Assembly (NCBI GenBank): GCA_900128565.1 | Contig: LT635955.1 | Location: 1 to 33,316, forward strand | DNA length: 33,316 bases | Origin: Stramenopiles sp. TOSAG23-6 | Taxonomy: Eukaryota | Direction: 5' to 3' | In this document: piece by piece, positions 1 to 33,316 of the stretch | How the letters are laid out: every line of letters begins with the position of its first letter | Position numbering within the stretch: position 1 is the stretch's first letter | Program-made: the position numbers and the translations under genes | Notes under the pieces: generated by a model | What the model saw: the letters and a program-made list of their open reading frames with translations, nothing else | The model's database searches: none | Told to the model about the DNA's origin: nothing

Positions 1-360
1 CGCAAAGCTGCTGCGAAACGTGTATTACATTCAATGATGTGTCGTTGGAAACATCAACATGAAGCTAATGGTATGCGTGCGTGGAAGGAGCTTGTAAATG
101 TGTTACGCTTAGAAGAACAACGCAACGCCAATAAATTAAGTTTAGAAGAACAACGCAAAGCTGCTGCGAAACGTGTATTACATTCAATGATGTGTCGTTG
201 GAAACATCAACATGAAGCTAATGGTATGCGTGCGTGGAAGGAGCTTGTAAATGTGTTACGCTTAGAAGAACAACGCAACGCCAATAAATTAAGTTTAGAA
301 GAACAACGCAAAGCTGCTGCGAAACGTGTATTACATTCAATGATGTGTCGTTGGAAACAT
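1..360 (+). repeat. Identical 153-bp (51-codon) coding tandem repeat, at least 2.3 copies
   Basis: cgcaaagctgctgcgaaacg begins at 1, 154 and 307, and the units look identical. The array probably extends upstream of the window. Confidence 0.93.
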
Positions 361-2631
361 CGGCATCTTGCAGCAGGAATGCGCCAATGGATACATTTTG
401 TCAATGATTTACGATATGAAGAGGAGGAAGCCGAAGCAACAAGGCGAACACTTCAAATGATGGTAAGTCGCTGGAAGCATCAACGTAAATCTGCTGCAAT
501 GCTGAAATGGGTTGCATTTGTAAATAACCAAAGGATTTTTGAAGAAATGGAAGCAAAGGACCAAGAAATGAAAGCGAAAATGAAAGTAAAAGATCAAGAA
601 ATGAGAGTTAGACGTATTGGTTCAAAGAAGCGAACTGTGACTTCTTTGATGAGTCATTGGAAACAAAAGCATAGAGCGAATGCTTTCCGCAAGTGGGTAG
701 AATTTGTCAATAATCAAATTACCGCAGAAGCACTGTTTGCAAAAGATCAAGAAATGAAAGTGAGGCGCATTGGTTCAAAGAAGCGAACTGTTACTTCTTT
801 GATGAGTCATTGGAAACAAAAGCATAGAGCAAATGCTTTCCGCAAGTGGATAGAATTTGTCAATCATCAAATTTCAGAAGAAGAAAAAGAGGCATATGAA
901 AGAGCATTGCTTGCAAAAGATCAAGAAATGAAAGAAAGAATGAAAGTGAAAGATCAAGAAATGAGAGTGAGGCGCATTGGTTCAAAGAAACGAACTGTTG
1001 CTTCTTTGATGGGTCATTGGAAACAAAAACATATAGCAACTGCTTTCCGTAAGTGGATTGAATTTGTCAATAATCAAATTAAAGAAGAACAACTTGAAAA
1101 GGAAAGAGAATATAATCGTAAAGCCTTATCTGCGCTGGACCAAGAAATGGAAGTAAGACGTATTGGTTCAAAGAAACGCACTATTGCTTCTTTGGTGAGT
1201 CATTGGCAACAAAAGCACAGATCAACTGCTCTTCGCAAGTGGATAGAATTTGTCAACCACGATATCATGGTACAAGAAAAGAAAGCTCATAAACTAGCAC
1301 TGCAACAAACGCAGGAAATAGCTAAATCAGTACTGGAAAGACAGAAAAAACGAGCACACGAAGATAAGCGTAAATCTTTACTAGATCACCGTAAGCACAC
1401 CTTAATTTGTGTAACAAATCGTTGGCAATATCGTAACAAGACTACTGCAATGCGCAAATGGTTATCTGTGGTAAATTTACAGCACCAAAGTGAAAATTTG
1501 AAGCTTCAATCAAAAGAGCAAATGTATAAGCAGGCTGTAGAGTATGAAGCCCTCAGAAAATCTCAACAAGAGAGATTTGAAGAACAGAGGAGAGTACAAC
1601 AACAAAGGTATGAAGAACAGAGGAAAGCACAAAGACGATTGATATTCATTTCTATTATACAACGTTGGAAGCATCAGACTATTTTCCTATCATTTGATCA
1701 TTGGAGACAAGTATTATACCAAGCCAAGCGAGCTCGTTGGATAGGTGATGCAAATAATGCTAAACTGAAAGCTTTCTTTACTCGTGTATTTATGGATGCA
1801 GAACGCGCAATGGAGCATCGGATGCGTCATGCATTTGCAATGCTTCGCCAATCACAAATAGTACATGCCGGTGAATTACAATCTAAACTGATAAGAACGG
1901 AGAGATCTTTGTTAGAGTTACGCAGAGCGTACACGTATCTAGAATCTAATGTACATGCAAAAGACTCTAGTGCAAAAGAGCTTTTATCTTTACGAAGTGA
2001 CTATGCAAAACTTGCTTTGCGTTTGAAACGTATAAAAACATTAATGAAGTCTCGTGGCCAAAATGGTATAAGTAAAATGCATGCCATGTCACCTGTATCA
2101 ATATCGAAACCATTGATACGTGGTCCTGATACAGACTATTTACTAGATTTTCATCATAATTATTCACCAAAAAATGGTAGAAGTAAAATGCGTTCTATGT
2201 CACCTCTGTCGATATCGAAACCTGTGATAGATGTTCATGATACAGATTATTTACCAGACTTTTACCGTACTTATTCACCGAAAAATGGTACACATAAAAT
2301 GCAAAGCAATCAGACGAATTCACCAAGATATGCTTTACATTCAACAAGGACGGCAGGTATGTACCAATTATCACCACCTAGATCGCCTAGATTTAGACTG
2401 GGAAGTATTTATTCGGTATCACCTAAATCGCCCAGATCACCTAGATCACCTACAATACCTAGATCACCTCAATCTTCGCCTAGATCACCAGTTTCTTTTT
2501 TAAATAATTTTGATACTGAGTCAGGCTCAAAAATGAAAAAAGCGACACAAGACTTGCAAAATTCACTTACTCAACTTCGTGAACTGCGCTTACGATCATC
2601 TACGGTTTCATTTAATCTTAAGGAAGAATAA
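1..2631 (+). CDS. 5'-truncated coiled-coil protein with Trp-containing tandem repeats (Sfi1-like, putative centrin-binding) and SP-rich C-terminus
   Basis: Frame is open from base 1 to TAA at 2629-2631. Repeated motifs such as LMSHWKQKHRANAFRKWVEFVN and RWKHQHEANGMRAWKELV resemble Sfi1 repeats (A-x7-LL-x3-F-x2-W). The tail is rich in SPRSP. Family call is by eye. Confidence 0.6.
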   Translation, partial: RKAAAKRVLHSMMCRWKHQHEANGMRAWKELVNVLRLEEQRNANKLSLEEQRKAAAKRVLHSMMCRWKHQHEANGMRAWKELVNVLRLEEQRNANKLSLEEQRKAAAKRVLHSMMCRWKHRHLAAGMRQWIHFVNDLRYEEEEAEATRRTLQMMVSRWKHQRKSAAMLKWVAFVNNQRIFEEMEAKDQEMKAKMKVKDQEMRVRRIGSKKRTVTSLMSHWKQKHRANAFRKWVEFVNNQITAEALFAKDQEMKVRRIGSKKRTVTSLMSHWKQKHRANAFRKWIEFVNHQISEEEKEAYERALLAKDQEMKERMKVKDQEMRVRRIGSKKRTVASLMGHWKQKHIATAFRKWIEFVNNQIKEEQLEKEREYNRKALSALDQEMEVRRIGSKKRTIASLVSHWQQKHRSTALRKWIEFVNHDIMVQEKKAHKLALQQTQEIAKSVLERQKKRAHEDKRKSLLDHRKHTLICVTNRWQYRNKTTAMRKWLSVVNLQHQSENLKLQSKEQMYKQAVEYEALRKSQQERFEEQRRVQQQRYEEQRKAQRRLIFISIIQRWKHQTIFLSFDHWRQVLYQAKRARWIGDANNAKLKAFFTRVFMDAERAMEHRMRHAFAMLRQSQIVHAGELQSKLIRTERSLLELRRAYTYLESNVHAKDSSAKELLSLRSDYAKLALRLKRIKTLMKSRGQNGISKMHAMSPVSISKPLIRGPDTDYLLDFHHNYSPKNGRSKMRSMSPLSISKPVIDVHDTDYLPDFYRTYSPKNGTHKMQSNQTNSPRYALHSTRTAGMYQLSPPRSPRFRLGSIYSVSPKSPRSPRSPTIPRSPQSSPRSPVSFLNNFDTESGSKMKKATQDLQNSLTQLRELRLRSSTVSFNLKEE
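560..1260 (+). repeat. Degenerate coding repeat, 4 copies of DQEM(R/K/E)VRRIGSKKRT..SL..HW.QKH...A.RKW.EFVN
   Basis: attggttcaaagaa(g/a)cg recurs near 616, 769, 976 and 1162, with variable spacers. Confidence 0.88.
2062..2301 (+). repeat. 111-bp (37-aa) degenerate coding duplication
   Basis: NG.SKM..MSP.SISKP.I...DTDYL.DF...YSPK starts at 2062 and 2173, with a partial third copy at 2284. Confidence 0.85.
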
Positions 2632-2973
2632 AAATATATAAATAATTCATTTTTGTCATTTAGATGTAAACTTTATTTGAAACATTTCAGTTATCTGTCC
2701 TTCTCTTAATGAAAGCACAAATGCAAAATGATGCAAAATAATAATTATTCTAAAAATTTAATACAATGCGAAAAATTAGGTCCCGGGTACCACTTGAAAA
2801 AATTAACCGAAAGACAAAAAAGAGCAAAAAAGACAACGAGTGGAGTCTGAGATCTGAGATCCTGTTCTACTACTACACGCGCACACCATTGAATCATTAC
2901 AATTGGTTCTATAGATTACTACATTTTGATTGTAGCATATTTTTACTGTTGAAATACGTATATTTTCTCACCC

Positions 2974-3966
2974 ATGATGGAAAAAACGAGCCGACTTGAT
3001 ATGTCTTTGGACCAATTGATCAAGAAAAACCCTAAAAAAACTCGTAAAAGTCCCCCTAAAAAGCAACAGAGAGTGAAAGTTGTAGGGAGAAAGAATACGC
3101 GGGTACCACCTCGTAGAAACAGCTTCAATAAGGTGCGCAATAACGGTAATAACCGCAATAATAACCGCAATAATAACAATCGTGGTAATAATAACAACAT
3201 GCGTAACAGAAATAATCGTTTTAATGATAATAACAACAACAATCGTGGTGGGGCGATGCGACGTGTTAGAAATAATAGAGTTCGGGGAGCGGGGGCTCCT
3301 TACAACCGCAACAACATGGGTAATGGCAGAGCTAGTGACAGAGCTAACTACCAACAAAATGACGACACCGATATGAGAGCCATGATAAAAAATGGAGGTG
3401 CTGATAAGCAACCTCTTTCCACTGGGACTAAAATTCGTGTCTCAAACTTAGACCTCGAAGTGTTAAGTGATGACATCAAAGAACTTTTTCAAAACATTGG
3501 TCCAGTCAAAAATGCTCAAGTATATTTCGATCGTAATGGTGTCTCTAAAGGCATTGCTGAAGTAGTATTCCGTCACAAAGCAGACGCTTTGAAATCTATA
3601 TCAGAATTTGATGCGCGTGAACTTGATGGAAAACCCATGAAAATCACTCTTCTTGAAAAGCAATCTCTGACTACTAATAGACCTAAAAAAAGTTTTGAAA
3701 GTGTAAATAAATATCAAAATCGGGATGCTGTTCAAAATAAAGTTAATTATGGTGTTGGGGATGAAGTGAGTTATGGTGGCGGATTTAGTTCGGAAGTGGG
3801 CACAAAGTTTAACCGACCATTTTCTAAATTTCCAAGGGGGGGAGGTCGAAGTCGTGGACGAGGCGGTGGACGTAGTTGGGGTCGTGGGCGCGGACGTAGT
3901 TACGGAAGAACTACCAATGTTTCTCTTGATGATGATCTTGATAATTACATGAATTCTGCCGCGTAG
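2974..3966 (+). CDS. ALYREF: mRNA export adaptor ALYREF/THO complex subunit 4 (Yra1 family)
   Basis: N-terminal UAP56-binding motif LDMSLDQLIK, central RRM (TGTKIRVSNL...SKGIAEVVF), RGG region and C-terminal LDDDLDNYM. Intronless. Confidence 0.92.
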   Translation: MMEKTSRLDMSLDQLIKKNPKKTRKSPPKKQQRVKVVGRKNTRVPPRRNSFNKVRNNGNNRNNNRNNNNRGNNNNMRNRNNRFNDNNNNNRGGAMRRVRNNRVRGAGAPYNRNNMGNGRASDRANYQQNDDTDMRAMIKNGGADKQPLSTGTKIRVSNLDLEVLSDDIKELFQNIGPVKNAQVYFDRNGVSKGIAEVVFRHKADALKSISEFDARELDGKPMKITLLEKQSLTTNRPKKSFESVNKYQNRDAVQNKVNYGVGDEVSYGGGFSSEVGTKFNRPFSKFPRGGGRSRGRGGGRSWGRGRGRSYGRTTNVSLDDDLDNYMNSAA

Positions 3967-4546
3967 TCACATGCGTTATTATCCCTTTATTTATGTTTGT
4001 GTATTTTGGGGATTTTATGTGACCCCGTGTGATTTGACATTTTAATAAATAATTCGTGTGATTTGGCATATGAAGAAGTTTCAACTGTTTTATTATTAGA
4101 ATCTGTTCTTATGATGAGTATTTCTATATTGTATTAAATGCACCATGTATAATTACTAATTATATTGTTTCAAGTTTTTCTTCTTATTTTTTTGTTTAGA
4201 TTTGCGCTAGGTTAGGGTTAGGGTTATGATTCGATTTTTCGTGTTTACCGTTTACGTTTACAGAGAACGGTTTTGCTAATGTACAAAAGATACGTCGTCC
4301 CTACACAACGTCTTAAACTACCTCTAGTATATAATAATAATACGACGACAGTTACTAGAGTAGAGTGTACTTTCTCAAGTTTGTTGAGGTTGTCGAGTGC
4401 GTGGTTTACCTACTTGATTGGTATCGTCTATATCTATAGTCAATAGTGCAATAGTTGCGCAACTTTGCTTTAGAAGCATCCTTTGATCTAGTTTGATTAG
4501 TTGGAAAACAGAAACTTTCAGTTATATTAGCAATATAAGCCATAAA

Positions 4547-6064
4547 ATGTCTTCACGACGTAAATCATGGAAATTTAGTCAATGCTTTGGAGATGATGGT
4601 CAAAATGGCCAAGTATCCGAAGCAGATATCTTATCTGCCGTAGAATTTAATCACTCAGGAGAGTATTTAGCAACAGGGGACAAAGGTGGTTGCATGTGTA
4701 TTTTCCGTCGTTGTAGCTCAGCTGACGGAGATCTAGAAGACCCAGAAGATTCTCCACCAAATTCCTCTTCATCACAGAAAAGTTCCGGCTTCTGGAGTAA
4801 AAGCCCAAAGTCTATTCCTGTTCAAAAAGATAATTCAAAAAGAAAAACTAGTTTACAATATAACTTCTACGCAGAGTTTCAGAGTCATGAACCAGAATTC
4901 GATTACTTAAAAAGTTTAGAAATTGAAGAAAAGATTAACAAGATCCGATTTTGTAGACATTCAAACGATTCTATTTTGTTGTTATCCACAAATGACAAAA
5001 CGATTAAGCTGTGGAAAGTGTATGAAAAGAAAATTAAACAAATTTCAAAGAAAAATATTACAAATTCAACTTCCTCGGTTGCGAGTGGTATGAATATTCA
5101 ACCAAAAGAGACTAAATGGACAAATAGTACTCCCATGATGAATGGTATGATTACTAGACCTACACTTACTATTCCAACTCTTACATATGGTGAATCCGTT
5201 GTTGCGGCATACAATCGGCGTAAATTTGAAAACGCTCACGCATATCATATCAACTCAATATCGCTTTGCAGTGATGGGGAAACTTTCATTTCCGCAGATG
5301 ACTTGCGAATCAATATGTGGAACTTGAACTTGTCCGGTCAAAGCTTTAAAATTGTTGATATTAAACCTGAAAACATGGAAATGTTGTCAGAAGTCATCAC
5401 AGCTGCTGAATACCATCCCTTCGATTGTAATACGTTTATGTATAGTAGTAGTTGTGGAAAAATTAATCTAGTTGATTTGAGACAAAAAGCAATTTGTGGA
5501 AAGTCAAATATGAAATGTTTTATGGAAGCTGAGCATCCCTCAGACAAAACTTTCTTTTCGGAAATTATTGCGTCTATATCACATGTTTGTTTTACACCAT
5601 GTGGAAAATACGCTGTTTCAAGAGACTATTTGAAGATGAAAATATGGGATACTGCGATGGAGTCAAAACCTGTCAAAGTTATCGATATCAATGAACATTT
5701 ACGACCTAAATTATCAGAATTATATGAAAATGATTGTATTTTTGACAAATTTGAATTTGCTGTGGGTAATAACAATGGTATTATGAGTGGATCATACGAT
5801 AGCAATATTAATGTATATGATTTCAATGGCACAGAACGAGCGAGGCTTCGCGTAGGTGTAGATACTTTGAAGGATAAAAAATCACCTTCAAAATTGGGTG
5901 GCTTTAAATTTAGTAAACGTCGAAATTCCTGTGGAGAATTTGGACAACCAAATCTAGATGATATTGATTTCTCAAAGAAGATTTTACATGTAGCGTGGAA
6001 TCCACATAGAGATGTTTGCGCTATAGCCGCTAAGTCGCAATTATTCATGTATGGTGTATTTTAA
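4547..6064 (+). CDS. PPP2R2: Protein phosphatase 2A regulatory subunit B55 (WD40)
   Basis: Hallmark motifs WKFSQCFG, ADILSAVEF, LATGDKGG, EFQSHEPEFDYLKSLEIEEKINKI, NAHAYHINSIS, SFFSEIIASIS-like and LYENDCIFDKFE. First ATG is at 4547; the ORF track starts at a TTG. Confidence 0.96.
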   Translation: MSSRRKSWKFSQCFGDDGQNGQVSEADILSAVEFNHSGEYLATGDKGGCMCIFRRCSSADGDLEDPEDSPPNSSSSQKSSGFWSKSPKSIPVQKDNSKRKTSLQYNFYAEFQSHEPEFDYLKSLEIEEKINKIRFCRHSNDSILLLSTNDKTIKLWKVYEKKIKQISKKNITNSTSSVASGMNIQPKETKWTNSTPMMNGMITRPTLTIPTLTYGESVVAAYNRRKFENAHAYHINSISLCSDGETFISADDLRINMWNLNLSGQSFKIVDIKPENMEMLSEVITAAEYHPFDCNTFMYSSSCGKINLVDLRQKAICGKSNMKCFMEAEHPSDKTFFSEIIASISHVCFTPCGKYAVSRDYLKMKIWDTAMESKPVKVIDINEHLRPKLSELYENDCIFDKFEFAVGNNNGIMSGSYDSNINVYDFNGTERARLRVGVDTLKDKKSPSKLGGFKFSKRRNSCGEFGQPNLDDIDFSKKILHVAWNPHRDVCAIAAKSQLFMYGVF

Positions 6065-6164
6065 ATATTTTTTAAATAGTACTGGGAATTTTATTCTAAT
6101 AAATAATAGACTTTGATCAGAAACAATATTTAAATGTATCTAGTTATTTTATTGCTTTAGTATT

Positions 6165-7802
6165 TTACGAATAGGGGAGATTTTTTATACTTGGGTTCCA
6201 TACTTTAGGCTTCTTGATATTCCATGTTAGTACATCATTCACTTGTTTTTTTTTTTTTTTATGTACATCTCTAGTAAGTGGTCGAAGACCAACGTGCATT
6301 TCTGGTAATGCGGCAATAGACGCAGATACGCTTGCAATAGATCGCATTTGTTGCTGTTTTTGGCGCATTTCACTGAAGCAAGGAAATAATGGTTGTCGTT
6401 TCTGCGTATGTACTCGACTCTCGTTTTGCGATTCTTGTAATAAAGATGGCATTGATCGCGCTGAAGCCATGAATGGTGATGGAGTATTTAAGCGTTCTCT
6501 CATTTGCATTGTTTTTTCATAATAATTTTGTTGACTAAATCGATTACGCTTCGAAGATGTAGAAGAATCAATGGTATGTTTGGAAAATAGATCAAAAACA
6601 AGTCCTCCATATTTTTGAACCTTCGGGGTATACCTGTCAATATCAAAGTACTTGACTCCATTAGAACTTTCTTCGGATTCCAAAGAATTTCTTGATGACA
6701 CCTTTCTTGGTAACGATAGACTATCACTGCAGCTTTCAAATGGAGATTCTGGAAATATTGGATCGGATTGTTCAGTTGTGGTTACTTCATCTGTTATAAA
6801 TATTGGCAATCTAGTACTTTCTGGTTTTTCTTCTTTCTTCTTCTTATTATTAAAATTATTATCTCTACGATTTATATTGTAAATACCAAAGAAATCTTTG
6901 CCAATTTGTCTTTTTTTTTCATTTTGTAGATGCTTCGCATATTGTTCTTGTTTCCCACGCGTCAGCTCTTGATGACGTGAATGTTTCTGGAATCTCTTTT
7001 GATATTGATCCCGATAATTAGGTGATTTGCATTCAAACACCAAGCTTGTTTTGTCGTCAAAACCAAGCTCGTCGGTCACAATTTGTGCATTTATTTTCTC
7101 GTGCTTTTTTATATGAAATGTCGCCGCTAATCGATGGCGCCACACACCAACTCTGCCTTCAATAACCCAAACGCATTCATTGCGCTTCACAAGAGGTATG
7201 CCATTAAATGGTGGAAATTTCATACCTACAAACGGTTCAACAACAATAAATTCTTCTCGTAGTCCTGATATCTTTGAAAATACTTGACAAGGAGTGAGTT
7301 CACTACTCTTTCGGAAACCCAGTTCAATCCAGTCACCAATAGTGGGAAGTTTGCCATCTTGGGCAACATTCTTTCCAGTCTCATCTAATTTAAATTTTGC
7401 TTGGCGTAAATATAAAAAACGGTTGTACCTATCAACTCGATCTTGCCTTGTTGATACTCGTGAGGAATCACTCGGATTTGCAGCATACTTTTCAGGTGAT
7501 TTTCCTCTCACTGTTAATTCCTCTGATCGAATAACTGTGTTGTCGTGTTCTAATCGGCGACTCGCTATTCTTTTTCGATTTTCTTCTCGATGAAATGAAG
7601 TCGCTGCGTCTATAACAGCTTGGTTAACCGTCATTCCAGCAGCAAGCAAAAGACTTCCTAATGGATTTATTGAGCCACGCAAGCGATCTAATCCTGTTCC
7701 AAGATCTGACACACCTTTAGCATATGGTGCAAATTCTGGAGTTCTTGCAAGTAATGATAATCCAGTACGACTAACAAGTCGAAGTGCATTGGTGTTTGTC
7801 AT
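6165..7802 (-). CDS. Hypothetical protein region, likely 3' part of the LRR gene
   Basis: 545-codon ORF overlapping the upstream ORF's stop (ATGA), with no intergenic space and separated only by the N-rich patch. No recognisable domain. Confidence 0.65.
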   Translation of the reverse strand: MTNTNALRLVSRTGLSLLARTPEFAPYAKGVSDLGTGLDRLRGSINPLGSLLLAAGMTVNQAVIDAATSFHREENRKRIASRRLEHDNTVIRSEELTVRGKSPEKYAANPSDSSRVSTRQDRVDRYNRFLYLRQAKFKLDETGKNVAQDGKLPTIGDWIELGFRKSSELTPCQVFSKISGLREEFIVVEPFVGMKFPPFNGIPLVKRNECVWVIEGRVGVWRHRLAATFHIKKHEKINAQIVTDELGFDDKTSLVFECKSPNYRDQYQKRFQKHSRHQELTRGKQEQYAKHLQNEKKRQIGKDFFGIYNINRRDNNFNNKKKKEEKPESTRLPIFITDEVTTTEQSDPIFPESPFESCSDSLSLPRKVSSRNSLESEESSNGVKYFDIDRYTPKVQKYGGLVFDLFSKHTIDSSTSSKRNRFSQQNYYEKTMQMRERLNTPSPFMASARSMPSLLQESQNESRVHTQKRQPLFPCFSEMRQKQQQMRSIASVSASIAALPEMHVGLRPLTRDVHKKKKKQVNDVLTWNIKKPKVWNPSIKNLPYS

Positions 7803-9010
7803 ATTTTCTNTTTTTGTACNAAAAAANGTCTCTGNAGTGAAGAGTCAGGGGCATCTATACCAAACTCACCTATGCGAAGAGTAATATCGAGGGCTGTCCA
7901 AAGACAAATAGCACTTTCATACATTGTATCCCCATCGTTTAATCTTTTTAAAGCATCAACACAAAGTACATTAGCAACGCATACCATTGCATAAGAAGGT
8001 AGTCTCGATAAATTTCTAATTACAGTGGCACTGAGTTTGGAATTTACTTTATCATTTTCAGTGCCTACAACTAAAGGAGCTTTCACAATACTATTTAGAC
8101 ATTTTTCAAAAAGAAGCGACGGCACATGAAACATACTTACTACAACTAATAATGCGCATATATCAGATTGATTCAGCTCGTTACTTTTAGTGATTTGACC
8201 CGATTTAAATTCTAATGATTCATTACACGAAAAGGGAAGCTTTTGAATTGCTTCTATATCGACTTCTGGGAATATGCTTGTAGGATCTGCATCAGGATCA
8301 CCAAGTAACTTGAGGTGTCGAGAATCATGAGCTACTTGACGCAAATATATACGGAAAAGATGCTTCAAACGAAAGTCGTGTATCCATATTGGTTGGGTTG
8401 GTTCTGAAAGGGAAAGATTCAGAAAATCTGATTGATATTCTCCAAAATCAGTTGGCATTTGCCAACCAGTTGAGTTTCCCACATTTGAAACCTTAATCAA
8501 AATTTCTGATGAATTTTTGACACTACTTGATAATGTTGTTTCGCTTCTCTCACACTCGGTGATAAAGATGTCATCTAGTACCCAGATAGTCGTTAATAAC
8601 GATATTACTTTGGAACGATATTCTAATAGAGTCCTATCTTTTCTAAGTTTCCGATTACCTTGCAATACAAGACATAAAATATGCTTTTCTCGGATAGGAG
8701 ATAATGATTGAAACGTCAAGTCGTTGTCAGAAAGATTCAACCAGCCTAGAGCAGGTAGATGTGCCAATGCTCCTACATCTGACAAATAATTGTTCGATAA
8801 ATCTACACGCCAAAGGGACGATACTAATGAAGAAATGGAAGTTAGATGATTATTTCTTAAAAGTAGTGTTGTTAAAGATGAACACTGCTCAATAACTCCT
8901 CCTTCACGAAGCCTTTCTATACCCTTGCAATCTATACGCAAAGCTTGAAGTTTAGAAATTGGCTGCCCTCTAGCCTCCTTTATCAGTAAATCGCTTGAGA
9001 TTTCTCTCAT
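7799..9010 (-). CDS. SDS22-like leucine-rich repeat protein (probably 5' part of a gene continuing into 6165-7802)
   Basis: LRRs LTTLLLRNNHLTSI, LWRVDLSNNYLSDV, LGWLNLSDNDL and LVLQGN followed by an LRR cap (YRSKVISLLTTIWVLD). ATG at 9010. The ORF ends in an N-containing AT-rich patch. Confidence 0.8.
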   Translation of the reverse strand: MREISSDLLIKEARGQPISKLQALRIDCKGIERLREGGVIEQCSSLTTLLLRNNHLTSISSLVSSLWRVDLSNNYLSDVGALAHLPALGWLNLSDNDLTFQSLSPIREKHILCLVLQGNRKLRKDRTLLEYRSKVISLLTTIWVLDDIFITECERSETTLSSSVKNSSEILIKVSNVGNSTGWQMPTDFGEYQSDFLNLSLSEPTQPIWIHDFRLKHLFRIYLRQVAHDSRHLKLLGDPDADPTSIFPEVDIEAIQKLPFSCNESLEFKSGQITKSNELNQSDICALLVVVSMFHVPSLLFEKCLNSIVKAPLVVGTENDKVNSKLSATVIRNLSRLPSYAMVCVANVLCVDALKRLNDGDTMYESAICLWTALDITLRIGEFGIDAPDSSXQRXFXVQKXKI

Positions 9011-9284
9011 GTTTGAACACAAGATAATCTTGACTTGTTGATCTTTGACAAGTCTCTCTATCTTCGACAGTTACGAAGCACGCGGTCATGTAACGTTCTC
9101 GAATCACTTTTTAGTGATCCCAGTTGTCACAATTCGTATATATAGTAGTCAATCAATCACAAAATAATTGAGTGCTTCAATCACTGGCATTTTGATATTC
9201 GACAAATCCATGAAGGGCTAAATCATGTGCCTGCCATTACGTGCAATACGCTCGTTTACCGTATCAACAGTTCATTAATAGTTC

Positions 9285-12200
9285 ATGTCTAGTATACCGC
9301 ATTTAAAAACTCGATCTCCATCACGAAGAATGCCTTCGTCTCGTTCAAGAACAAGACGAGTTGCTTCACGACGGGCGCTATCACGACGCAGTGCAGTAGG
9401 CGATTGTGTTATTGAAGATGAGATCGATATGAAATATAAAACGAATGGTGTCAGAAGTCTGGGTCTGACACAACTAAAATTAGGAAAAACAGCAACGCAT
9501 GGCCCAAGTGTTTTGCTTAAAAAAATTGAAGTTGCACTTCTGAAAGCTGAAAAACATGATCCAAAAGCAATTAGAGAAAGTCACACAAACATAAAATGGA
9601 TAGATCCTGCGTTAATTTTTAATCACACAAAGAAAAGTCCGCGACTTCGGGAAATTAGAAACAAGAGTGTTACAGAATTAGCACAAAAAAGTAACAATGC
9701 TATAGAACAAAATGCACAAAATGAGAAGCTACAAAAGTACAACAACAATATACGAACAAGTTGGCCGCAAGTTCCACCAAGAGCAAAACAACAAGTAGGC
9801 GGTGGGATAGTTGAAAGCAAGATTCGTCGATTGTCATTGCAGGGTCCAAAATCATTATCTGGCACCTTGAAGAATGATTCTATAGCAGAAGGAATAGACA
9901 ACACTATAGTAGTTTCACCCAGAGATTTTTATTTACCCGCTGCAAATAAGATTGGATGTGCACCACTGCCCTCATTTTTCAACAATAAACGCAGTGGGTG
10001 GGATGCTTCTAATGGCCCACTATCAACGTCTACTATACGAAATCGACGAGCTATAGATCTTAATGATGGTAAATTGGGATCTCGCCAAATTTGTGCACTT
10101 TGTGCAACAATTAAAGCTTGGAGACATCAACAATTAACGAATCTAAAAGTTGGTGCTACTCTTCATATCCTCCGCCTGCGAGGAAACATTATTGATGGAG
10201 TAGCTTGTCGAGCTCTTTCCAATTCGTTAAAAGGAGTTACATCACTCAGAGAATTAGATTTAAGCTATAACCCTCTTGGGATTGGTTTCATTACTAGTGG
10301 TTTACTACAGGTCATTGAAAATTCTTTCATTCATACGTTAAATCTAGAATCTTGCAATTTAGGTGATGATGGAGTTTCTGCACTTGTAGCAATACTCCAA
10401 CCTACATGTAAAACATCTAAAACAAAATTGGTGAAAACAGCAAAACAAAATGCCAAGCGTGGAAAACAGGTGAAAGGGAACAAAAAAAATAATCTAGTAA
10501 ATCGTCAAAAAAAGAAAAACAAATCAAAAGTTGAAGTAAATGAAAATAATAGTAATTCTCATGAAACACCAAAAAAAGGAATTGCGCTTACCCTAAGACG
10601 TCTCAATCTCCGCAATAATAATATTCGTGCGGGTGGGTACTTTAGTTTGTATAAAGTACTGAAAAACAGTTCTGGGTTAGGAGCACTACACGAACTGTAT
10701 ATTGGTGGTGAACGAAACTCGTTGGTACAAAGAGCAGCGATCGTGGTTGCTGCTGGCTTATCCGAAAATAAAACTATACAAGTTATAGGGCTTAGTCATG
10801 CTGGATTTGGAAGAAATTCAAAGCCGCCAGTTTTGCCAAAGAAAACAACTGTTGCAATACCTTTAAAACCCGAAAAGAATAAAAAAGGGAGAGGTAAAAA
10901 AGGGAAAAAAAAGGAAGTAACACAACCCAAACCAACTTTTGTAAGAAAACCTACCATTGACATGTATGCAACAACGCCTTTAAAAGCTTTAGCAAAGTCA
11001 CTTGTAGCAAATAAAACACTCCAAATAGTAGATATATCATTCAATAACATCGGTGAGTCTTATAGTGGAAGTTATAGCGAACTTTCTGCTGCTTTTAAAG
11101 TAAATAAAACGCTCAATACAGTAAATTTATCAGGTAATGCTGTTATCATTCACAATGATGGGACATTAGTATCAAAACCAGAAAAATCATTACACGCGAT
11201 GTATAATAACAAAACTTCATATGCAAACATTCGTAGAAAATCAGCAGGGAAAACAGAAAAACATTTAGGAAACAATCATGTAGGCACTTGCAAAGTATTT
11301 GCTACTAGATTTTCTGGTCTTCCTTCACTTCCATGTTTCGAATCAATTGCTGATGAAGCGTGGCACACTCTACCAATGTGTTTCATCGCATCAGAGTGGG
11401 TTCCGCACATGTTTTACTTTATTCCGGGAATTTCTGGGGAATACTCTAGCAAGAAATCTACGAAACATTTAAAACAAGAAAAACAAAATAGGAATAAAAA
11501 GATAAGTAGTATCACACGTCGGAAAGTTACAAATAAATCTATACGTACAGGTGATTCTGTACATAATAAAGACCACCTGGAATCTAACGATATCAAGGTT
11601 CGAATATGGGACACTTCAGGGTGGCAAACTGAGGTACCACTGTCAATTGAAAAGCCTAACGACAGGCAGGCACTTCATTCAGTTCTAGCGGGTCGCATGC
11701 AGGACGCTGCAATGATGGTCCAAAAATATTGGTACCGCGTTAATATTATGAAACATTTTACCCGGCGATTGAATATTGCTGTATTTGAAGAAATGCCATT
11801 AACGGCATTAGGTCGAGCAAACTTGCGCAAAAACGAAGAATCCAAGTTTCGTCAAAAATTGTCTCTTCGGGTAAAAAACAAAGATCTCACAAATGCAGGT
11901 ATGAAAGCTAAACTGCGATCATGGAATATTGCGAAAGATGCTGAAGATACTGCGAGACAGAAACGGCTGGATGCTGCTATAGCACCAGATGAAGATCATG
12001 CTCTTTTTTATATGCGTAATCATTTAGCATCAAAATCTTTAAAGAAAGAAGAACCTTTTCCACACCGAGAAGAAGAAGATCCAATGGTTGTATCTTTAAA
12101 ATTAAAATATAGGCAAGCGTTGAAAAATGGAGTTGATATAGGTCAAATCGAAATAGATCGTATGAAAGACTTTTATGAAAGAAGCTGTAAAGGCATTAAT

Positions 12201-15200
12201 GTTGTACGTGCCTTTTCAACAGCATGCTCTGATGGAAATTGTGCAGTAGTCGCCAGAATGCTTAATAATGATGCAAACCCAAACGAAGTAGATGGAACTA
12301 TGACATCACCTTTGATGCATGCGATTCTTGGAAGGAAACCTAGTGTGATGATAGTGAAGCTCTTACGCGAAGCTGGGGCTGACTTGAACCACGTGAACAA
12401 AAGAGGACGGACAGCATTACATGCCGCGTTTAAAATTGAAAATGTTGAAATTGCAGCTTATCTCATCATACACGGCGCTACGGAATATTTTGACTTATCA
12501 TGGAGGAGACCAAGTGATATGCACAAGATATTTGCTGATAGTGTCTCAAAACTAGTGGAAAAAATCAAAATGGGTACTTTTCAATTGCAACTGTGGATGC
12601 GCAATCAAGAATGTGATAATCTCATATTGAATGAAGGAAAAGAATCTGCAATCAAACTTACAAAAGTGAAGTTCAAGTGTGCAGGTATAGGAAGTCTATA
12701 TCGTGTTACTCCTGCTAAAAATAAATCACGTAGTGTAATTGGTACTTCTGCGAAAAGTAAACTGGTACAAACAAAACGGACTCCCTTTGTCGTTTCTACA
12801 ATAGTTCCACCTCAACCGAATCAGTTGCGTTACCAGTTTAAAGTGAATCATCTACCAATTGTTGCTGCAGACCAAAAATCTATTGTGACCAATGTTCCCC
12901 CTTATCCAACTCCATTACCTTTACCCAATAGAAAAATGAGAAAGTCCAAAACACTGACTAAAGTGTCGCCTCAAACGGATAAAGTAACCAAAAATCGGAA
13001 TGAATCTGATTTATTTCTTAGTGTAGGGGCAGATGACATTCGAACATGTCAAGCAATGCTCACAAAGGGTACAAATCCTAACTGCCAAAACAATCAAAAA
13101 CAAACTCCGATATTCAAAGCATGCTGGTATGGTTCACTTGATATTGTTTGTCTCCTGGTTTCGGCAGGCGCAAAGATAGATCATTTTGATATCAAAGGCT
13201 GTAGCTGTTTACACATGGCGTTTGAGAGAAACCAAAAGCATGTCATCGATTATTTGCTAAGGATAGATGGAGTAGATGCATTGGCTGATAAACCAAATGA
13301 GTTGGGCGTAACACCCCGACAGTTAACCTCGCTCTTTGGAAAAGGTTATGACAAGTCTTTATCTTGGTTTATTGGGGCCCGAAAAGCTGTAAAGAATGGT
13401 GTTTCTTTACTGAAAAAGCGCAATGATGAACGGATCAAGCAGACTGAACACGTAATGTGTTCAAAATTTCAGGGTAAAAAAGCGATAAAGGGTCGTCATT
13501 CAAATGATCGATCAAGAATTTCGCGTATTAATTTTGCATTTGCAAAGCCTTGGGGGAAACGTGATATTTTTGTCTACGCGCAAACTTTAATTAGACAAGA
13601 GAGAGTACGAGCAAATAGTATGCGAGAGAAAGAATCAATCAGACGCCACCACTTGACGGAGACAAAACATGAAGTCAAACCAGAAGGAATCAGCCTCACC
13701 GAAGTTTTATTGGGTGTTGAAAATGATGTACCAGAAGTAACAACTGAAGGTATTTCAGAAGATACCGCTGCAACACGAATCCAATCTTTGCACCGAGGTC
13801 GAATGTGTCGCAGACGAACATTCCAACAATTAAAGGAGCATAAGCGAGTCTTGGTTTCAAAGCATAAGGGTTGGCTTCCAGAAGACTGGGCCATTCATGC
13901 CGCTAAATTTAATGAAGTAGAAGAAGAAATACACAAAATCATGTTAAGTCCTTCGCGTTTACGATCTCTATGGTCTATTTTAGATTCAGATGATAGCGGG
14001 ACGTGTTCTTTAAATGAGATAAAGGAATTCTTTCAGAAAAAATGGAACCTTCTCTATATACCAGAAGCCATACATTGTGCGTATTTGGAAGACACTAGTT
14101 CTCACGACGGTCGTATCGAGGAATTAAAGAAGCAGAAGTTTTGTTCTCTGCTCAAGAACATAATGTCATTCTGTCGAATTTGGGATGCATTAGATGGAGC
14201 AGACACAAATGGTAATAGAAATATAGAGTCCCGAGAGCTTAAAGTTGTGCTATCTCGACTTGGTATTAGTATGGATAAAGCTGTATCCTCCGCAGCATTT
14301 AGGCATATATACAAGGGCGGTGGTGCAAAATTGAGTGAGCTCCGTGATTGGTATAGTATGTGGCTAGCAAAGTTTACTACAAGGAAACTAAAAAAACGAA
14401 GGAGAAACTCATATACTTCAGATACCACAAGAGACAAAAAAGAAACAACCGCATTAATTAAGGCAGTTGAAAGCGAACCTTTGGATGTATTCAAACCAAA
14501 ATTGAAAGCACATGTAATCGCAACTTTATCTATGAATGAGTTGCAGAAAGAATGTGAAAATCGGGGTTTACCTCAGATGGGTAGTATGTATATCCTGAAG
14601 CAGCGTTTGCGTCTTTTCATTTTTAATATAGAAACATCATCGAAATCAGGATTATCCAAACATAAAGCTGCGACAAAAATACAGAGTTTTCATCGAAGTT
14701 GCTCAACGCGACGCAGGCTTACTTCCAATATGAAATCTTCCAAAGTCTCGAAAGAAAAGGTTCCACTTAAAAAATATTTATACGATGCATCGTGCAGACG
14801 ACATTATACCCTTTTACCTCAAATGGAAGCTACAGACAATACAAAATACTTTAGCGTCACCACTTTCACGGTCAACACCGCAAGATTTGAATGTGCCAAA
14901 TGTATGATACGTTTCCCTCGAGTACAAGATTTTCGTAAACATATATGTATCAATGAACCAAAAAAAGAACCGCGAAAATTCCCTGGATTTTTTAGCCCAG
15001 AGGAGCTGAATGGGTCAAAACAGGAGGAGTGGAGCGGCTGGATCACTCAGCGTTTTGGATCAGTACCATATTTCCACCAAATTAAAGGTTGGCCGATTAG
15101 AGACTTTGAGGACCATGTCAGAACTCAGAAGTCGACGAAACTAAAGAAAAAGAAACGAAATCCACCGAAGCCTGCGGATTCTTCATCTGTAGAGCTGAAA

Positions 15201-16187
15201 AAAAAACCAAAAAAACGAAACATTCAAACAGAAATCCCACTTACCGCAACGCCATGGTGGTTGTGGCGTTTTGGTCAAATTGAAAATGACTTAGTCGATT
15301 CTTTTCACGCTCTAAGTAGAAAGAAACCTAGAAAGGTAACACGCTCACTAACTACATTAATAGAATGTTGGCATGAAATTGACCCTGATCCTTCTGGGAG
15401 TGATTACATAGGACCTATCACTGTTGTATTGCCTTTCATTACAAAATTAGTGCGCGATAGATACCCTGTACTTTACACATCTGGGACGCGTCTCAATTCA
15501 ATAACTGGGCCAATTTCTCAAGCATTTAATGCAACACTACGCGAAGCGAAAAAGCCGATGTACGCTAAGCTGATACCAAATGAGAAAAAGGAAGGTTATA
15601 TATATAGTCAGCATATAGGTTTATTACTCAGAAATTTATTTTTCTATTGCAGCATAGAACAAATGTTTAGAATGTTATTCCCCGATTGGCGCAGCGGTAC
15701 AAAACATATCCCAAAAACAATTACAAAACAAAAGGGAGAAAAATATAAAGAAAAAAAAGAATCCCATCTCGGGAGAGCGATCGATAAGAAAGAAGTACCG
15801 GAAGTAGTCGATCGTAAGTATCACGACGCAGCAATAATTATTCAATCAATCCAACGTGGCATATTTGTTCGACAGGGAGACATGACACAGAAGTCACCAG
15901 ATTTTACTAGCATCCAAATGAAATATACTGATGCGACACACTGCCGTATGACTTACAAATTGTTCAAAGATGCTCGCGTAATGATGAACATGACTCCGGG
16001 GGCTTCAAATAAAACCCTAGATGGAAATGATGGGAAAGCATTGAGAATGTTTGCAAAAATTGCCGTGGAACCAGGTAAAAGTATTAGGAAGAAATTTTCC
16101 AGTACATACCTCGAAAAGATTGCAGTAAATGGAAGTTGCTCTTTTGAAAATTTCATTAATTGGTTGAAAAAGACCAGAGTTTGGTGA
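9285..16187 (+). CDS. 2300-aa multidomain protein: RNI-like LRRs, two ankyrin clusters, four IQ-like motifs, EF-hand (calflagin-like) modules, SAP-like motif, C2H2-like finger
   Basis: LRELDLSYNPLG and IHTLNLESCNLGDDG (LRR); GADLNHVNKRGRTALHAA and QKQTPIFKAC (ANK); AATRIQSLHRGRMCRR (IQ); DSDDSGTCSLNE and DTNGNRNIESRE (EF loops); LSMNELQKECENRGL (SAP); FECAKCMIRF...FRKHIC. Uninterrupted ORF. Confidence 0.85.
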   Translation: MSSIPHLKTRSPSRRMPSSRSRTRRVASRRALSRRSAVGDCVIEDEIDMKYKTNGVRSLGLTQLKLGKTATHGPSVLLKKIEVALLKAEKHDPKAIRESHTNIKWIDPALIFNHTKKSPRLREIRNKSVTELAQKSNNAIEQNAQNEKLQKYNNNIRTSWPQVPPRAKQQVGGGIVESKIRRLSLQGPKSLSGTLKNDSIAEGIDNTIVVSPRDFYLPAANKIGCAPLPSFFNNKRSGWDASNGPLSTSTIRNRRAIDLNDGKLGSRQICALCATIKAWRHQQLTNLKVGATLHILRLRGNIIDGVACRALSNSLKGVTSLRELDLSYNPLGIGFITSGLLQVIENSFIHTLNLESCNLGDDGVSALVAILQPTCKTSKTKLVKTAKQNAKRGKQVKGNKKNNLVNRQKKKNKSKVEVNENNSNSHETPKKGIALTLRRLNLRNNNIRAGGYFSLYKVLKNSSGLGALHELYIGGERNSLVQRAAIVVAAGLSENKTIQVIGLSHAGFGRNSKPPVLPKKTTVAIPLKPEKNKKGRGKKGKKKEVTQPKPTFVRKPTIDMYATTPLKALAKSLVANKTLQIVDISFNNIGESYSGSYSELSAAFKVNKTLNTVNLSGNAVIIHNDGTLVSKPEKSLHAMYNNKTSYANIRRKSAGKTEKHLGNNHVGTCKVFATRFSGLPSLPCFESIADEAWHTLPMCFIASEWVPHMFYFIPGISGEYSSKKSTKHLKQEKQNRNKKISSITRRKVTNKSIRTGDSVHNKDHLESNDIKVRIWDTSGWQTEVPLSIEKPNDRQALHSVLAGRMQDAAMMVQKYWYRVNIMKHFTRRLNIAVFEEMPLTALGRANLRKNEESKFRQKLSLRVKNKDLTNAGMKAKLRSWNIAKDAEDTARQKRLDAAIAPDEDHALFYMRNHLASKSLKKEEPFPHREEEDPMVVSLKLKYRQALKNGVDIGQIEIDRMKDFYERSCKGINVVRAFSTACSDGNCAVVARMLNNDANPNEVDGTMTSPLMHAILGRKPSVMIVKLLREAGADLNHVNKRGRTALHAAFKIENVEIAAYLIIHGATEYFDLSWRRPSDMHKIFADSVSKLVEKIKMGTFQLQLWMRNQECDNLILNEGKESAIKLTKVKFKCAGIGSLYRVTPAKNKSRSVIGTSAKSKLVQTKRTPFVVSTIVPPQPNQLRYQFKVNHLPIVAADQKSIVTNVPPYPTPLPLPNRKMRKSKTLTKVSPQTDKVTKNRNESDLFLSVGADDIRTCQAMLTKGTNPNCQNNQKQTPIFKACWYGSLDIVCLLVSAGAKIDHFDIKGCSCLHMAFERNQKHVIDYLLRIDGVDALADKPNELGVTPRQLTSLFGKGYDKSLSWFIGARKAVKNGVSLLKKRNDERIKQTEHVMCSKFQGKKAIKGRHSNDRSRISRINFAFAKPWGKRDIFVYAQTLIRQERVRANSMREKESIRRHHLTETKHEVKPEGISLTEVLLGVENDVPEVTTEGISEDTAATRIQSLHRGRMCRRRTFQQLKEHKRVLVSKHKGWLPEDWAIHAAKFNEVEEEIHKIMLSPSRLRSLWSILDSDDSGTCSLNEIKEFFQKKWNLLYIPEAIHCAYLEDTSSHDGRIEELKKQKFCSLLKNIMSFCRIWDALDGADTNGNRNIESRELKVVLSRLGISMDKAVSSAAFRHIYKGGGAKLSELRDWYSMWLAKFTTRKLKKRRRNSYTSDTTRDKKETTALIKAVESEPLDVFKPKLKAHVIATLSMNELQKECENRGLPQMGSMYILKQRLRLFIFNIETSSKSGLSKHKAATKIQSFHRSCSTRRRLTSNMKSSKVSKEKVPLKKYLYDASCRRHYTLLPQMEATDNTKYFSVTTFTVNTARFECAKCMIRFPRVQDFRKHICINEPKKEPRKFPGFFSPEELNGSKQEEWSGWITQRFGSVPYFHQIKGWPIRDFEDHVRTQKSTKLKKKKRNPPKPADSSSVELKKKPKKRNIQTEIPLTATPWWLWRFGQIENDLVDSFHALSRKKPRKVTRSLTTLIECWHEIDPDPSGSDYIGPITVVLPFITKLVRDRYPVLYTSGTRLNSITGPISQAFNATLREAKKPMYAKLIPNEKKEGYIYSQHIGLLLRNLFFYCSIEQMFRMLFPDWRSGTKHIPKTITKQKGEKYKEKKESHLGRAIDKKEVPEVVDRKYHDAAIIIQSIQRGIFVRQGDMTQKSPDFTSIQMKYTDATHCRMTYKLFKDARVMMNMTPGASNKTLDGNDGKALRMFAKIAVEPGKSIRKKFSSTYLEKIAVNGSCSFENFINWLKKTRVW

Positions 16188-16330
16188 ATTTTTAATAAAA
16201 TTATATTACCACTCTTTAGTTTATTCATTGAAACATAAATAAACTAATATGAACAAAAAAAGCCTAAAAGATAAGAGTGAAATTGAAAAGAAATGTAAAA
16301 TGTAAAATACAATAATTAAATGAAATAAAT

Positions 16331-19300
16331 TTATCTTGAAGAACAACAATTAATACATGTTGAACTAGATTGAGAAACATCGTCAATCTTCCCAGTTGTA
16401 GCACATTGCGGAACATTTGCATTTTTATTGTTATCTGTTGATCGCAGACATGTCCATCCCCATTTATTTGGTCCACCTCTTGTATCTTCACATGATTCTT
16501 GTAATCTTTTGCGCGATATACAACCTGAACAATCTATACTTATCAAACTATAGCCTTCTAACGGTGACGACTTATCATTACCAACTTCAGTAAACTTATG
16601 CAAAGTAGAACAAGTTCCTAGAGTCGAAGTACCTAAAAGGTCTTGCAAAGCAGTCTTACTACAATCAGCTTCAAATGAAGTTATCATCCCCGAGTCACAT
16701 GTAGTACCAGAAAACCACTGAAGATTCAATCGAAGATTTGTTTCAGAGGCTTTTACCATCACAGAAATATTATTGCCAGCACCTGTACCTGCACCAGAGC
16801 AAACTCCCAACTGTAACACCGAGAATATTGCACTTGTGCCCACACAGTTCATGTCATTGGTAACAAAAAGACTAATGGTGATTTCATGAGGAGTGGTATC
16901 TGAGAGCAGTATTTTATCACCTATTTTGCCCCCATGAGGTTTACTAGTCCGAACATAAGTAAGAGTTGTGTTGGGAGATCCAACACTCAATGAATTCGAA
17001 TGAAGCTTCATCAATGTATCCACCTTCACTCCATATGGAGCCCCAGCATATGCCCCATCACTTCCATCGCTGCTAGTTTGTGATGCACCACCATCAACGA
17101 GCCAAGTGGCACTTGGGTCTGCAAATCGTAGAAATTGACCAATTGTAAACGTCTCAGTGTGATCACCCTGGACGTAAAAAGCATACGGACTTGGTTTAAC
17201 ACGTTCTTGTCCTTTTGATGATGTGTTTAATTGACTAATTGTCAGTCCTACAGACGTCCATAATGAAGTAGTGTGAAATTGACGACCTGAGAGGATCATT
17301 ACATTAAGGTGTGTTTGATTTGGTTTGACAGCTGTTGATGACCCTGGAACTGTAGCTTGTGTGGCAGCAGATGCAAAATCTTCAGCGTAACAGTATACAT
17401 TCAATGGTGTATGCATAGGGAGACCTGTAAGTTTCATACTCATTACATCACTTGCGTTTACAATATTAATATTTGAACCAAATCCAACTATACCACCTTC
17501 CCCAATTGCACCACCACCAGAAGCTTTTACCTGTGCTGTTGAAGGAACTTGCTTGTCTTTCTGAAAGGCTGCATCATCTGCATATGACTGCCAAATACCC
17601 GGTGACCATGTATTACTCTCCCACACACTAGGCGGCGAGGTTGCTGCACAATGTTTAGCCAGACTTGTACCAGCTGGTAAACTACTGTCGTACTTACCAG
17701 TGCATGTACCTCGAGACAAGCATGTCGTTTTGGATGTAAAACAAACAGATAAAGCCTTTGTTGGAAGATTTGTACCAGTGGCGGTATAACAAGTCCCACA
17801 TTGAGATTTTGAAGATGCACTTGCATCTGTTGTACACAACCCTTCTGGCTCCAGTGCAGCAGCACACCATACTTTAGACACCTCACTTACTTTTAGTTTG
17901 AGTTCGATCACCGATGCACTTACTATCTGTGTTCCTTCAAATTTCACGACTGGTGGAGTTACATCTGCTGAAACAATACTGACTTTAGAGCTTATTACTG
18001 CTGATGCAGATGTTTCAGTCGCAATCCTAGGAATAGAATTGACATTATCAGTTGATATGGGAGCATCTGTAGCAGTACAAAATAAATCATAGTTTTGTTG
18101 GTCATCTAAATTCAAGATTTTTATTGATCTAGTTGTAGAAGCAACAGTACCTAGTGTACCGCCACTTATAGCAGGACTATTGAGAGCACGACAACATCGA
18201 AAAGGCGTATATCCTGGAGCTAAATCAGCACTTCGTGTAAACGGCCGACCATGTGAGACGCCCCAATCTGGTTTTGGAATATTTGTTTCTGTTGCTGTAT
18301 AACATGATGTATTTTTTCCAGGACCCCCTGTATCTCCTACAGAGACCCATTCATTAAATGTGTCCCCTATAGGCGACCATGCTTCTACACCAGGAAAAGC
18401 ACCACCACATGGTATCGTTCCATCGCCTTTCGGACAATAATCAACTTTATTACATAACACACGCCCACGGGCAACGCAATAATTACGTGCAGCAATCCAG
18501 CCAAGGTATCCTTCATTCAGATACTGTACAGTAGCTAAAGCTGTATCGGCTGATAGTGGTGAGTTATTATTATTATTTACGGAATAAGAATAAGTACATG
18601 CTGAGTCTGCAGAATCAGGTAAAGGTCTCGCCAACGATACACAACGAGCAAATACCTGTGCACGTTTGTTTATTGCAGTAAAGCTACATGTATCATTCCA
18701 TTCACTTGAGGTTTTTGTAGGCTGTAATGAATGAAGCCCAGTACAACCTGCGGGATCAGTAGAATAACATGAGCAACCAACAGCCTCGTAATCCACTGGA
18801 CATATTGCTGATCGTAGGCCAGTGCATTGTCCAGGTGGCCCTGTTGAGTTACATGGTTGACTTTCCGCAACAGTTCCACCTATACTTACACCAACGAGCC
18901 CAGCATGCCTCCGACACGTCAAACGCGCGAATACTATAGTTGACGATGTAGCTGTAACAACGCATGTGTTCAAAGCCTTACCAGCATTGTCACCAATACC
19001 ATTATTATTAACATCTACATCCCATTTGGCACCATAGCAATCGGAGGGCACAGTACATTCACATTTGTAAGGAACCCATGAGACATTTTGCCCACTAGAA
19101 TCTTTGGAATCTTCGGGACATTTCGCTACACTATTGGTATCTACAATACCTTCACTTGGAGTTCCAGTTATCACTTGAAGCTCATCTGACGCAACCCAAC
19201 CACCATACCCTTTAATTTCTATATCAGCTATTGCTGAGAGAGACCCAACAGCTCCTCTATATCGTATAACTGTGTAACATTGGCGGAACTGTTTTGTTCT

Positions 19301-19906
19301 GCTGGATAACTCTGCTGAAATCCACTTGTTAGATTCTACACCATCATCCAGCATAGGTTTGCTTAATTTCTCATAAACACTATCTAGTTGTGTAGCACCC
19401 TCGAAAAATCCACCCTCAGTGGATACAGCACCACCACTACCATCACTTTTTCTTCGAAATTGAATCTCAGTAATGACATAACAACCGTTTAGTTGTAAAA
19501 CAACATATGCATTTGTATCAGTTCCTTCACCTTGGAAAAATGTATCTTTATCACCATCAAAAGCATTCGCATACGAAGTTGCATCACTCTTTCCAAATCC
19601 TGTGTATGTACCAGATAATTTATGAGCTGGACGGAAGACACCGCCACTAAATTGGTGTACTTGTATCGGAGTTGGAGGAGTGGCGCTATAGGAAGGTAAC
19701 ACTTCATCTGTTGTGACAGCGGTACACCAAGCATGGCCAGGTTCATTTAAAGTGACAGAAACAGACAAACTCCCACCTGATATAGCTGTGGTTGGGACAT
19801 CCAAACCAGTAAAAGATGGTGCACCTGAAAAAGTATTTGAAAATAAAGAAAGCGCAATAACCAAGAAAACTACTGCGAAATTGTTCCGAATAAAAGTATA
19901 TTGCAT
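16331..19906 (-). CDS. Secreted cysteine-rich protein with galactose-binding-like (F5/8C-type) domain
   Basis: Hydrophobic N-terminus (FAVVFLVIALSLFSNTFS), NAFDGDKDTFF discoidin-like motif, many Cys-rich modules (CPVDYEAVGCSC), and a repeated V..(N/S)E....WC.A...(Y)D(L/V)FC/YC module. No clear TM anchor. Confidence 0.75.
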   Translation of the reverse strand: MQYTFIRNNFAVVFLVIALSLFSNTFSGAPSFTGLDVPTTAISGGSLSVSVTLNEPGHAWCTAVTTDEVLPSYSATPPTPIQVHQFSGGVFRPAHKLSGTYTGFGKSDATSYANAFDGDKDTFFQGEGTDTNAYVVLQLNGCYVITEIQFRRKSDGSGGAVSTEGGFFEGATQLDSVYEKLSKPMLDDGVESNKWISAELSSRTKQFRQCYTVIRYRGAVGSLSAIADIEIKGYGGWVASDELQVITGTPSEGIVDTNSVAKCPEDSKDSSGQNVSWVPYKCECTVPSDCYGAKWDVDVNNNGIGDNAGKALNTCVVTATSSTIVFARLTCRRHAGLVGVSIGGTVAESQPCNSTGPPGQCTGLRSAICPVDYEAVGCSCYSTDPAGCTGLHSLQPTKTSSEWNDTCSFTAINKRAQVFARCVSLARPLPDSADSACTYSYSVNNNNNSPLSADTALATVQYLNEGYLGWIAARNYCVARGRVLCNKVDYCPKGDGTIPCGGAFPGVEAWSPIGDTFNEWVSVGDTGGPGKNTSCYTATETNIPKPDWGVSHGRPFTRSADLAPGYTPFRCCRALNSPAISGGTLGTVASTTRSIKILNLDDQQNYDLFCTATDAPISTDNVNSIPRIATETSASAVISSKVSIVSADVTPPVVKFEGTQIVSASVIELKLKVSEVSKVWCAAALEPEGLCTTDASASSKSQCGTCYTATGTNLPTKALSVCFTSKTTCLSRGTCTGKYDSSLPAGTSLAKHCAATSPPSVWESNTWSPGIWQSYADDAAFQKDKQVPSTAQVKASGGGAIGEGGIVGFGSNINIVNASDVMSMKLTGLPMHTPLNVYCYAEDFASAATQATVPGSSTAVKPNQTHLNVMILSGRQFHTTSLWTSVGLTISQLNTSSKGQERVKPSPYAFYVQGDHTETFTIGQFLRFADPSATWLVDGGASQTSSDGSDGAYAGAPYGVKVDTLMKLHSNSLSVGSPNTTLTYVRTSKPHGGKIGDKILLSDTTPHEITISLFVTNDMNCVGTSAIFSVLQLGVCSGAGTGAGNNISVMVKASETNLRLNLQWFSGTTCDSGMITSFEADCSKTALQDLLGTSTLGTCSTLHKFTEVGNDKSSPLEGYSLISIDCSGCISRKRLQESCEDTRGGPNKWGWTCLRSTDNNKNANVPQCATTGKIDDVSQSSSTCINCCSSR

Positions 19907-20332
19907 TGCCTTATTAGCCTATACGTATTTTATCTATATTGATTATGACCCTAAAGAAGCATTTAAAATGTCCAAAATTACAAACTATATGAAAGCAGAA
20001 GATGGCACATGTCTTTACCCTCTTACAAGTTATATCGGTCAGTAAGAAGTGTTCCTAGTATGAAAAGAGACTGATGATAGGGAAAAAAAGTGACCAACAG
20101 TTACGTTTAGGACCTTGATTACTAACAGACACAGATTGATTGCGATTGCATTGATTTTATTTCGTGTTGTCGTGTCGTCGTGTCAAACAAAAACGAATTT
20201 TTTCAGAGATGTGATTGGAAACTATCCTCCTGTTCTCGATATACGTACTGCTTTAGGTAATAAAGCTGACGGACGATCTCAGTTCGGTGTTTTAACTTTT
20301 GAGAATCTGTCCCAAGTGGATCATTTAAAAAT

Positions 20333-23300
20333 ATGGATGCTGATGCACATATAGCAATGAAAGAATATAGGGGTGATGATTTGGATTCCGACTCGGATTC
20401 TGATGACGCTGTGGACGAATCGATGGCTGTGGACGAATCGATGGCTTTGGACGAATCGATGGCTTTGGACGAATCGATGGCTTTGGACGAAGACGGGTCA
20501 AGCACTATTGCTGTAGGTGGTTTTACAACTTCTACCGATGAATTTGAAGAGCCACCAAAAGAAGAATCTAAAGGTTCAAACGAAGAGTATGGTATCGATG
20601 ATGATCTCGACGACTCTGATAGCGAGTCTTCCATAGCTGAATCCTCAGATTCCTCTTCTGAGAGTGAATCTGACGATCCTGCTACTGCTGTAACGCTAGG
20701 TTGGCGACAGAGCTCTCGTTCTCGCGGAGGGAGCAAAGTATCATACGCAGAAGTGAATGAAAATGGGAAGAAGATTAAGAAAAAGTGGCGAACGAAGAAA
20801 AAGTTAACGAAAGCAGATCGTCGGCGAATAGAACAAAGAAAATCTCTTCCAAAGAAACAACAAATTCTGATTCCTCCACCTGGCGCAAAGATTCCTTTAG
20901 CAATTGAGCGTATTCTTGGACGTCGAGAATACCACCCAGATAGTTCGCCATCTTCAACACGCCATGCAATGACGTCTTCTCCTACTCATTCTCACTCTCC
21001 GCGTAAACATTTTGGATCTGTCCCTCGAGAGCAATATTTGGTAAAATGGAAAAAACGCAGTTATATACATGCAACCTGGGAAGATGTTGACGTCCTCCTA
21101 TCTTGGCATCCAAAAGGTCCATCTAAAATGAAGCAATTGATCCAAATTTTCTTGAAGCGTCAAGAGCGTGATCGTTGGAGTGGTGCTGTTATCGAAGAAA
21201 ATAATTTTCCGCAAGAGTACATTGAACCTGAGAAACTTCTTGAGTGGAAAGATTTTACACCAGCAGCTTCAGAAAGTTCATCAGCTGTGGGTAAAACGTC
21301 CGATGTAAATGATAAAGAAAAGAACACTACGACATTAGAAATAACTATTCCTAAAGCTGCTGCGCTAGATCCAAATCGTAGCACTATGTATGTTTTATTT
21401 TTTTTTNAANTCGANTTTTTTTTCGTACNAANTTTTGTACCTAACAAAAAAAAAATGAAATATTTTTCCAAAACACATTGAAGAGGAATCACGACATCGA
21501 AGGCGACTTTACTTTGGTTCGAATGAACCTAAAGGACGTTGGTTTCTTGTGAAATGGCATGGTCTTCAACATGAGGAATGTACGTTTTTATTTGAATTTA
21601 AAAATTATTTTTCCTACCTTAAAAATTCAATTGTAGAAATATATTTTTAACTCTATTTTTTTCTACAATATTTTTTTACTATACATCAACGTGGGAGTCA
21701 GAGGCCAATTTAGTTCACACAGGAAGTTTTAAAACTGCATTAAACATATGGAAAACTCATCAAAGTGTTATTCAGTATAAGAAAGCACCACCTCGTCCAT
21801 CTGCCACCAGTTTCGTTAAAATGAATGAGTCACCGGTATACTCTACACGGAATGGTGTTGGTGGTAAAAAAATTCAATTAAAACTTCGCGATTATCAGCT
21901 CACAGGTGTTAATTGGTTGCTCTTTAATTGGTATAATCGTCGAGGGTCAATATTAGCAGATGAAATGTATGNTTTTTTTTTTTTTGTGTGATTTTTTTTT
22001 CGTACGAAATTTTGTACCTAACATTTTTTTAGATTTGTTTTTGAAATATTTTTCACAAGACATGGGGTTAGGTAAGACTATTCAAACAATTGCGTTTCTT
22101 CGTGCTCTTAGCTCTGGGAGAGATAGTCAAGTTCGAGGACCTTTTCTAATTGTTGGCCCATTATCATGTATTAATCAATGGTATCGTGAGGTATCAGAGT
22201 GGTGGTCAGAAGCGAACATTATTTTCTATCATGGTAACGCTGCATCACGTCGCGTCATCCAAGAATATGAATGGTGGAAACGGGAGAAGACTGGTGTAAA
22301 TACTCCGGAATATAACTTTCAAGTAGTTGTAACTACATATGAAATGTGTACAATGGATTCGACCTTTTTGAGACGGGTTCCTTGGCAATGTGTTGTAGTT
22401 GACGAAGCTCACCGTTTAAAGAACCCTAATTCCAAATTAGCTCTGGAGCTTAGTCAATATCATCGAGAACATGTTGTTTTGTTAACTGGGACTCCATTGC
22501 AAAATAATATGAGTGAATTATGGGCTTTATTACATTTCACTGATGCATCGAAATTTCCCAGTCTTGACAAATTTTTAGATAATTTTGGCAATTTGAAAAA
22601 TAAAGGGCACAAAGCTGTCTCGCAGCTCCATGAAGTGCTCCGGCCATTTCTTTTACGGCGTTTGAAAGAAAATGTAGAAAAAAATCTTCCGCCAAAGGAA
22701 GAGACTATTGTTGAAGTACCTCTTATGCCATTACAAAAACAGTATTATCGTGCTATTTATGAACGTAATACGGATTTTCTATATAAAGGCGCTACTGCGG
22801 CGAATGGACCATCATTGATGAATGTTGTTATGGAATTACGTAAATGTTGTAATCATCCATATCTTATTCGAGGTGCAGAAGAATGGTTATCCTCGGGTAT
22901 TGATCTGAATGATTCAAAGGCTATATTTAATAGATTGGTTGAAGTATCTGGAAAAGTTGTATTACTGGATAAATTGCTTCCCAAACTTAAGGCTGGTGGT
23001 CATAAAGTTTTAATATTTTCACAAATGGTGCGCATGCTGAATATTTTAGCTGATTGGACAAAACATAAAGGTTTTGATACGGAGCGGATCGACGGTAGTA
23101 TACGTGGTAGTGAACGTCAAAATTCGATTGATCGGTACATGCAATCTCCTGATTCATTTCTTATGCTTCTTTCTACTCGCGCAGGTGGTGTTGGTATTAA
23201 TTTAACTGCTGCTGATACTGTTATTATTTTTGATAGTGACTGGAATCCACAAAATGATATTCAAGCTATGGCGCGTGCTCATCGAATTGGTCAAACAAAA

Positions 23301-26300
23301 CCTGTCAAAATATATCGGTTGTTAACGGCTAAAACATTTGAAGTTGAAATGTTTGAAAGAGCTTCAATGAAGCTTGGTTTAGATCAAGCTGTTTTGACTA
23401 ATGTTAATGATGGTACAAAAAGTAGTGGTGGTAATAATGGACAACATAAGTTAAGTACATCTGAAGTTGATGGTCTGTTGAAGCGCGGTGCGTACTCAGT
23501 ATTTCAAGATAGCGGCGATCATGCGGAATCCAAAGAGTTCTGTGCTGACGATATTGATGGAATTCTTGCTCGCTCTTCTTACATCAAAAAAGAAGATAAA
23601 GAAACACAAGAAAAACGTAGTCAAGCGAATAAGTTTTCTACAGCATCGTTTGTATCCTCGACAGCTGGTGATGTCGATATTGATGACCCCGATTTTTGGT
23701 CTAAAACTGCGGGTTTAGCTGGACCAAAAGAAGACGAGACTGTCACCAAATCTAAGGAATTGCTTGATTTAGAAGAATCAGAAGAAGAACAAAGTGATTT
23801 TGAAGAGCTATCTGATGACGAGATTGATTTTTACGACGATAAAGTAGTACCCGGTTCTCGCGACTTTGAGACAAATTTAGCTCTTTGGGGTTATGGAAGA
23901 TGGAATAAGTTTAACGAGAATGGTACTCATTCGGAAGCGAAAGTAAAATCACTCGCTGCGAAAATTATTCAAGAGTATTATAATCTTGCCGATCGAAAAA
24001 TAGATGAATTTGCAATTGATAATAAAAATAGGCCTCTCATGAAACGCATTCGCTCTGTGATCGAATCAGAAGCCAATAAGAGTATTCCTGTATCTAATGA
24101 AAACCCCGACAAAATGGATATTGATAGTCCAAATGAAGCGGTACCTTCTTCTGAGAAACCATCAAAAGTTGCTGTTGATATTTCTGAGTTGCAGTGGATG
24201 CCAGAAACCAAAGTTACTCGTGCCGTTGCTTCATTGCACCGCCAAGAAATGATGTGGCATTTACAACAGATTGTTCGACGTGCTGTACTTAATCAAATTA
24301 GTGATTTACAGAGTGGCTCCGATGTTCTCGAAGAAGCAATACGGGGAATTTCTGATGGAGTTTTAGATGCTACTAAACTTTGTCGTGATTTGCAGAAACT
24401 AGCATGTCCTCGATCTTCAAAAGGTTACAAACAACCTGCATTTTGGTGGGGTAATGAAGAGGATGGAGCTCTTCTTCTTGGAGTATTTTTACATGGTTGG
24501 GGTAAACATACAGAAATTCGTAAGAATAAGTTATTTAGTTTACGACGAAAATATGAAGAGTTGAGATCTGCGACGTCTGTGTTTGGCAATGATGAACCCA
24601 AAATAAGCGAGGAGGAATTATTGGCCAGGAAAATTGCGGAACATGAAGTTGCTATTAAAAAGCAACGTGAAGTCGAGGAAGCTGAATGGGAGTCAATTGA
24701 AACTGCACGGGTTGCTTCGCTCCATGAAAGATTTAGTACAGGTCTCGCTAGTGTTGTTATGTTCAAGGGGAAACCCGTTCGTGTCCGATGTAAGTTAAAT
24801 AACAAGAAACTTAATGTTGACCCAGTACAGTTGTTTACTAAACGAAGCGTTCCTCCTCATGGTTGGCAATGGAAACGAGATAGTTTAAAGAAAATCGTAG
24901 TTAGTAAAACTGTTCCATGGCCTAGTGATGAAACTCTGAATAAATACACGTGTTGGCTTCTTACACGTACGAAACATATTTCTGGAAATTCTCGTGGCCA
25001 AGCGAGACGTGCGCGTAGTGAGAAGCGTCAATTAGATCATTTACGTAATTTAGCTATTCAAAAAGCTATTAATGAAAGTTCCTGGGGTAGGTCAGAAACC
25101 ACTGCATTGATACGCATTCTCTGTCGAGTTGGAGCACCACCTGATTTAGGTAAAGCAAATAAACATGCAGCAAAGGAAATGGAAAATGATGCCACTTCAA
25201 ATGTAGTAAATGTTCCTGACAACAATGAAGTATTAAAAGCTCCATCATTTAGTTGGAAGGCTATCGTAGAAGAGGCCCAGATTTCAGGGAAAACGCATAC
25301 GGATGCTTCGCGATATTTTTATGACGAGTTATTTCCCCATGCGGTAAGTGTAATAGAAGCTAATGTGCCGTTGAATCCACAAGGTTCTTCGACCATAATG
25401 CCCCAGCTTTCACCAACTGATTATTCCGAAAGAGGAGTTAGGATAGCAAAGAAATTTGTCGAGCGCATACGTATCTTACGCGCTTTACGCAAACTCTGTG
25501 GTATGACATCAGATAAAGGAGTTGGAAATTGCGATGATTTAAAAAAAATACTGCTATACGATGCCAATATAGAGGATGTTCCTGTGTGGTGGGTACCTAA
25601 AATTCACGATTTTGCTATGTGGGTACAACTGGCAAATCATGGATTTGAGAAGTCTGCTGGAAAAGGAAAGCGTGCCGAAGTAGTAGATATATACAAGCTT
25701 CAAATGGATAGCGCTTCACCATTTTTCACACCTACACTTGCGGCGCATGTCAAACAAGAATTTGAAAAGGTAAATGGTAAGGATTTTTTTATTAAAGGTT
25801 CTCCAAATTTGACCCCTGAAGCTATTGATGAAAATATTGCGAATTGGTTTTTTAAAGTTGCAACCGAAATGCCGTCTCCTAAAGAAAGTATGAAACGTCT
25901 TCGCCGCCATGTTGGAGTGGATTTAGTTTTGTTGGATGGTAAGGAAGTTCCAACTCTGAAAACTCTCGGTGGTGGTGGTGGTGGTTCTTTTTGCAAGCTG
26001 TGGCGAAAGTTGTCTGGTACTACTGCGAAACAACGAAGAAAAGGCGAGAAGAGACAGAGAAAGTCAGTCAAGGCATGTATTTCATGGATTATTACACAAA
26101 TTGAAAATGCGGAAAAAACGAAATTGAAAGAAGCTAGGGCTGCTCAACGTGCTGCAGACAGAGCCGCAAAACGAGATGAAAAAATAGCCAGGCTTGTAAA
26201 AGATAAACTTGACTCTATGATTCGTAAATTGGAAGGCGAAGAGCAAGCGGCACAAAGAAAAATTGTAGCTCAACAAAAAATAGTTTCTTCTGTTCTGTAT

Positions 26301-27470
26301 AGTATCATTCTGCGCGTTGAAAAATTGGAACGGGCCGATAAGAGGGCGAAAGATCGTGAGTTTTTACGCAATGCTAAAGCACACGAGAGAGAAAAAATAA
26401 ATTTGATCAATGCTCAAATTCGAGCACATCGTAGCATGATGAATAAAAAAAGAAAGAAGAAAGGACCACGCGGGAAGGTTTCTCTTCATGGTCTCATCAC
26501 AGCGGGCCTTCTTGTACCTGGAACTGGCGTCTTTTATATTGATTACCGGGATAAACAGTTTAGAGCTTCTTTAGCAGAAGATGGCACTTTGATCGATGAT
26601 GAAACAGGCGAAAAGTTTCTTACTCCTTCCGGTTGGAGTATTAAAGCGAAACGTCGTCTCATGCCTTCAAAACAAGCAGATGATGGCTGGAAGAGTGTTA
26701 AATATGAAGGTTCTGCTTTGGAACTTGTGAAAAAAGACTATCTCATTAATATTTTAGGACCAATGAATGGCATTCCTCCACCGCCTCCTGAAGAAAGTGT
26801 TTGCGTTGAAGATGAAGAGAGGTTATCAGAGCTTCTTAATTTAAAAGAAACTCTTGAAGCTGAAGCAATTGCGAATAAGGGAAAACCTCGACCTCTCCCA
26901 GCGAATCCTAAAATGACTATAACGTTTTCAAAGAGACCTTCTGGTGGATGGACGGCTGTGCCTTTTAAGAGTGGAAATAAAAAGCGACCAAGAAACGACA
27001 GTCTAGGTGGCTCTGCAAATAAAAAGTCAAAGACTGGAAATGGTATATCAAAATCTCATAGTAATAATACATTTGTATCCGGTCTAGGTCGAAAAAAGAG
27101 AAAGCCGAGTGGCTCCGCCGAAAAGAAGAAGAAAAAGAAAAAGAAGAAAAGAAAGAAGGCTAGTGATGCTAAAATTGACCATTCAATTGCAGTACAACAC
27201 AATTTGGCTTTATGGAAAAAATGGAATAGTCAATTACGCCGATCATCGAAATATGGAAGTACGACTGATGTCATGAATATGCTGGAAAAGTTAAAAAATA
27301 GTAAGGTTGCTTCTTTGTCGGTTCTTTCGGAAGTTGGCATTGGGAAAACTGTTGGAAAGTTGGCTCGCAAGCATGCTGATGAAAGTATTCGCCAGACAAG
27401 TGAACTTTTAGTGAAACGATGGCGTGAAGCTGCTCAAGCTGAGACAAATGGAATTACTGGTGGGATTTAG
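20333..27470 (+). CDS. CHD-family (CHD6-9/Kismet-like) chromatin remodeller. Exons 20333-21387, 21479-21579, 21687-21966, 22064-27470
   Basis: Chromodomain 1 (QYLVKWKKRSYIHATWE), chromodomain 2 (WFLVKWHGLQHEE/STWE), LRDYQLTGVNWLLFNWYNRRGSILADE/MGLGKT, DEAH box, LLSTRAGGVGINL, DSDWNPQNDIQAMARAHRIGQ. C-terminal RAMA and TFIIS-N-like domains. The frame is restored by removing three GT-AT inserts. Confidence 0.93.
20408..20491 (+). repeat. 18-bp coding minisatellite (A(V/L)DESM x about 4.7)
   Basis: gct(g/t)tggacgaatcgatg repeated at 20408, 20426, 20444 and 20462, partial at 20480. Confidence 0.93.
21388..21478 (+). other. Non-canonical GT-AT intron A (91 nt) in CHD gene
   Basis: actAT|GTATG...ttttgTACCTAAC...gaaatatttttccaaaacaCAT|tgaa joins NRST-I-EEESRH in frame with chromodomain 2. 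An in-frame AG exists about 24 nt downstream but would skip two nearer AGs. Confidence 0.8.
21580..21686 (+). other. Non-canonical GT-AT intron B (107 nt) in CHD gene
   Basis: gaggaAT|GTACG...aatatttttttactataCAT|caacgtgg restores chromodomain HEE-S-TWESE. Nearby AG acceptors give TAA (21636), a frameshift (21697) or TAG (21701). Confidence 0.88.
21967..22063 (+). other. Non-canonical GT-AT intron C (97 nt) in CHD gene
   Basis: gatgaaAT|GTATG...tttcgtacgaaattttgTACCTAAC...gaaatatttttcacaagaCAT|ggggttaggtaag restores the invariant ILADE-M-GLGKT. The AGs ending at 22032 and 22059 are out of frame. Confidence 0.93.
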
Positions 27471-27602
27471 TTATATTTCATTTCAGATAAAATTATTTTC
27501 AAGTAATACAGTATTTTTATGGGCTCAATGATAAGTTTATTGTATTATATGTGACGTATATTTTTCTCTGCGCTGTAATCAAAATAGTTAGTAGTGATAT
27601 AT

Positions 27603-29060
27603 TTATGTCATTGTCTTTGTGCTCTTCTGTCGCATCATTTGAAGAAATTCACTGTAGTCAACTTCTGAGTCGTCCCCTCCGACTTCAAGGAGCATTTTTT
27701 GTACCTTTTCATCATCATACTGAACACCTAGAACCTGTTGTAGATCTTCTTTTGAAATGGCACCACTTCCGTCAACGTCAAGTTTTGTGAATGCTTCCTT
27801 GAGCCGTGCTTCATCCATGTACGTTTTTTGGTCTAGACAAGCAGTCACAAATTCAGATAACTCCAATTTGCCATCATTTGTTGCATCTAAACCTTGGAAT
27901 ATTTTATCTACTTCAGCCTCGGTTATTGCACCTGTTTTTGTGATGGCATCTCGAAGTTCATGCATCGTAACAAATCCATCGTAGTTTGTATCCATGGCTA
28001 AGAATTGTGCTTGTATTTCTTGAATCTGACTTGGAGTTAGACTGAAAGCAACAGTTGCAACGGCCATTCTTTTAAATTCATTCAAGTTCTTGAATTTAAT
28101 CATATTTTCACAAATTTCTCTATTTAGTTGAACTTGTGGGTGATCAGCTTGTTCTTTGATGATCCATTTGTGATTCAACGCTTGTCGTGCTGTAAGGCGT
28201 TTTGATGGATCTTTTACTAACAGCTTATTAATAAAGTCTTTCCCATCATCTGAGACTTTTCCCCATACAGGAGAGAACATTGTATATTCACCTATCCTTA
28301 CGTTTGAAATAATCTCAGAATCTGTCTCTCCAGGAAAAGGAGGGTTACCTGATAAAAGCATGTACGTAATCACACCAATTGACCAGAGATCGCACGCGGA
28401 GGTGTATTCGTGGTCAAGGACTTCAGGGGCAATGTAATAGGATGTCCCAACAACAGAAGCCATCTTTGTACTTGACATACATTTTACTCTTTTGGAAAAC
28501 CCAAAATCAATCATTTTTAGAACGCTATCTTCTGCCTTGGTTGCAAATATGAAGTTCTCTAATTTGAGATCTCTGTGAACCATATTTTTGTTGTGAATAT
28601 AATTCAAAGACTGCAGCATCTGTAAAACAACATTTGCTGCAGCAGCCTCATTGAAGCGCGAGTTTTCAGAGTCTAGTAGTCGATCAAATAACTCACCTCC
28701 CGTGCAAAGCTCCATAATCATATACATATTTTGGCCCGTTTCTTCAAATGCTTCGTACAAACGCGCAACATTTGGGTGATCCATTGAAGCAAACAATGTA
28801 ATTTCATCACGTATTTGCTTCAAGCTAGTGGCACTATTCGAACCAATTTTCATTACTTTTAGAGCAAACTTCTGGCCATCGCTTCTACGAGAAACGATCG
28901 AAACTTTACCTGAGACACCTTCTCCCAAGAAATCTGTATTGTCAACTCCAGAATACTTTTTCCGAATTGCAGCGCAGTCACAAATATGATACTTCACAAG
29001 ATTTTCGTGCATTGTTCTGTTTTCATTTGAAATAGCTGCCTTTCCTCCACATATTCCCAT
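27603..29060 (-). CDS. Calcium-dependent protein kinase (CDPK)
   Basis: MGICGG (likely myristoylation/palmitoylation), LGEGVSGKV, HRDLKLENF, DFG, GTSYYIAPEVL, a junction region and four EF-hand-like loops (DTNYDGFVTMHE, DATNDGKLELSE, DVDGSGAISKED, DDSEVDYSE). Intronless. Confidence 0.95.
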   Translation of the reverse strand: MGICGGKAAISNENRTMHENLVKYHICDCAAIRKKYSGVDNTDFLGEGVSGKVSIVSRRSDGQKFALKVMKIGSNSATSLKQIRDEITLFASMDHPNVARLYEAFEETGQNMYMIMELCTGGELFDRLLDSENSRFNEAAAANVVLQMLQSLNYIHNKNMVHRDLKLENFIFATKAEDSVLKMIDFGFSKRVKCMSSTKMASVVGTSYYIAPEVLDHEYTSACDLWSIGVITYMLLSGNPPFPGETDSEIISNVRIGEYTMFSPVWGKVSDDGKDFINKLLVKDPSKRLTARQALNHKWIIKEQADHPQVQLNREICENMIKFKNLNEFKRMAVATVAFSLTPSQIQEIQAQFLAMDTNYDGFVTMHELRDAITKTGAITEAEVDKIFQGLDATNDGKLELSEFVTACLDQKTYMDEARLKEAFTKLDVDGSGAISKEDLQQVLGVQYDDEKVQKMLLEVGGDDSEVDYSEFLQMMRQKSTKTMT

Positions 29061-29372
29061 AATTGGTTGCTTGGATAACGTCAGCAGTTACCGGTGAAAT
29101 TAAGTTTATGATTCGATAGAGGAGTATTTGAAGAAGGGTACCAGTTGACGTTGAACGTCGATCTTCTTGGACGTATGTAAGATCTGAAGATCTTTGATTT
29201 TAAACTGAAAAAAAAACTATTGATTTCGTGTATTCGGAGAAGAGTCCAACCAATTCGTAACTGTTGCTGTTCTAGTATTCTTTCTTTTCCTTCTTGTTTA
29301 GAGCAAGTCAAGAAGTCCTCAATGAGTCATTGCATACACTAATTGTTTCTCCTATTGCATTATCTCAGGGCC

Positions 29373-30934
29373 ATGCCCCCTAAATCAGATCGCTATGTGA
29401 AGTTGTCAAAGGAAGATCAGGGAATTTTTGTTCCACGACCTATTGAGCAGCAAGTGAGACGAGATGCTTACAACCCAATGAGTGTTGATGACTTTCTAGA
29501 TGAATATGAGGAAAAGTATATGGACGAAGATTTTATGGCTGTTGTTGCAGATGGAAAACTTACTAATACGGAAAGGCTTAAAATGCAATTGCGTAAGGAG
29601 AACGGTAAATATAAACGGGTAAATTTAACAAGTCAAATAATGTCAAGAGCAGAAAATATAAGGGGAAAGGAGTTGCAGGAAGTTAAAAAAGAATTTAAGA
29701 TGAAAACGTTTCATGAGAAACAGAAACGTCGAATTTCTATAGCAACAACTAATGAACCATTAGCAAAAAAAATATTACGTTTTTTATCATGTGGCCCAAC
29801 ACCAGGGAAACTACCACATCCAAAAGTTCAAGCAAAATTTCTACCTAAAATTGTTCGTGCTGACTATGTACGTTTTCATCTCAATTTTTTGTCTAAATAT
29901 TTTTTTCATACGAAATTTTGTACCTAACATTTTTTTTTTTTGAAATATTTTTTCATAATCCATGACTCGGTTTCAAAGGCTTTGAAGTTCAACCAACCAG
30001 TGAATTATTGCGACAACTTGAATCGATCTGGTTTATATTTAGCAACATTCTATGGTTATACACATATAGTTCAGCTTCTTTGCGCATATAATGCTGATCC
30101 AAACATATGTGAACTTGAAAAGGAACAAAATGCAGGGCATGTGGCCGCAGAAAAAGGCTATGGTGACATTCTAGATTATTTATTAGACCGAGGTTTAGAT
30201 TTAACAATGGGAGACAAAATGGGTCTCACCCCCTTAATGCATGCAGCTAATGCGGGTCATTATAAAACATGCATAATGATGTATGTTTTATTTTTTTTTT
30301 TAAACAAAAAATCGAATTTTGTTTTCGTACGAAATTTTGTATTTAACAAAAATATTGAATGTAAAATATTTTTCAAAATACATAGTGGAATGTGATATTA
30401 AGATAGACATGGTCGATAATAGGCGGTGGACAGCCTTGCATTATGCAAGTCAAAAAGGGTTTTATAGAATCTGTAAATATTTGGCCGCGCAAGGATGTAC
30501 GTTTTCATAATGAATTTTTACGAAATTGTTTTTTCGTACTAAATTTCGTACCTAACATTTTTTTTACTAAAAAAAAAATATTTTTCACATTACATGGGAC
30601 TCATATTGTAAAGACATGAATGGGCAAACACCATTAGATATTGCAGAGATGGAGCTAGATAATATTATAAAAAGTGCGTTTCGTTGATGAATTTCAAATT
30701 AATTTTGTTTTTATACGAAATTTTGTATTAATACCTAACGAATCTCGAATCTAAAATAATGTTCACAATTTATGTACTCGAGGATTATCCCCTGAAGAAG
30801 CAAAACTTTTCAATGAGAAAAATGCAATTATGATAGAAAACTATGAAAATGTAATAAATGTGCTTAATACTGATATGACTGATTGGAGAGCAGTTGAAGA
30901 ATTAAAGAGACAAAAAGAATTAAACAATAGGTAA
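29373..30934 (+). CDS. Ankyrin-repeat protein. Exons 29373-29867, 29964-30280, 30384-30496, 30596-30673, 30774-30934
   Basis: After removing four inserts there is a continuous ORF with consecutive ankyrin repeats (RSGLYLATFYG, QNAGHVAAEKG, LTPLMHAANAGH, WTALHYASQKG, GQTPLDIA) ending at TAA 30932-30934. Confidence 0.85.
29868..29963 (+). other. Non-canonical GT-AT intron D (96 nt) in ankyrin gene
   Basis: gactAT|GTACG...cgaaattttgTACCTAAC...gaaatattttttcataatcCAT|gactcg contains an in-frame TAA and joins RAD-Y-DSVSKAL. An in-frame AAG at 29978 is possible but would delete 5 residues of the ankyrin-like helix. Confidence 0.75.
30281..30383 (+). other. Non-canonical GT-AT intron E (103 nt) in ankyrin gene
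   Basis: atgAT|GTATG...ttttcgtacgaaattttgtatttaac...aaaatatttttcaaaataCAT|agtggaa gives GHYKTCIMIVECDIKIDMVDNRRWTALH with exact ankyrin spacing. The adjacent AG (30384-30385) leads to TGA three codons later. Confidence 0.88.
30497..30595 (+). other. Non-canonical GT-AT intron F (99 nt) in ankyrin gene
   Basis: caaggAT|GTACG...tttcgTACCTAAC...aaaatatttttcacattaCAT|gggactca gives GWDSYCKDMNGQTPL, matching the spacing of G-A-D-V-N-A-K-D-x-x-G-x-T-P-L. Contains an in-frame TAA. An in-frame AG at 30613 would delete 6 residues of the repeat. Confidence 0.85.
30674..30773 (+). other. Probable GT-AT intron G (100 nt, divergent family member)
   Basis: aaaa|GTGCG...tatacgaaattttgtattaaTACCTAAC...aaaataatgttcacaattTAT|gtactcga has the same motif-to-end spacing as the other copies. 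An in-frame GAG acceptor at 30782 is an alternative. Confidence 0.65.
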
Positions 30935-31004
30935 AATATATCAATAAATTATCGTAAATTTCGAAAAAAAATTAAAAATACAAATGTCATTACAAATTAA
31001 TCTA

Positions 31005-31865
31005 TTAAATTCCCATTCCTCCAGTGACTTCTAATATTGTTCCCGTTACATAAGACGCATGAGGTGAAACCATCATTAATACACCACCTGCTGCTTCTTC
31101 TGGTGTACCAATACGTGCAAGAGGTATACTCGCAGCGATAGCTTGATCACTCGCGACAATACCACGTGACTTCGAAGGCATTCCCTGAACAACTTCTTCA
31201 CCATTCGCTAACACTACAGTTTCAATTTCTCCTTCATCTGCAGCCTGGGTCATTCGAGTATCTATCCAACCATATGCAACAGCATTACATCGAATGCCAA
31301 AGGACCCCCACTCTTTTGCGACAGTACGAGTAAGTCCTAATATAGCAGTCTTACCTGAGGCATAGTTTGCCTGACCAATACTACCATGAAGACCAGATGT
31401 AGATGATATATTGATTATACAACGATCTGCAGGGTCAATACCAGAAGATTTCTCCTGTTTTCCTATTTCACGCATATATGGAGTGGCAGCTCGGATCATC
31501 TTAAAAGGAACAGTAGCGTGCATATCAATGATAGACTGCCACTGTTCGTTACTCATTTTGTGCAACATTCCATCCCAAGTAAAACCAGCGTTGTTCACAA
31601 GTACATCCACTGAACCTTTACCAAATATAGGATTTGTTGCGGCCAATTGCATGAGTGTATCTGGGAAGTCCTCTTCTAAGACACTACCAGGAAATGCAAG
31701 TGCCTGGCCACCAGCGTTGTTAATTTCCGCAACGACTGCTTCGGCAGGTTCTTTGCTAACGTCATTGACGACAACAGACGCACCTTGTCTAGCTAATAAT
31801 TTAGCAGTTGCCGCACCAATTCCTCGACCAGCACCTGTTACTATGGCAACTTTTCCAGTGAGCAT
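31005..31865 (-). CDS. Short-chain dehydrogenase/reductase (3-oxoacyl-ACP reductase-like)
   Basis: TGAGRGIG, NNAG, catalytic S and YASGK (YxxxK), GIRCNAVAYGWIDT, IPLARIGTPEEAA. Intronless. Confidence 0.93.
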   Translation of the reverse strand: MLTGKVAIVTGAGRGIGAATAKLLARQGASVVVNDVSKEPAEAVVAEINNAGGQALAFPGSVLEEDFPDTLMQLAATNPIFGKGSVDVLVNNAGFTWDGMLHKMSNEQWQSIIDMHATVPFKMIRAATPYMREIGKQEKSSGIDPADRCIINISSTSGLHGSIGQANYASGKTAILGLTRTVAKEWGSFGIRCNAVAYGWIDTRMTQAADEGEIETVVLANGEEVVQGMPSKSRGIVASDQAIAASIPLARIGTPEEAAGGVLMMVSPHASYVTGTILEVTGGMGI

Positions 31866-32752
31866 GGCGTGCTATTCAAATGAAGGAGAAATAACAAAGA
31901 AACAGGTGTAGCGTTTTCAGTCCCACAAGTGATACTCTCTTTGTGTCAAGTTTGTTGGTGTTATGGCATATCTCTAGCAATTTTGACTCGAAGTTCGGAA
32001 CTGGTCAGTCAAAAAAAAAGATAAAAAAAAAAAGATAAAAAAAAAAGGGAAAAAGGGGGGTCATATTAGATCTTATTGCCCCCGCACCATGCGCCCGTCG
32101 CAGTATTATATGAGAGGGGTAGTCTGAATTGAGATGAAAACTGATTCGTCGTGAAACACGAAAAATTTGAATTTCTCAATTTATTGCTGCTTCCCTTTAA
32201 TTTTTGCGCTTGCAAAAAGACATTACTGATACATTTTCCGCATTGATTGCTTTTAAAGCGAGAGATGAGTGAAATCTATTAGGGTCAGTTGAAAAGCCTT
32301 CAGCACCGATGCACTGGTGATGACTGAAGCTCTGACGGAGAGTTTGTACTATTCCGCTATGCGTATTAGTATAATGCACTCAACCCGCAATGGACCTGTC
32401 GATTGAAGCCTATATGAATGTATCACTTTGATATATGAAATATTTGCATTAGATGTGATTAGACCTTGCACCGTCGGTTTATCTTGGTAAAGTGTCCACC
32501 ATATTGTTGATAATATGACTGTGTGACTACTTTTCGATGATTAGACTGAGGGAGGATTTCAGTAGGCAATTGGAAACGCATTAGTTCATGAGTATAGTCG
32601 TTTGACTGTAGTACATTAGACTGATTGCATTACAAATTACACACTGAAAGAAAACACTGGAACATTTATTAGTTTAAATATTCCTGTTTTCACAACGACT
32701 TGTGTATAGTATTGTACTTTAGTATGGTATTATATACAAGGCATATGATAGT
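31866..32752 (+). other. Spacer expected to hold the Pol I promoter and 5' ETS (and the divergent SDR promoter)
   Basis: Positional inference: non-coding DNA directly upstream of 18S. Includes an A-tract repeat (A9-GAT-A11-GAT-A10-GGG-A5-G6) at 32011-32060. Confidence 0.6.
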
Positions 32753-33316
32753 AACCTGGTTGATCCTGCCAGTAGTCATACGCTCGTCTCAAAGATTAAG
32801 CCATGCATGTGTAAGTATAAACAATTTTATACAGTGAAACTGCGAACGGCTCATTATATCAGTTATAGTTTATTTGATAATACCTTACTACTTGGATAAC
32901 CGTAGTAATTCTAGAGCTAATACATGCATTAAATTCTCTTCTTCTGGTGGAGATGCGTTTATTAGATATCAACCAACCCTTTTCGGAGGCCTTTGGTGAG
33001 TCATAATAACTGTGCGGATCGCAGAGGCCTTTGTGCCGGCGATGAATCATTCAAGTTTCTGCCCTATCAGCTTTCGATGGTAGTGTATTGGACTACCATG
33101 GCGGTGACGGGTAACGGAGAATTAGGGTTCGATTCCGGAGAGGGAGCCTGAGAAATGGCTACCACATCCAAGGAAGGCAGCAGGCGCGTAAATTACCCAA
33201 TCCCAATTCGGGGAGGTAGTGACAATAAATATCAATGCGGGGCACACAGTGTCTTGCAATTGGAATGAGTACAATTTAAATCCCTTAACGAGGATCGATT
33301 GGAGGGCAAGTCTGGT
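32753..33316 (+). rRNA. 18S rRNA: 18S (SSU) rRNA gene, 5' part (3'-truncated by window)
   Basis: Starts AACCTGGTTGATCCTGCCAGTAGTCAT, and contains conserved GATTAAGCCATGCATG, CCGGAGAGGGAGCCTGAGA, CCAAGGAAGGCAGCAGGCGCG and GAGGGCAAGTCTGGT. The CATACGCTCGTCTCAAAG variant suggests a stramenopile. Confidence 0.99.

What the first reader, a model, noticed from the sequence alone, without database searches (positions are those of the whole stretch)
21388..30773. Family of non-canonical GT-AT introns (3' splice site YAT instead of YAG)
Seen in sequence: seven 91-107 nt AT-rich inserts (21388-21478, 21580-21686, 21967-22063, 29868-29963, 30281-30383, 30497-30595, 30674-30773) interrupt two otherwise intact genes. 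All begin GTATG, GTACG or GTGCG. Five carry TACCTAAC and the others have variants such as TATTTAAC. All end CAT (six) or TAT (one) about 9-10 nt after an AATATTTTTC-like box. Established knowledge: GTAYG and CTAAC are normal U2-type donor and branch signals, but the acceptor is almost invariably AG. GT..AT is the only boundary register shared by all seven. No unambiguous GT-AG intron is visible in the window. Inference: this organism routinely splices GU-AU introns, implying altered 3' splice-site recognition or another precise excision mechanism.
Basis: partly seen in the sequence, partly recalled or inferred. Interest (0 to 1): 0.96.

Follow-up and report, generated by a model that had tools for sequence, protein, structure and literature searches.

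The report
Repeated introns ending in AT, not AG
Two genes of an uncultured marine protist are interrupted by seven copies of one short repeated intron that starts like a normal intron but ends in AT instead of the near-universal AG, which would mean unusual splicing and explains why a public gene model of this locus is wrong.

Summary
Seven related AT-rich inserts of 91-107 nt lie at the stated coordinates, three in a CHD/SNF2 helicase gene and four in an ankyrin gene. The nearest named proteins are from MAST-3 stramenopiles.

For 6 of 7 inserts the product aligns to orthologues better than any GT/GC-AG or AT-AC alternative within 40 nt. Insert 1 lies in a variable region and ties.

Only the GT..AT register fits all seven. 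A 2-nt AT repeat also allows AT..AC in five and AT..CC in one.

Every copy has GTRYGTTT, a TAAC box 34-42 nt from the 3' end, a T-run, an invariant A at -9, and YAT.

Marine RNA libraries hold hundreds of contigs of the same family. No listed contig shows a spliced junction, so splicing and its exact register are inferred.

Best reading: a transposon-like ("introner") family of U2-type introns. The element supplies the donor and branch box, and the 3' AT is the duplicated target. I found nothing in print for MAST lineages. A public model of this locus forces GT-AG and deletes conserved motifs.

Verdict: new variant of a known kind; interest 0.72.

The parts
20477..27470 (+). CHD-type chromodomain/SNF2 helicase gene (host of inserts 1-3). 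The start is taken from where the public model P0003 begins.
   Evidence: Pfam finds Chromo, SNF2-rel_dom, Helicase_C, RAMA and Med26. The frame is open for 2291 codons after removing the three inserts. Orthologue P0002 is 70% identical. P0003 maps to the locus.
21388..21478 (+). Insert 1, 91 nt, GTATG...CAT, contains N's. Equivalent registers are -2 to 0.
   Evidence: It lies in a variable protein region. A GT-AG alternative (21392-21485) scores 1503 against 1501, so this junction rests on the family alignment.
21580..21686 (+). Insert 2, 107 nt, GTACG...CAT. It is the most divergent copy: it lacks the CGTACGAAA core but keeps the 5' box, TTTAAC and the 3' box.
   Evidence: The product restores the chromodomain motif ..EESTWESE... 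Relatives have C where this product has S.
21967..22063 (+). Insert 3, 97 nt, GTATG...CAT. It contains an unused TAG 15 nt and an unused AAG 37 nt after the end of the TAAC box.
   Evidence: The product restores SNF2 motif I, ILADEMGLGKT, exactly as in P0002. The best GT-AG alternative scores 1459 against 1501.
29373..30934 (+). Ankyrin-repeat gene (host of inserts 4-7).
   Evidence: Pfam finds Ank families. The frame is open for 398 codons after removal. Orthologue P0121 is 65% identical.
29868..29963 (+). Insert 4, 96 nt, GTACG...CCAT. The -2 register would be AT..CC.
   Evidence: There is an in-frame stop at 29925. The product has no indel against P0121, and the best GT-AG alternative scores 1388 against 1411.
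30281..30383 (+). Insert 5, 103 nt, GTATG...CAT, with the TATTTAAC variant.
   Evidence: The product gives ..IVECDIK.. as in P0121 and keeps the 33-residue ankyrin period. In run X3 a contig (record 24) stops matching at 30278 with 27 unplaced letters. This is only a weak hint of a spliced form.
30497..30595 (+). Insert 6, 99 nt, GTACG...CAT.
   Evidence: The product gives ..AAQGWDS.., identical to P0121. There is an in-frame stop at 30508. The best GT-AG alternative scores 1364 against 1411.
30674..30773 (+). Insert 7, 100 nt, GTGCG...TAT, preceded by AA rather than AT. Equivalent registers are 0 to +2 only, so it excludes AT..AC.
   Evidence: The product has the same length as P0121 across the junction. 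An AT-AC alternative shifted 7 nt upstream scores 1410 against 1411 but does not fit the family alignment.

Best explanation
The seven inserts are copies of one short, AT-rich, mobile-element-derived intron family (an 'introner'). The host genome is compact and intron-poor and belongs to a MAST-3-type marine stramenopile. I read them as U2-type spliceosomal introns.

The element itself supplies three signals:
- a strong donor, GTAYGTTTT;
- a CTAAC-type branch box 34-42 nt from the 3' end;
- a T-rich tract ending in a fixed box, TTTTTC-A(-9)-N5-YAT.

The last two intron bases, AT, are the downstream copy of a 2-nt AT direct repeat that flanks the element, as a target-site duplication would. Cutting at |GT...AT| therefore removes the element plus one repeat copy and restores the original reading frame.

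Between the TAAC box and the end there are 4-7 other AT dinucleotides, and in one copy a bypassed TAG. So the 3' cut cannot be chosen by scanning for a dinucleotide. I infer that it is set by the fixed-distance 3' box.

Shown: the family exists, its boundaries, and that removal in this register restores orthologue-collinear ORFs. Inferred: that removal happens in RNA by the spliceosome, the exact register, the branch site, and the transposon origin.
For: Family:
- 7 copies align with 63% mean column identity and conserved 5', core and 3' blocks.
- The core matches 5 times against 0.00 expected.
- 2,341 contigs from 4 marine RNA runs (3 studies) were laid: 769, 682, 859 and 31. Summed depth is 2671-5665 in the two core-holding bins in runs X1-X3 (54.1 and 20.3 in X7). 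Depth is at most 13 in the bins without inserts or with only the edge of one, and 119-233 (X1-X3) in the bin holding inserts 5 and 6.

Boundaries:
- 9 of the 15 listed joints land exactly on the A of the AT before GTAYG.
- No alternative letter at 10% or more is listed at any of the seven terminal T positions (table 3).

Need for removal: 5 of the 7 lengths are not multiples of 3, and a stop lies in or just after every insert. Removal gives ORFs of 2291 and 398 codons.

Register:
- Motif I, IVECDIK and QGWDS are restored exactly.
- GT..AT is the only register shared by all 7.
- The intronic AT is 7 of 7, while the exonic copy is 6 of 7.

Signals: G+1, T+2 and G+5 are 7 of 7. A-9, A-2 and T-1 are 7 of 7. 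Y-3 is 7 of 7.

Precedents from papers (passages read):
- In Micromonas introners the 3' splice site is co-opted from the target duplication (PMC11282704).
Against: - No spliced junction of this locus was seen. None of the 15 listed joints is a predicted junction, 23 joints were not shown, and the runs are contigs that can contain DNA.
- A database search with the 105-aa exon found no transcript-derived fragment.
- The AT repeat makes AT..AC an equal-product register in 5 of 7. As I recall it, an A...C terminal pair is the better-established compensatory combination in the spliceosome.
- The direct repeat is only 2 nt, and the terminal inverted repeat is only 4-6 nt and absent in insert 7. Evidence for a transposon is therefore thin.
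- No copy lies outside a gene or on the other strand in this window. Both host genes are on the plus strand, so orientation relative to transcription is not tested.
- At insert 2 the product has S where two relatives have C. A +5 shift would give C.
- No other genomic copies could be fetched. The 6 metagenome, 1 genome and 1 viral pattern hits were all chance matches.
Confidence: 0.5

Rival explanations
1. The introns are the same, but the true register is two bases upstream: AT...AC. The A+1/C-1 terminal pair is already known to work in spliceosomes, and GTAYG sits at +3.
For: The -2 register gives the identical mRNA and reads AT..AC in 5 of 7. The AT before GT is part of the conserved unit: 9 of the 15 listed joints in RNA contigs start at that A. 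A at exon position -2 is 7 of 7.
Against: Insert 4 would be AT..CC, and insert 7 cannot shift at all because it is preceded by AA. The donor consensus GTAYGT would sit 2 nt out of the usual position relative to the cut. The downstream AT is invariant while the upstream one is not, which is the opposite of what this register predicts.
Confidence: 0.15
2. They are transformed U12-type (minor-spliceosome) introns. The minor spliceosome tolerates GT-AT, and its 3' site is set by a short fixed distance from a branch site. Here that branch site would be the TTTTTCA box with A at -9.
For: The minor spliceosome can splice GT-AT productively (PMC1557818, passages). [quoted passage not shown] Here the donor conservation extends to +9 (TTTT at +6 to +9 in 6 of 7), and an A sits invariantly at -9 after a T-run.
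Against: Position +5 is G in 7 of 7, and +4 is C in 4 of 7. The U12 donor has T at +4 and C at +5. The CCTAAC box lies 34-42 nt from the end, outside the U12 range as I recall it. No minor snRNA could be looked for: no genome is held, and the window has only an 18S match.
Confidence: 0.12
3. The inserts are removed by something other than the spliceosome. Candidates are precise DNA excision like ciliate eliminated sequences, or structure-guided RNA excision like euglenid or Amoebophrya non-conventional introns.
For: The ends are flanked by a direct repeat and show a short inverted repeat, ATGT..ACAT, in 5 of 7. There is a perfect 12-nt palindrome, TTTCGTACGAAA, in the core. The end is non-AG.
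Against: RNA folds are weak, with z-scores from -3.2 to +0.55 in the 5 inserts folded (inserts 1 and 3, which hold N, were not folded), and the ends are not paired with each other. Complementarity is 4-6 nt against the 8-20 nt reported for Amoebophrya (PMC7789003). GT, G+5 and TAAC are invariant, which fits spliceosomal signals. Family copies with flanking unique sequence are present in RNA libraries, including poly-A ones. As I recall it, no nuclear dimorphism is known in stramenopiles.
Confidence: 0.08
4. Nothing is removed. The two genes are pseudogenes broken by repeat insertions, or the terminal T is a sequencing error for G.
For: No direct spliced read was seen. The assembly has N's inside inserts 1 and 3.
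Against: Both genes keep long intact frames on either side of seven diverged inserts (63% mean column identity). Seven independent identical T-for-G errors are implausible. No alternative letter is listed at those positions in contigs from three studies. Exons are covered at 99-100% identity in RNA libraries (table 8).
Confidence: 0.05

Closest known systems
Introner elements of Micromonas pusilla and other aquatic protists (transposon-derived intron families)
   Same: Many similar short introns sit at unrelated positions. They are flanked by a short direct repeat. The element supplies the donor, and the acceptor dinucleotide comes from the duplicated target (PMC11282704, passages).
   Different: Those families end in AG and have clear terminal inverted repeats and 3-nt duplications. 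Here the repeat is AT, the intron ends in AT, and the inverted repeat is only 4-6 nt. Introner surveys accept only AG or AC acceptors and rely on annotation (PMC12130899 methods), so a family like this would be missed.
Non-canonical introns of the tunicate Fritillaria borealis (AG-AC, AG-AT)
   Same: They are mobile-element-derived and spliceosome-removed, many end in AT, and the 3' site is formed from a duplicated exonic motif (PMC11282704; abstracts listed).
   Different: In Fritillaria the 5' end is non-canonical (AG). Here the 5' end is a textbook GTAYGT, and only the last base departs from the rule.
Amoebophrya non-canonical introns / introners
   Same: A marine protist with a repeated intron family, direct repeats over the boundaries, and a mis-annotation risk (PMC7789003).
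   Different: Amoebophrya has no conserved terminal dinucleotides, 8-20 nt inverted repeats that form a hairpin, and no detectable U1. Here GT and AT are fixed, no hairpin joins the ends, and the donor looks U1/U6-compatible.
U12-type introns with GT-AT ends (human, mouse, Physarum)
   Same: The same terminal dinucleotides, and a 3' site a short fixed distance after a conserved box.
   Different: The donor here is GTAYGTTTT, not RTATCCTT. The CTAAC box is 34-42 nt upstream.
Trichomonas/Giardia-type introns (recalled from memory, not checked here)
   Same: A GTAYGT donor and a rigid 3' motif with a fixed short distance to the cut.
   Different: Those end in AG and are few. They are not a repeat family.

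Membership tests
U2-type spliceosomal intron | Donor GTRNGT-like at the 5' end | tested here: met
   GTATG in 3, GTACG in 3 and GTGCG in 1. G+1, T+2 and G+5 are 7 of 7.
U2-type spliceosomal intron | Branch box CTRAY followed by a pyrimidine-rich tract | tested here: met
   CTAAC in 5 of 7 and TTAAC in 2 of 7, 34-42 nt from the 3' end, followed by T-runs. Use as a branch site is not shown.
U2-type spliceosomal intron | Acceptor YAG | tested here: not met
   CAT in 6 and TAT in 1. No equal-product register ends in AG.
U2-type spliceosomal intron | Removed from RNA through a lariat | tested here: inconclusive
   None of the 15 listed joints is a predicted junction, and 23 were not shown. One contig ends at 30278 with 27 unplaced letters.
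Introner / MITE-derived intron family | Many similar copies at unrelated gene positions | tested here: met
   7 copies in two unrelated genes. 2,341 laid RNA contigs are concentrated on the cores.
Introner / MITE-derived intron family | Target-site duplication | tested here: inconclusive
   An AT direct repeat in 6 of 7, and GT in insert 7. Two bases are too short to prove duplication.
Introner / MITE-derived intron family | Terminal inverted repeats | tested here: inconclusive
   Only ATGT(A)..(T)ACAT, 4-6 nt, in 5 of 7. Insert 4 pairs over 3 nt, and none is present in insert 7.
Introner / MITE-derived intron family | Presence/absence at orthologous sites in relatives; an autonomous partner element | not testable with these tools
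   Only protein models of relatives are available (P0002, P0121). They are collinear across all seven sites. No genome is held.
U12-type intron | Donor [AG]TATCCTT | tested here: not met
   G at +5 in 7 of 7 and C at +4 in 4 of 7.
U12-type intron | Branch box close to the 3' end, no AG requirement | tested here: inconclusive
   An invariant A at -9 after TTTTTY could serve. The CCTAAC box is too far away.
U12-type intron | Minor snRNAs in the genome | not testable with these tools
   No genome is held. The only Rfam hit in the window is 18S.
Hairpin-type non-conventional introns (Amoebophrya, euglenids) | Stable pairing of the two intron ends | tested here: not met
   In the minimum-energy folds of the 5 of 7 inserts that were folded, the two ends are not paired with each other. 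Energies are -6 to -14.9 kcal/mol. Inserts 1 and 3 hold N and were not folded.

The most novel reading that the evidence does not exclude
A whole lineage of abundant ocean protists (MAST-3 type) carries hundreds to thousands of U2-type introns that end in AU, and its major spliceosome no longer needs the 3' AG. The cut is instead placed by measuring from a conserved box. This would be the first lineage in which GU-AU is a main intron class, created by one mobile element whose AT target duplication became the acceptor.
Probability: 0.35. Interest if true: 0.85.

Novelty: new variant of a known kind. Interest (0 to 1): 0.72.

Why it matters
Splicing mechanism. The AG at intron ends is among the most constant signals in eukaryotes. 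Here a natural family has a textbook donor and branch box and only the last base changed. It would be a clean system for asking how the second catalytic step picks its site.

Intron gain. The family would add a case in which a mobile element's target duplication, rather than selection for AG, dictates the acceptor.

Annotation. Canonical-only gene finders break on these genes. The public model P0003 maps to this locus in blocks of 81-100% identity (gaps where it skips sequence lower the figures). It deletes part of a chromodomain and of helicase motif I and translates part of insert 3. The paper describing MAST-3 single-cell assemblies reports low gene counts and too few complete protein matches to train a predictor (PMC5778133, passages). 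A link between that and this family is my conjecture. Gene inventories and lifestyle inferences for these uncultured grazers may be affected.

Tried and rejected
- Whole-genome search: no genome is held for this window.
- More genomic copies: pattern scans of metagenome contigs gave 6 loci, genome contigs 1 and viral contigs 1. None has the 5' or 3' boxes, so all are chance matches.
- Earlier findings of the scan: nothing relevant.
- RNA evidence: 4 runs of contigs were laid. The listed joints are dominated by cross-matches between family copies and by an internal repeat of insert 4 (AATATTTTTTC occurs twice in it). None is a predicted splice junction, and uncovered parts say nothing. Several contigs link a copy's 3' end to a copy's 5' start, with the letters between them unknown. 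I do not read this as circles or tandems.
- Transcript-derived protein fragments spanning a junction: none found with the 105-aa exon.
- Homology test of the 38-nt GT-AG candidate on the minus strand: only one partial hit (P0122, 220 aa), which does not span the junction.
- Shift +5 model, with GTACG exonic. It would give the conserved C at insert 2. It is rejected for inserts 5 and 6 by hand comparison of the shifted products with the orthologue sequence, and it does not fit the family alignment.
- Downstream-AG acceptors: lower orthologue scores for inserts 3, 4, 6 and 7, none among the five best-scoring alternatives listed for 2 and 5, and a tie only for insert 1.
- Hairpin or bulge-helix-bulge excision: not supported by the folds.
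- A bacterial promoter/terminator scan was irrelevant to a eukaryote.
- Supplements of the papers are closed. They could hold intron statistics for the MAST assemblies.


Full report
**What is there**

The window is a gene-dense eukaryotic contig of about 37% GC with long uninterrupted ORFs. It ends in the first 564 nt of an 18S rRNA gene. No whole genome is held for it.

Two plus-strand genes hold the finding:
- A CHD-type helicase with chromo, SNF2, helicase-C, RAMA and Med26 domains.
- An ankyrin-repeat gene.

The nearest named proteins are from MAST-3 stramenopiles. They are a single-cell-assembly model (P0003), Incisomonas (P0007), and an unnamed EukProt relative at 70% identity (P0002). 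I therefore take the organism to be a MAST-3-type marine heterotrophic stramenopile.

They are 91-107 nt long and have 16-24% GC. They form one sequence family. Aligned, they share three blocks:
- a 5' block, (A)(T)GTRYGTTTT;
- a core, TTTTCGTACGAAATTTTGTA-CCTAAC, clearly recognisable in six and degenerate in insert 2;
- a 3' block, AAATATTTTTC-A-N5-YAT.

Position by position:
- Exon -2 is A in 7 of 7, and exon -1 is T in 6 of 7.
- Intron G+1, T+2 and G+5 are 7 of 7.
- A-9, A-2 and T-1 are 7 of 7, and -3 is C in 6 and T in 1.

The motifs are far above chance:
- The core matches 5 times against 0.00 expected.
- GTAYGTTT occurs 9 times against 3.07 expected.
- AATATTTTTY occurs 12 times against 1.35 expected.

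A profile of the seven finds no further copy in the 33 kb on either strand at E below 0.1. No other AT-poor island interrupts an ORF.

**The inserts must be removed, and where**

Five of the seven lengths are not multiples of three. Reading through meets a stop inside the insert in five cases and just after it in two.

I tested the junctions against orthologues: P0002 for the helicase and P0121 for the ankyrin protein. For each insert I varied only that insert over every GT-AG, GC-AG and AT-AC pair within 40 nt that keeps the frame, then scored the whole product.
It ties only with its own equal-product AT-AC register.
- Insert 1 lies in a variable region. There a GT-AG pair scores 1503 against 1501.
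- The best GT-AG alternatives score 1459 against 1501 (insert 3), 1388 against 1411 (insert 4), 1364 against 1411 (insert 6) and 1397 against 1411 (insert 7).
- The joins restore helicase motif I (ILADEMGLGKT). They also restore IVECDIK and AAQGWDS exactly as in the orthologue, and they keep the 33-residue ankyrin period.
- Inserts 4 and 7 give no indel.

One result goes against the reading. At insert 2 the product has S where P0002 and P0007 have C. A +5 shift would give C, but the same shift is excluded at inserts 5 and 6, and it does not fit the family alignment.

**Register**

Six inserts are preceded by AT and end in AT. Registers -2, -1 and 0 therefore give the same mRNA, and so does +1 in three of them.
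- Register -2 reads AT..AC in five and AT..CC in insert 4.
- Register -1 reads TG..CA in those six.
- Insert 7 is preceded by AA and allows only 0 to +2.
- GT..AT is thus the only register shared by all seven. No register of any insert ends in AG.

The downstream (intronic) AT is invariant, while the upstream (exonic) copy varies once. That is what the GT-AT register predicts. It rests on a single informative copy.

**Evidence from RNA libraries**

Four marine metatranscriptome runs from three studies hold parts of the stretch. They are kept as contigs.
- Exon pieces match at 99-100% identity with depth 2-7, so the organism is present in the runs.
- The two bins that hold the cores of inserts 3 and 4 have summed depths of 2671-5665 in three runs (54.1 and 20.3 in X7), and 2,341 contigs were laid in all. 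The bins without inserts, or with only the edge of one, have depth at most 13. The bin with inserts 5 and 6 reaches 119-233 in X1-X3. The tool warns that summed depth is not a copy number. I conclude only that hundreds of distinct family contigs exist in these communities.
- Contigs from other loci stop resembling the window at 21478, 21480 and 29964.
- 9 of the 15 listed joints start at the A of AT-GTAYG.
- The repeated unit therefore runs from that AT to the terminal AT.
- No alternative letter at 10% or more is listed at any terminal T.

Against the reading:
- None of the 15 listed joints is a predicted splice junction, and 23 more were not shown.
- The libraries can contain DNA.
- The only hint of a spliced form is one contig that stops matching at 30278 with 27 unplaced letters.
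- A protein search with the 105-aa exon found no transcript fragment.

**How it most likely works**

The architecture is that of a U2-type intron in every respect but the last base. It has a GTAYGT donor, a CTAAC-type box 34-42 nt upstream of the end, T-runs, and then YAT.

The AT direct repeat and the short inverted ends, ATGT..ACAT in 5 of 7, recall introner elements. In those, the element supplies the donor and the acceptor comes from the duplicated target (PMC11282704, passages). Here the duplicated target is AT, so cutting at GT...AT removes the element plus one repeat copy and restores the gene.

Between the TAAC box and the end there are 4-7 other AT dinucleotides. In insert 3 a TAG 15 nt after the end of the TAAC box is bypassed. 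The site therefore cannot be chosen by scanning for a dinucleotide. The fixed spacing of the 3' box, with its invariant A at -9, suggests a measured distance. This step is inference.

RNA folds are weak and do not pair the two ends with each other (5 of the 7 inserts were folded). This argues against a hairpin-guided mechanism like that proposed for Amoebophrya (PMC7789003, passages).

**Rivals**

- AT-AC register. It fits 5 of 7 and uses a terminal pair that I recall as well established. Inserts 4 and 7 do not fit.
- A transformed U12-type family. The minor spliceosome tolerates GT-AT, and in Physarum the branch A lies at -12 to -10 with donor [G/A]TATC[C/T]TTT. Here the donor is conserved out to +9 and an A sits at -9. 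But +5 is G and +4 is often C, and the snRNAs cannot be checked.
- DNA-level or other non-spliceosomal excision.
- No removal, or sequencing error.

I rate the last two as unlikely, for the reasons given in the rival entries.

**Is it known?**

GT-AT ends are known in two forms. One is rare single U2-type introns. The other is a minor class of U12-type introns (PMC1557818 and the Physarum preprint, passages). Lineages rich in transposon-derived non-canonical introns are also known: Fritillaria, Amoebophrya, euglenids and Polarella (review passages).

I found nothing on unusual introns in MAST lineages:
- Searches gave no such paper.
- The main text of PMC5778133 has no occurrence of 'splic' or 'canonical'. 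Its gene finding used Genewise, est2genome, SNAP and GAZE.
- PMC8163842 and PMC12614181 have no text on introns.
- Supplements are closed and might hold intron statistics.

Introner surveys accept AG or AC acceptors and depend on annotation (PMC12130899 methods passage). The public model P0003 maps to this locus in blocks of 81-100% identity, lowered by the gaps where it skips sequence. It uses forced canonical introns that delete TWESEANLVHTGS and part of motif I, and it translates part of insert 3.

**Verdict**

The inserts are real and non-random, and they almost certainly are introns with a non-AG end. The best reading is an introner-type U2-like family with GT-AT ends. Splicing itself, the register and the branch site remain to be shown. 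I rate it a new variant of a known kind, with interest 0.72.

Noticed in passing
window 7832-7869, minus strand: A possible 38-nt canonical intron (GTGAGTTTGG...CTGAC...CACTNCAG) would join ORFs 9070..7871 and 7831..6168 in frame. It lies among four N's, so a frameshift from poor sequence is equally possible.
   Followed up: partly
window 20477-27470 versus protein P0003: A public gene model of this locus forces GT-AG introns. It skips conserved chromodomain and helicase motif I residues, translates part of insert 3, and also cuts spurious introns out of the long uninterrupted exon.
   Followed up: yes
cores of inserts 1, 3 and 5 (e.g. window 21998-22009, 30323-30334): The core contains a perfect 12-nt palindrome, TTTCGTACGAAA. 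It also repeats the donor pentamer GTACG. Possible roles are a protein-binding site of the mobile element or a small hairpin.
   Followed up: no
window 21388-22063 and 29868-30773: All seven inserts sit in two clusters of about 0.7 and 0.9 kb in two genes. The other roughly eight genes of the window have none. Start-to-start spacings are 192, 387, 413, 216 and 177 nt, loosely reminiscent of nucleosome-scale spacing.
   Followed up: no
joints, e.g. 21476/21478 or 29959 to 30279: Several short RNA contigs link the 3' end of a family copy to the AT-GTATG start of a copy. The letters between them are unknown. Tandem copies, very short exons, circular introns and assembly-graph artefacts are all possible.
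   Followed up: no
window 32753-33316: The 5' part of an 18S rRNA gene lies about 0.9 kb from a short-chain dehydrogenase gene (31005-31871, minus strand). Protein-coding genes therefore directly abut the rDNA.
   Followed up: partly
window 1-1280 and 20408-20497: There are in-frame tandem repeats. 153-nt units, two of them identical, and related 182-nt units lie in the first ORF. An 18-nt unit is repeated four to five times near the start of the helicase gene.
   Followed up: no
window 26439-26744 (approx.) and 27279-27428 (approx.): The CHD helicase carries a RAMA domain and a Med26/TFIIS-type helical bundle at its C-terminal end. Relatives P0002 and P0003 share this architecture, while most other hits (oomycetes, animals) do not; P0092 shares the RAMA domain.
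   Followed up: no

What the first reader, a model, noticed from the sequence alone, without database searches (positions are those of the whole stretch)
21950..22085. Decisive case: intron C splits the Met codon of the invariant SNF2 motif ILADEMGLGKT
Upstream reads tta gca gat gaa AT| and downstream |G ggg tta ggt aag act. Only removal of exactly 97 nt restores ADEMGLGKT (helicase motif I). Both internal AGs give frameshifts, and the next in-frame AG would delete the Walker A motif. The rest of the ATPase is intact, arguing against a pseudogene. This fixes the excision length independently of any splice-site assumption.
Basis: partly seen in the sequence, partly recalled or inferred. Interest (0 to 1): 0.88.

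Follow-up and report, generated by a model that had tools for sequence, protein, structure and literature searches.

The report
Mobile intron family ending in AT
A 97-base insert that splits the ATP-binding motif of a chromatin-remodeller gene in a marine stramenopile is one copy of a repeated, probably mobile intron family whose members start with GT but end with AT instead of the near-universal AG, although no spliced transcript has yet been seen.

Summary
Exon 3 of a CHD-type SNF2 gene ends ...GAT GAA AT at 21966 and exon 4 starts G GGG TTA GGT AAG ACT at 22064. Only removal of 97 nt (21967-22063) restores ILADEMGLGKT. Both internal AGs shift the frame, and the first in-frame AG deletes the Walker A motif.

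The insert is not a one-off. It is one of at least 7 related T-rich inserts of 91-107 nt in the window: 3 in the CHD gene and 4 in an ankyrin gene. All 7 lie on the sense strand inside coding sequence and would truncate the protein if retained. They share a 5' GTAYGT (GTGCGT in K4) and end in AT; six also share a 12-nt palindrome-like core and a TACCTAAC branch-site-like box. Removing each as GT...AT gives single open frames that align without gaps to orthologues at 6 of 7 junctions.

The site is uninterrupted in 66 of 67 related metagenome loci. AG is strongly depleted inside the inserts (3 observed, 17.9 expected).

My best reading is an introner-like intron family with a non-AG 3' splice site. 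This is a new variant of a known kind, and I found no description of it for MAST-3-like stramenopiles.

The main weakness is that no spliced junction was seen. Four RNA runs covered the locus too thinly, and they hold many unspliced copies of the family.

The parts
20333..21387 (+). CHD gene exon 1, from the first ATG of the frame; holds chromodomain 1
   Evidence: ORF list. Pfam Chromo, E 1.9e-6. Colinear with P0002.
21388..21478 (+). Intron A: family copy, 91 nt, GTATGT...ACACAT, phase 2; holds 5 Ns
   Evidence: nhmmer E 9.5e-15. Frame restored. The flanking protein region is poorly conserved, so this junction is not checked by homology.
21479..21579 (+). CHD exon 2 (start of chromodomain 2, ...GRWFLVKWHGLQHEE)
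21580..21686 (+). Intron B: 107 nt, GTACGT...TATACAT, phase 1. It has the family's ends, but its interior is diverged.
   Evidence: The family register gives HEE-S-TWE. A register 4 nt to the right (GT..AC) gives HEE-C-TWE, as in P0002 and P0009.
21687..21966 (+). CHD exon 3, ending ...[10 protein letters not shown] + AT
21967..22063 (+). Intron C (the finding): 97 nt, GTATGN...CAAGACAT, phase 2, 21% G+C
   Evidence: (E 1.3e-15).
21998..22009 (+). TTTCGTACGAAA, a 12-nt perfect palindrome that forms the family core
   Evidence: Read; family alignment. One search found no conserved fold: 6 predicted pairs in the whole element, none compensatory.
22010..22023 (+). TTTTGTACCTAACA box, a branch-site-like CTAAC; its branch A lies 42 nt from the 3' end
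   Evidence: Exact in 3 copies and with 1-2 mismatches in 2 more. Distance to the 3' end is 34-42 nt in the six family copies A, C and K1-K4; intron B has two CTAAC-like matches, at 36 and 65 nt.
22031..22032 (+). Internal AG 1; using it removes 66 nt and shifts the frame
22058..22059 (+). Internal AG 2, 4 nt before the inferred 3' end; using it removes 93 nt and shifts the frame
22046..22063 (+). 3' tail ATATTTTTCACAAGACAT: a T tract, then C(-10)A(-9), then terminal CAT
   Evidence: C(-10)A(-9) occurs in 6 of 7 copies and terminal AT in 7 of 7.
22064..27470 (+). CHD exon 4: the rest of motif I, the SNF2 ATPase, Helicase_C, and RAMA and Med26/TFIIS-N-like domains, through the stop codon
   Evidence: Pfam SNF2-rel_dom E 3.4e-69, Helicase_C 1.2e-24, RAMA 1.3e-21, Med26 3.7e-8.
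29373..30934 (+). Neighbouring ankyrin-repeat gene that carries four more family introns
   Evidence: The spliced product aligns without gaps to P0145 at all 4 junctions.
29868..29963 (+). Intron K1: 96 nt, GTACGT...ATCCAT, phase 0
   Evidence: nhmmer E 3.4e-14.
30281..30383 (+). Intron K2: 103 nt, GTATGT...ATACAT, phase 2. An AG lies directly after it in the exon; using it would shift the frame.
   Evidence: nhmmer E 6.8e-15.
30497..30595 (+). Intron K3: 99 nt, GTACGT...TTACAT, phase 1; restores the conserved Trp codon T|GG
   Evidence: nhmmer E 6.2e-18.
30674..30773 (+). Intron K4: 100 nt, GTGCGT...ATTTAT, phase 1. It is the most diverged copy, and the exon ends AA rather than AT.
   Evidence: nhmmer E 5.3e-16.

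Best explanation
Intron C is a lineage-specific, introner-like intron. It is one copy of a short (91-107 nt), T-rich, multi-copy element that has entered coding sequence of a MAST-3-like stramenopile.

Each copy brings its own signals:
- a U2-type-looking 5' splice site (GTAYGT; GTGCGT in the most diverged copy, K4);
- in the six family copies, a conserved core made of a 12-nt palindrome-like segment and a TACCTAAC branch-site-like box (intron B has only CTAAC-like matches);
- a T tract;
- a 3' end that is CAT (TAT in one copy) rather than YAG.

The copies sit behind an exonic AT in 6 of 7 cases, so the element plus one AT is removed. This is the pattern expected if AT is a 2-nt target-site duplication or a preferred target.

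What is shown: the family, its shared ends, and that exact removal restores conserved proteins.

What is inferred: the pre-mRNA is cut at AT|GTAYGT and after ...YAT| by the spliceosome, joining 21966 to 22064 and rebuilding the Met codon of ADEMGLGKT. AG inside the element is selected against because it would compete as a 3' site. How AT is chosen, and whether the major or the minor spliceosome does it, remains open.
For: - **Family.** Six copies were found by profile scan with E 3e-14 to 6e-18, all on the + strand. A seventh, B, has the same 11-nt 5' end and the ACAT 3' end.
- **One rule fits all copies.** All 7 begin GT and end AT. With these cuts the CHD gene gives one 2280-aa frame and the ankyrin gene gives one frame, although the lengths are 91-107 nt and the phases are 2,1,2,0,2,1,1.
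- **Junctions fit orthologues without gaps at 6 of 7 sites.** B and C fit P0002 and other CHD homologues. K1-K4 fit P0145, including the Trp codon split by K3.
- **Retention would truncate.** Read-through hits a stop in or just after the insert in 7 of 7.
- **The site is uninterrupted in relatives.** ADEMGLGKT is contiguous in the DNA of 66 of 67 related loci, and none of the 80 loci holds the element.
- **Orientation and placement.** All 7 copies are sense and inside coding sequence. No significant antisense or intergenic copy lies in the 33 kb.
- **AG depletion.** AG occurs 3 times against 17.9 expected in 693 nt, while GA occurs 21 times; 0 of 10,000 shuffles reach 3 or fewer.
- **The genes are otherwise intact.** The ATPase matches SNF2-rel_dom at E 3.4e-69.
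- **The family is large.** Hundreds of contigs in 4 marine RNA runs match the element core, and several diverge exactly at the element's 3' end, at 21478 and 29964.
Against: - **No spliced junction was seen.** In one search (4 RNA runs, Logan contigs) the exons were covered at depth about 2-7. None of the 15 joints shown links 21966 to 22064 or spans any other intron of the stretch; 23 further joints were not shown.
- **Unspliced copies are present in the same RNA libraries.** Many contigs contain the element, and some run from its 3' end into flanking sequence. These could be pre-mRNA, DNA carry-over or poor splicing.
- **Protein searches found no transcript-derived product across a junction**.
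- **Intron C has an AG 4 nt before the inferred 3' end.** An ordinary spliceosome would be expected to prefer it.
- **The register is not fixed.** AT..AC fits 5 of 7 copies. For B, a different register (GT..AC) reproduces the Cys found in the two nearest orthologues.
- **Transposon hallmarks are weak.** The terminal inverted repeats are only 4-6 nt, read from the listed ends; one search reports one end-to-end pair, a 9-nt, 89% match in K2, among the three copies scanned. There is no conserved fold.
- **The sample is small.** There are only 7 copies, in 2 genes, and they are related by descent, so the counts are not independent.
Confidence: 0.7

Rival explanations
1. The introns are the same, but they are cut in the AT..AC register, or otherwise by the minor (U12-type) spliceosome. 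The minor spliceosome tolerates non-AG 3' ends and measures the 3' site by distance from the branch site.
For: - The AT direct repeat allows an AT..AC reading in 5 of 7 copies.
- GT-AT and AT-AN pairs are spliced by the U12 machinery: GT-AT makes up 17% of Physarum's non-canonical introns, most of them U12-type (passages read).
- GTATGTTTT matches the U12 GT-subtype consensus as I recall it, GTATCCTTT, at 7 of 9 positions.
- C(-10)A(-9) after the T tract is at a fixed distance from the 3' end in 6 of 7 copies.
- Blastocystis carries hundreds of mostly AT-AC minor introns with fast turnover (passages). That it is a relatively close stramenopile relative is my recall.
Against: - K1 (AT..CC) and K4 (AA..TT) fail the AT-AC register, whereas GT..AT fits 7 of 7.
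- Positions +5 and +6 of the 5' site (G/T rather than C/C) miss the most constrained U12 positions.
- In the six family copies the best-conserved branch-like box lies 34-42 nt from the 3' end, not 10-20 nt.
- No minor snRNA could be looked for, because no genome is held and the window holds none.
Confidence: 0.15
2. The copies are recent MITE-type insertions that are not removed. The two genes would then be fresh pseudogenes, or insertion alleles from one of the co-assembled cells.
For: - Removing an element plus one copy of its target duplication always restores the frame, so the 97-nt argument alone cannot exclude this.
- Unspliced copies are abundant in RNA libraries, and no junction was seen.
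- All 10 Ns in the window lie inside introns, which could reflect differences between cells there.
Against: - Seven insertions lie in two genes with no other defect, including a 5.4-kb frame without a stop.
- All 7 are sense and in coding sequence, with none intergenic or antisense.
- Each copy carries 5' splice-site and T-tract signals, and six carry the branch-site box.
- AG is depleted.
- The copies have diverged from one another, so they are not very recent, yet the host frames remain intact.
Confidence: 0.08
3. The elements are cut out of DNA (programmed elimination, as in ciliate eliminated sequences), or are removed from RNA by a non-spliceosomal, structure-guided route (as proposed for euglenid or Amoebophrya non-conventional introns).
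For: - The ends are non-canonical and flanked by a short direct repeat.
- Non-canonical introners with direct repeats are described in Amoebophrya (passages).
Against: - There is no conserved helix joining the ends: the consensus fold is -1.5 kcal/mol with 0 compensatory pairs.
- There is no consistent exon-intron complementarity. Only 2 of 14 tests had p at or below 0.05, and they fell at different places.
- Inverted repeats are 4-6 nt, against 8-20 nt in Amoebophrya.
- The GTAYGT and CTAAC signals point to the spliceosome.
- DNA elimination is not known in stramenopiles (my recall).
Confidence: 0.05

Closest known systems
Introner elements / introner-like elements (Micromonas, Aureococcus, dinoflagellates such as Polarella and Symbiodinium, fungi)
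   Same: - Short, multi-copy, sequence-similar introns at non-homologous, lineage-specific positions.
- Each copy carries part of its splice signals, and a short direct repeat at the borders means that the element plus one repeat is removed exactly.
- No phase preference.
- Sources: (passages).
   Different: - In the passages I read, the described families use AG 3' sites; the 5' site is GT, GC or GA, and the surveys list 5' GT/GC/GA/AT and 3' AG/AC as the accepted boundaries. Here the 3' end is AT in 7 of 7.
- The terminal inverted repeats here are only 4-6 nt.
- The surveys start from annotated introns and discard families with unfamiliar splice sites that lack transcript support, so they would miss a family like this one.
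Amoebophrya non-canonical introner elements
   Same: Both are repeated introns with non-GT-AG borders and short direct repeats that overlap the exon/intron boundary. Standard gene finders mis-model both.
   Different: - Amoebophrya elements have 8-20-nt inverted repeats that form a hairpin joining the ends, 3-5-nt direct repeats, and no single boundary pair.
- Here the pair is uniform (GT..AT), the repeat is 2 nt, and there is no conserved hairpin.
U12-type introns with GT-AT termini (human, mouse, Physarum)
   Same: The GT..AT terminal pair is used and is known to be spliceable, and the 5' site is T-rich from position +7.
   Different: - Those introns are rare single cases with a (G/A)TATCCTT 5' site and a branch site 9-12 nt (Physarum) or, from my recall, 10-20 nt from the 3' end.
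- Here the 5' site is GTAYGT, the conserved box lies 34-42 nt upstream in the six family copies, and the introns form a repeat family.
Ordinary U2-type GT-AG introns
   Same: - The same 5' GTAYGT, CTAAC-type branch box and T tract.
- Branch-to-3' distance of 34-42 nt in the six family copies.
- AG avoidance between the branch and the 3' site.
   Different: - The last base is T rather than G in all 7 copies.
- In intron C, an AG 4 nt upstream must be skipped.

Membership tests
Introner / introner-like element | Many sequence-similar introns at unrelated positions | tested here: met
   Six copies at E 3e-14 to 6e-18, plus B, in two unrelated genes. Hundreds of contigs carrying the element core occur in 4 RNA runs.
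Introner / introner-like element | Intron position is lineage-specific (absent from orthologues) | tested here: met
   - For C, 66 of 67 related loci are uninterrupted in DNA.
- Orthologous proteins are colinear across B, C and K1-K4, but whether those proteins come from genomes or transcripts is unknown.
Introner / introner-like element | Removed from the transcript by splicing | tested here: inconclusive
   In one search the locus was covered at depth 2-7, no joint across any of the 6 introns was listed, and unspliced copies were present. Searches found no junction-spanning protein.
Introner / introner-like element | Transposon hallmarks (target-site duplication, terminal inverted repeats) | tested here: inconclusive
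   An AT direct repeat occurs in 6 of 7 copies. Terminal complementarity is only 4-6 nt, read from the listed ends; one search reports one end-to-end pair (9 nt, 89%, in K2).
Introner / introner-like element | Conventional splice boundaries (GT/GC/GA...AG), as in the described families I read about | tested here: not met
   The boundary is GT..AT in 7 of 7. Every AG choice tested shifts the frame or deletes motif I (for intron C; by reading for introns A, B and K2).
U12-type (minor) intron | 5' site (G/A)TATCCTT | tested here: not met
   The sites are GTATGTTTT, GTACGTTTT and GTGCGTTTC, so positions +5 and +6 differ. The consensus comes and from recall.
U12-type (minor) intron | Branch site TCCTTAAC about 10-20 nt from the 3' end | tested here: not met
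   In the six family copies the TACCTAAC box lies 34-42 nt from the end. Only a weak TTTTTCA motif sits at -9.
U12-type (minor) intron | Minor snRNAs present in the genome | not testable with these tools
   No genome is held for this window. The only Rfam match in the window is 18S rRNA.
Amoebophrya-type or euglenid-type non-conventional intron | Stable pairing that brings the two intron ends together | tested here: not met
   The consensus fold has 6 pairs in the core only, at -1.5 kcal/mol, with 0 compensatory pairs.
CHD subfamily of SNF2 ATPases (the host gene) | Tandem chromodomains followed by an SNF2 ATPase with intact motif I | tested here: met
   Pfam matches are Chromo, SNF2-rel_dom and Helicase_C. 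Motif I is intact only after the 97-nt removal.

The most novel reading that the evidence does not exclude
An uncultured marine stramenopile lineage (MAST-3-like) carries a large mobile intron family that is routinely spliced at a non-AG (AT) 3' site. This would mean its spliceosome has a second mode of 3'-site choice, set by the element's own signals or by distance rather than by AG. Alternatively, this would be the first introner family handled by the minor spliceosome. Either way, standard annotation of these genomes would be systematically wrong, and introner surveys would be blind to such families.
Probability: 0.45. Interest if true: 0.85.

Novelty: new variant of a known kind. Interest (0 to 1): 0.72.

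Why it matters
If these inserts are spliced as inferred, three things follow.

- **Splice-site rules.** It would be a natural case in which a whole intron family uses AT instead of AG as the 3' splice site. That bears on how the second step of splicing picks its site.
- **Reach of mobile introns.** It would extend transposon-driven intron gain to introns that gene finders and introner surveys cannot see. Those surveys start from annotated introns and drop families with unfamiliar boundaries that lack transcript support.
- **Existing annotation.** The public gene model of this very locus (P0005) drops RRGSILADE from motif I and translates intron sequence instead. Gene counts and 'pseudogene' calls for such single-cell genomes may therefore need revisiting.

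The expected junction is precise (21966^22064), so one RT-PCR or a read search would settle it.

Tried and rejected
**RNA evidence**
- The look-up of sequencing runs listed 7 runs, each holding 0.06-0.16 of the sampled words.
- Read laying on 21433-31300 with 4 RNA runs gave exon contigs at depth 2-7 with 0-3 mismatches. None of the 15 joints shown spans an intron, and 23 joints and 2473 pieces were not shown.
- One 197-nt contig of run X3 stops matching at 30278, 2 nt before K2, and has 27 further letters that I could not see.

**Junction-spanning proteins**
- Exon 3 of the CHD gene, searched against longer proteins, returned only the mis-modelled P0005 at high identity.
- Exon 2 of the ankyrin gene, searched at near lengths, returned nothing.

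**More copies of the element**
- There are none in the 80 related metagenome loci.
- There are 0 exact matches to the 23-nt core in genome contigs or viral contigs.
- No whole genome is held for this window.
- Earlier notes of this scan held nothing.

**Canonical splicing**
- Every AG tested for intron C shifts the frame or deletes motif I.
- Other nearby GT or GC donors give no better solution.

**Structure-guided removal**
- There is no conserved fold.
- There is no consistent exon-intron pairing. The 8-nt complement between TACCTAAC and the exon sequence GTTAGGTA in intron C is not repeated in other copies.

**Rfam**
- The window matches only 18S rRNA.

**Literature**
- I found no paper on non-canonical introns or introners in MAST-3 or Incisomonas (searches; passages read).
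Full report
**1. What is in the sequence**

The + strand frame that encodes ...[27 protein letters not shown] runs to GAA at 21964 and is followed by AT at 21965-21966. Then come 97 nt, GTATGN...TTTTTCACAAGACAT (21967-22063). The long frame resumes at 22064 with G GGG TTA GGT AAG ACT, that is (M)GLGKT.

With GT at 21967 as donor, the AGs ending at 22032 and 22059 remove 66 and 93 nt, and both shift the frame. So do the AGs ending at 22071 and 22076. The first in-frame AG ends at 22111 and deletes MGLGKTIQTIAFLRAL. No other GT or GC donor nearby helps.

Two caveats apply:
- ATG occurs at both borders, so four cut registers give the same mRNA: AT..AC, TG..CA, GT..AT and TA..TG.
- Base 21972 is an N in a T run, so 97 is the assembled length.

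**2. The host gene**

The downstream frame (22062-27470) matches SNF2-rel_dom (E 3.4e-69, profile positions 26-290 of 290), Helicase_C, a RAMA domain and a Med26/TFIIS-N-like domain. The upstream frame holds a chromodomain.

The nearest database proteins are stramenopile CHD proteins. One of them, P0005, carries a source name that begins GSMAST32. Over most of its length it is letter for letter the product of this locus. Other near hits are P0002 (78% identity over the ATPase) and P0009 (59%). I recall P0009's name prefix as Incisomonas, but no call tested that. I therefore take the organism to be a MAST-3-like (Nanomonadea-like) stramenopile.

P0005 reads ...LLFNWYN|HLFLKYFSQDMGLGKT. It drops RRGSILADE and translates the 3' end of the insert, as a pipeline restricted to GT-AG would.

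**3. The insert belongs to a family**

The 14-nt box TTTTGTACCTAACA occurs 5 times on the + strand with up to 2 mismatches, against 0.48 expected; 0 of 100 shuffles reach 5. A profile built from the copies finds six of them at E 3e-14 to 6e-18, all on the + strand, and nothing significant elsewhere. A seventh insert, B, shares the 11-nt 5' end and the ACAT 3' end, but its interior has diverged.

| Copy | Gene | Coordinates | Length (nt) |
|---|---|---|---|
| A | CHD | 21388-21478 | 91 |
| B | CHD | 21580-21686 | 107 |
| C | CHD | 21967-22063 | 97 |
| K1 | ankyrin | 29868-29963 | 96 |
| K2 | ankyrin | 30281-30383 | 103 |
| K3 | ankyrin | 30497-30595 | 99 |
| K4 | ankyrin | 30674-30773 | 100 |

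The consensus, from 5' to 3', is:
- AT|GTAYGTTTT;
- a variable T/A-rich stretch;
- TTTCGTACGAAA, a 12-nt palindrome;
- TTTTGTACCTAACA;
- T/A runs;
- ATATTTTTCA, then seven or eight variable bases, ending in AT (CAT in 6 of 7).

G+C is 16-24%.

**4. One rule restores every frame**

I cut each copy before GT and after the terminal AT.

- The CHD gene then becomes a 6843-nt CDS with a single frame of 2280 aa.
- The ankyrin gene also becomes a single frame.
- Lengths modulo 3 are 1,2,1,0,1,0,1 and phases are 2,1,2,0,2,1,1. The fit therefore does not come from a 3n bias. Given C, the chance that the same element-relative cuts fit the other six frames is about (1/3)^6; this figure is my inference.
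- The spliced CHD product matches P0002 in one BLASTP segment (residues 125-1760) that crosses all three junctions. The multiple alignment is gapless at B and C. The region around A is too variable to judge.
- A full-library search with ankyrin exon 1 found two orthologues. The spliced ankyrin product aligns to P0145 without gaps at all four junctions. This includes KTCIM-I-VECDI at K2 and AAQG-W-DS at K3, where the Trp codon is split T|GG.
- Read-through of each insert meets a stop in or just after it, in 7 of 7.

**5. The site is uninterrupted in relatives**

- Of the 120 homologous proteins listed, 110 carry contiguous ADEMGLGKT and 3 carry GDEMGLGKT.
- Three begin at the Met. One of these, P0001, is this locus.
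- P0005 is the mis-model, and 3 lack the motif.
- Of the 80 related metagenome loci (best identity 65%), 67 hold GLGKT on the matched strand, and 66 of those have ADEMGLGKT contiguous in DNA. The exception, L008, is interrupted at a different point.
- None of the 80 loci holds the element.

**6. Signs that the spliceosome is involved**

- All 7 copies are in the sense orientation and inside coding sequence. No copy is antisense or intergenic in the 33 kb.
- In 6 of 7 copies the 5' end is the U2-type hexamer GTAYGT; K4 has GTGCGT.
- The best-conserved internal box contains CTAAC, 34-42 nt from the 3' end in the six family copies, and is followed by a T tract; B has two CTAAC-like matches, at 36 and 65 nt.
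- AG is strongly depleted: 3 observed against 17.9 expected in 693 nt, while GA occurs 21 times. None of 10,000 shuffles reaches 3 or fewer. Five of the 7 copies have no AG at all. The copies share descent, so this overstates independence, but the variable parts lack AG too. AG avoidance suggests that AG is still read as a 3' site in this organism.
- One probable ordinary GT-AG intron (7869-7808, minus strand, 62 nt) lies in another gene. A GT..AT cut (7865-7801) is also in frame there.

**7. What does not fit, or is missing**

- No spliced junction was seen. In one search, four RNA runs held exon contigs at 0-3 mismatches but at depth of only 2-7.
- The element regions drew hundreds of contigs, with summed depth of about 2,850-6,040 in three of the four runs (22-58 in X7). 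Most matched only the core, 21992-22023.
- Several contigs run through the element's 3' end into unrelated sequence. These loose ends lie at 21478 (6 contigs in X1) and at 29964 (6 contigs in X3).
- This shows a large family whose homology stops exactly at the inferred 3' cut. It also shows unspliced copies in RNA libraries, which could be pre-mRNA, DNA carry-over or inefficient splicing.
- Intron C has an AG 4 nt before the inferred end. An ordinary spliceosome should favour it.
- The AT..AC register fits 5 of 7 copies.
- For B, a GT..AC register gives the Cys seen in P0002 and P0009, where the family register gives Ser. P0006 has Ser at that position.
- Terminal inverted repeats are only 4-6 nt, read from the listed ends; one search reports one end-to-end pair, 9 nt at 89%, in K2. 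There is no conserved fold and no consistent exon-intron pairing.

**8. Mechanism proposed**

- **Shown:** a repeated element with fixed ends interrupts two intact genes, and removing it exactly restores conserved proteins.
- **Inferred:** the element spreads into AT sites (the exon ends in AT in 6 of 7 copies). This happens either by transposition with a 2-nt duplication or by reverse splicing with a target preference. Each copy supplies a 5' site and a T tract, and six also supply the branch box. The second splicing step takes place after the terminal YAT, so the element plus one AT leaves the mRNA.
- **Open:** how AT is selected. The C(-10)A(-9) motif at a fixed distance from the end (6 of 7 copies) hints at measurement by distance, as in U12-type introns. 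U12-type introns are known to accept GT-AT. However, the 5' site and the position of the main box look U2-type.

**9. Comparison with known systems, and novelty**

The closest known kind is the introner. In the passages I read, described introner families use GT, GC or GA at the 5' end and AG at the 3' end. The Amoebophrya non-canonical introners have long inverted repeats and no single boundary pair. GT-AT is known only as a rare, scattered, mostly U12-type pair.

I found no paper that mentions non-canonical introns or introners in MAST-3 or Incisomonas (searches; passages read). Supplements were closed.

**Verdict**

The interpretation as an intron is likely (about 0.85 that the 97 nt are removed from the mature mRNA; 0.7 for the full explanation), but it is not proven at the RNA level. 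I file it as a new variant of a known kind.

Noticed in passing
window 7810, 7820, 7827, 7835, 21407, 21410, 21415, 21429, 21432, 21972: All 10 Ns in the window lie inside inferred introns: 4 in the minus-strand intron at 7869-7808, 5 in intron A and 1 in intron C. This suggests either length or sequence differences between co-assembled templates at introns, or trouble in the T runs.
   Followed up: partly
window 20303-22100 versus protein P0005: The public gene model of this locus (P0005) is mis-modelled. It removes a conserved 42-aa stretch of exon 1 as an intron, skips STWESEANLVHTGS and RRGSILADE, and translates the intron-derived HLFLKYFSQD (compared).
   Followed up: partly
window 32753-33316: The window ends in the first 565 positions of a eukaryotic 18S rRNA gene (Rfam, 534 bits). 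This could place the organism precisely.
   Followed up: no
window 7808-7869, minus strand: This is a probable ordinary GT-AG intron (AG|GTGAGT...NAG|, 62 nt) in an LRR-protein gene. It holds TTTTTTNGTACAAAAA, which resembles the family core, and a GT..AT cut (7865-7801) is also in frame.
   Followed up: partly
window 22015-22022 and 22067-22074: The branch-like box TACCTAAC in intron C is perfectly complementary to GTTAGGTA in exon 4, which forms the GLGK codons. The same codons also spell AGGTAAG, which looks like a 5' splice site. No other copy shows this complementarity, so it is probably chance.
   Followed up: yes
window 26400-27470 (C-terminal part of the CHD protein): This CHD protein carries a RAMA domain (E 1.3e-21) and a Med26/TFIIS-N-like domain (E 3.7e-8) at its C-terminus. 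Its two nearest relatives, P0002 and P0005, have them too. This is an unusual architecture for a CHD protein.
   Followed up: no
window 21992-22023, 29900-29964, 30279-30310: Four marine RNA runs hold hundreds of contigs that match the element core (767, 682, 859 and 31 contigs laid, most of them here). The family, or close relatives of it, is therefore abundant in the sea. Some joints run from an element's 3' end to an element's 5' end; these may reflect short exons between two copies at other loci.
   Followed up: partly
window 27603-29087 (minus strand) and 16331-19918 (minus strand): The neighbouring genes have no family introns. One is a calcium-dependent protein kinase with four EF-hands that starts MGICGG. 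The other is a 1195-aa Cys-rich protein with a DUF7495 domain.
   Followed up: no
window about 20400-20500: Exon 1 of the CHD gene encodes a tandem DESMA(V/L) repeat, visible in the translation. No tandem-repeat tool was run on it.
   Followed up: no

Follow-up and report, generated by a model that had tools for sequence, protein, structure and literature searches.

Seven AT-rich inserts of 91-107 nt, a narrow span of lengths, interrupt two unrelated genes in the stretch of DNA analysed here (the window; 33,316 nucleotides), three within a gene for a CHD-type helicase and four within a gene for an ankyrin-repeat protein, all on the sense strand. The inserts are copies of one repeated family, and we consider it probable (roughly 60%) that this is a high-copy family of ~90-107 nt AT-rich, non-autonomous introners with non-canonical GT-AT ends, hosted by an uncultured marine MAST-3 organism. 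Placement of the host in the MAST-3 stramenopile lineage is predicted from the best protein match. Host genes and inserts are as follows, insert coordinates being quoted in the register that opens with GT and closes with AT.

20333..27470, forward strand: host gene 1, a CHD-type chromodomain/SNF2 helicase with RAMA and Med26-like domains (Pfam)
21388..21478, forward strand: insert A, 91 nt, GTATGT...CACAT, exonic AT before it, CCTAAC at 21440-21445, five N letters
21580..21686, forward strand: insert B, 107 nt, GTACGT...TACAT, AT before it, within the chromodomain; a diverged member
21967..22063, forward strand: insert C, 97 nt, within SNF2 helicase motif I, ATG direct repeats, exact 26-mer core, CCTAAC at 22017-22022, one N letter
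29373..30934, forward strand: host gene 2, an ankyrin-repeat protein
29868..29963, forward strand: insert D, 96 nt, GTACGT...TCCAT, ATG direct repeats, CCTAAC at 29923-29928; ankyrin gene
30281..30383, forward strand: insert E, 103 nt, GTATGT...TACAT, AT direct repeats, variant core TTTAAC at 30342-30347
30497..30595, forward strand: insert F, 99 nt, GTACGT...TACAT, ATG direct repeats, CCTAAC at 30551-30556
30674..30773, forward strand: insert G, 100 nt, GTGCGT...TTTAT, AA (no AT) before it and GT after it, CCTAAC at 30734-30739

The dinucleotide AT stands immediately before six of the seven window inserts and closes all seven, the repeat extending to ATG in C, D and F. These flanks are as an earlier note on this DNA had described them, and so are the GT...GT that takes the place of the AT repeat around copy G, the GT...AC between the ATs in five of seven inserts (A, B, C, E and F) and its extension to GTA...TAC in B, E and F. 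The inserts which that note described lie where it put them, but the span it gave, ending at 30596, omits copy G (30674-30773). In the coding sequences of the two host genes, 8.6% of dinucleotides are AT, and with this background the probability of at least six of seven inserts following AT is 2.6e-6. An eighth copy, in an unrelated gene on a metagenome contig (L022), has the same ends as the window copies and brings the number with known flanks to eight; exonic AT precedes seven of these (p = 2.5e-7). Inverted ends (ATGTAT/ATACAT) are ~6 nt long, with four to six of six positions matched in seven copies and two of six in G. Phases across the seven inserts are mixed (0, 1, 1, 1, 2, 2, 2). Copies in both orientations within genes would count against spliceosomal removal, as had been pointed out beforehand, and the orientation seen is sense in 8/8 (two-sided p = 0.008).

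Likeness among the copies reaches far beyond splice signals, which bears out the earlier note's view of one repeated family in unrelated genes. Copies A, C, D, E, F and G are 64-87% identical over their full length, with values up to 87% between different genes, and B is 55-64% identical to the others. A profile built from the copies recovered six of the window copies with E-values between 6e-19 and 3e-13 (F scoring best at 5.9e-19, G at 1.5e-14, A at 2.9e-13) and B at E 2e-5. Searching the window with the 26-mer gave five matches at no more than three mismatches, all on the forward strand, against 0.00 expected (100 shuffles). Conservation is concentrated in 11 nt at the 5' end, a core of ~34 nt holding a 12-nt perfect palindrome, and ~22 nt at the 3' end; it also covers ~20 nt upstream of a branch-like site, palindrome included. 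Similarity limited to splice signals is at odds with this insert-wide identity. No longer relative of the element was found in the window, in L022 or in the three collections searched.

Borders of the repeat unit coincide with borders of the inserts: contigs from other loci lose their likeness to the window at the insert 3' ends (21478 and 29963/29964) or gain it at the AT preceding GT (30279 and 30495), and removal of the same pieces leaves open reading frames. Once A, B and C are taken out as GT...AT, host gene 1 encodes 2280 aa with no internal stop; removal of D, E, F and G in the same register gives host gene 2 a product of 387 aa, likewise free of internal stops and 69% identical to P0121 and 61% to P0122. 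Alignment to orthologues (P0002, P0005, P0008, P0121 and P0122) is gap-free at six of the seven junctions. Removal of A keeps the frame open, and its junction is not fixed by homology because it falls in a poorly conserved stretch. Junction B is gap-free against P0002, P0005 and P0008, with S at the junction where homologues have C or S, and excising C restores a contiguous motif I identical in three homologues. Junctions D (gap-free), E and F are collinear with P0121 and P0122, and loss of the 100 nt of G yields an equal-length, gap-free alignment to P0121.

The orthologue models P0002, P0121, P0005 and the 328-aa P0122 are uninterrupted at the insert sites, although some may be transcripts; contigs are barely longer than the open reading frame for P0122 (328 aa on 1430 nt) and P0005 (2316 aa on 7390 nt). 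We counted these uninterrupted orthologues and the mixed phases in favour of recent gain of the inserts. A public model of host gene 1 from the matching MAST-3 data set (P0003) is identical to our reconstruction at 1938 of 1950 aligned residues and is without 330 of the 2280; it uses a GT-AG intron (21305-21485) at A and translates part of insert C as protein.

Independent seawater runs, both DNA and RNA, contain the family in heavily repeated form, in agreement with the earlier proposal. In a seawater DNA run from a study other than the likely source of the window (X3), 4260 contigs matched the window at no less than 90% likeness. Summed word depth reached 16653 and 13498 in the bins of C and D compared with 8.1 on a helicase exon, a summed contig depth that is not a copy number and to which other organisms may contribute at 90% likeness. 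Contigs of this run span B, the start of C and the D-exon-E segment at depths of 5.0-5.5, with 3.3-8.1 on flanking pieces; one has the 5' half of insert C in place (record 17) and another extends from D across the intervening exon to reach E (record 22). Unspliced element was also deep in RNA, at summed depths of 3184 (X6) and 4934-5287 (X10) with exons at no more than 5.6, and the element-to-exon ratio in RNA therefore resembles that in DNA. No RNA contig joining two exons occurred among the 15 joints listed (there were 238 further), and short-protein searches for spliced fragments gave no matches. One RNA contig of X10 (record 8) matches up to 30278, at insert E, and continues with 27 unplaced letters.

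GT...AT fits all eight copies and is the sole register common to them. Reading the inserts as AT...AC fits six of eight, with D then ending AT...CC and G AA...TT, and AT...AC is excluded as the common register because copy G does not fit. The earlier picture of GT...AC within AT repeats, seen in five of seven window inserts, stands as a description of the element ends, which are not necessarily the cut sites; only GT...AT takes in D and G as well. The family consensus begins (AT)GTATGTTTT. A U2-like donor GTAYGT is present in seven of eight copies (GTGCGT in G), and the branch-like motif CCTAAC likewise in seven (TTTAAC in E); in the six window copies that have the core, this motif or its E variant precedes the 3' end by 34-42 nt. 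The 5' end is GT and the 3' end YAT in every copy; the triplet before the donor is YAT in three of eight and NAT in seven. Canonical GT-AG alternatives that keep the frame number one for A (21305-21485) and one for D. The alternative for D would delete five residues kept by both orthologues. Copy C has two AGs between CCTAAC and its 3' end, one of them after a T-run ~12 nt past the branch-like A; the standard spliceosome should prefer this AG, and its use would break the frame. To our knowledge no established class of efficient introns has GT-AT ends, and our literature search found no paper on such introns.

We propose that the inserts are removed from RNA by the major spliceosome. Each copy would bring along a U2-type donor (GTAYGT) together with a U-rich tract and, except in E, the CCTAAC branch-like site, and the spliceosome would cut the pre-mRNA before GT and after the terminal YAT to release GT-AT introns. 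Spread would proceed by DNA transposition, with integration either at AT, accompanied by duplication of 2 bp, or between the A and the T, such that the second AT becomes the acceptor. A terminal AT repeating the AT before the donor is expected if integration takes place in either manner. The AT pair itself may be a target-site duplication, a preferred exon context or part of the element, and the acceptor possibly derives from a 2-bp target duplication. The design would then combine an own 5' site with a co-opted 3' site, by analogy with Micromonas introners, with a non-AG acceptor in place of the usual one.

The same family could instead spread as an intron, its excised RNA reverse-splicing, followed by reverse transcription and recombination, and the exonic AT reflecting a proto-splice-site preference. 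We regard this as unlikely, although sense orientation in 8/8, a profile search that met no antisense or intergenic copy in the 33-kb window and one contig, complete intron signals in one orientation only, very short inverted ends and the clustering of copies in genes (three and four per gene) all point in its direction. Selection alone would purge antisense exon insertions, however, and eight copies from gene-dense DNA cannot reveal intergenic ones; the AT...AT and ATGTA...TACAT symmetry resembles duplication with a terminal inverted repeat, and well-studied introner families turned out to be DNA transposons (PMC11282704; PNAS 2025). Removal two bases upstream, as AT...AC introns of U2-type AT-AC or minor-spliceosome type, appears distinctly unlikely. 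For the six copies readable in this way the two registers yield the same protein owing to the AT repeat, A-C is a known alternative terminal pair of introns, and CCTAAC resembles the minor-type branch site, lying near its consensus. Against this, D and G take the aberrant ends given above, and introns of U12 type have a donor consensus RTATCCTT and a branch site ~10-20 nt from the 3' end, whereas the ATGTAYGT start is off that consensus, GTAYGT is a good major-type donor and the branch-like site lies 34-42 nt away. On these grounds assignment to the U12-type AT-AC introns was rejected. Pairing of the inverted ends might alternatively guide a non-spliceosomal removal from RNA, with cuts staggered by two bases in the terminal helix and subsequent ligation, as has been considered for the non-conventional introns of euglenids and the introners of Amoebophrya. 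ATGTAT...ATACAT is self-complementary, AT pair included, which in a helix would place the two cuts 2 nt out of step, and the acceptor is non-AG with unused AGs in copy C. Nevertheless, the helix would have ~6 AU-rich pairs, minimum-energy folds bring the ends together in one of six copies, and z-scores range from -2.4 to +0.6, and therefore no stable common structure is apparent; a strong donor and branch-like motif are also kept for which such a route has no need. We consider it very improbable.

Hardly more credible is the proposition that these are ordinary old introns, devoid of mobility and alike through long fixed splicing signals. The conserved blocks do include donor, branch-like site and 3' tract, but likeness also covers the ~20 nt upstream of the branch-like site with a palindrome without known splicing role, and full-length identity rises to 87%. 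Neither orthologous proteins nor long uninterrupted open reading frames of relatives give any hint of introns at these places, phases are mixed, and thousands of contigs matched the window at 90% likeness or more. The earlier note had raised excision from DNA, in the manner of ciliate internal eliminated sequences, as an alternative. Such systems precisely remove an element with one repeat copy, and short inverted ends and a dinucleotide repeat are present here; we nonetheless give this least credence of all. Copies are sense in 8/8 with borders of AT rather than TA, the host groups with MAST-3 stramenopiles, X3 carries the inserts at depths comparable to their flanks (5.0-5.5 versus 3.3-8.1), and no insert-free DNA joint was among the 15 joints listed. 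We know of no germline and somatic nuclei in MAST-3 stramenopiles. Membership in the ciliate-type class, whose elements are TA-bound, occur in either orientation and are absent from bulk DNA, was rejected for AT-bound, sense-oriented inserts that are present in DNA.

Spliceosomal removal of GT-AT introners, the reading we prefer, has several partial precedents. Introners of Micromonas pusilla and Aureococcus anophagefferens, MITE-like DNA transposons that give rise to introns, are likewise short, non-autonomous and present in many copies across unrelated genes, and in Micromonas the acceptor is co-opted from the target duplication (PMC11282704). They have short inverted ends and one splice site in the element with the other from duplicated target, the arrangement proposed here. 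Both hosts are marine picoeukaryotes and Aureococcus is also a stramenopile. Their introns are GT/GC-AG with duplications of 3 bp (Micromonas) or longer, as opposed to an AT acceptor, a 2-bp repeat and inverted ends of ~6 nt. Another precedent is given by the MITE-derived introns of the tunicate Fritillaria borealis. Its AG/AT and AG/AC introns carry a YAY triplet both upstream of the donor and at their 3' end, and a modified U2 spliceosome removes them (PMC13326754); a YAY/YAT acceptor in place of AG, a triplet or dinucleotide repeated at these two places, and putatively lineage-specific positions are shared with our family (PMC13326754, PMC11282704). Fritillaria has an AG donor and very diverse termini, which cover 95% of introns, in contrast to a GTAYGT donor, one terminal pair and one family here. 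Membership in the Fritillaria type was rejected, with YAT upstream in only 3/8 copies (NAT in 7/8), a 5' GT instead of AG in 8/8 and a stramenopile rather than animal host.

Introners of Amoebophrya sp. A25/A120 are also repeated non-canonical introns of a marine protist with direct repeats overlapping the borders (PMC7789003). Overlap of this kind, described there and seen here too, makes the exact cut unreadable from sequence. That report gives hairpin inverted repeats of 8-20 nt, direct repeats of 3-5 nt, many families, no common termini and a U1 that was not found. Unlike those elements, ours have no predicted stable terminal hairpin and carry a strong U1-type donor. Euglenid non-conventional introns resemble the inserts in their non-canonical borders, junction repeats like target-site duplications and short inverted ends (PMC11282704). 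They differ in having no polypyrimidine tract, in end pairing and in wide lengths, where the inserts have narrow lengths, a U-rich tract, a donor and a branch-like motif. Membership in the hairpin type (Amoebophrya/euglenid) was rejected, with ends pairing in 1/6 folds and inverted ends of ~6 nt versus 8-20.

Bursts of intron gain are at present best explained by introners, and few systems (Fritillaria, Amoebophrya, euglenids) inform on the flexibility of the spliceosome in neutralising transposon insertions. A perfect canonical donor and branch-like site coupled to a fixed non-AG acceptor would offer a natural experiment on how 3' splice sites are chosen, clean in that the 3' splice site is the single isolated variable, and open to tests by minigenes and by inventories of U2AF and snRNAs. 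We put at about even odds the fuller proposition that MAST-3, abundant uncultured marine predators, harbor hundreds to thousands of transposon-born introns that the major spliceosome cuts as GT...AT, with the second copy of the target duplication as acceptor. If true, spliceosomal introns would gain a new terminal class, and stramenopiles their first non-canonical introner system. GT-AT introns would escape standard gene finders, and this would account for P0003, the one public model compared, being broken at the inserts. If the family is as common as the seawater DNA suggests, predicted proteomes of MAST-3, a lineage of ecological importance, would be systematically damaged, and GT-AT-aware re-annotation is called for.

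Three-frame translation and anchor searches located seven inserts of 91–107 nt in two genes, three of them (A, B and C) within the first 1.7 kb of a gene for a CHD-type protein and four (D, E, F and G) within a 1.56-kb ankyrin gene. All seven lie in sense orientation to their host gene. The features concerned are as follows, with insert ends drawn to begin at GT and finish at AT.

20333–27470, plus strand: gene for the CHD-type protein (chromodomain, SNF2 helicase, RAMA and Med26-like domains)
21388–21478, plus strand: insert A
21580–21686, plus strand: insert B
21967–22063, plus strand: insert C
29373–30934, plus strand: ankyrin gene
29868–29963, plus strand: insert D
30281–30383, plus strand: insert E
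30497–30595, plus strand: insert F
30674–30773, plus strand: insert G
32753–33316, plus strand: 5' 564 nt of an 18S rRNA gene (Rfam, 534 bits), at the end of the window

Exonic AT precedes six of the seven inserts and AT terminates all of them; 8.6% of the dinucleotides across the coding parts of the host genes are AT, giving P = 2.6e-6 for its presence before six of seven. The direct repeat extends to ATG in C, D and F, insert G has AA before and GT after it, and five copies read GT...AC between the ATs. These end sequences had been described in the earlier note, whose statements on the inserts were all borne out by the translations and anchor searches; its range of 21386..30596 covers A to F, with G falling just outside. 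Alignment revealed three conserved blocks: a 5' end (AT)GTAYGTTTT, a core of ~34 nt with a perfect 12-nt palindrome, TTTCGTACGAAA, followed by TTTTGTACCTAAC, and a 3' end, AAATATTTTTCACAATACAT. Pairwise identity is 64–87% among A, C, D, E, F and G and 55–64% between B and the others, and the diverged B is still recovered by the family profile (E 2e-5). The 26-mer proposed in the earlier note, allowing up to 3 mismatches, has 5 matches in the window, all on the plus strand, and none in 100 shuffles. The palindrome sits mid-element, 5' of a branch-like site (e.g., 21998–22009 in insert C); we know of no splicing role for it, and it could be a protein-binding site. Starts of neighboring inserts are spaced by 192, 387, 413, 216 and 177 nt, or about one or two times 200 nt. 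Introners elsewhere are said to favor nucleosome linkers, a comparison for which five values are too few for a test.

Inserts were cut out by coordinate, in a script, in the GT...AT register. Removal yields a CHD-type protein of 2280 aa and an ankyrin protein of 387 aa, neither with an internal stop, and alignment to orthologues is free of gaps at six of seven junctions: B and C against the CHD-type homologues P0002, P0005 and P0008, and D, E, F and G against the ankyrin orthologues P0121 and P0122. Removal of C makes helicase motif I contiguous. For junction A, which is in a weakly conserved stretch, homology does not set the position, and the public gene model P0003 uses a canonical GT-AG alternative that is in frame. 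Canonical GT-AG ends, placed by hand in A, C, D and E, keep the frame in A, break it in C and E, and in D remove five residues present in both orthologues. The AT repeat allows six copies to be read equally well as AT...AC or TG...CA. The shifted register gives AT...CC in D and AA...TT in G, and GT...AT is the sole register common to all seven window copies and to an eighth copy, on metagenome contig L022. This register cuts directly 5' of a good U2-type donor, GTAYGT, and places a branch-like CCTAAC, with a U-rich tract after it, 34–42 nt from the 3' end. These distances fit major-type introns rather than minor-type geometry. Helitron-like insertion between A and T was rejected: Helitrons end in TC...CTRR, which the TG...CA termini do not match, and G also misfits. 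Among known RNA families the sole match was ARRPOF (E 0.088, far under its threshold), and no box pattern conserved across copies suggested an intron-encoded snoRNA.

Contigs of sequencing runs were aligned to the window from 21433 on, a start set by N letters in A that leaves out the 5' half of that insert. In a seawater DNA run (X3) from a study other than the likely source, one contig (record 17; 456 nt, 2 differences) spans B and the first half of C, another (record 22) joins the end of D, the intervening exon and the start of E, and a third (record 18) covers the 6.4-kb helicase exon. These contigs have depths of 5.0–8.1. The inserts are therefore real and no product of assembly, and they belong to the predominant form of the DNA in a natural population. 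Contig breaks fall inside element cores, as a repeat would give. At least 90% likeness was found for 4260 X3 contigs, and summed word depth per 376-nt bin reached 16653 in C and 13498 in D, versus 8.1 on exon, with 1968 in E, 653 in F plus G and 272 in the bin that B shares with the 3' end of A. This order indicates that recruitment tracks closeness to the core consensus and not mere AT-richness. In contigs from other loci, the match begins at 30279 and 30495, the AT before GT, and ends at 21478 and 29963/29964, the T of CAT; loose ends past these limits agree at only 0.39–0.5, so the flanks are unrelated. Summed depth of contigs is not a copy number, and hundreds to thousands of copies across the sampled community is our reading of depth, not a measured figure.

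The element is also abundant in RNA runs, with summed depths of 3184 in X6 and 4934–5287 in X10 versus at most 5.6 on exons, which shows that unspliced copies exist in RNA libraries and is neither proof nor refutation of efficient splicing. The 15 joints listed (there are 238 further) are mostly cross-matches between copies with no exon–exon joint, which neither shows nor excludes such joints; uncovered parts of the RNA runs likewise constitute no evidence. In a poly(A) RNA contig (X10 record 8), an exon match runs to 30278, directly before E, and is followed by 27 letters that are not those of the insert. This is the pattern a spliced transcript would give. Nor did a protein search return short products of spliced RNA contigs.

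The window is gene-dense eukaryotic nuclear DNA of 29–44% GC per kb, with long uninterrupted ORFs on both strands. Other products include a calcium-dependent protein kinase, ankyrin, LRR, WD40 and RRM proteins and a short-chain dehydrogenase. The ~750 nt upstream of the 18S gene (31990–32750) carry long A-runs and no coding sequence, and so protein-coding genes directly adjoin rDNA. By protein similarity, the source organism belongs to the uncultured marine stramenopiles of MAST-3, since the best protein match of the helicase exon, setting aside a contig-derived copy of the same exon (P0001), is P0003, a gene model within a MAST-3 data set per EukProt, followed by the EukProt model P0002, Incisomonas (P0008) and oomycetes. 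In agreement with this placement, the runs containing window DNA are seawater metagenomes and metatranscriptomes; RNA-run shares of 0.06–0.16 are no evidence on habitat or expression level. The kinase (Protein Atlas) pointed only broadly to ciliates and diatoms, and placement did not draw on it. Near its N-terminus, the CHD-type gene carries about four tandem 18-nt units encoding a repeated acidic peptide (20390–20490, plus strand). Its C-terminus pairs a RAMA domain (E 1e-21) with a Med26/TFIIS-like helical domain (26440–26750 and 27290–27440, plus strand), an unusual combination that the orthologue P0002 also has. A candidate ordinary GT-AG intron of 38 nt (GTGAGT...CAG; 7832–7869, minus strand) joins overlapping minus-strand ORFs at 7799–9070 (LRR) and 6165–7844, in frame by hand count. 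Four adjoining N letters make a sequencing frameshift an alternative; if the candidate is real, canonical introns occur beside the GT-AT family.

Pattern scans of three public collections yielded one true further copy, that of L022, which lies in sense within an unrelated ORF, carries ATG repeats, runs from GT to AT and leaves the frame open after removal. The other 28 of 29 metagenome-contig loci lacked family flanking sequence, 29 being about the number expected by chance, and two viral-contig and four genome-contig loci were all chance matches. A profile of the eight copies detected no additional copy in the window, antisense and intergenic ones included, and gave a weak partial match to the element core in L022 (1571–1602, E 0.18). 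Between two convergent genes of L022 (~1750–1830 and 1340–1520, minus-strand numbering) are telomere-like CCCTAAA / TTAGGG motifs and three units of ~57 nt. Among relatives, the gene models P0121 and P0002, both ab initio in style, follow the GT-AT-spliced products with perfect collinearity; P0122, with 328 aa, and P0005, with 2316 aa, come from contigs of 1430 and 7390 nt, respectively, and are uninterrupted ORFs, possibly transcripts. These protein data indirectly favor recent gain of the inserts.

Collectively, an introner family is the best-supported reading of the inserts, and we consider it somewhat probable (roughly 0.6) that they are mobile GT-AT introns of one family and that the spliceosome removes them. 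The element would supply donor, branch-like site and U-rich tract, with the AT ending the unit, a repeat of the AT before the donor, acting as acceptor. Speculatively, a G-U contact of the first and last intron bases could replace the usual G-G. This design mirrors that of Micromonas introners, which passages of PMC11282704 describe as taking their acceptor from a target duplication, and the AT repeat mirrors the YAY that Fritillaria introns of the AG/AT and AG/AC types carry both ahead of the donor and at their 3' end; these introns are removed by a modified U2 spliceosome according to passages of PMC13326754. Counting against a simple story, insert C has a T-run and then an AG ~12 nt past the branch-like A, a site that a standard spliceosome should prefer, and the inverted ends are only ~6 nt. 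Neither, to our knowledge, is GT-AT an established intron class. Predicted folds pair the ends in one of six copies (z -2.4 to +0.6) with no common terminal hairpin, making hairpin-guided models less likely.

The earlier note had proposed an intron-generating DNA transposon with a target-site duplication; its observations are confirmed, and this interpretation is supported in part. Judged on eight sense copies in gene-dense DNA, spread may have been by DNA, in which case AT is a target duplication, or by reverse splicing of RNA, in which case AT is a proto-splice context. Elimination of the inserts at the DNA level, also raised in that note, is unlikely given their orientation bias, borders of AT and not TA, their presence in bulk DNA and the taxon of the host.

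Transposon-like introns, sometimes with non-canonical ends, are already a known kind. A literature search returned no match for GT-AT introns, and the papers found on introners and MAST did not describe MAST introns. Non-canonical introns are absent from passages of a MAST genome paper with two uses of "intron" (PMC5778133), the word has no occurrence in two others (PMC8163842, PMC12614181), and passages of a 2026 MAST preprint give only intron proportions and no non-canonical introns. Nor does the core motif occur in 12 of the 13 supplement files to a 2025 introner survey (PMC12130899). Within these limits of the literature, the family looks undescribed. The gene model P0003, from the window's own species, is identical to the window's CHD-type protein at 1938 of 1950 aligned residues. 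It is missing 330 of the 2280 residues, spread over 12 blocks, and includes a translated part of insert C. P0003 is broken at insert sites, whereas P0121 and P0002 are not. On these comparisons, gene finding confined to canonical introns appears to fail on this genome.

Follow-up and report, generated by a model that had tools for sequence, protein, structure and literature searches.

Gene content of the window

The window analysed here is a stretch of 33,316 nt from the stramenopile TOSAG23-6; in the assembly, which totals 21.1 Mb over 6,236 contigs, it is contig C5. We found an ankyrin-repeat gene with five coding exons and, next to it, a CHD-type helicase gene carrying introns of the same family (Table 1). 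The majority of the genes in the window have no intron, and positions 1-1280 contain coding tandem repeats of ~153 nt.

Table 1. Features of the window; a slash marks the splice site, lower case the exon and upper case the intron.
Feature	Position	Strand	Description
LRR-ankyrin frame	9282-16187	+	Intronless, 2,301 aa
Intron A, CHD-type helicase gene	21388..21478	+	Family intron; contains Ns
Intron B, CHD-type gene	21580..21686	+	Diverged family intron
Intron C, CHD-type gene	21967..22063	+	Family intron; GT...AT removal restores ILADEMGLGKT
Calcium-dependent kinase	27603-29087	-	Intronless
Ankyrin-repeat gene	29373..30934	+	5 coding exons, 387 aa; Ank_2 E=1.7e-21
Coding exons, ankyrin gene	29373-29867, 29964-30280, 30384-30496, 30596-30673, 30774-30934	+	
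Intron D	29868..29963	+	at/GTACGT...TCCAT/g, 96 nt; branch-point box TACCTAAC at 29921-29928
Intron E	30281..30383	+	at/GTATGT...TACAT/ag, 103 nt; variant branch-point box TATTTAAC at 30340-30347
Canonical TAG overlapping the AT acceptor of intron E	30383..30385	+	Use would cut the protein at 273 aa; 466 bits
Intron F	30497..30595	+	at/GTACGT...TACAT/g, 99 nt; TACCTAAC at 30549-30556
Intron G	30674..30773	+	aa/GTGCGT...TTTAT/gt, 100 nt; TACCTAAC at 30732-30739; no upstream AT
Short-chain dehydrogenase	31005-31871	-	Intronless

Introns of the ankyrin gene

Removal of the four introns of the ankyrin gene as GT...AT yields one 387-aa frame running from 29373 to 30934. The donors of D, E, F and G are GTACGT, GTATGT, GTACGT and GTGCGT, and the introns end in CAT, CAT, CAT and TAT. 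The initial annotation had proposed four GT...AT introns in this small gene, and their coordinates, starts and ends were all recovered as it gave them. Its description of the four as copies of one family stands in that core and end boxes are common to D-G; their mutual identity is just 66-78% (shuffles: mean 59-63%, maximum 64-68%), and the copies are diverged rather than near-identical.

Repeat-start motifs lie at residues 187, 221, 254, 287 and 320, a spacing of 34, 33, 33 and 33. Junction E falls within residues 254-287 and junction F within 287-320, and the 33-aa spacing is kept at both. The ankyrin register, earlier put forward as independent support for the YAT ends, therefore speaks for them at E and F. 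At D it is weak evidence, since the intron precedes the first motif and an 'AD' merely stands in for GH, and intron G lies past the last motif, outside the repeats. The register string previously given for F was shortened; the complete one is GF-YRICKYLA-AQGWDSYCKD-MNGQ-TPLD.

A search with exon 2 recovered 3 orthologous proteins out of 48 candidates. The 387-aa product is identical to P0001 at 266/387 positions, to P0002 at 194/317 and to P0004, a cluster member, at 239/387, and all three align without a gap at all four junctions. P0002 and P0004 span all four intron sites, and their contigs (1,430 and 2,193 nt) may be transcript. This colinearity argues more strongly for the YAT ends than does the ankyrin register. 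Eight runs of marine metatranscriptomes contained 0.06-0.20 of the sampled words of the gene, a figure that measures word sharing and not junctions. In a metagenome scan with the ankyrin exon, just 2 distant loci matched, at 29-36% identity, and no transcript did; an ESM Atlas search with P0001 returned generic ankyrin clusters only.

AT and AG acceptors compared

We scored every GT-AG, GC-AG, AT-AC and AT-AG pair with a donor from -30 to +30 and an acceptor from -60 to +39 around each site. In alignment to the orthologues GT-AT was the top-scoring pair at all four junctions. At junction E, where cutting at AT keeps the IVECD of the orthologues, an AT-AG pair (+2/+2) scores 18 points below GT-AT, and the 8 best full-length options include neither a GT-AG nor a GC-AG pair. 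At junction G an AT-AC pair (-7/-7) falls 9 points short, out of 3,754 points summed over the alignments, and GT-AG cutting at +9/+9 retains the 387 aa for a loss of 28. The margin in favour of the AT ends is clear at E and F, good at D and slim at G, where shifted pairs come close. At E and F a shift of -2, giving AT...AC, ties with GT-AT, because an AT precedes the donor and both cuts yield the identical mRNA; with an upstream AT present at D, E and F, the register has a sliding ambiguity.

To rank the AG alternatives, for which scoring against an ankyrin HMM had been proposed, we used a profile built from the three orthologues. The GT-AT product scores 652 bits and exceeds every AG option: 637 (D), 466 (E), 625 (F) and 641 (G). 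The in-frame AGs anticipated for D, F and G are present at 29978, 30613 and 30782, and would delete 5, 6 and 3 residues. At E the AG directly after the CAT (30385) truncates the protein, again as anticipated. A second copy with an AG next to its CAT (L084) has 390 codons open by way of AT and 5 by way of AG. Across the family, an out-of-frame YAG lies ≤10 nt downstream in 16/87 introns, as against 9-18 in seven control windows; such nearby YAGs are not depleted, and therefore AG seems not to compete. In 13/87 introns a YAG lying 10-15 nt past the branch point is skipped. Together with the orthologues, we infer from L084 and the undepleted YAGs that AT is chosen over the adjacent AG at E, in agreement with the initial annotation. 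The comparisons support YAT ends at all four junctions, and at the level of DNA and protein the AT-ended introns appear real and well supported. The sliding ambiguity, together with the 2-bp duplication and the changed U1 described below, goes beyond that annotation.

A genome-wide family of introns

In the CHD gene, removal of introns A-C as GT-AT gives a 2,290-aa frame. If intron C is cut at its first AG, the frame stops at 489 aa. The motif restored by its GT...AT removal agrees with the CHD1 chain, which reads ADEMGLGKTIQ.

The family core has 6,987 matches in the genome and none in a reversed control, a count raised by duplicated contigs and lowered by the fixed pattern; viral contigs held no match to it. 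Our sample of 627 kb comprises the window and 60 stretches, partly picked for richness in matches. It contains 245 cores, of which 158 were kept for good end scores and 87 dropped for weak ones. The 158 copies start with GT (138), AT (9) or other dinucleotides (11) and end in AT (131), GT (8), AC (6), TT (5), AG (4) or others (4); as trinucleotides, CAT accounts for 100 ends and TAT for 30. The YAG acceptor of U2-type introns is therefore seen in 0 of the 4 introns of the ankyrin gene, and AG in 4 of the 158 copies. For one end subtype counted genome-wide we observed 1,235 YAT, 325 YBT and 85 YAG ends. Among 98 copies with long frames on both sides, the frame is open at the motif end in 90, at the first AG in 32 and with the intron retained in 8. 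As is typical of introners, many similar introns are found at unrelated positions, and they lie in sense to genes in 143 of 158 copies, antisense in 1 and unclear in 14.

The element carries signals of its own, namely a GTAYGTTT donor, the branch box TACCTAAC (in 135/158 copies, 31-60 nt from the 3′ end) and the 3′ box TTTTCACAATAY, and its core contains the palindrome TTTCGTACGAAA. The distance from branch point to 3′ end is bimodal in the 158-copy sample, with peaks at 34 and 43 nt. Starts other than GT (AT, GC, GA, GG and other) occur in 20/158 copies, for example in L056, L057, L062, L065, L069 and L089; some AT-starting copies lie within open frames, and AC is the end of two. A few canonical introns of the form GTAAGT...CAG, unrelated to the family, remain in the genome, as at L056:7182(+) and L069:6251(-), although they pair more poorly with the variant U1.

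Two-base duplication at the intron ends

The last two bases of the intron match the last two of the preceding exon more often than in shuffles (72 vs 60.8 at -2; 78 vs 73.1 at -1), with no excess at -3. This 2-bp duplication is present in 103/138 GT copies and absent in 35/138. It extends to ends other than AT: in 19 of 24 copies ending in GT or TT, the last two intron bases equal the exon end (TT with TT 12, GT with GT 7), and Fisher's test on the TT and GT table of exon-end and intron-end matches gives p=1e-4. The 24 copies are what remained of 30 loci once we had removed duplicates, 1 copy with a poor donor and 2 short rows. Upstream of the 158 copies the bases are C or T at -3 in 107, A at -2 in 113 and T at -1 in 136. 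AG-ended copies are mostly off the duplication rule, with an upstream AG in 3/21 rows and AT in 7/21. A 4-bp CATG duplication was rejected, there being no covariation at -3 or +1.

The terminal inverted repeat of the family is ~4 bp. MITEs of the PHIS/ISL2EU type make AT duplications. We do not place the family among them, since the element starts with GTAY and has this short repeat, whereas such MITEs are described with inverted repeats of at least 6 bp and usually a GG start (PMC4482050). DDE_Tnp_4 loci inspected for an autonomous partner had no matching ends. A Harbinger-like element was rejected as partner on the same ground; one such element, at L098:1050-1110, has a DDE_Tnp_4 frame convergent with a second frame and a short copy of the intron core between the two. 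Two further observations concern the ends. The intron base at +4 matches the downstream-exon base at +4 above shuffles (57 vs 42.1, p=0.0006, one of 12 positions tested), and the copy at L035:7573-7690 is flanked by a 14-nt direct repeat that is the element's own 3′ end.

A U1 snRNA complementary to the family donors

We found a single U1, whose arm, AAACGUACAUG, is perfectly complementary to CAT/GTACGTTT. The Rfam U1 arm is AUACUUACCUG, and three arm positions are changed here. A2 pairs with T at +7 in 136/138 donors, G5 with C or T at +4 in 134/138 and A9 with T at -1 in 123/138; in the textbook U1, C9 faces G at -1. Altogether 135/138 donors pair better with the variant U1 (mean 9.2 vs 7.0 Watson-Crick pairs), as do all 7 donors of the window, and the mean duplex energy is -9.8 kcal/mol with the variant against -2.1 with the textbook arm. 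The variant supports cleavage at GT over an AT-AC register, and its agreement with the starts of these introns suggests that U1 has changed to match them and that the splicing apparatus has adapted to the introns invading its genome.

This U1 scores 54.1 bits (E=3e-12), below the Rfam cut-off of 69.5. It sits in a U5-U2-U1-U4 cluster on two contigs that have 664 nt in common and then diverge (L153:9-645; G000:C1146 and C6122), a compact tandem with gaps of 2-23 nt in two flanking contexts. The loops of stem-loops 1 and 2 also differ from the Rfam consensus. The textbook arm has 7 matches in the genome vs 10 in controls, which is chance level, and the one checked is not a U1. The U6 contig carries family cores; the examined part of the U1 contigs contains no family core, and their composition is within the range of the sample.

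Other spliceosome components

GUAGUA of U2, the U5 loop and ACAGAGA of U6 are unchanged. The alpha-finger of Prp8 is identical to that of the 11 homologues shown, including the glutamine described as reading the -3 base (PMC12707134). Prp8 was rejected as the cause of the AT ends: with the alpha-finger intact, it differs from all others at 61 conserved columns, several of them read as X because of Ns, and its nearest relative, P0014, has 68, so there is no specific link. Elsewhere in this protein (L032; G000:C84), MTAGQATF stands for MSSGSTTF, the beta-finger has two conservative changes, and TRPFLL for TRKGML adjoins an N-rich patch and may be an assembly fault. In a Prp8 FastTree of 57 rows, built without a block of almost identical sequences and without 4 insect rows on long branches, the genome groups in a clade with oomycetes and Tribonema (support 0.997), sister to a EukProt protein, and we take it to be that of an uncultured stramenopile.

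Slu7, Fyv6/FAM192A and one U2AF65-like gene are present. In the last (L121; G000:C433) the second RRM resembles a repeat of the first, and what we presume to be the U2AF35-binding stretch has F, not W. In this incomplete assembly we found 0 candidates for Prp18, the search by PRP4 domain giving a single WD40 protein, and no U2AF35 by motif, zf-CCCH or UHM searches. For U2AF35, the first motif match falls within an unrelated 519-aa frame and is read in a different phase; the second motif has 6 matches vs 10 in controls, none with surrounding protein; the 16 zf-CCCH matches reduce to 11 distinct frames, none U2AF35-like; and the UHM query found only itself. The single zf-U1 match is a 509-aa frame unlike U1C. 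The absences of Prp18, U2AF35 and U1C weigh little, because the assembly is incomplete and introns may break up small genes.

Proposed mechanism and alternatives

With a U1-complementary GT donor (4/4 in the gene, 138/158 in the sample), a branch box and U2, U5 and U6 of ordinary form, the introns would class as U2-type by sequence. We propose, with a probability of about three in four, that they are removed by the major spliceosome, from GT to a YAT end, and belong to a single introner-like family in which a 2-bp duplication gives the acceptor and the donor is complementary to U1. An element would insert with a 2-bp target duplication, the downstream copy becoming the acceptor. U1 would pair across AT/GT, so that step 1 cuts before the G, and the branch would form at TACCTAAC. 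The TTTTCACAATAY box and its spacing from the branch point, rather than a scan for AG, would define the 3′ end, and step 2 would accept U(-1) opposite G(+1). On this proposal the acceptor is AT because the exon end favoured by U1 is AT; AG/GT sites would likewise give AG.

More tentatively, and at rather less than even odds, the host spliceosome may have been retuned as a whole from AG/GT...AG to AT/GT...AT, with U1 changed, U2AF35 and Prp18 lost or strongly diverged, the TTTTCACAATAY box setting the 3′ end and AT used over an adjacent TAG. If true, this would offer an example from nature of co-evolution between the spliceosome of a host and a family of introns invading it.

The best surviving alternative, which we nonetheless regard as unlikely, keeps the same GT-AT splicing and drops duplication at the DNA level: the element would bring its own AT end, by an RNA route or direct insertion, and the upstream AT would reflect selection for U1 pairing. 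The variant U1 alone predicts an upstream CAT, the inverted repeats are weak and no partner transposase was identified among the DDE_Tnp_4 loci inspected. Copies with an AT end and no upstream AT often have GT downstream (14/35 non-duplicated vs 14/103 duplicated copies). U1 pairing does not, however, predict the TT and GT matches among the 24 copies with those ends, and changes at -2 fall mostly at third codon positions (7/10 vs 21/58, p=0.08, not significant), which fits later silent changes after a duplication.

Less probable again is that the introns are spliced as usual GT-AG introns, at AGs close by, and that the proteins are slightly shorter. It could draw on the in-frame AGs at D, F and G, the same-length option at G, the AG-ended family copies and the few unrelated GT-AG introns of the genome. 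It finds no candidate among the best full-length options at E, the first AG is in frame in just 32 of the 98 coding-context copies, and a cut at AG would break ILADEMGLGKT at intron C.

Slightly less probable still is a register shifted by two bases, in which these would be AT...AC introns of the minor spliceosome. Such a cut gives the same mRNA at E and F, and in many copies the donor is preceded by AT and the last two intron bases by AC. Over 90 frame-open copies, however, AT and AC fit both ends in 37 and GT and AT in 73. The shift would make D an AT-CC and G an AA-TT intron, and it creates a stop at 2/23 differing junctions, in a set chosen as open in the GT register. C8-A7 of U1 faces the GT. 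Minor U12-type introns have an RTATCCT donor and a TCCTTAAC box close to the 3′ end; the donor here is GTAYGTTT and the branch point lies 31-60 nt from the end. U12 and U6atac snRNAs were not found in this incomplete genome, in a search run without a positive control.

Least probable is removal outside the spliceosome, by DNA-level excision or by splicing guided by pairing of the ATGTAT and ATACAT inverted ends: these can pair over ~6 bases and the core holds a palindrome, but the strict sense orientation, the branch box and the U1 complementarity point to the spliceosome.

Relation to known systems

Introners of the Chrysochromulina type bring a 5′ splice site with them, whereas their 3′ site is provided by a target duplication (PMC9860276, Fig. 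2C). The introns described here resemble them, as characterized there, in being short, AT-rich, high in copy number, at unrelated coding positions and without effect on mRNA length, and in apparently having the donor carried by the element and the acceptor provided by the duplication. They differ in that the duplication is 2 bp rather than 4 bp and the acceptor is AT, GT or TT and not AG, and also in their ~7,000 core matches and diverged copies (66-78% in the ankyrin gene). Duplications of 3-9 bp are described for earlier introner families (PMC9860276).

AT is the commonest 3′ intron end in Fritillaria borealis (34%) and F. pellucida (44%) (PMC13326754). As in that account, YAY occurs both before the donor and at the intron end, and a transposon origin is proposed there. 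Fritillaria donors are mostly non-GT (AG-AC and AG-AT introns), whereas GT, mostly strong, is found in 138/158 copies here. U2AF is reported as duplicated in Fritillaria; here we found one U2AF65-like gene and, in an incomplete assembly, no U2AF35. Two U1 versions with one common 5′ end are reported there and a non-textbook arm is found here, in unrelated lineages.

Co-evolved U1 arms are described for Entamoeba (AACAAAC) and Mastigamoeba balamuthi (ACGUAC) (10.1101/2022.06.08.495308). The arm here has similarly changed to fit a donor with a +4 pyrimidine: its ACGUAC core is the Mastigamoeba variant and, as in Entamoeba, pairing reaches +7 through an A at position 2. Unlike those systems as described, the exon-facing position 9 is changed (C to A) and the acceptors are AT.

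In S. cerevisiae without Prp18, CAU and UAU are the best-used non-G acceptors, an upstream U tract is needed, and a U(-1)-G(+1) pair has been proposed for them (PMC10711555). The ends here resemble these HAU acceptors (CAT 100, TAT 30 of 158). In the yeast mutant, as reported, they are minor mis-splicing, whereas here HAU is apparently the normal end of most introns. Further comparison literature is given in PMC10639083, PMC11282704 and 10.64898/2026.04.17.719054. Our literature search, mostly of open-access papers, returned no stramenopile with GT-AT introns or with a changed U1.

Few rules of eukaryotic gene expression are as fixed as the AG acceptor. Thousands of AT-ended introns alongside normal U2, U5, U6 and Prp8 alpha-finger and a changed U1 would isolate the enforcers of that rule. 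Two questions become testable: whether the exon-end and intron-end match of AG/GT...AG stems from the duplication of sites that U1 favours, and whether it is Prp18 and U2AF35 that keep natural introns from using HAU acceptors. A ready-made competition reporter would be junction E, where AG comes directly after a CAT. Gene finders and introner surveys limited to AG or AC ends, as described in PMC12130899, would tend to miss or mis-annotate such genomes. The assembly itself contains duplicated and inverted-duplicate contigs (G000 C2, C13/C14, C2432-C2440), with some truncated intron copies at the joins.
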